A model generated the notes under the pieces. The model was given only the letters and a program-made list of their open reading frames with translations. It searched no databases and was not told the DNA's origin. 20,933 bases of DNA from an uncultured archaeon (lineage in GTDB: Archaea; Asgardarchaeota; Thorarchaeia; Thorarchaeales; Thorarchaeaceae), in NCBI GenBank assembly GCA_964354495.1, contig CAYHAA010000016.1, positions 1-20,933 of the forward strand, given 5' to 3'. This document shows positions 1-20,933 of this stretch, piece after piece. The position numbers and the translations under genes are program-made. Within the stretch, counting starts at the first letter, position 1. Each line of letters starts with the position of its first letter.

Positions 1-8
1 GGAGTCAG

Positions 9-509
9 ATGGTCTGTGACCTGACAACCTCTGAACTGAAGGAGCCGGACCTCCCAGAGGGATTCTCTCTGAGACGACTTGTCGAGGTCAGTAATGAAGA
101 GATATGGCCCTGCTATAACGGGACATTCCGCTCCAGTGGTGACAGGCGCTACCTGAATCAGACGGAGGCTCAGCGTAGAGAGAACTTCGATGACTTCTTC
201 GGTAGGTCAAAGCCAATTGAGGAGGATGCCTCGCTACTTCTCTATGCAGGGGACAGGATTGTTGGGTTCCATAAGATCGACATCATCCGCGAGGGAGGGT
301 TTGTGAATGGGGTTGGGATACACCCGGAGTTCAGGAGAAGAGGATTGGGCAGGTTGTTGATGACTGCAAGCCTTGTCCGCGCAGCTCAGAACAAGATGGC
401 AACTGTGATTCTTGAGGTGGACATTGAGAACCATCGGGCGATTGCCCTCTATGAGCAACTCGGATTCGTGAAACGAAGAGGGTCAATCAGCCATGTTTGG
501 ACAGCATAG
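9..509 (+). CDS. GNAT-family N-acetyltransferase, probably the C-terminal part of a longer gene that starts before the window
   Basis: Acetyl-CoA motif A is present (GVGIHPEFRRRGLGRLLM), followed by LEVDIENHRAIALYEQLGF. The frame is open back to the window edge, so the ATG at 9 may be internal. Confidence 0.9.
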   Translation: MVCDLTTSELKEPDLPEGFSLRRLVEVSNEEIWPCYNGTFRSSGDRRYLNQTEAQRRENFDDFFGRSKPIEEDASLLLYAGDRIVGFHKIDIIREGGFVNGVGIHPEFRRRGLGRLLMTASLVRAAQNKMATVILEVDIENHRAIALYEQLGFVKRRGSISHVWTA

Positions 510-713
510 TAGGTTGATGCAATGTATGCCTATTTAGAACTTTTTCAGTCATAGCTTTAATGGATTCATAAACGCCACTGGAATCGCAAAGCAAATGAAG
601 ATGAGAAGAACTAATGAATCAAGGATGGCTCGAATAAGCCTTCAAATGCGTAGATGAAAACAAGGTGGTTCAAATATCCGAATGCTGTGATGTCTATTCA
701 TTATGAGCCCGTT

Positions 714-3533
714 CTAAATTATCTGAGTGAGTGGCCACCAACGAGGAACGCGCGGGTCAAAAGCATCGGGTTGGATTATTCCTGTTCTATCAAGTGTAGC
801 TAGTAATTTTCTTAAGCCCAACATTTCGGTAGTAACCCATATGTAGACTAAAGCGAACGTAGAAGAATCAATTAGTGTGACGTGTCTATCGCTCGAGATA
901 TTATGTAAATCTCTGTGAAACGAGGGGGAACCAATTGTTATCCAATGAGTAGAATCGCCGCGGCATTTCTTGAGAACTGATAGAGCTTTGTCATGACTTT
1001 CAATCGGAGCGGCATTTTTCTGTATTTTCGCCTCAAAGCAGAATTTCAATGGATTCTCATCATCTTTGAAAACAAGATACGATTCCGGACGTGGTATTCT
1101 TGATCCGGTTCCTCTATCTCGAACTTGTCGTGCAATTAACTGCTTTGGCCAGGTATTGGCAATTCCGTCAATTGCCATTCGAACGCCTTCCTCAAAATCA
1201 TCATCATTCGAGAGAAGTTTTTCAATTATTTCATCATGGACAAAGAGATGTCTAGAAAGCAATCGTACATACTCAATGCGACGCTTTTCAATATCATCAA
1301 TTAGAAGTAGAGCTCGAGTTTTGGCTATAAAGAAATCATCACGCCTCATTCTGGCGTCCTTTTCTGGGAACGACTCGTAGGGAAATTCTAGAAGTTCCAT
1401 AGGTGTGGATATCCCAAGGTTGTTCAGCTGCTCAAGGATTTTCCGTCCATCCTCTCTTCGTCGTAATAATCTTGCCAACTCGATTTTGTCGTTATCAGCT
1501 CCTAACTCGAGACTATCGCACAGGAGCTGTAATTGCTTGATAAGGTGCTCATTGGTACCGATGTTATTTGGACTACATCTCCTAGCGATATCCAAGTAGT
1601 ATTGAAGCATTTCAACAGCATTAGGAACATATCGTTCAATCAGTTCTTCACCTGAACCGTCTTCGCCCATGAGCTGACCAATATCGTCCAGCGATTTTCC
1701 AGAAATCCATTCGTTTAGAAGAACTGCAATAATGAATGCATTCTTGGTTCGGTTCCTTGCTGATAAAGCAGTACTGCGGGCTGATTGATTGACCTTTGAA
1801 AGATATGTATTGAATGTTGAGGGATCTCTAATTTCTACAGGAACAAATACGCTATCAAATCGACTTGTTAAGCAGATATAGAATAGAACTGCCACTCGGT
1901 CAAAAGCACCTCTCTCATCAACAAGGTTTTCGGGCTTCAAATTGGAAACAAGGAAAGCACTGTCATCAGGTCGGGCTCCGCAAGATGCAGCAGCGAATCC
2001 AAGACTTGTGCAATTGTATCTCGGACCTGAGCCTGTATCCTGAGCGAAAACAAAATCAAATGTCTGAAGAGTTACAAGAGCGTCGCCAATCTTTTCTGAA
2101 ATCTGCGAGTCAATCTCTGGAGCTCCGAAACTTTTGGATACAATCTTTTCAAGCTCAGAAAGCGCTCCTAAGCCCTGAGAAATCCATGATAGAAGGGCAC
2201 CTTGTGTTTCAGAGGGGTTTCGTAGAAGATATGATTCCAGTTTTGGTGTTGGATTTCGAATGTACTCCTCAAGTGATGAATGCATTTCCAACTGGGCTTC
2301 GCAGAGAATAATGCTCTCTCCGGTTTCTTGATACTGAGGTCGACCTGCTCGCCCAGCCATATTTCGATACTGAATAGGCGATAGTGCTTGGGGACCAGCT
2401 TTTGTATCAATGAAGTAAACACGAGAAGCTGGTAGATTTACTCCAACACCCAAAGTTGTTGTTGCCACAAGGACAAGAATACGATTTTCGATGAATTGGT
2501 TTTCAATTAAGGACCTAAGATTTCTCCCTAGACCTGCGTGATGGTATGCAACACCAGTTGAAAACAAACTCTTGAAGGAATCTAGTGTTGATGATGATGA
2601 GTATCGAGTGTCTTTCAATTGATTGTGCAAATGCCGAATTTCATCTTCGGAGATGTCGATATCTCCTGACGCGATAGGCTCACTTAGGGTCCTAGATATT
2701 TGTTGCGAGATGGTTCGTGCTTCACGTCTTGTTGGTGCAAAAACAAGGATTTGTGGTTTCGTTGGTCCCTCTCGTTTCTGCAAATAGTTTCTACAGCATT
2801 CATTTAGTAAGGATAGCTTGCTTTCGATCCTATCCACTGGAAGCGGTTCCTCCCTGATAAGTTCCCCATCTTTGTAGAATTCGATTGTCAGTTTCTCCGG
2901 ATTTACAATGCCTTCAAAGAGAGAGTTTTTCCTCCATTTTGTAGATACATAATACTCGCCACATCCTAACCATTTATGAACCTCATCAAGATTCGATACT
3001 ACAGAACATAGAGCAAGAATTGGAGGATGCTCAGGGAGAGTTAGCAATCTTGTTATGGCTGCTTCCTGACGTGGACCCCGAGTGGACTCCTCAATGAAGT
3101 GAAGCTCATCTACTATAAGCAAATCACAGTTTAGTATCCTGTCTATTTCACTCTTTAGAAATAATTGAAAGAGTTCATATGTCAAAACTAGGAAATTGCA
3201 TTTGAGCGATGATTCATCATCAAAAGCTTGATCGCCGGTCCAGATTCCAACTTCTCTTCCAAACGGGGGTTTTTCGAGAAATGAAAACTTCTCATATATT
3301 TCTCGGGCCATCGCCTTATATGGCACTAGATATAGTATCTGAGCCGTGTGTTTTTCGTGAAGCTTTCGAACCACCGCCAATTCAGCGATGAGAGTCTTGC
3401 CACTGCCATGCGGCGCACTAACCACAAAACTCCTCCACTTCGAGTCAAGAAGGCCTTTATTCACGGCTTCTTCTTGTAAGGGCCAGAGTTGACCATCTGT
3501 CTTTCTGCTCAGTATTTCTAGATATGCTGGCAT
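714..3533 (-). CDS. Ski2/Hel308-like SF2 DExH helicase with a C-terminal Mrr-like PD-(D/E)xK nuclease domain
   Basis: Motif I APHGSGKT, II VDELH, IV LVFAPTRREA, GVAYHHAGL, V VATTTLGVGVNLPA, VI NMAGRAGRP. A winged-helix/ratchet region follows. The extra C-terminal region reads RPE-x(15)-FEAK...SPSF...VTLIDSSTF. The helicase call is confident; the nuclease domain is less so. Confidence 0.88.
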   Translation of the reverse strand: MPAYLEILSRKTDGQLWPLQEEAVNKGLLDSKWRSFVVSAPHGSGKTLIAELAVVRKLHEKHTAQILYLVPYKAMAREIYEKFSFLEKPPFGREVGIWTGDQAFDDESSLKCNFLVLTYELFQLFLKSEIDRILNCDLLIVDELHFIEESTRGPRQEAAITRLLTLPEHPPILALCSVVSNLDEVHKWLGCGEYYVSTKWRKNSLFEGIVNPEKLTIEFYKDGELIREEPLPVDRIESKLSLLNECCRNYLQKREGPTKPQILVFAPTRREARTISQQISRTLSEPIASGDIDISEDEIRHLHNQLKDTRYSSSSTLDSFKSLFSTGVAYHHAGLGRNLRSLIENQFIENRILVLVATTTLGVGVNLPASRVYFIDTKAGPQALSPIQYRNMAGRAGRPQYQETGESIILCEAQLEMHSSLEEYIRNPTPKLESYLLRNPSETQGALLSWISQGLGALSELEKIVSKSFGAPEIDSQISEKIGDALVTLQTFDFVFAQDTGSGPRYNCTSLGFAAASCGARPDDSAFLVSNLKPENLVDERGAFDRVAVLFYICLTSRFDSVFVPVEIRDPSTFNTYLSKVNQSARSTALSARNRTKNAFIIAVLLNEWISGKSLDDIGQLMGEDGSGEELIERYVPNAVEMLQYYLDIARRCSPNNIGTNEHLIKQLQLLCDSLELGADNDKIELARLLRRREDGRKILEQLNNLGISTPMELLEFPYESFPEKDARMRRDDFFIAKTRALLLIDDIEKRRIEYVRLLSRHLFVHDEIIEKLLSNDDDFEEGVRMAIDGIANTWPKQLIARQVRDRGTGSRIPRPESYLVFKDDENPLKFCFEAKIQKNAAPIESHDKALSVLKKCRGDSTHWITIGSPSFHRDLHNISSDRHVTLIDSSTFALVYIWVTTEMLGLRKLLATLDRTGIIQPDAFDPRVPRWWPLTQII

Positions 3534-4007
3534 GAAATAGTCCTTGAGATCTAAAATCCGAATATGATATCACCTGCCCCGTCTTGTGCCCTACCGTGTT
3601 GAAAGCACATTTCATCATATAAGAGTTCGGTATCAATCTGCAGCTTTGGCATATTGAGTATTATAGAGCAGAGTGTACCAATGAGGTCAATTATCTTATA
3701 CACATATTAGCAGGATGAGTTGACCTACTCTGACTAGTCTGATTATGAACTTGAGTTTTCGTCGCCGTTGTCACATCGCCTTTAATTGGTTTGGAGATTA
3801 GTTCATCAGTGATATCAAGCGCCGCTCGTTCGTCTAGAAGGATCTCTTTTTCCACGACATGGGCCCCAGTCAATTTTGCTTTGGCTTATATTTGACGGCT
3901 GTTTGTGTGAACCTCTTTTGGAGTATCCAATAGTAATTGCTTGTAAGGCGGTACGCTTATGAGATACAGAAATGAATCGCAAAAGAGAACTACTGGAATG
4001 AGTTATA

Positions 4008-4880
4008 ATGGGCAATGATATTCCAAAGCCATTCTTGAAATGGGCCGGGGGCAAAGGTCAACTTCTAGATGATATTGAAAGTAGTCTACCCCCGAAATTC
4101 AATAGATACTTTGAGCCTTTTATGGGAGGCGGGGCTGCTTTCTTTCACTTATATCGGCAAGGTTTCGAAGGAGATATGTTTCTATCTGACCTTAATGAAG
4201 AACTAGTAACAGCATATTTGACAATACGTAATTCTGTTGAGGATCTGATTGCTGAGCTTCAAGATGGAACCTATGAAGCAGAGAAAGATGCATTCTATGA
4301 GATACGAGAATGGGATAGACAACCAGACTGGAAAACTACGGATCCGGTGCGTAAAACAGCTCGTATGATATACTTGAACAGAACCTGCTACAACGGACTG
4401 TATCGAGTGAATCAAAAGGGACAATTCAATGTACCCTATGGAAGATATAAGAATCCAACAATCTGTGATGAAGAAAACTTGCGAGCAGTAAGTGCGTCCC
4501 TCAAAAACGCGGAAATCAGGTGTTTTGATTTTGCTGATGCTGTGAAGACAGCAAAAAGGGGGGACCTCATCTACTTTGATCCGCCCTACCAACCTGTCAG
4601 CGAAACTGCATACTTTACGGATTATACTGCAGAGGGATTCGGACTGGATGAACAGAGAAGATTAGCTGCACTGTTCCAAGACCTTCACAATCGAGGGTGC
4701 CTCGTTCTAGAGAGCAACTCATCTGTAAAGGTGATCAGCGATCTCTATTCTCATCCGGATTATTACATTGATGTTGTAAAAGCCAAGAGAGCGATTAGTT
4801 GTGACCCAGAAGGGCGTGGTGAGATAGCTGAGTTGCTCATTCGTAACTATCGAGATACTAAGCAACAGAGACTTGTCTAG
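4008..4880 (+). CDS. dam: Dam/DpnM-family (D12 class, alpha group) N6-adenine DNA methyltransferase, likely GATC-specific
   Basis: FLKWAGGK, YFEPFMGGGA (motif I), DLN, YLNRTCYNGLYRVNQKGQFNVPYG, YFDPPY (motif IV) and FTDY are all hallmarks of the Dam/DpnM family. Confidence 0.95.
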   Translation: MGNDIPKPFLKWAGGKGQLLDDIESSLPPKFNRYFEPFMGGGAAFFHLYRQGFEGDMFLSDLNEELVTAYLTIRNSVEDLIAELQDGTYEAEKDAFYEIREWDRQPDWKTTDPVRKTARMIYLNRTCYNGLYRVNQKGQFNVPYGRYKNPTICDEENLRAVSASLKNAEIRCFDFADAVKTAKRGDLIYFDPPYQPVSETAYFTDYTAEGFGLDEQRRLAALFQDLHNRGCLVLESNSSVKVISDLYSHPDYYIDVVKAKRAISCDPEGRGEIAELLIRNYRDTKQQRLV

Positions 4881-4897
4881 AGGAACTCAAACTCGTT

Positions 4898-6433
4898 TTA
4901 CTCCTTCTGATAGACAAGGATGTATTCGTGGTTTGTTTTCAGGTCCGCCGATGGCGATGTGTTAGGTTTCTCATCAGAAGTGACTATTATTATTTCACGA
5001 ATCTTAAAACTAGAAAGGGGGATTTGCCATGCTAGTAACGCTGGACTGAAAAGCACTCCACCATCTCGGAAGTCTTTCAATCGAATCGCCAGATGCCCCC
5101 CAGATCTGATCTTATCATCTAGTGATGGAATTAGGCTGGCAAGATGTTTGAGATATTGCTCAAGGTAACCCTTTCGTTGATGTTGCTCACTGAGCGACTT
5201 AAGATATAGCAGATCAACATACGCGGGCGCTTTGAACTCTTCATCTCCTTTCTTCTCTACAAACTCAATGGTGAGAATTTCACCAGCTCCCCCATATCGA
5301 TTGAGTAGATTAGCAGCTAATTGCTGCTCCCATTCTCCAGTATCTAGCACCCATGTTGTCTTACATTGCATCTCACCTAGCAGAGATGGCCTCTTAGTCT
5401 TAGATAAGTGAGGAAGAAGTGAATGCGACAGTCCGGAGGCGCCATTAATTGACTCAGAGCTGGGCTTAACAAAGACTGGCAGATACTCCTGTGATAGGAG
5501 GAGAAAATTATGCTTGATACTTGATGAATGCCAGAATCCTGTGGTTCTGCAATTATGCTGACGTTTTATGATGAGATCTTTGAGAGTGAATCCTTGCTTT
5601 AGAAACACCTCAATTGTCTGAAATCCAAGAGGAACAACTTTCTTCTTTCGCCTAGTGTCACCAATGAGGAATGCACAGACCCCATCAGATTTTAGAACTC
5701 TGAAACATTCTTCTGCAACAAGACCCATCTCTTTGATGAACTCATCAATATCTCGAAAAGATAAGTCTCCCTCAATTCCATCGCTATACTGAATGATATT
5801 TGCATAGGGAGGGTGAGTGCAGATCATGTCGACTGTCCCATCCGCAATATCAGATAGGTTTCTGGCATCACCGACAATGACAGATGGTTCGAAAAGTGCG
5901 ATCTCCCCTTGTTCTCCGAGTTTCTCTTGAACTGAAACAGAGAAATCCAGATTCCTTTTGGCCAGAGCAACAGCTGCAGGACTGATATCTCTGGCCAAAC
6001 AATTCCTTCCTAGCAACTTGGTTTCCACTGCTGTTGTGCCCGCACCACAGAACTGGTCGAGAATGATGTCCCCAGGTTTCGAGTATCGCAGTATGAGGTT
6101 CCTAGGAACATACGGAGACCAGTTGCCTCGATAGTTGCCATCATGAGTTGCCCAGCTTCCTCGGCTCTTGAAGCTCCACACTGTTGATGACTCAGGAACA
6201 AAATTCTTCGGACCCGTACCGTTGAATCTGCTTGGCGTTTTGATGAGATTGAGATTGACCCCGGTATTCTTCACAACTGCGCGCTCAATTTCCCTAAGAC
6301 CAACAGAGAACTGCTGCATTATGTGTTCATCTGTCATGCCTTCAAGTTTTGCTTGATATATGGCATCTAGATCTTTCTCGCTGGTCACCATATACACCCG
6401 AATCTCGTTACTGTATTCCTTTCCAGAGTACAT
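4898..6433 (-). CDS. Amino (N6A/N4C) DNA methyltransferase with an N-terminal HTH-like segment and a degenerate second MTase domain
   Basis: TVWSF..RGSWATH.GNYRGNWSPYVPRNLILRYS, motif I DQFCGAGTT, motif IV THPPY, and KRQHNCRTTGFW...NFLLLSQEYL. The start may be the ATG at 6391 (MVTSEK), which is preceded by a GGGTG SD-like sequence. Confidence 0.9.
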   Translation of the reverse strand: MYSGKEYSNEIRVYMVTSEKDLDAIYQAKLEGMTDEHIMQQFSVGLREIERAVVKNTGVNLNLIKTPSRFNGTGPKNFVPESSTVWSFKSRGSWATHDGNYRGNWSPYVPRNLILRYSKPGDIILDQFCGAGTTAVETKLLGRNCLARDISPAAVALAKRNLDFSVSVQEKLGEQGEIALFEPSVIVGDARNLSDIADGTVDMICTHPPYANIIQYSDGIEGDLSFRDIDEFIKEMGLVAEECFRVLKSDGVCAFLIGDTRRKKKVVPLGFQTIEVFLKQGFTLKDLIIKRQHNCRTTGFWHSSSIKHNFLLLSQEYLPVFVKPSSESINGASGLSHSLLPHLSKTKRPSLLGEMQCKTTWVLDTGEWEQQLAANLLNRYGGAGEILTIEFVEKKGDEEFKAPAYVDLLYLKSLSEQHQRKGYLEQYLKHLASLIPSLDDKIRSGGHLAIRLKDFRDGGVLFSPALLAWQIPLSSFKIREIIIVTSDEKPNTSPSADLKTNHEYILVYQKE

Positions 6434-6538
6434 ATACCCCTCGAAAAGGGAACTGCATCATGAGAAAGAGTATGGTTAAGTGTAATAAGAAAGTCTGGAA
6501 CCAATAGAAGTAGCTCGTAGTAAGAGGCGAGATGAAGC

Positions 6539-7717
6539 GTGGACTCAAGTGAGTTGGATAAGAGATATGCCCGCTTTTCGGGATTGGTTCATTTTCTTGA
6601 TCCATCCAAGGATATTGAGGAAACCCCTATCGATATCGATCTCTCAAAGTATGATGATGTACTGGAATTCTTAGATCAGAAACACAGTGTCACAGTTGAG
6701 GAGTTGGCGGGATTGTTCCTTAAAGCGCCTGAAGCGATTCGCTTGTTTGAATTGATACTGCAACTCTCAAACTTCACCACAGCGCAGCGTACATTTCTCA
6801 TGTTCGATCTAGAACTTCTGAATTCATCAAAGCCAGATGACTCAGTTGGTTATATCTTGAGCGAACTGGCCGCCGATGATTCATTTAGGAAGCAAGCAAT
6901 GAAAGTGGGAATCTTGAAGCCGGATGAGTTGCCAGAATTAGGTCGACTCAGTAGCGATGAAAAACTTGTCTTCCTAGCCAGATCAAAGAGACTGATTGCT
7001 GATTACTGCAAAAAGAAAGATACCAGACCTATTCAAGAGAGGCTGAGAATTTCTGAGAAAACGCGAATGAGAGCAGCTAAATATCTCATTGAAAACAGAG
7101 GGCTAAACGATATCCTTCAGGGAATTAAGCCGAGAGTCTTCATTGAGAAAAAGCGCATCCCAGTTGATACAAAGACTAGTCACGGAAAGTACTCTACAAG
7201 AATACTTGAGAATATTCTTGTCAAGGCGGGATTCGAAGGTAGTGACAACAAGGGCCCGTGCAGTAGTATGATGATTCCAAGAACAGGCAGAGTACAGCAA
7301 TTGCTTGGTGATGCTAGCAAATCGCTAAGTTACTGCAAAGAGCGAGAAGTCGAATCCTTATCTCGACCGGGTTCCTCAGTGTCAAGTGAGTCTGTTTCAA
7401 CTGGTGCTGAAACATCCAAACGTTTCGATTTCGTACTCCTATTTGATAACATACCTAAGGTTGTTATCGAAATCAACTTTTTCACAACCAGCGGCTCAAA
7501 GATTGGCATAAACGAAAAGGAGTATCTCGCGCTTCACAAGAAGATCACTGAAACAGAGAATGGGCTGAGATTCATCTGGGTGACTGATGGTAGCTATTGG
7601 CTCACCCAAACAGGAAGGAAGAGTTTTCGAAAACTGGCTCCGTTGTTTCATGATGATTTGAAGAATCTTGCCATGTTTGCGGAAGATCTACGTAACATCA
7701 AACGAGATATGAAGTGA
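6539..7717 (+). CDS. DpnII-family type II restriction endonuclease (divergent, elongated)
   Basis: The C-terminal catalytic region KRFDFVL...VIEINFFTTSGSK...EY...FIWVTDGSYW matches the DpnII-family pattern as I recall it (KRFDF...IE.NFY...GSK...F.W.TDG.GW). The gene is adjacent to two MTases and has a GTG start. Confidence 0.85.
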   Translation: MDSSELDKRYARFSGLVHFLDPSKDIEETPIDIDLSKYDDVLEFLDQKHSVTVEELAGLFLKAPEAIRLFELILQLSNFTTAQRTFLMFDLELLNSSKPDDSVGYILSELAADDSFRKQAMKVGILKPDELPELGRLSSDEKLVFLARSKRLIADYCKKKDTRPIQERLRISEKTRMRAAKYLIENRGLNDILQGIKPRVFIEKKRIPVDTKTSHGKYSTRILENILVKAGFEGSDNKGPCSSMMIPRTGRVQQLLGDASKSLSYCKEREVESLSRPGSSVSSESVSTGAETSKRFDFVLLFDNIPKVVIEINFFTTSGSKIGINEKEYLALHKKITETENGLRFIWVTDGSYWLTQTGRKSFRKLAPLFHDDLKNLAMFAEDLRNIKRDMK

Positions 7718-7727
7718 ACTATGGAGA

Positions 7728-8459
7728 TCAGGGTTTCATTCGTGTCTCAATATCTCCATACTTCTGTTTGAAGGCCAACATTTCATAGACCTCGCTTCCT
7801 CTCAGAATCGTGGTGTTACCTGCAATCTCATGGAAGGATCCATTAAGTAGATACTCAGCTTTCTCTGCATCTTTGGTACTTGTCACTACTAGAAAAATAT
7901 CGGAGCTCCAGAGATCTCGTGCATGCTTGAGTTTGGTAAGTGCACCTTCAATACTTCCAGATACCTGGACTTCAAAGACCTTGGCAGGAGATCCTGACTT
8001 GACACGTTTCCAGATCACATCATAGCGATTATGTTCATGAATGTACTCAGCCTCAGGATGCATGCCATATGATTCAGCTAGTTTCACGATCATCTCTTGA
8101 AGAGTGTCATGATCAAATGTCTTTGGCATCTGTCGTGTCCTTGAAGTTTCTTTTTCCGCCAAAGTTGTTTGGATTGTATTCGCGTAATGCTGAACTTGAA
8201 CATGCCATTCACGACCTTCAGAAACAGGCGAGAAAACCAAATAATCCCCTGCTTTGGTATCTGGATGCTGCCTTAAGATTTCGTCGAGCTTCAGTCTATT
8301 CTGCCTATCAATGTGAGCCTTAAAAATGACTCCATCTCCCCTCAGTTCAAAAGCCACATCGGCCGGCGGAAACCACTCACGATACCTCTCTAAGGCTCTT
8401 AGCTTGTACTTCAGAGCGGACTTTCTTAGCTGCAGTCGAAATTCGTGTGGTTCCTTCAA
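7728..8459 (-). CDS. Hypothetical protein: small N-terminal beta-rich (B3/EcoRII-N-like?) domain plus a C-terminal PD-(D/E)xK nuclease domain
   Basis: The C-terminal half HDTLQEMIVKLA...RYDVIWKR...VFEVQVSG...ALTKLKHARDLW has PD-(D/E)xK spacing (D...EVQ). The gene is co-oriented with dndA, lies 114 nt downstream of it, and has a TTG start. Confidence 0.7.
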   Translation of the reverse strand: MKEPHEFRLQLRKSALKYKLRALERYREWFPPADVAFELRGDGVIFKAHIDRQNRLKLDEILRQHPDTKAGDYLVFSPVSEGREWHVQVQHYANTIQTTLAEKETSRTRQMPKTFDHDTLQEMIVKLAESYGMHPEAEYIHEHNRYDVIWKRVKSGSPAKVFEVQVSGSIEGALTKLKHARDLWSSDIFLVVTSTKDAEKAEYLLNGSFHEIAGNTTILRGSEVYEMLAFKQKYGDIETRMKP

Positions 8460-8573
8460 TTCATTCCCGATGCTATGTACAGGTTGTTAGCTATAAGAAT
8501 TGTATCATCACACGTAGCTTTGCTTCTCAGATCGCTTCGAAGACTTGTCAGGCATCCAAAATCATTCAGTGGA

Positions 8574-9740
8574 CTACGCCGCCAACTTCCTCAGCCTTTC
8601 TGATTCCTCAGTCAGTCGCTTTGCTGCATAGTCTACTTCATCTCGGGTGGTAAATCTGCCGAGACCAATTCTTATCGAAGATGAGATCCTTTCTGAGGAA
8701 TGCCCCATCGCAGTAAGAACATGTGAAGCTTCGACTTTGTTGGTTCCACAGGCGGACCCTGTTGAGAAGGCAATTTCACGCTTCAACGAGTACTGCAATG
8801 CCTTGTTCTGCACTCCAGTGATTGAGATGTTCAGATTATGTGGAAGGCGTAGACGCGGATGACCATTCAGGTAAACATCATCAATTGTGTCTTTCATGTA
8901 GTCTAGCATGAAGTCACGCCAAGAGACGAGCCTTTTTTCCTCTTCGTGGTAAACGTTGTGTGCGATTCTTGTGGCCTCACCAAAACCAACAATCCCAGGA
9001 ACATTTAGAGTTCCCGAACGTAGCCCCTTTTCGTGTCCTCCTCCCAAAATGAGCGGCCGGATTCTTATCCGTGGCCTACGCTTCCTTATTACAAGGGCTC
9101 CGACACCCTTTGGCCCGTACATCTTGTGAGCGGAAACCGACAGCATGTCAACATCCGATTCCTTCATGTCCACTCTAATGTGACCGACGGCCTGAGCGGC
9201 ATCAGTATGAAAGAAGGCTCCTGCTTCGTGCGCAATCTTCACAAGTTCTCTGATGGGTTGGATTGAGCCAACTTCATTGTTGGCGGTCATTATCGTGACG
9301 AGTACAGTGTCTTGTTCAATGGCAGATTCCAAGTCCGCAGGGTCCACAATCCCTTCTTGGTCCACTGGCAGTACTGACAACCTAACTCCGAGTGTCTTTA
9401 GATATTCTGCTGGTTGCAGTACTGCTTTGTGCTCAACGTTGGAGGTTATCATATGCTTTCCTGCAGTCCCCAGTTGAGTCAATAGTCCAATTATCGCCAA
9501 GTTATCAGCTTCAGTTGCTCCACTTGTGAAAATGATTTCTGATGCTTCACAGTTTATCAGATCGGAGATTTGACTCCTAGCCTTCTCGACAGCTTCGTTA
9601 GCCTCAGCACCATAAGCGTGGTCTATAGAAGATGCGTTACCAAGATGTGTCGTAAAGTAGGGGAGCATGCTTTCCAAGACCTCTGGATCGGTCTGTGTCG
9701 TTGCATTGTTGTCCAAATAGATTGGTCTTTCAAGCTTCAT
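8574..9740 (-). CDS. dndA: Cysteine desulfurase DndA (IscS/NifS-like), sulfur donor for DNA phosphorothioation
   Basis: YLDNNATT, FTSGATEADN, PLP lysine in SAHKMYGPKG, catalytic Cys in STGSAC. The gene overlaps the dndE stop by 11 nt. Confidence 0.92.
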   Translation of the reverse strand: MKLERPIYLDNNATTQTDPEVLESMLPYFTTHLGNASSIDHAYGAEANEAVEKARSQISDLINCEASEIIFTSGATEADNLAIIGLLTQLGTAGKHMITSNVEHKAVLQPAEYLKTLGVRLSVLPVDQEGIVDPADLESAIEQDTVLVTIMTANNEVGSIQPIRELVKIAHEAGAFFHTDAAQAVGHIRVDMKESDVDMLSVSAHKMYGPKGVGALVIRKRRPRIRIRPLILGGGHEKGLRSGTLNVPGIVGFGEATRIAHNVYHEEEKRLVSWRDFMLDYMKDTIDDVYLNGHPRLRLPHNLNISITGVQNKALQYSLKREIAFSTGSACGTNKVEASHVLTAMGHSSERISSSIRIGLGRFTTRDEVDYAAKRLTEESERLRKLAA

Positions 9741-10122
9741 TGCTGTTCACCAAGTCCGATTCTGGAAGCATTTTTTGAAGATCCGACAGTGATTTCACCC
9801 GCGAGTGAACCATTGAGATGCCCCTATTCAAATGAGCCTTCAGCTGATGTAATCCGTCTCTTTCAAAATCCAGACCTTCTTCATTAAGCCGTTGTCTGAG
9901 CAGTACAAGAAAAAGCTCATCCCATTCCCCAGTTAGTGTGTAGCGGTTGAATTCCATACCTTCGTCATCCACGTCTGTGCTCGGTCTACTTGGGGTTTCA
10001 AGTGATAGACAAAGCCCAATACGAGAGAGAAGATTGGGAGTAATGCCTGTTCTTCGTTTCAGTACGGAGAGTTTGGAGGTGGATGATCTGCTGACCTTTA
10101 TCTTATTGAAAACCAATCTCAA
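9730..10122 (-). CDS. dndE: DNA sulfur modification protein DndE
   Basis: LKRRTGITPNLLSRIGLCLSLE, EFNRYTLTGE and LKAHLNRGI match the DndE pattern. The gene sits between dndD and dndA and has a TTG start. Confidence 0.92.
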   Translation of the reverse strand: MRLVFNKIKVSRSSTSKLSVLKRRTGITPNLLSRIGLCLSLETPSRPSTDVDDEGMEFNRYTLTGEWDELFLVLLRQRLNEEGLDFERDGLHQLKAHLNRGISMVHSRVKSLSDLQKMLPESDLVNSNEA

Positions 10123-10125
10123 AGA

Positions 10126-12123
10126 CTAGTTCACCCTCCGTCGTTTCTCTTTAATGCTTGACCTACCTGTTCGTTTGTCGAACCTAAGCTTGTAATCTTT
10201 GGCGACGTAAGGTTCGAGTGCGGATCTTAGGTCTTTTGTCAACTCTGTGTTTGTTACAAAAAGCACGATTTGTTCACTAACATGAGGGAGAAACTCCCGA
10301 GTAACGGACCGCCTATTGCTCTTATCGAGTCTTGCCAGCGGCGTGTCGATAAGGAATGGAAAGCCTCTATTGGTGGACGACATAATTGCACCCAGAAGTG
10401 AAATTGCATACAGCTGCTTTTCTCCTGCAGACAGGCGATCCGAATCCTCAACCACTCCATCGTTTCTCTCGAGTTTTGCAGTCAGACTGTCTGGATTCAT
10501 CAGGATTCTAGTGACCTGATTCTTGTCTGACCTCATGGCATTATACACGTTCTTCAAATTTGTCTGAAGACCCTCAATTTTGGCTGATGCCAATTTCCCA
10601 TGAAATTCCTTCAGAACATCCATTGCCGCTTTAGCATAGGCGAGCTTTCTCCCTTGCTTTGATCTTCCCATTATTGTTTCGAGTTCTTTGCCCCGTTCAA
10701 ATTCGGTAGCTGCAATTTTGTCTTCCAGTTTCCCAAGGGCCTCAATTGCATTGATTCTGTCATTCTCTATGGCTGTAAAATCTGTCAGAAGCGTGTGAAG
10801 TTTATCTATGTGAGGTCTAAGTGATTCCTCAGCAGGTACCCTATCTATTTGACGACGAGTAGTTTCTAGTTTTCTGCTAGTTGACTCTAACCGATCAAGC
10901 GACGATTTTAGATCGTCTGCTTTCCTTTTTGATTGTGCAAAAAGATTCATTGCATGTTGGATTTCGGAACTGGAGAAACCATAGACCTCACTGGCGTCGG
11001 GCCGAGGAAAGAGGCCTTTTGCGTCTTGCAGCAGTCTTTCAACATGCCTGTGAAATTGCTCTGCATTCTCTCGTCTGCTCATCTGTGCATCCTCATTGGC
11101 CATACCTCTTATTGCATTAGTGATTTTTTCAGCCATTTCGGACGCGTATCTTGCATCACGAGTCGCTTCATCACGGGCTAAGGTTTCCAGAGTTCGCTCT
11201 ACGAGCTTCGGCGCGTAAACAAACGGAAGTAGATCATTACACAGTTTCGATATCTCGATCCTTATTTCAATAAGCTCACGCTCACACAAGGCTTCATCTT
11301 TAAGCAGCGCATTTCTGGCTTCTGCATACTCTGAACCCTCACGTGCTAGCTTTTGCTCCGCTATTGAAACCTCTTCTTGCTTCTTCCTCGATTTCTCAGA
11401 GATACCTTCGATCTCACCTAGCAGAGATATCTTCTCCTTCTTCAAGTTCGAAACCTGCCTCTCAAGCTCATTCCACCTTTCCTTGTCCGAATCAATCTCA
11501 CTCTGAGCCAACTGGACAGAGAACAATTCTAGGTCCTTCCTCGCTCTCTCGACGAGATCGACTCCGGTTAATGAGAAGAAGCCATCTCGAAGCAATGTGT
11601 ATGTGTTATCATCTTCAGTGAACGTCTTGATCTTTTCTCCATCAAAGAACAAGAGCTGTGATACGCCAATAGGAAAGACATTCATAAGAAACTGACCGGG
11701 TTTTGATATTCTCCTGGTTTTGCCTTTACTATCCGATGCAACCAAGTCGACGTTTTCAATGACGTTTTCTCCTTTGAGAACCCTCCATGAGCGAGTCAGT
11801 ATTAAATCAAGTTCTTCGCCCCGTTCCATGTAGCTCATCACGAGTTTCACCGATGCCCCATCTTTCCTACTCCCAGAGGGAGTTTCGTGAACACGACTTG
11901 CCAGAAACCTGTCATAAGCCGTCTGTGACATGCCCTTGCCATTCACGAATCTACCGTATACACATAATGTCATTGCTTCCAAGAGCGTCGTCTTTCCTGC
12001 GCCATTATTGCCGCAGAAGATCACTACGGGCCGCTCTGGTTGTACTTTATCGTCAATCAACGATACGATTGCTTCTCCTTCAAATACTCCATAGTCTCTG
12101 ATTACTAGCTCTTTCAGAATCAA
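10126..12123 (-). CDS. dndD: DNA sulfur modification protein DndD (SMC/Rad50-like ABC ATPase)
   Basis: Walker A GNNGAGKTT, FFDGEKI, a long coiled coil, signature LSAGEKQL, and Walker B/D-loop LIDTPLARLD. A 4-nt TTGA overlap couples it to dndC. Confidence 0.95.
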   Translation of the reverse strand: MILKELVIRDYGVFEGEAIVSLIDDKVQPERPVVIFCGNNGAGKTTLLEAMTLCVYGRFVNGKGMSQTAYDRFLASRVHETPSGSRKDGASVKLVMSYMERGEELDLILTRSWRVLKGENVIENVDLVASDSKGKTRRISKPGQFLMNVFPIGVSQLLFFDGEKIKTFTEDDNTYTLLRDGFFSLTGVDLVERARKDLELFSVQLAQSEIDSDKERWNELERQVSNLKKEKISLLGEIEGISEKSRKKQEEVSIAEQKLAREGSEYAEARNALLKDEALCERELIEIRIEISKLCNDLLPFVYAPKLVERTLETLARDEATRDARYASEMAEKITNAIRGMANEDAQMSRRENAEQFHRHVERLLQDAKGLFPRPDASEVYGFSSSEIQHAMNLFAQSKRKADDLKSSLDRLESTSRKLETTRRQIDRVPAEESLRPHIDKLHTLLTDFTAIENDRINAIEALGKLEDKIAATEFERGKELETIMGRSKQGRKLAYAKAAMDVLKEFHGKLASAKIEGLQTNLKNVYNAMRSDKNQVTRILMNPDSLTAKLERNDGVVEDSDRLSAGEKQLYAISLLGAIMSSTNRGFPFLIDTPLARLDKSNRRSVTREFLPHVSEQIVLFVTNTELTKDLRSALEPYVAKDYKLRFDKRTGRSSIKEKRRRVN

Positions 12124-13577
12124 GTTTGCTCACCTGCGCCCTTCTCATGAAGTACCTCTTCCTCTGAGCGCCACTCCTCAGACATTATCTTGTCAATCGA
12201 CTTGGTGACAGATGTTCTTCGAGGCAAGCCCTGCATTACTGATTCCAGATCAAGAATCTTCTTCACGAGCTCTAGAGGTGTTCCAGACGCCTCGCAAAGC
12301 TTCTCTAGCATGGATTCCTCCTCTGCTCCGAATCGCGTGATGTCCTCTTTCATCCACTTTAGGTCGTACTCCATTACTTCGTGATATATCGAGGGAACGG
12401 TATCTTCCCAATCGCCCCGTTCGTTTCTCCATATCCTTCTTATTTCATGCAACTCATCTTCAGTTATCAAAGTGAAGTCTTTCTCTGGATGAGTACTTCG
12501 GAGCTTCTTCTGCGCTTGGAGCACCATTCTAAGAACTTTTGCGCTCACGTGTAGATAGTATGGCCCCCGCGCAATAGTTGTATCATCGTCAGTCTTGAAG
12601 AAGACACGTCCATCTCGGTGCTTATAGTCTCTGAATTCTCTCTTCTTGCTCGGATCTGTCGTGTCATAAAGAAAATCTCTGATTTCGAGAAGATCTTCCA
12701 TCCATTCTTCACCAGAGTCTACAAGGTTCTCCATTGACCTATCGCTAGAAACAAGAGTACAAATCCAGCATCCAAACCTCGTGTTTCCGCATGATGGAGT
12801 CGACTTATCGACTACAAGAGGACATTCATTGTCCTGGGCGGTTCTGTACATCCCTAAGAGTTGGTAGTTATCTCCACCCCAAGGAGGCGGCTGCTGTAGG
12901 AGGTATCCCCAAACATCTTCTAATGAGAAATCCTGTATGGGTGCATACACGTATGCACCAGAAAAAGTTGTATGACTATACAAATGCATCCTCTTTGATT
13001 TTCTCAAGGATAGAACTTGATCTCTGGTTGCACTCTCACCTTTTCTGACACCAAGAACGATGATGACTTCACCGTGATACGCTATGCGGTCCATGATGTA
13101 GTCGCTGGTAGGCTGAATCTTTAGACGATCTGTACACCATCGAAATAGGCGAGTAGGTGCAGCGTATCCTCTCCCAATAAGATTCACCCAGTATGTTTGA
13201 CTTAGTCTAGGTCGGACCATCTGGATATGGAAAGGGAGGTTATCTCTTTCTGCTGCTGTCCTCATTCTAGTGACTTGCTCTCGTAGATAGTCAAGTATGA
13301 ACGGATTCTCCACCATCGTATCGGAGGAAACAACATAGAGTGGCTTCTTGCGCTCTTTCTCAGATAGTCCTGAGATGGCCAACCAAACAAGCTGAAGCGC
13401 AGCTGATGAGTCCTTTCCACCACTATAGCCTACAATCCAAGGCCGCTCATCAGCCAAGTACAACGACCTGATTTCGTCGTACGTGCCGTCAAGCCGCATC
13501 TTGTGCAACGGCGGAAAGCTCTCAGCATCCTCCTCAATCAATGCACCAATCTCCTGCTTATCAGTGATTCCTGACAC
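12120..13577 (-). CDS. dndC: DNA phosphorothioation sulfurtransferase DndC (PAPS-reductase/PP-loop family)
   Basis: PWIVGYSGGKDSS (PP-loop), RWCTDRLKIQP, and ECPLVVDKSTPSCGNTRFGCWICTLV. Confidence 0.96.
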   Translation of the reverse strand: MSGITDKQEIGALIEEDAESFPPLHKMRLDGTYDEIRSLYLADERPWIVGYSGGKDSSAALQLVWLAISGLSEKERKKPLYVVSSDTMVENPFILDYLREQVTRMRTAAERDNLPFHIQMVRPRLSQTYWVNLIGRGYAAPTRLFRWCTDRLKIQPTSDYIMDRIAYHGEVIIVLGVRKGESATRDQVLSLRKSKRMHLYSHTTFSGAYVYAPIQDFSLEDVWGYLLQQPPPWGGDNYQLLGMYRTAQDNECPLVVDKSTPSCGNTRFGCWICTLVSSDRSMENLVDSGEEWMEDLLEIRDFLYDTTDPSKKREFRDYKHRDGRVFFKTDDDTTIARGPYYLHVSAKVLRMVLQAQKKLRSTHPEKDFTLITEDELHEIRRIWRNERGDWEDTVPSIYHEVMEYDLKWMKEDITRFGAEEESMLEKLCEASGTPLELVKKILDLESVMQGLPRRTSVTKSIDKIMSEEWRSEEEVLHEKGAGEQT

Positions 13578-14647
13578 TCTATTTCTTCTGCTGCTAGATT
13601 AACTCCGAGAATCTCCTTTATTGCAATTGATGTTAATTTTAGATTGAGATGGGCTTTACTTATTTTTCCACCTTCCATAGCCACACCTTCCCACATTTTG
13701 GTATTTCCTCGCCTCCAATCTAAAGAGTGGAGAACCATAAGGCGTCCCCTCCAACTGTCTGGATACTGCTCAATCAATGAACGCCCAGCAATTCCAAGCG
13801 CCACCAGTACGACACCATGGGAGTGCACGAACTTCCTTCGCAAAACGCTGCTCTTGATTTCTCCATTGAGAAAGGATTTCCACTCAGGGATCACAACAGA
13901 AACAGCATTCCAGTAGTCAATTGCCAGTTTCTTCTCACTAGCGCTCACATTATCACCTTTGGTTTTATTCATCAAGTTACAGAAAGCTTGGTAGACATTA
14001 CTAAGTGTGAAGAGTTTTATTGATCGGTTTGATAGAGAAGTCTTCTCATATTCGACAGCTCCTCTAAACAGTGGAACGGTTGAAACGAGTTCGAGAGTTG
14101 CTGCAGCTACCGGATCTCGTCTATCATATAGTATGCTTAATGATTTTGTCGGCCGAACGGCATATCTGTTGAGATCTGCAAACATTTGTTGAGATTGCTT
14201 TAGGTCAGAATCAACAAATATCACAAGTGGGATTGCTTCTGACGCCAACTCTTTCTTCTTCTGAATTGCATCGAATATTGCTGCTCTGCGATGCTGCCCA
14301 TCATTTATCACGAATTTCGCAGATGCAGGGACCGTAAGAAATCCTTGGTCAGATGATGAATCATCGTTAATTGGGGTGAATACAATCTCCGAATCAACTG
14401 ATACAGTTAATGCAGAAAACACATATGAATTGGGATTATCTAGAATGTATCGTACTATATCTGGTACACGACGGTGGTTGATAGTTCTTTGTGCTCTGAA
14501 GTCAGGGGGCAATTCATCTTCATTGTATACCGTTATCTTGCATACTGTATCAAGAGGGCACATAGTGATATAGTACTCTCGACCTGCTTGAATTCCCCTT
14601 ATGGCAGAGAATGAAAGACTGAACGACTTGCTTTCAATACTTTTCAT
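13538..14647 (-). CDS. dndB: DNA sulfur modification protein DndB (DGQHR-domain regulator)
   Basis: AIRGIQAGREYY, RAQRTIN..RV..I..YIL, INDGQHRRAAI, and QQMFADLNRYAVRP..SL.ILYD.RD. It is the first gene of the operon and overlaps dndC by 40 nt. Confidence 0.95.
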   Translation of the reverse strand: MKSIESKSFSLSFSAIRGIQAGREYYITMCPLDTVCKITVYNEDELPPDFRAQRTINHRRVPDIVRYILDNPNSYVFSALTVSVDSEIVFTPINDDSSSDQGFLTVPASAKFVINDGQHRRAAIFDAIQKKKELASEAIPLVIFVDSDLKQSQQMFADLNRYAVRPTKSLSILYDRRDPVAAATLELVSTVPLFRGAVEYEKTSLSNRSIKLFTLSNVYQAFCNLMNKTKGDNVSASEKKLAIDYWNAVSVVIPEWKSFLNGEIKSSVLRRKFVHSHGVVLVALGIAGRSLIEQYPDSWRGRLMVLHSLDWRRGNTKMWEGVAMEGGKISKAHLNLKLTSIAIKEILGVNLAAEEIECQESLISRRLVH

Positions 14648-14845
14648 GTTTCACGCCAAATTGCCTAGTAGAATGTACGTCAAAATAAGACTTCCGGAAA
14701 TCAGAATAAAACATACCAATCTGGTGTTATGACATGAGTGGATTCGTTCCATTCAACAGAAGAAGTCTTCTTTACCTCTAGGAATAAACAAGATTCTGAG
14801 AATCCGAACCGCAGAGGCAAAGGTCATTCTTGAAACATAGATTAC

Positions 14846-14889
14846 TAAGACTTTTTTAAGGACGCTTCAAATCTGTCGGGAGAGGAGGT
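14846..14889 (+). promoter_or_regulatory. Putative archaeal promoter (TATA) and SD for the ParB operon
   Basis: TTTTTAAG at 14853-14860, preceded by TAAGAC. GGAGGT lies at 14884-14889, 6 nt before the ATG at 14896. Confidence 0.6.
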
Positions 14890-14895
14890 TGTATT

Positions 14896-15720
14896 ATGTC
14901 TTCATATGTAGTTGATGAAATCCCAGTCAAATCGGTTGTAGCATCGAAATCTCAGAGTAGACAAAGAAAAGTCATGGATGATATCGATGAGCTTGCAAAT
15001 AACATTAGAGTGTTCGGATTGATTCATCCTGTTACTGTATTTGAGAAGGATGGAAAGTATGAGCTAATAGCAGGACAAAGAAGATTCCTTGCAGTTCAAA
15101 AGCTAGGATGGAAAACAATCCCAGCGCATGTTGTACCTGAGCCCGAAGACCCTATCAAAGCCAAGGCATATTCTTTCTCGGAAACATTCATGAGAACGGA
15201 TATGGTTGAACAGGATCTAATAGAAGCTTGCACTTTCTTCTACAATACCTACGGGAATATGGCATTGGTAGCCACTGAATTGGGCTTGCCTTACCCCAAG
15301 GTGAGAAAGTACGTAAAAATGGCTCAACTTCCCGAATCATTGAAAAAGAAGGTTCAAGATGGCACTATAAGTTTCGACAGAGCGCTCAAAGCAGTAGAAT
15401 TCTCTACTGATGAGAATCTCAATGTTGACGAAGAAAAGTCCTTGGAGCTAGCGATAGAATTGCAGAAGATGACTGGCTCACAAGTCAAGCAGGTTGGAGA
15501 ATTGGTCAGAGCTGAGCCCTCTGCAACTGTGTCAGAGCTTGTTGAAGCCGGCGCCAAGCCACCAAAGATCAGAGAACTTAGGATTGAATTGCATACAAGT
15601 GGCTATAAGTCACTCTCAAAATACTCAAAGGACACCAAGGCAACATCTGAATCCGAAGCAGCAGTAGAACTCCTCCTGGAAGCTCTTTCGAACAAGGGAT
15701 ACTACGAAGAGGAGGAGTAA
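14896..15720 (+). CDS. ParB/Spo0J-family protein (ParB N-terminal domain, HTH, and a C-terminal RHH-like dimerisation segment)
   Basis: DELANNIRVFGLIHPVTV...YELIAGQRRFLAVQKLGWKTIPA (arginine patch GxxRxxA). HTH YGNMALVATELGL...V...KMAQLP. No parA is present in the window. Confidence 0.9.
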   Translation: MSSYVVDEIPVKSVVASKSQSRQRKVMDDIDELANNIRVFGLIHPVTVFEKDGKYELIAGQRRFLAVQKLGWKTIPAHVVPEPEDPIKAKAYSFSETFMRTDMVEQDLIEACTFFYNTYGNMALVATELGLPYPKVRKYVKMAQLPESLKKKVQDGTISFDRALKAVEFSTDENLNVDEEKSLELAIELQKMTGSQVKQVGELVRAEPSATVSELVEAGAKPPKIRELRIELHTSGYKSLSKYSKDTKATSESEAAVELLLEALSNKGYYEEEE

Positions 15721-15721
15721 G

Positions 15722-16441
15722 TTGGCACTCAATTCACGGGAAATTGCTGAGCTGATTATGAGTGTGGGCACCCACTCAAAAGAGCGACCGCTTTCGCCAA
15801 TCGAGGTGGCTGAAAGAATGAGAGTGCTCTTAGATGAATACGGCTCTAGGTCAGCAGTGGCAAGGCGGCTCGGATTGAAAGGCGTTGACATGGTGAACAG
15901 GTTCCTCGCATTGCTGAAACTTCCTCTTACAGTTAGGAATGCCATTGGCTGGAGAGGACCACAAGAGGGTGAGATAGGCTTAGACATCGCATATCGTATC
16001 TCAACACTAGACAATCCTAGGGAACAGGATACACTAGTGAAAGTTGTGATTCAGGAACCTCTTAGCAAAGAAGAAGTCCTTGACATCGTAACCTTACGAA
16101 ATAAGAATCCAGAGATGACGATTGAGGACTGCATTGAAACCAGGATTAAGATCCGCCCTATTGTAGAAACAGGGTATCTTTTGGTCTTCGAGATAAATGA
16201 AACTACGATCAAATTACTCAGAGAGAATACTGTCGAAAACGTAGAGAAGCATCTGGAGGAAATAATTGAGTGTGTGGTAGAAAAAGCTGAAATTGAATCA
16301 ATAAGATACAAATCCGGTATTGCGATATTCGTCCTATCAGAGAGGGGTTACCAGCAACTAACCATGTTTGCCAAGGAGAGAGGAGTAGACAAGAAAGATC
16401 TGTTAGATATTCTGATCTCTAAGAGGGTCAATGAACTATGA
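15722..16441 (+). CDS. ParB-like HTH protein lacking the N-terminal ParB (CTPase) domain
   Basis: PLSPIEVAERMRVLLDEYGSRSAVARRLGL...VNRFLALLKLP is the ParB/Spo0J HTH block and begins about 20 aa from the N-terminus. The TTG start lies 1 nt after the upstream TAA, and there is an ATGA overlap with the next gene. Confidence 0.8.
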   Translation: MALNSREIAELIMSVGTHSKERPLSPIEVAERMRVLLDEYGSRSAVARRLGLKGVDMVNRFLALLKLPLTVRNAIGWRGPQEGEIGLDIAYRISTLDNPREQDTLVKVVIQEPLSKEEVLDIVTLRNKNPEMTIEDCIETRIKIRPIVETGYLLVFEINETTIKLLRENTVENVEKHLEEIIECVVEKAEIESIRYKSGIAIFVLSERGYQQLTMFAKERGVDKKDLLDILISKRVNEL

Positions 16442-17463
16442 CTAGCGAATTGGACCATGCTAGAATTGCTTCGGATGGTAGTATCTTCATGGGCAAGAAC
16501 TTCTGTGCTGATGGATTCAGCTTCCAGAGAAAGTACTCAATATATACTCATATCCACGAGGACCATATCGGACAATTCGATAGTAGTCTAGGCTATTGTG
16601 ACCTGATTATAGCTTCAAAAGCAACTGTGGATTTGCTTAAGGCTATTAAAGGAGAGTATCTATCTATAAGAGATAATCTTGTTGGATTGGCTTTTGAAAA
16701 ACCGCTGAATCTTGATGATGGAACCGTCACTTTGTTCCCAGCAACGCACATATTGGGATCTGCACAAGTACTTGTCGAAACTGATGACAAGAGAATAGTC
16801 TATACTGGGGATTTTGATTGTCCGGGAACCGAACCAGTGGAATGTGATATTCTGATCATTGACTCAACACATGGAATGACGAAGTATGATTACAGTATGA
16901 TTGAAAAGGACAAGGCCAAAGCAGAGCTTCTTGAATTAGTCAGGTCTTTTCACCGGAATTCGGAATTGCCTATTTTGGTTCGTGCGTTTCGGGGGAGACT
17001 GCAGAGCATTATGCACGAACTCAGAAGCACCAGAACATGCAATGGAGTGCTGTTTGTATCCTCAGAACCGGACTATAGGATAGCGAAAGTGTATCAGGAA
17101 TATGGGTATGCATCAACTCCATTACAGGAAATCGATTCGAGGCTGCCTCTCAGCACGCAGGTCAATGATCCAGTGTATATTGCATTCTTGCCGATTGGAG
17201 CTGGCAACAATTATGATTCATCTCATAACGTCATAGAAATCAACAGCTATGGAGTGAGCGGGCCCTACACAAGAATCAACAAGAGGAAGTATAGATTATG
17301 TTGGTCCGACCATGCGGACTTCAAAGGGCTGATTGGCTATATTGAAAAATCAGGAGCGCGAACTGTCATAACCGATACAATTCGTGGTCAAGGTTATCCT
17401 CTTGCCGAATACATCAACAAGGAGATGGGAAATCGTGTGAAAGCTATAGCAGGTGGAGGTTAA
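16438..17463 (+). CDS. Metallo-beta-lactamase-fold nuclease of beta-CASP type (SNM1/Artemis/aCPSF-like)
   Basis: THIHEDH (HxHxDH), ATHILGSAQV, VYTGDF, IIDSTHG (motif A) and WSDHAD (motif B). Confidence 0.88.
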   Translation: MTSELDHARIASDGSIFMGKNFCADGFSFQRKYSIYTHIHEDHIGQFDSSLGYCDLIIASKATVDLLKAIKGEYLSIRDNLVGLAFEKPLNLDDGTVTLFPATHILGSAQVLVETDDKRIVYTGDFDCPGTEPVECDILIIDSTHGMTKYDYSMIEKDKAKAELLELVRSFHRNSELPILVRAFRGRLQSIMHELRSTRTCNGVLFVSSEPDYRIAKVYQEYGYASTPLQEIDSRLPLSTQVNDPVYIAFLPIGAGNNYDSSHNVIEINSYGVSGPYTRINKRKYRLCWSDHADFKGLIGYIEKSGARTVITDTIRGQGYPLAEYINKEMGNRVKAIAGGG

Positions 17464-17504
17464 CTTTGAATGTGGCTTGCCCAGTTCATTTTCCGTGCTA
17501 TACA

Positions 17505-18326
17505 TTACAAGGATAGCTGTGTGTAATGTGACTCCAAGTTCAATATCGTGGCAATCTCCTTGTATCTATTTCGAAGTGTTACCTCGCTTACACCAGCTGC
17601 CTCAGCGATCTTGACCTGCCCCAATCTGATTCCTGATTGGTAACATGCTAAGTATATGGCAGCTGCAGCTATTCCCCAAGGATCTTTCCCTGATGCCAAA
17701 TCAATCGCTCTTGCAGATTGCAGAGTCTGCTTCGAGATTTCCTCAATCTCTTTAGGGGCGCCTAGCAGTTCACATACCCTTTCAACCACTTTTAATGGGT
17801 CATATTGCGGGATGTCCTGATCAATGATTGACGCTACTATTCTGTAGGAACGACCTATACTCTTCGAACTTACTTTTGCCAGAGGAGCAATATGAGATAG
17901 CTGCCGCGGATTTCCATTTATCCTGCATGCAGCATATATAGCTGCAGCAGCAATGGATGCTGCTTTCTTCCCTCTTATGAAACCACCTCTTCCTGCTTTG
18001 CCCAGAATCTCAAATGCAAGTTCTCTTGTTTCCCGAGGCAATTCTAGCGCAGACATAATGTTGCTGAAAAGGAACATTAAGGTCGGAACTGTGTGTTTCT
18101 GTGACTTCCTTGCACTTTCATCCAAAACTCGAATCTCTAGGTGTTCCTGTTTTGATGGCCTATGGCTCAAGGTGAATTGTGACTCCCCTTTTCTCTCGTA
18201 TTTCAATCTCTTTACTACAGCTCTGCTATTATCACCACTCCTTGATGAACTTCTATCTTCCAATAGGTGTTCACTGAGAGTCAATTGTTTGAACCGACTT
18301 GATCTCTTCTTCTCCCCCTTCTTCAT
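17505..18326 (-). CDS. tfb: Transcription initiation factor IIB (TFB) paralogue lacking the N-terminal zinc ribbon
   Basis: Two cyclin repeats (IRGKKAASIAAAAIYAACR; SGKDPWGIAAAAIYLAC) and a BRE-binding HTH (IAEAAGVSEVTLRNRYKEI). The preferred start is the ATG at 18326, 8 nt after an AGGTGA SD; the ORF track extends to a TTG at 18383. Confidence 0.9.
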   Translation of the reverse strand: MKKGEKKRSSRFKQLTLSEHLLEDRSSSRSGDNSRAVVKRLKYERKGESQFTLSHRPSKQEHLEIRVLDESARKSQKHTVPTLMFLFSNIMSALELPRETRELAFEILGKAGRGGFIRGKKAASIAAAAIYAACRINGNPRQLSHIAPLAKVSSKSIGRSYRIVASIIDQDIPQYDPLKVVERVCELLGAPKEIEEISKQTLQSARAIDLASGKDPWGIAAAAIYLACYQSGIRLGQVKIAEAAGVSEVTLRNRYKEIATILNLESHYTQLSL

Positions 18327-18712
18327 ATAGCCCATCACCTTGCAGAAACATTCTGGCAATAATGCAGATGACGCAATCTTCAAAAAACCCCTTGAAAAGA
18401 GAACCAGATTGATACCAATAGAGGATTCAAACTTTTAACGCTTACTGATGTATATCCTCAGAACTGTAGCACTCGTAGTTGGGATACATGAAATAGAGTT
18501 TCACATCCTTCTAAATGAATCCCTTGGATTATGTCTTCATACCCTTGATTCTAGACTGGCTGGTGTGTACAAAGGATTTCAAGTGGAAACTCCGATTGCG
18601 TTCAATGAATTCTACATCGCTGATATCGCTTTGAGCATCATTTGCAATCCACCAATGAGTCTGGTCAACGAGTTCTAGGTCGCCAAGAACGGTCAGCCTA
18701 TCTACCAGAAGA

Positions 18713-18871
18713 CTACTTCTTTGAACGCCTCTTGGGTCTGAGGTCTCTTGTGTGGCACTTTCTGCACTTGACCGCCTTGAGCGGATTAGTTGCTCCACAG
18801 TATCTACATACTGATTTGTACAGCAAGTAGTGCTGTGCAAGCCTGCGTTTTTCGATGTCCGCTATTGGCAT
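18713..18871 (-). CDS. rpl40e: Large-subunit ribosomal protein L40e (52 aa; below the ORF-track cutoff)
   Basis: Manual translation gives MPIADIEKRRLAQHYLLYKSVCRYCGATNPLKAVKCRKCHTRDLRPKRRSKK*. It has the CxxCGATNP...CRKC...LRPK signature and a GAGGT SD upstream. Confidence 0.96.
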   Translation of the reverse strand: MPIADIEKRRLAQHYLLYKSVCRYCGATNPLKAVKCRKCHTRDLRPKRRSKK

Positions 18872-18949
18872 CTCACTTCGACCTCTTCATCTTGATGGCA
18901 GTTAGAGTAATCTCTGACGAGCCCACTCGGGCTTTCCACCAGTGTTCTG

Positions 18950-18957
18950 TTTTAAAA
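18950..18957 (-). promoter_or_regulatory. Putative TATA box upstream of rpl40e
   Basis: TTTTAAAA in the sucD-rpl40e intergenic region, about 80 nt upstream of the ATG. Confidence 0.45.
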
Positions 18958-19053
18958 GCTTGTGCTCCGGTCCGCCAGTAATACTAGGAAGAGGCGTTGC
19001 TGAGCGTTGGTGGACAGGCCTGTTCTCATGACTCCTGTCTGCAGGATCTTGCT

Positions 19054-19923
19054 CTACATCAGTTCTTTGAGCAGGCGCGAGATATCACTTGGTCTCTCGG
19101 CCACAGAGATACCAGCATCATTCAATGCCTTGATCTTTGATGCCGCTGTGCCAGAGCTTCCACTGATTATGGCTCCTGCATGTCCCATTCTCTTGCCCGG
19201 TGGTGCGGTCCTTCCTGCAATGAATCCGACTACAGGTAGGTCATAGTTGTCCTTGATATAGACCGCCGCTCTCTCCTCAGCATCGCCGCCTATCTCACCC
19301 ACTAAGACGAGTGCCTTTGTACTCCTGTCTTTCTGGAACATCTTCACTGCCTCAATAGTTGTCAACCCGACACAGGGGTCTCCGCCCAATCCGACAGCAG
19401 TTGAGATACCTATTCCTGCCTGTGTCATACCTGCAGCGATCTCATAGGTGAGTGTGCCGCTCCGGGACATGAGCCCTACCTTGCCGGAAGCAAAGATGTG
19501 ACCGGGCATGATGCCGACCTTCTGCTTTGCGCCTGGTGTAATGATTCCTGGAGTATTCGGGCCAATAATCGTGATGCCCTTCCTCTTTGCCTCGTGGATT
19601 ATCTGAATCTCGTCTTTGACTGGAACATGCTCAGTGATCACCACAATGGGGTTCAGGTCAGAGGCGATGGCCTCCAAGGTGGCATCTCCAGCAAAGGGTG
19701 CGGGAACAAAGATGATCGATGCTGTGGCATTCTGCGCCTCCTTTGCCTCTCTCACGCTATCGTAGACTGGCACGCCATGCACATCTTCTCCGGCCTTGCC
19801 GGGAGACGTGCCAGCGACAATCTTTGTGCCATACTCTAGCATGGCAGCGGTGTGGAACGTTCCCTGCCCTCCGGTTATCCCTTGGACAATGATTCGTGTG
19901 CCCTTGTTGACAAGTATTGCCAT
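19054..19923 (-). CDS. sucD: Succinyl-CoA synthetase alpha subunit
   Basis: IIVQGITGGQGTFHT, IIGPNTPG, SRSGTLTYE, GLGGDP, LVGEIGG, and phospho-His motif PPGKRMGHAGAII. Confidence 0.97.
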   Translation of the reverse strand: MAILVNKGTRIIVQGITGGQGTFHTAAMLEYGTKIVAGTSPGKAGEDVHGVPVYDSVREAKEAQNATASIIFVPAPFAGDATLEAIASDLNPIVVITEHVPVKDEIQIIHEAKRKGITIIGPNTPGIITPGAKQKVGIMPGHIFASGKVGLMSRSGTLTYEIAAGMTQAGIGISTAVGLGGDPCVGLTTIEAVKMFQKDRSTKALVLVGEIGGDAEERAAVYIKDNYDLPVVGFIAGRTAPPGKRMGHAGAIISGSSGTAASKIKALNDAGISVAERPSDISRLLKELM

Positions 19924-20933
19924 CTATGCAGCCTCCTTTACCAGCTCGACAACCTTGGAAGCAGCATCCTCCATCGTTTTGAGGAATGGAATTCCTGCCT
20001 CATTGAGTATCTCCTGTCCTTCCTTCTCGTTTGTGCCAACCATGCGGATGACCATGGGCACGGTGATATCCCCATCCTCCCGAGCCGACAGGATTCCCTT
20101 AGCAACCTCGTCACATCTCGTGATTCCGCCCATTATGTTGACAAGGATTGCCCTCACGTTCGAGTACATCATTGCAATCTCAATACCTCGCTTCACCCTC
20201 TGTGCATCTGATCCTCCACCAAGGTCTAGAAATGTGCTTGCTCTACCACCGTAGAGGGACACTGCATCAAGTGTTGCCATGGTCAGACCTGCACCATTAC
20301 AGATGCATGCAATATTGCCATCAAGTTCCACGTATGCCATATCATTCTCTGCCGCAAGACGCTCCCTCTCGTTCTGTTCCAGAGGTTCACGCTTGATCTT
20401 CTGTATGATGTCCTTGTGCCTGAATAGGGAGCTATCATCGATGTTCAATCGCGCATCTGCAGCAAGGAATCTACCATCTGTGGTCAGGATAAGCGGGTTG
20501 ATCTCGGTCAGCTCAACATCAAGGGCGTTCACGATATTCCACAGGGTCGAGAGGAAGCTGGCGAGCTGAGTGATCTGTTTTCCTCTGAATCCCATCGCAA
20601 TAGCCATCTCTCGGGCTTCATAGGCTTGAAAGCCGAGGTTCGGGTCCACATGCCTCATGATGATCTTCTCGGGACTCTCTTCAGCCAGTTCCTCAATCGA
20701 CATGCCTCCTGCAGCACTGCCGATCATGATGTACTTACGTTCATTTCTATCGACCGTGACGCCAAGGTAGATCTCTTGCTGAATGATGAGTTTCTCCTCG
20801 ATGAGCACTGCTTCTACGGGTAGATCATTGATTCTCATCGCCAAGATCTCTCTGGCGTGCTTTTGCGCTTGTTCTGGTGTATCTGCGAATTTCACGCCGC
20901 CCGCCTTTCCTCTCTTCCCCGCAAGCACCTGTG
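19924..20933 (-). CDS. sucC: Succinyl-CoA synthetase beta subunit (5' end outside the window)
   Basis: GKRGKAGGVK, EINPL, CNGAGLTMATLD, FLDLGGG, NIMGGITRCDEVAKGI, and IRMVGTNE. The stop codon abuts the sucD ATG. Confidence 0.97.
   Translation of the reverse strand, partial: QVLAGKRGKAGGVKFADTPEQAQKHAREILAMRINDLPVEAVLIEEKLIIQQEIYLGVTVDRNERKYIMIGSAAGGMSIEELAEESPEKIIMRHVDPNLGFQAYEAREMAIAMGFRGKQITQLASFLSTLWNIVNALDVELTEINPLILTTDGRFLAADARLNIDDSSLFRHKDIIQKIKREPLEQNERERLAAENDMAYVELDGNIACICNGAGLTMATLDAVSLYGGRASTFLDLGGGSDAQRVKRGIEIAMMYSNVRAILVNIMGGITRCDEVAKGILSAREDGDITVPMVIRMVGTNEKEGQEILNEAGIPFLKTMEDAASKVVELVKEAA

What the first reader, a model, noticed from the sequence alone, without database searches (positions are those of the whole stretch)
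8574..14647. Complete dndB-C-D-E-A operon in an archaeon with none of the known restriction partners nearby
Seen: five translationally coupled genes (overlaps or gaps of 40, 4, 3 and 11 nt) with intact catalytic motifs. Known: bacterial Dnd is typically paired with dndFGH, and the described archaeal version is dndCDEA with pbeABCD. Here dndB is retained, dndA is terminal, and the genes on both sides are unrelated to those partners. Inference: either an orphan epigenetic PT system or a new PT-dependent defence type using adjacent genes.
Basis: partly seen in the sequence, partly recalled or inferred. Interest (0 to 1): 0.7.

Follow-up and report, generated by a model that had tools for sequence, protein, structure and literature searches.

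The report
Asgard dnd operon, ParB-nuclease neighbour
A Thorarchaeota (Asgard archaeon) genome carries an intact, horizontally acquired five-gene DNA-phosphorothioation operon with none of the known restriction partners, but its neighbour is a ParB/ParB-HTH/beta-CASP nuclease gene trio that also sits beside dnd genes in unrelated microbes and is the best candidate for a new partner.

Summary
dndB-C-D-E-A lies on the minus strand at 8574-14647, intact and tightly coupled, with catalytic motifs present. The host is a Candidatus Thorarchaeota MAG (97.7% complete).

Whole-genome profile searches found no DptF/DptH, no second DndD/DndE-type pair (PbeC/PbeD), no PLD-helicase PbeA, no GmrSD (DndI/SspE) and no DUF4007.

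- Partner-less dnd is common (PMC10853773).
- The B-C-D-E-A order recurs in other Asgard genomes and in the closest relatives.

The five nearest DndC relatives all sit beside Pbe-type cassettes, which this genome lacks.

The divergent three-gene operon at 14896-17463 fills that position. It encodes a ParB-CTPase-like protein, a ParB-HTH paralogue and a beta-CASP nuclease. This trio is conserved elsewhere. Of 13 trio loci with enough flank, 10 carry a DndC-family gene. Seven of those carry full-length dndC, in divergent, convergent and colinear layouts and in at least four DndC lineages. Only 1 of 88 related nuclease loci without the ParB pair does.

My best reading is a functional PT-marking operon on a defence island whose Pbe partner was exchanged for this undescribed trio. 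Its role as effector is inferred, not shown.

This scan had already noted the trio, including on this window.

The parts
13538..14647 (-). dndB (369 aa): DGQHR/ParB-superfamily regulator, first gene of the PT operon
   Evidence: TIGR03233 432 bits (cut-off 328), PF14072 5e-122, PADLOC DndB 2.5e-141; DGQHR at residues 116-120
12120..13577 (-). dndC (485 aa from GTG 13577; 474 aa from TTG 13541): PP-loop ATP pyrophosphatase/sulfurtransferase with C-terminal Sp-DndD-like tail
   Evidence: TIGR03183 523 bits (cut-off 290); SGGKDS 52-57; Cys252/263/270/273; weak PF20306/PbeB-like hit at 419-465
10126..12123 (-). dndD (665 aa): SMC-like ABC ATPase
   Evidence: TIGR03185 361 bits (cut-off 246); PADLOC DndD/PbeC models 1e-129 to 1e-134; Walker A at 38-45, LSAGE at 564
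9730..10122 (-). dndE (130 aa): DNA-binding partner of DndD
   Evidence: TIGR03184 84 bits (cut-off 72), PF08870 1.5e-25; the only DndE-family gene in the genome
8574..9740 (-). dndA (388 aa): PLP-dependent cysteine desulfurase, last gene of the operon
   Evidence: PADLOC DndA 1.9e-157; TIGR03235 444 bits (below cut-off 480); PF00266 4.9e-87; Lys206 and Cys331 motifs
14648..14895 (.). 248-bp divergent intergenic region between dndB and the ParB gene, holding three copies of AAGACTT(C) about 80 nt apart (one inverted)
   Evidence: the repeat finder families D3, I1, I3; function not tested
14896..15720 (+). ParB-CTPase-like protein (274 aa): ParB_N plus HTH, conserved GQRR box. First gene of the dnd-linked trio
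   Evidence: PF02195 8.8e-17, TIGR00180 1.7e-18; profile hits Noc/ParB/Spo0J structures at 1e-23 to 1e-15; orthologues in the trio loci
15722..16441 (+). ParB paralogue with the HTH_ParB part only (239 aa). Second gene of the trio, starting 1 nt after the ParB stop
   Evidence: PF17762 6.2e-7; conserved orthologues; weak complex-prediction support with the ParB protein: 0.45 against best control 0.00
16438..17463 (+). beta-CASP metallo-beta-lactamase-fold nuclease (341 aa). Third gene of the trio, 4-nt overlap with the gene before it
   Evidence: TIGR04122 2.4e-25 (below cut-off); HxHxDH 38-43, H104, D125 and D291-H292 invariant in the family; profile hits aCPSF1/FttA, Cas14, CPSF73, Artemis/SNM1A
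7728..8459 (-). Unknown 243-aa gene, 114 nt downstream of dndA on the same strand. Probably a PD-(D/E)xK-like nuclease belonging to the R-M part of the island; rival partner candidate
   Evidence: No Pfam/NCBIfam/PADLOC hit. 78% identical copy beside the N6_N4 MTase and Dam in dnd-less G015. 30% homologue upstream of pbeA in L272/G080. Weak REase-like leads only
4008..7717 (.). DpnII-type R-M genes of the same island: Dam-like D12 MTase 4008-4880 (+), N6_N4 MTase 4898-6433 (-), DpnII-like REase 6539-7717 (+)
   Evidence: PF02086 1.5e-61, PF01555 8.3e-29, PF04556 2e-16; PADLOC MTase_II/REase_II

Best explanation
The window holds a horizontally acquired defence island in a Thorarchaeota chromosome. 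Its core is a complete DndBCDEA machine. By homology to the studied systems, it works as follows. DndA takes sulfur from cysteine. DndC (PP-loop, Fe-S cysteines) activates and transfers it. DndD-DndE scan and bind DNA, so that a non-bridging phosphate oxygen is replaced by sulfur at a short motif. DndB limits the level of marking. This DndC lineage is normally paired with a Pbe-type cassette. Here that cassette is absent, and the slot next to dndB holds a translationally coupled trio: a ParB-CTPase-like protein, a ParB-HTH paralogue and a beta-CASP nuclease. I infer that the trio is the functional partner of the PT mark. The two ParB proteins would form an NTP-gated DNA-binding or sliding unit whose behaviour depends on PT marks, as with the ParB-superfamily NTPase domains of DndI and SspE. 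That unit would direct the beta-CASP nuclease to unmarked (foreign) DNA. Shown here: gene content, intact motifs, absence of known partners, island status, and the statistical linkage of trio and dnd. Inferred: that PT is made, that the trio senses PT, and that the nuclease restricts DNA.
For: Intact dnd genes above curated cut-offs, with motifs present. No DptF, DptH, PbeC, second DndE, GmrSD_N/C, TIGR04095-level PbeA or DUF4007 in the 97.7%-complete genome. HMMs built locally from the relatives' own PbeA/C/D and GmrSD sequences also found nothing. The DptF search rang at 7.9e-136 in an E. coli dnd record. Island status: dndC was found in 0 of 27 same-genus genomes and 9 of 400 phylum genomes. 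Window 1-18500 has no DNA-level counterpart in 40 family genomes apart from sporadic R-M or dndC pieces, while sucD and orf103 are core. The other Asgard dnd loci with usable context carry known-type partners: PLD-SF2 helicase plus ABC ATPase, GmrSD, or HNH. WIN DndC sits in a 100/100-supported clade of six whose other five members are Pbe-linked. Trio linkage: of 13 trio loci with at least 4 kb of flank, 10 have a DndC-family gene, 7 a full-length DndC and 6 a DndD. Of 88 homologous MBL loci without the ParB pair, only 1 does, and that one is a truncated contig start (Fisher 1.6e-10; kin are not independent). The layouts differ: divergent (window), convergent (L028 Nitrosopumilus, L205), colinear downstream of the trio (L029 Acidobacteria, L178), colinear upstream (L183). 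The linked DndCs fall in at least four places in the DndC tree. Two other trio+dnd genomes also lack DptF and any PbeC paralogue. The ParB GQRR box and the MBL catalytic residues are conserved. Complex prediction for ParB with ParB-HTH gave weak support: 0.45 against a best control of 0.00. That mark was reached by 58 of 80 solved complexes and 2 of 110 mismatches, but scores of 0.60 or under came from only 7 of those 80 and from both mismatches. The runs agreed in 100% of contacts, and partner pLDDT was at least 84.
Against: There is no direct evidence that PT is made, or that the trio senses PT or cuts DNA. The linkage is guilt by association, and some linked loci are related to each other (L029/L178; L028/P0016/L183). 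Two trio loci show no dnd within the available flank (L020, L201). Four others are linked only to a small stand-alone PAPS-reductase rather than a full dnd set (L021, L025, L162, L164), so the real tie may be to DndC-type enzymes and not to the PT mark. In L235 the trio coexists with a GmrSD (DndI-like) gene, so it is not simply an alternative to that effector. Other trio loci carry an SNF2 helicase of about 460 aa that is missing here, so this copy may be incomplete. The ParB protein resembles segregation and Noc-type ParBs more than it resembles DndB or GmrSD. Partner-less dnd is common anyway (PMC10853773).
Confidence: 0.5

Rival explanations
1. This is a stand-alone (orphan) PT modification system. 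The operon marks DNA for epigenetic, redox or regulatory purposes, or as passive protection, without any PT-dependent restriction. The trio is an unrelated island passenger, a regulator, or a maintenance module of the mobile element.
For: No known partner is present in the genome. The literature shows dndABCDE is usually decoupled from dndFGH: only 7% of taxa carry all eight genes (PMC10853773). The ParB protein is closest to partition/Noc-type ParBs. L020 carries the trio in an integrase-bearing mobile-element context without dnd.
Against: 10 of 13 trio loci lie beside DndC-family genes, in several orientations and DndC lineages, against 1 of 88 control loci. A passenger or partition module would not track dnd like this. 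The other Asgard dnd loci with usable context do carry an effector-type neighbour. Rakesh et al. report a nuclease in the modification neighbourhood in 80% of taxa.
Confidence: 0.28
2. The partner lies on the other side of the operon. The 243-aa putative PD-(D/E)xK nuclease downstream of dndA, and/or the adjacent DpnII-type (GATC) R-M genes, cooperate with PT. One version is PT at GATC-type sites interplaying with 6mA methylation.
For: The 243-aa gene is co-oriented with dndA and only 114 nt downstream, the position where dnd-linked endoDNases are often found (PMC10853773). A 30%-identical homologue sits at the head of a pbe-dndCDE cluster in L272/G080. The closest dnd relative, L269, also has an N6_N4 MTase and a DpnII gene near dnd. 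Haloarchaeal Dnd marks GpsATC (PMC6459918).
Against: A 78%-identical copy of the 243-aa gene travels with the N6_N4 MTase and Dam in G015, which has no dnd. It is absent from the other dnd loci examined. The L269 DpnII gene is only 25% identical over 95 aa. The nuclease fold assignment is weak: Atlas 0.79, and no Foldseek match at E<=0.001. The PT motif of this system is unknown.
Confidence: 0.1
3. A known partner exists but was missed. It could lie in an assembly gap (the window starts at a contig end) or be too divergent for the profiles used.
For: The genome is a 51-contig MAG and window position 1 is the start of contig C16. The searches for DptH and DUF4007 had no positive control. ScoMcrA-type SBD-HNH was tested only with two query proteins.
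Against: Completeness is 97.7%. The DptF control worked. PbeC and DndE profiles, together with clade-specific HMMs from the nearest relatives, found only the operon's own DndD and DndE. In the relatives the partner lies directly beside dnd, and here both flanks are fully assembled for about 6 to 8 kb.
Confidence: 0.07

Closest known systems
DndBCDE + DndA/IscS phosphorothioation system (Streptomyces lividans, Salmonella enterica Cerro 87)
   Same: All five components are present and score on the equivalog models. Motifs are intact. dndB leads the operon, as in bacteria.
   Different: The host is an Asgard archaeon. dndA is the last gene of the same operon rather than separate or divergent. No dndFGH is present.
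DndCDEA-PbeABCD of haloarchaea (Xiong et al. 2019, PMC6459918)
   Same: An archaeal PT system with dndA in the operon. The five closest DndC relatives of this locus carry Pbe-type cassettes (PLD/SF2 helicase, small protein, ABC ATPase, DndE-like protein).
   Different: This genome has no PbeA, PbeC or PbeD homologue. dndB is present. The neighbouring slot holds a ParB/ParB-HTH/beta-CASP trio instead.
IscS-DndBCDE-DndI and SspABCD-SspE (GmrSD-type effectors; PMC11662687, PMC9646914)
   Same: The proposed logic is the same: a ParB-superfamily NTPase module coupled to a nuclease, encoded beside PT modification genes.
   Different: Here the NTPase-like part is a canonical ParB_N+HTH protein (GQRR box), not DUF262 (DGQQR). 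The nuclease is a beta-CASP MBL enzyme, not a DUF1524 HNH. The parts are three separate genes. PT sensing is untested. In one related locus (L235) the trio and a GmrSD gene coexist.
DndFGH (DptFGH) restriction module
   Same: The expected functional role: a PT-controlled attack on unmarked DNA.
   Different: No sequence relationship. DptF and DptH are absent from this genome, and DptF is absent from all 400 Asgard genomes sampled.

Membership tests
Dnd PT modification system (DndABCDE) | DndC: PP-loop ATP pyrophosphatase with conserved cysteines, scoring on the DndC equivalog model | tested here: met
   TIGR03183 523 bits (cut-off 290); SGGKDS 52-57; Cys252/263/270/273
Dnd PT modification system (DndABCDE) | Obligate DndD (ABC ATPase) and DndE pair next to DndC | tested here: met
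   TIGR03185 361 bits (cut-off 246); TIGR03184 84 bits (cut-off 72). dndD overlaps dndC by 4 nt and is followed by dndE after a 3-nt gap
Dnd PT modification system (DndABCDE) | Cysteine desulfurase (DndA/IscS) with PLP lysine and catalytic cysteine | tested here: met
   PADLOC DndA 1.9e-157; Lys206 and Cys331. Below the TIGR03235 cut-off (444 against 480), so it is IscS/NifS-like but in the operon
Dnd PT modification system (DndABCDE) | DndB with DGQHR motif | tested here: met
   TIGR03233 432 bits (cut-off 328); DGQHR at 116-120
Dnd PT modification system (DndABCDE) | Phosphorothioate actually present in the DNA at a defined motif | not testable with these tools
   Needs LC-MS/MS of PT dinucleotides or PT-seq/SMRT. 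No RNA holder was listed for the locus either
DndFGH (DptFGH) | DptF, DptG and DptH genes present | tested here: not met
   TIGR03238 and TIGR03237: no match in the own genome. TIGR03238 found in 0 of 400 Asgard genomes. DptF positive control 7.9e-136 in an E. coli dnd record. DptG not searched; DptH had no positive control
PbeABCD | Second DndD-like ABC ATPase (PbeC) with a DndE-like PbeD, a small PbeB and a PLD/SF2 helicase PbeA | tested here: not met
   PDLC02756 and PF08870 hit only the operon's own DndD and DndE. TIGR04095 best 34.6 bits against a cut-off of 600. HMMs from the relatives' PbeA/C/D gave no PbeC or PbeD and only generic helicase hits
DndI / SspE (GmrSD-type PT-sensing nickase) | DUF262 (GmrSD_N) NTPase fused to DUF1524 (GmrSD_C) HNH | tested here: not met
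   PF03235 and PF07510: no match in the own genome, while the controls rang in 7 and 5 of 14 reference genomes. A local GmrSD HMM found nothing
SspABCD | SspB (DUF4007) with SspC and SspD | tested here: inconclusive
   PF13182: no match, but the control rang nowhere. The only strong PAPS-reductase-type defence gene is dndC
ParB-CTPase family (for the trio's first gene) | ParB_N fold with the GxxRxxA-type box II arginines, followed by an HTH | tested here: met
   PF02195 8.8e-17; GQRRFLA at 60-66, invariant across orthologues; profile hits Noc/ParB structures at 1e-23. NTP binding and hydrolysis not testable here
beta-CASP MBL nucleases (for the trio's third gene) | MBL motifs HxHxDH, H, D plus beta-CASP motifs A-C | tested here: met
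   H38-x-H40-x-D42-H43, H104, D125, D137, D291-H292 invariant or nearly invariant; hits to aCPSF1, CPSF73, Artemis and SNM1A. Below the TIGR04122 cut-off, so it is not a member of that equivalog

The most novel reading that the evidence does not exclude
The ParB-CTPase / ParB-HTH / beta-CASP trio is a previously undescribed PT-dependent restriction module that replaced PbeABCD at this Asgard dnd locus. It would be an NTP-gated ParB clamp that reads phosphorothioate marks and licenses a beta-CASP nuclease against unmarked DNA. That would make it a fifth class of PT effector, after DndFGH, PbeABCD, SspE/DndI and SspFGH.
Probability: 0.33. Interest if true: 0.8.

Novelty: new variant of a known kind. 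Interest (0 to 1): 0.55.

Why it matters
The dnd operon itself is ordinary: one more patchily distributed, horizontally acquired PT system, here in an Asgard archaeon. What matters is the long-standing question of what partner-less dnd clusters work with. This locus is a clean case. Its lineage's usual Pbe partner is absent from a near-complete genome. The partner slot is filled by a three-gene module that tracks dnd across Archaea and Bacteria. If the trio is a PT-reading effector, it adds a new effector architecture: a ParB clamp with a beta-CASP nuclease. It would also give a compact eight-gene system that can be tested directly by heterologous expression.

Tried and rejected
- The search for related loci with the broad MBL alignment A1 and the six-row ParB alignment A3 failed for lack of a conserved stretch. 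Narrower alignments worked.
- A single-protein ParB scan found only one distant Bacteroidales hit. The viral-contig scan gave nothing useful.
- PF27807 (dnd_assoc_4/PbeD) and PF26348 (SRA_ScoMcrA) are not in the genome search library. I replaced them with local HMM/phmmer searches using the relatives' own proteins. These have limited sensitivity and found nothing.
- Sequencing runs: no RNA holder listed. The one DNA holder had a share of only 0.06, so I did not lay reads and draw nothing on expression or habitat.
- I first guessed Thermoproteota/Bathyarchaeia from genome sizes. Named SucD relatives (Thorarchaeota) overturned this. The SucD genome-contig scan was uninformative.
- I looked for an att-type direct repeat of the junction tRNA-like sequence in C16 and found none. 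ARAGORN and Rfam did not call that multi-intron tRNA-like gene.
- I tested whether C18:38.3-50 kb is the other half of the island. It is mosaic and partly conserved elsewhere in relatives, so the left boundary stays undefined.
- Fold search for the 243-aa protein gave no match at E<=0.001, only weak PD-(D/E)xK-type rows.
- I considered the Hel308-like helicase (714-3533) as a PbeA analogue and rejected it. It has no PLD domain, scores 18 bits on TIGR04095, and is not conserved beside dnd.

Full report
**Anatomy.** The window is the first 20,933 bases of contig C16 (72,583 bp). The assembly is 3.30 Mb in 51 contigs, 97.7% complete and 3.8% contaminated. Five minus-strand ORFs at 8574-14647 are dndB, dndC, dndD, dndE and dndA.
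- DndB, DndC, DndD and DndE each exceed NCBI's equivalog cut-offs.
- DndA is an in-operon IscS/NifS-type cysteine desulfurase. It scores 1.9e-157 on the PADLOC DndA model but 444 bits against a cut-off of 480 on TIGR03235.
- The 40-nt overlap rests on a GTG start. A TTG at 13541 abuts the dndB stop and matches the 474-aa length of the closest homologue.
- Motifs are intact: DndA Lys206 and Cys331; DndC SGGKDS plus four clustered cysteines; DndD Walker A and signature; DndB DGQHR.

**Host.** The window holds a TFB gene. The core gene sucD at 19054-19923 is 82-87% identical to many proteins that NCBI names Candidatus Thorarchaeota archaeon. The host is therefore an Asgard archaeon.

**Neighbours.**
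- On the dndA side: an unknown 243-aa gene (7728-8459, same strand); a DpnII-type R-M set (Dam-like MTase 4008-4880, N6_N4 MTase 4898-6433, DpnII-like REase 6539-7717); a 939-aa Hel308-like SF2 helicase; and a GNAT gene.
- On the dndB side: a divergent, translationally coupled trio across a 248-bp spacer. It comprises a ParB_N+HTH protein (14896-15720), an HTH_ParB-only paralogue (15722-16441) and a beta-CASP MBL nuclease (16438-17463).
- Beyond the trio: a TFB paralogue, then core genes orf103, sucD and sucC.

**Known partners are absent.** Whole-genome profile searches gave these results:

| Target | Result |
|---|---|
| DptF, DptH | no match |
| PbeC, DndE family | only the operon's own DndD and DndE |
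| GmrSD_N, GmrSD_C | no match; controls rang in 7 and 5 of 14 reference genomes |
| TIGR04095 (PbeA-type) | generic helicase hits, at most 35 bits against a 600-bit cut-off |
| DUF4007 | no match; no positive control |

- HMMs that I built from the PbeA/C/D and GmrSD proteins of this locus's own relatives also found no PbeC, PbeD or GmrSD.
- Two HNH-type dnd neighbours used as queries found nothing.
- The DptF search is sensitive: it rang at 7.9e-136 beside dndC in an E. coli record.

**Island status.**
- dndC was not found in 27 same-genus genomes. It occurs in 9 of 400 sampled genomes of the phylum.
- At the DNA level, window 1-18500 has no counterpart in 40 same-family genomes except scattered R-M pieces and dndC. 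By contrast, 18706-18900 (orf103) and sucD are conserved.
- In relatives, a syntenic block corresponding to G000 contig C18 runs up to a multi-intron tRNA-like gene, followed by orf103 and sucD.
- The TFB paralogue at 17505-18383 has no orthologue in the genus.
- The right boundary of the island is therefore about 18.4-18.5 kb. The left boundary is lost at the contig end.

**What is ordinary.**
- Partner-less dnd is well documented. Rakesh, Aravind and Krishnan found all eight dnd genes in only 7% of taxa. They found some nuclease in the modification neighbourhood in 80% of taxa. They list HKD, HNH, REase, URI, HEPN and PIN, but no MBL or beta-CASP (PMC10853773).
- Xiong et al. examined 39 archaeal dndCD loci and found pbeAC in 26 archaeal genomes (PMC6459918).
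- PT systems are a recognised, patchily distributed archaeal defence with repeated bacteria-to-archaea transfer (bioRxiv 10.1101/2025.04.20.649705).
- The gene order B-C-D-E-A recurs in Asgard genomes G051, G133 and G134, in the closest relatives L269 and L271, and in Nitrosopumilus L028.

**What the relatives carry.** The other Asgard dnd loci with usable context have known-type partners:
- G133: PLD-SF2 helicase, ABC ATPase and a 774-aa GmrSD.
- G033: PLD-SF2 helicase and ABC ATPase.
- G134: an HNH protein.
- G080, G128, G040: Pbe-like genes, judged by gene size, a DndD-like paralogue, or near-identity to L272.

The closest DndC homologues (70%, 66% and 60% identity) sit directly beside Pbe-type cassettes (helicase, small protein, ABC ATPase, dnd_assoc_4). 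In a maximum-likelihood DndC tree, the window's protein lies in a 100/100-supported clade of six, and the other five members are all Pbe-linked. So the clade's usual partner is Pbe, and this genome lacks it.

**The trio.** I reached this part before consulting earlier notes.
- Homologues of the MBL protein (about 35% identity) in metagenomes are again preceded by ParB_N and HTH_ParB genes.
- Scans of species-representative genomes and metagenomes, analysed with HMMs built here, gave 13 trio loci with at least 4 kb of flank after removing exact duplicates (some share a lineage). Of these, 10 carry a DndC-family gene, 7 a full-length DndC and 6 a DndD.
- Among 88 homologous MBL loci lacking the ParB pair, only 1 carries a DndC-family gene, and that one is a truncated contig start.
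- The Fisher values (1.6e-10 and 1e-7) overstate the case, because kin are not independent.
- The layouts differ:

| Layout relative to dnd | Loci |
|---|---|
| Divergent | window |
| Convergent | L028 (Nitrosopumilus), L205, the P0016 contig |
| Trio followed by dndBCDE on the same strand | L029 (Acidobacteria), L178 |
| dndBCDEA followed by the trio as one eight-gene array | L183 |

- Trio-linked DndCs fall in at least four places in the DndC tree. The MBL tree shows about four trio lineages that co-inherit with their dnd only within a lineage.
- Two other trio+dnd genomes also lack DptF and any PbeC paralogue.
- Among 400 Asgard genomes, only this one has a strong HTH_ParB-paralogue match. 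One other has a ParB pair without the nuclease.

**Complications.**
- Four trio loci are tied to a small stand-alone PAPS reductase rather than a full dnd set.
- One locus (L235) reads DndC-like, GmrSD, SNF2, then the trio.
- Several loci add an SNF2 helicase of about 460 aa that is absent here.
- Two loci show no dnd in the available flank.

**Mechanistic hints.**
- The ParB protein keeps the GQRR box and matches Noc/ParB/Spo0J CTPase structures at 1e-23 to 1e-15. Its model has mean pLDDT 80.
- The nuclease keeps all MBL and beta-CASP catalytic residues and matches aCPSF1/FttA, Cas14, CPSF73, IntS11 and Artemis/SNM1A/Apollo.
- Complex prediction for ParB with its HTH paralogue gave weak support: 0.45 against a best control of 0.00. 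That mark was reached by 58 of 80 solved complexes and 2 of 110 mismatches. Scores of 0.60 or under came from only 7 of the 80 and from both mismatches. The runs agreed in 100% of contacts, with partner pLDDT at least 84.
- I found no paper that links ParB plus MBL to dnd.

**The dnd-distal side.**
- A 78%-identical copy of the 243-aa gene sits beside the N6_N4 MTase and Dam in dnd-less G015.
- A 30% homologue heads a pbe-dndCDE cluster in L272/G080.
- Atlas and Foldseek give only weak restriction-endonuclease-like leads.
- It is best read as part of the R-M portion of the island, and it remains a minor rival partner.

**Verdict.**
The layout and the orphan status are not unusual in themselves.
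- Function is inferred. PT synthesis, PT sensing and restriction are all untested.
- The scan has noted this trio before, on this very window (e1-5383884) and within a seven-gene cassette in other genomes (e1-784944, e1-1110083, e1-4979964). My independent analysis agrees.
- New here: the window's DndC clade is otherwise Pbe-linked, the host is Thorarchaeota, and known partners are excluded genome-wide with a working control.

Noticed in passing
window 4008-7717: DpnII-type (GATC) R-M cassette with two methyltransferases (Dam-like D12 and N6_N4) and a 392-aa protein that matches DpnII only in its C-terminal part. Genome-wide, GATC is under-represented (9873 observed against about 12800 expected from base composition). 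Haloarchaeal Dnd marks GpsATC, so PT/6mA interplay at GATC is conceivable but untested.
   Followed up: partly
window 7728-8459 (-): A 243-aa protein of no known family whose well-modelled C-terminal domain (pLDDT 78-92) gives only weak restriction-endonuclease-like matches. Homologues sit beside an R-M methylase in G015 and at the head of a pbe-dndCDE cluster in L272/G080.
   Followed up: partly
window 17505-18383 (-): An accessory TFB (TFIIB) paralogue inside the island, with no orthologue at E<=1e-40 in 27 same-genus genomes. The first-look filter flagged about 12 TFB-like candidates in this genome.
   Followed up: partly
window 714-3533 (-): A 939-aa Hel308-like SF2 helicase, far below the Hel308 equivalog cut-offs. 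Its best PADLOC hits are PDC-M23B and Hachiman HamB models. No HamA-like partner was seen in the window.
   Followed up: no
window 14648-14895: The divergent dndB/ParB spacer holds three copies of AAGACTT(C) about 80 nt apart, one of them inverted. This could be an operator or loading site for DndB or the ParB pair.
   Followed up: no
G000:C18:~38530-38745: A tRNA-like gene with apparently several introns (5' GGGCCGGTGGTCTAGACCGG ... 3' ...TCGTCCGGCCCACCA). It marks the syntenic junction next to sucD in relatives. ARAGORN and Rfam did not call it.
   Followed up: partly
L235:7039-8430, L201:6966-8351, L205:1466-2785; L028:5444-6814, L183:11064-12452: Many trio loci add a compact SNF2 helicase (439-463 aa) next to the trio. 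In L028 and L183, a 456-462-aa protein of no Pfam family follows the nuclease instead. The window has neither.
   Followed up: partly
L021:11053-12219, L025:6978-7664, L164:3066-3761, L162:1892-2608: A subgroup of trio loci lacks DndD/E and has a small stand-alone PAPS-reductase gene (about 230-390 aa) convergent on the nuclease. L021 looks phage- or plasmid-like (DnaN, many small ORFs).
   Followed up: partly
L269:14225-16027: The closest dnd relative carries a long (600-aa) second DndB-family protein and a PDDEXK_11 gene just downstream of dndA, in addition to two Pbe-type cassettes.
   Followed up: no
G230:C280 (L356:1-1112): Another Asgard genome has a ParB / ParB-HTH pair related to the trio, with no beta-CASP gene in the 1.5 kb that follow.
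   Followed up: partly

What the first reader, a model, noticed from the sequence alone, without database searches (positions are those of the whole stretch)
14896..17463. Uncharacterised three-gene operon ParB - ParB(deltaN) - beta-CASP nuclease, head-to-head with dnd: candidate new defence system
Seen: one promoter/SD and tight coupling (1-nt gap, then an ATGA overlap) of a ParB with an intact arginine patch, a ParB-HTH paralogue and an MBL nuclease. There is no parA, rep gene or origin, so partitioning is unlikely. The operon shares a 248-nt divergent spacer with dndB, which is itself a ParB-superfamily (DGQHR) protein. I know of no named system with this composition; ParB-fold defence modules such as SspE or DUF262 types use other effectors. 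Inference: an NTP-gated DNA clamp/sensor that loads or licenses a nuclease, possibly as the restriction arm for PT-marked self DNA.
Basis: partly seen in the sequence, partly recalled or inferred. Interest (0 to 1): 0.82.

Follow-up and report, generated by a model that had tools for sequence, protein, structure and literature searches.

The report
ParB-ParB-nuclease module linked to phosphorothioation
Three tightly coupled genes (a ParB-type NTP-binding DNA binder, a ParB paralogue with only the DNA-binding part, and a beta-CASP metallo-nuclease) form a conserved, apparently undescribed module that in bacteria and archaea sits next to, or inside, DNA-phosphorothioation (dnd) operons, so it is most likely a new partner of that DNA-marking defence system.

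Summary
Three co-directional genes lie at 14896-17463: ParB_N+HTH, HTH_ParB only, and a beta-CASP MBL. They have a 1-nt gap and an ATGA overlap, and are divergent from dndBCDEA across 248 nt.

The trio is a conserved module, not a one-off.
- A ParB2 profile finds 212 clusters (50% identity) at E<=1e-30.
- In 80 metagenome loci the order ParB1-ParB2-MBL is kept (53/55 and 49/52 testable).
- An SNF2 helicase usually lies upstream (29/34).
- Natural ParB2::MBL fusions exist, and one archaeal variant swaps the MBL for an AlwI-like nuclease.
- Of 25 loci with >=3 kb of flank, 18 carry dnd or PAPS-reductase genes. Some are single tight operons such as dndBCDE-SNF2-ParB1-ParB2-MBL.

The host is a Thorarchaeota-like Asgard archaeon. 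Neither dnd nor the trio occurs in 27 congeners. The genome has no adjacent parA and no DndFGH- or GmrSD-type partner.

PADLOC gives no match, and I found no description in the literature searched.

Best reading (about 0.55): a multi-subunit, ParB-NTPase-gated nuclease that serves as the restriction or effector arm of phosphorothioation, analogous to SspE/DndI. Main rival: an alternative DNA-scanning and nicking apparatus for the modification enzyme. Function is inferred, not shown. The scan had noted this only on this same stretch.

The parts
14648..14895 (.). 248-nt divergent spacer between dndB and ParB1. It holds a T-rich TATA-like stretch about 40 nt before the ParB1 ATG, a GGAGG Shine-Dalgarno sequence, and three copies of AAGACTT/AAGTCTT (14687, 14763, 14847).
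   Evidence: Sequence read; repeats. Promoter and operator roles are inferred, not tested.
14896..15720 (+). ParB1: ParB/Srx-type N-domain (QxR, GQRR, E96-T97-x-x-R100), ParB HTH domain, helical linker, and a C-terminal helix pair preceded by an extended segment (RHH-like).
   Evidence: Pfam ParB_N 8.8e-17. TIGR00180 above cut-off. The family profile hits Noc/ParB/Spo0J structures at 4e-22 to 2e-14. AF2 model pLDDT 86.5. 40-member alignment.
15722..16441 (+). ParB2: a paralogue without the NTP-binding N-domain. It has a Noc/ParB-type HTH DNA-binding domain plus a C-terminal beta-alpha-alpha-beta-beta-alpha-alpha domain. Its family signature is SVG[TS]HxxxRxL[ST]PxEV.
   Evidence: Pfam HTH_ParB 6.2e-07. 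212 representative clusters at E<=1e-30. AF2 pLDDT 91. Foldseek to the Noc DNA-binding domain 7e-05, TM 0.74-0.83 by target.
16438..17463 (+). Beta-CASP metallo-beta-lactamase nuclease with an intact metal site (H38xH40xD42H43, H104, D125, motif A D142, motif B H292). The motif C histidine is replaced by a conserved (V/I)ITDxxR.
   Evidence: The tree places it in the single clade of trio-linked MBLs.
8574..14647 (-). dndA-dndE-dndD-dndC-dndB (listed in + coordinate order; transcribed B to A). This is the phosphorothioate modification operon, the recurrent genomic partner of the trio.
   Evidence: Pfam DndB 5e-122, PAPS_reduct, AAA_23/SMC_N, DndE 1.5e-25, Aminotran_5 4.9e-87. PADLOC DndB 2.5e-141.

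Best explanation
The trio is the local, SNF2-less form of a conserved module (SNF2)-ParB1-ParB2-MBL that works together with DndC-family DNA phosphorothioation genes. Most likely it is the restriction or effector arm of that system. ParB1 and ParB2 bind DNA through their Noc/ParB-type HTH domains. ParB1's ParB/Srx N-domain binds and probably hydrolyses an NTP as a switch. ParB2 physically carries the beta-CASP nuclease. The NTP state, set by whether the DNA carries the host's phosphorothioate mark, decides whether the nuclease cuts (unmarked invader DNA) or the complex is released (marked self DNA). This is the logic shown experimentally for the single-chain ParB-superfamily NTPase plus nuclease proteins SspE and DndI. 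Shown here: gene order, conservation, fusion, catalytic-residue conservation, genomic linkage to dnd, island context, and absence of parA. Inferred: NTP gating, phosphorothioate sensing, DNA rather than RNA as substrate, and the defence phenotype.
For: (1) Conservation as a unit. ParB2 family: 212 clusters at E<=1e-30. In 80 pattern-found metagenome loci, ParB1 is upstream in 53/55 testable cases, MBL is downstream in 49/52 (plus 2 fusions), and SNF2 is upstream in 29/34. (2) Physical coupling. There are natural ParB2::MBL fusion proteins (582 aa; the C-terminal half is 32% identical to the window MBL, E 1e-41). (3) Effector swap. In another genome of the same phylum the order is ParB1 - ParB2-like - AlwI-like REase - PAPS reductase, next to a type I R-M system. 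(4) Linkage. 18 of 25 loci with >=3 kb of flank carry dnd or PAPS-reductase genes. These include tightly coupled single operons: dndB-C-D-E-SNF2-ParB1-ParB2-MBL in L123 (junctions from a 7-nt gap to a 4-nt overlap), L102, L116 and L157, and dndBCDEA-trio in L098. Two further contigs show the same. (5) The SNF2 partner resembles the helicase cores of the defence helicases ZorD, DpdE and DrmD (1.8e-64 to 3.9e-34). Neighbours include GmrSD/DndI-like, HARE-HTH-Mrr, PIN and type I R-M genes. (6) In L001 and L094 the trio sits with ParB_N::N6_N4-methylase fusions instead of dnd, as expected of a restriction module that pairs with different marks. (7) In this genome no DndFGH (dnd_assoc_1/2/3) or GmrSD-type partner was found. 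dnd and the trio are both absent from 27 congeners. (8) SspE and DndI show that a ParB-superfamily NTPase coupled to a nuclease can read phosphorothioate (PMC11662687; PMC13251355, abstract).
Against: There is no experiment. The closest solved relatives of the nuclease by profile are RNA-cleaving beta-CASP enzymes (aCPSF1/FttA, Cas14, CPSF73). Its sister clade is a solo archaeal gene in RNA-processing synteny, so the substrate could be RNA. The window copy lacks the SNF2 partner and has Thr in place of the family's conserved Asn in the ENxxR box. Several loci have only a lone PAPS reductase, or DndC without DndD/DndE (L033, P0150 contig, L002, L097, L099). That fits a role in the modification step just as well. 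7 of the 25 long loci show no dnd gene within reach.
Confidence: 0.55

Rival explanations
1. The module belongs to the modification arm. It would be an alternative DNA-scanning and nicking apparatus (ParB pair = DNA binder with RHH-like ends, like DndE; SNF2/ParB1 = NTPase; MBL = nickase, like SspB) that delivers a DndC/SspD/BrxP-type PAPS-reductase enzyme to DNA.
For: Several loci have a PAPS-reductase enzyme but no DndD/DndE: L033 and the P0150 contig (DndC - DndI-like GmrSD - SNF2 - trio), L002, L097, L099, L135/L153. In the complete Pseudomonadales chromosome behind L033 no DndE was found, and the only DndD-like ATPase sits 1.7 Mb away in a Pbe/Ssp-like cluster. The lone enzymes score best with BrxP/SspD models. 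With a GmrSD protein alongside, the L033 operon resembles SspABCD-SspE in logic.
Against: Most linked loci already have complete dndBCDE(A), which established knowledge says suffices for modification. SNF2 helicases of the ZorD/DpdE/DrmD type plus a nuclease are typical of restriction arms. The trio also occurs with methylase fusions and no PAPS reductase (L001, L094). The nuclease can be exchanged for a REase-fold enzyme.
Confidence: 0.18
2. It is a stand-alone defence system that merely shares defence islands and operons with dnd and does not read phosphorothioate. For example, it could be an NTP- or DNA-damage-triggered abortive-infection nuclease, possibly cutting RNA.
For: 7 of 25 long loci have no dnd gene in reach. 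The module occurs on integrase-bounded islands and MGE-like contigs. Rakesh et al. argue the same decoupling for DndFGH (PMC10853773). The nearest relatives of the nuclease are RNA-cleaving enzymes.
Against: Operon-level fusion with dndBCDE, with junctions from a 7-nt gap to a 4-nt overlap, occurs in several unrelated loci. An 18/25 linkage is far above what a rare gene set like dnd would give by island co-location alone.
Confidence: 0.13
3. It is a DNA-repair or processing module that deals with breaks or adducts arising at phosphorothioate sites (beta-CASP exonuclease of the SNM1/Apollo or ligase-associated type, plus an SNF2 translocase).
For: The best NCBIfam hit is the ligase-associated DNA damage response exonuclease (2.4e-25). 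L098 and L157 carry a further MBL-RMMBL gene, and L098 a LigD_N gene, nearby.
Against: The score is far below the family cut-off (89 vs 325 bits) and no ligase or Lhr helicase is linked. Distribution is sporadic and strain-specific (0 of 27 congeners, 3 of 400 genomes in the phylum). The context is a defence island. The nuclease can be swapped.
Confidence: 0.06
4. It is a partition or maintenance (or anti-defence) module of a mobile element, that is, a real ParB centromere-binding pair.
For: ParB1 passes the parB_part domain model. The early-branching relatives L001, L002 and L094 lie on MGE-like contigs with integrase, transposase and many small ORFs.
Against: No ParA is adjacent in any locus examined. 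The module was not found in 72,556 plasmids or 50,697 phages, and gave only one weak hit in IMG/VR. It always comes with a nuclease. It is embedded in chromosomal dnd operons.
Confidence: 0.04

Closest known systems
SspE and DndI (GmrSD-type: DUF262 ParB-superfamily NTPase + DUF1524 HNH nickase), phosphorothioate-sensing effectors of SspABCD and IscS-DndBCDE
   Same: A ParB-superfamily NTP-binding domain is coupled to a nuclease and genetically tied to phosphorothioation genes. Such proteins even co-occur with the trio (L033, P0150 contig, L098).
   Different: SspE and DndI are single polypeptides, whereas this module has three (usually four) subunits. They have a DGQHR-type DUF262, whereas ParB1 has a canonical ParB_N+HTH of the Noc/Spo0J type. 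Their nuclease is HNH, here it is a beta-CASP MBL. The module also has an extra HTH-only paralogue and an SNF2 helicase. No Pfam GmrSD domain is present in the trio.
DndFGH
   Same: A multi-subunit, dnd-linked module that combines an NTPase/translocase with a nuclease.
   Different: The protein families are unrelated. The dnd_assoc_1/2/3 models find nothing in this genome.
PbeABCD (the archaeal Dnd partner)
   Same: It is the only described archaeal partner of Dnd, and it also contains a helicase.
   Different: Pbe consists of a PLD-ResIII-helicase, an SMC-like ATPase and two small proteins, and it does not cleave DNA (PMC6459918). It has no ParB and no MBL.
Chromosomal and plasmid ParB/Noc/KorB CTPase clamps
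   Same: Same N-domain and HTH folds. The GxRR and QxR motifs are kept.
   Different: There is no ParA and no known parS. The C-terminal end is RHH-like instead of the usual dimerisation domain. The partner paralogue lacks the N-domain, so a symmetric N-gate cannot close. A nuclease is an obligate partner.
Beta-CASP nucleases (aCPSF1/FttA, CPSF73, Cas14, SNM1A/Apollo/Artemis, ligase-associated exonuclease TIGR04122)
   Same: MBL motifs 1-4 and beta-CASP motifs A and B are conserved.
   Different: The protein is short (about 340 aa). The motif C histidine is replaced by ITDxxR. There is no RMMBL (PF07521) match in this clade. The score is below every curated family cut-off.
IbrA/IbrB and DndB/DndC pairs (ParB-superfamily protein with a PAPS-reductase enzyme); the IbrAB comparison is from my own knowledge
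   Same: A ParB-fold protein recurs next to a PAPS-reductase-family enzyme. L099 has such a pair right after the trio.
   Different: Those pairs have no nuclease and no HTH-only paralogue.

Membership tests
ParABS partition system | ParB with ParB_N + HTH domains | tested here: met
   ParB_N 8.8e-17. TIGR00180 67.1 bits against a cut-off of 58.45.
ParABS partition system | Cognate ParA ATPase encoded alongside | tested here: not met
   There is none in the window. AAA_31 hits lie only on other contigs. No ParA was seen in the Pfam-listed gene tables or ORF scans of the trio loci inspected; the 80 pattern loci were screened only with a seed set that held no ParA.
ParABS partition system | Centromere (parS) repeats | tested here: inconclusive
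   Only chance-level palindromes were found. Three AAGACTT copies lie in the spacer.
Beta-CASP metallo-beta-lactamase nucleases | MBL motifs 1-4 (D, HxHxDH, H, D) and beta-CASP motifs A (D/E) and B (H) | tested here: met
   D25, H38, H40, D42, H43, H104, D125 and H292 are invariant. D142 lies in the DxTxG motif.
Beta-CASP metallo-beta-lactamase nucleases | Motif C (His in CPSF/RNase J and in ligase-associated exonucleases; Val in SNM1/Artemis, the latter from my own knowledge) | tested here: not met
   The aligned position reads (V/I)ITDxxR in the trio and solo archaeal clades, against THG/VHG/LHG in the outgroup.
Ligase-associated DNA damage response exonuclease (TIGR04122) | Score above the curated cut-off, and linkage to an ATP-dependent ligase and an Lhr-type helicase | tested here: not met
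   89.1 bits against a cut-off of 325. True members (L047-L070) sit next to a DEXH helicase and form a separate clade.
SspE / DndI (GmrSD) | DUF262 (GmrSD_N) + DUF1524 (GmrSD_C) in one protein | tested here: not met
   The trio has no such Pfam hit. PF03235 is absent from the whole genome, with the control ringing in 7 genomes.
DndFGH | Homologues of DndF, DndG and DndH | tested here: not met
   TIGR03236/7/8 give no hit in the genome (no positive control rang). PADLOC gives no Dnd hit for the trio.
PbeABCD | PLD-ResIII-helicase PbeA and SMC-like PbeC | tested here: not met
   The domain content of the trio is different. The composition of Pbe is taken from PMC6459918.
Any PADLOC v2 defence system | A match to a system component model | tested here: not met
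   ParB2 and MBL give no hit. ParB1 gives only a weak hit to the ParB part of a methylase model.
Proposed (SNF2)-ParB1-ParB2-MBL module | Gene order ParB1-ParB2-nuclease, the ParB2 signature SVG[TS]HxxxRxL[ST]PxEV, and an MBL of the trio clade | tested here: met
Proposed (SNF2)-ParB1-ParB2-MBL module | SNF2 helicase directly upstream | tested here: not met
   Absent in the window, as in L001, L002, L094, L098, L099 and L014. Present in 29/34 testable metagenome loci.

The most novel reading that the evidence does not exclude
A fourth kind of phosphorothioate-dependent restriction machine, found from Asgard archaea to Proteobacteria. A canonical ParB-type NTP switch, paired with an N-domain-less paralogue, rides on DNA (with an SNF2 motor in most versions), reads the phosphorothioate mark, and licenses a beta-CASP nuclease recruited from an archaeal housekeeping enzyme.
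Probability: 0.45. Interest if true: 0.85.

Novelty: new variant of a known kind. Interest (0 to 1): 0.72.

Why it matters
Most dnd clusters lack a known restriction partner, so what enforces phosphorothioate-based self/non-self discrimination in them is an open question. This module is a concrete, widespread candidate: more than 200 sequence clusters, in bacteria and archaea. It uses the chromosome-segregation ParB switch and a beta-CASP nuclease, a combination I did not find described in any defence system. It can be tested directly with a handful of genes. If confirmed, it would extend ParB NTP-switch biology to immunity, add a nuclease class to phosphorothioate systems, and give the first candidate Dnd partner in Asgard archaea.

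Tried and rejected
- Word-based homologue search with ParB2 found only itself.
- The search for related loci on metagenomes with ParB2 alignments failed twice for lack of a conserved stretch. It was replaced by a degenerate DNA pattern.
- The IMG/VR scan with the MBL alignment gave one weak hit.
- PLSDB plasmids gave only ligase-associated exonucleases, and INPHARED phages gave nothing.
- The ParB2 hit in G036 turned out to be an ordinary ParB, not the module.
- A palindrome/parS search in the window gave only chance-level sites.
- No tRNA or Rfam family marks the island border.
- Foldseek of the ParB2 model was dominated by the HTH half, so the C-terminal domain remains unassigned.
- The paper PMC4241021 (ParB/Srx superfamily survey) is not held, so I could not check whether it lists a ParB-MBL association.
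- I considered and rejected Pbe, DndFGH, SspE/DndI, PRTRC and the ligase-associated repair cassette as identities (see membership tests).
- I considered whether the Hel308-like helicase at 714-3533 replaces the missing SNF2. Nothing supports this.
Full report
**Observation.** The three ORFs are as described: 14896-15720, 15722-16441 (TTG start) and 16438-17463, all on the + strand.
- Gene 1 matches ParB_N (8.8e-17) and passes the parB_part domain model.
- Gene 2 matches only HTH_ParB (6.2e-07).
- Gene 3 is a metallo-beta-lactamase. Its best named relative is the beta-CASP ligase-associated exonuclease, at 2.4e-25 and 89 bits, far below the 325-bit cut-off.
- The 1-nt gap with GGAGGAG before the TTG, the ATGA overlap, the GGAGG before the first ATG and the 248-nt divergent spacer to dndB were all read directly.
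- The TTG start is right, because the first 12 residues follow the family consensus.

**Setting.** Reading along the window:
- a GNAT gene;
- a Hel308-like helicase;
- a Dam methylase, a second methylase and a DpnII-like enzyme;
- an unassigned 243-aa ORF;
- dndA-E-D-C-B;
- the trio;
- a TFB paralogue;
- sucD/sucC.

SucD is 82-87% identical to proteins of Thorarchaeota MAGs, so the host is a Thorarchaeota-like Asgard archaeon. Across 27 other genomes of the genus only the sucD side (from about 18.7 kb) and, in three of them, the GNAT gene are conserved. Neither dndC nor the trio nuclease has an orthologue there. Parts of the methylase cluster and the 243-aa ORF recur in two congeners without dnd. 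The genome has a single ParB_N gene, this one, and ParA/MinD-like genes only on other contigs. It has no match to DndFGH models or to GmrSD_N.

**The trio is a conserved module.**
- The nuclease has about 35 close relatives at 28-37% identity. The first neighbourhoods inspected already showed ParB_N - HTH_ParB - MBL in the same order.
- A profile of five ParB2 proteins, run against 1.84 billion representatives, found 212 clusters at E<=1e-30, nearly all about 235 aa long.
- One cluster is a 582-aa ParB2::MBL fusion. Its C-terminal half aligns to the window nuclease at 32% identity, E 1e-41.
- A degenerate DNA pattern for the ParB2 signature returned 80 metagenome loci, and 79 of them carry a ParB2 gene.
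- ParB1 lies directly upstream in 53 of 55 testable loci. The MBL lies directly downstream in 49 of 52, plus 2 fusions. An SNF2 helicase lies upstream of ParB1 in 29 of 34.
- The usual form is therefore SNF2-ParB1-ParB2-MBL. The window has the SNF2-less form, as do L001, L002, L094, L098, L099 and L014.
- In another genome of the same phylum, a ParB1 - ParB2-like pair is followed by an AlwI-like REase-fold protein and a PAPS reductase, next to a type I R-M system. This is an effector swap.
- The module is rare and patchy. It is in 3 of 400 genomes of the phylum (one of those hits proved to be an ordinary ParB). It is absent from PLSDB and INPHARED and gave one weak IMG/VR hit.

**Linkage to phosphorothioation.** Of 25 loci with at least 3 kb beyond the cassette, 18 carry dnd or PAPS-reductase genes.

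| Locus | Arrangement |
|---|---|
| L123 | dndB-C-D-E-SNF2-ParB1-ParB2-MBL, junctions from a 7-nt gap to a 4-nt overlap |
| L102, L116 | dndC-D-E-SNF2-... |
| L157 | SNF2-trio-dndC-D-E |
| L098 | dndBCDEA-trio plus a 455-aa gene |
| ERZ25072076 contig | ParB_N - 101 aa - MBL (no HTH_ParB hit on the 101-aa product) - 457 aa, convergent with dndBCDEA |
| L033 and a 436-kb contig | DndC (PADLOC 4e-110) - GmrSD (HEC-06/Orf5/SspE-like) - SNF2 - trio |
| L002, L099, L135/L153 | trio with a lone BrxP/SspD-like PAPS reductase |
| L014, L174 | trio next to an IscS/DndA-like gene |
| L001, L094 | trio with a ParB_N::N6_N4-methylase fusion, no PAPS reductase |

The SNF2 partner resembles the helicase cores of ZorD, DpdE and DrmD.

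**Protein anatomy: ParB1.**
- The family keeps the ParB boxes QxR, GQRR and ENxxR.
- Its profile hits Noc, ParB and Spo0J structures at 4e-22 to 2e-14.
- The window copy has Thr97 where at least 90% of members have Asn.
- The AF2 model (pLDDT 86.5) shows the N-domain, the helical HTH region and a terminal helix pair preceded by an extended segment. That is compatible with a ribbon-helix-helix that would pair only in a dimer.

**Protein anatomy: ParB2.** The model has pLDDT 91. It is a Noc-type DNA-binding domain (Foldseek 7e-05) followed by a beta-alpha-alpha-beta-beta-alpha-alpha domain.

**ParB1-ParB2 complex test.** The test gave only weak support.
- Score 0.35, best control 0.00.
- The pass mark is reached by 51 of 78 solved complexes and by 2 of 108 mismatched pairs.
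- At scores of 0.60 or below, however, it is reached by only 5 of those 78 solved complexes, and by all 4 mismatches that passed.
- The runs agree in at least 96% of contacts, and the partner pLDDT is at least 84.
- I treat the heterodimer as an open hypothesis.

**Protein anatomy: the nuclease.**
- All metal ligands and beta-CASP motifs A and B are kept. The motif C histidine is replaced by ITDxxR.
- By profile, its closest solved relatives are aCPSF1/FttA, Cas14, CPSF73 and INTS11, followed by SNM1A, Apollo and Artemis.
- In a maximum-likelihood tree the 48 trio-linked nucleases form one group (UFboot 85, aLRT 98; 84% of bootstrap trees). They group, unresolved (the fork is drawn open), beside the solo genes of Bathyarchaeia and other archaea.
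- Those solo genes sit in a housekeeping synteny with the CCA-adding enzyme, LigT, a kinase, an RNA-binding protein and HMG-CoA reductase.
- The module's nuclease therefore looks recruited from an archaeal housekeeping enzyme, and its substrate (DNA or RNA) is not settled.

**Mechanism.** Shown: a fixed gene order, a Rosetta-stone fusion of ParB2 with the nuclease, conserved catalytic and NTP-motif residues, operon-level coupling with dnd, defence-type neighbours, and no ParA. Inferred: the ParB pair binds DNA, and ParB1's NTP state gates the nuclease carried by ParB2. The host mark would set that state, as shown for SspE and DndI. Both are ParB-superfamily NTPase plus HNH nuclease proteins whose NTPase responds to phosphorothioate (PMC11662687; PMC13251355, abstract). 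I put this at about 0.55.

The main rival (0.18) is that SNF2 plus the trio form an alternative scanning and nicking apparatus for DndC-family enzymes. This is suggested by loci that have DndC or a lone PAPS reductase but no DndD/DndE. One example is a complete Pseudomonadales chromosome in which no DndE was found, and the only DndD-like ATPase belongs to a distant Pbe/Ssp-like cluster. The other rivals are:
- a phosphorothioate-independent defence system that only co-locates with dnd (0.13);
- a repair module (0.06);
- a partition or maintenance module of a mobile element (0.04).

**Comparison with what is known.** PADLOC v2 has no model for ParB2 or the nuclease. The comparative survey of Dnd neighbourhoods lists HKD, HNH, REase, URI, HEPN and PIN nucleases, but no MBL and no ParB pair (PMC10853773). 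Pbe is composed differently (PMC6459918). Full-text searches for combinations of ParB, MBL/beta-CASP, SNF2, PAPS reductase and phosphorothioation found no description of the module. The library is incomplete, so an existing description cannot be excluded.

**Verdict.** This is a real, conserved and apparently undescribed dnd-associated module. It is best filed as a new variant of the known kind 'restriction or effector partner of phosphorothioation built on a ParB-superfamily NTPase and a nuclease'. Earlier notes of this scan concern this same stretch only.

Noticed in passing
window 14683-14856: The heptamer AAGACTT/AAGTCTT occurs three times (14687, 14763 inverted, 14847) in the 248-nt dndB-ParB1 spacer, out of 8 copies in the whole 20.9-kb window. 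It may be an operator for DndB or the ParB pair.
   Followed up: partly
L098:11828-13195; L159:5827-7197; the 457-aa gene on the P0018 contig: A roughly 455-aa protein with no Pfam or PADLOC match follows the nuclease in the window's nearest clade. It may be a fifth component. It is absent from the window.
   Followed up: partly
L004-L043 (e.g. L013:6905-12474): Bathyarchaeia and other archaea carry a solo orthologue-like MBL in a conserved block with the CCA-adding enzyme, LigT, an AAA_17 kinase, an RNA-binding protein (PF01877) and HMG-CoA reductase. This looks like an uncharacterised housekeeping beta-CASP enzyme.
   Followed up: partly
L097:1-3029: A variant cassette in a genome of the same phylum reads ParB1 - ParB2-like (192 aa) - AlwI-like REase fold - PAPS reductase, beside a type I restriction R subunit and a YgjP peptidase.
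   Followed up: partly
L001:5861-7705; L094:12315-14354: ParB_N::N6_N4 DNA methylase fusion proteins lie next to the trio on MGE-like contigs that have no PAPS reductase.
   Followed up: no
window 7728-8459: The 243-aa ORF after dndA has a 78%-identical DNA copy in a congener (G015:C123), next to the Dam and second methylase genes, in a genome without dndC. It seems to travel with the methylase cluster rather than with dnd.
   Followed up: partly
window 17505-18383: A TFB paralogue (two TFIIB repeats) lies convergent with the nuclease. It is not conserved at DNA level in the genus, so it appears to be part of the acquired block.
   Followed up: no
window 18692-18968: A stretch of about 270 nt upstream of sucD is 76-87% identical in nearly all congeners. 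It has no tRNA or Rfam match and marks the right border of the variable region.
   Followed up: no
L183 (G400:C1:3059000-3077000): The Pseudomonadales genome that carries the DndC-GmrSD-SNF2-trio operon also has, 1.7 Mb away, a cluster of an SMC-like ATPase, a 157-aa gene, a PLD-helicase (PbeA-like), a DUF4007 gene (SspB-like) and a 1163-aa protein.
   Followed up: partly
L175:3413-5223: Two tandem ParB1 copies (288 aa each) precede ParB2 in one metagenome locus.
   Followed up: no
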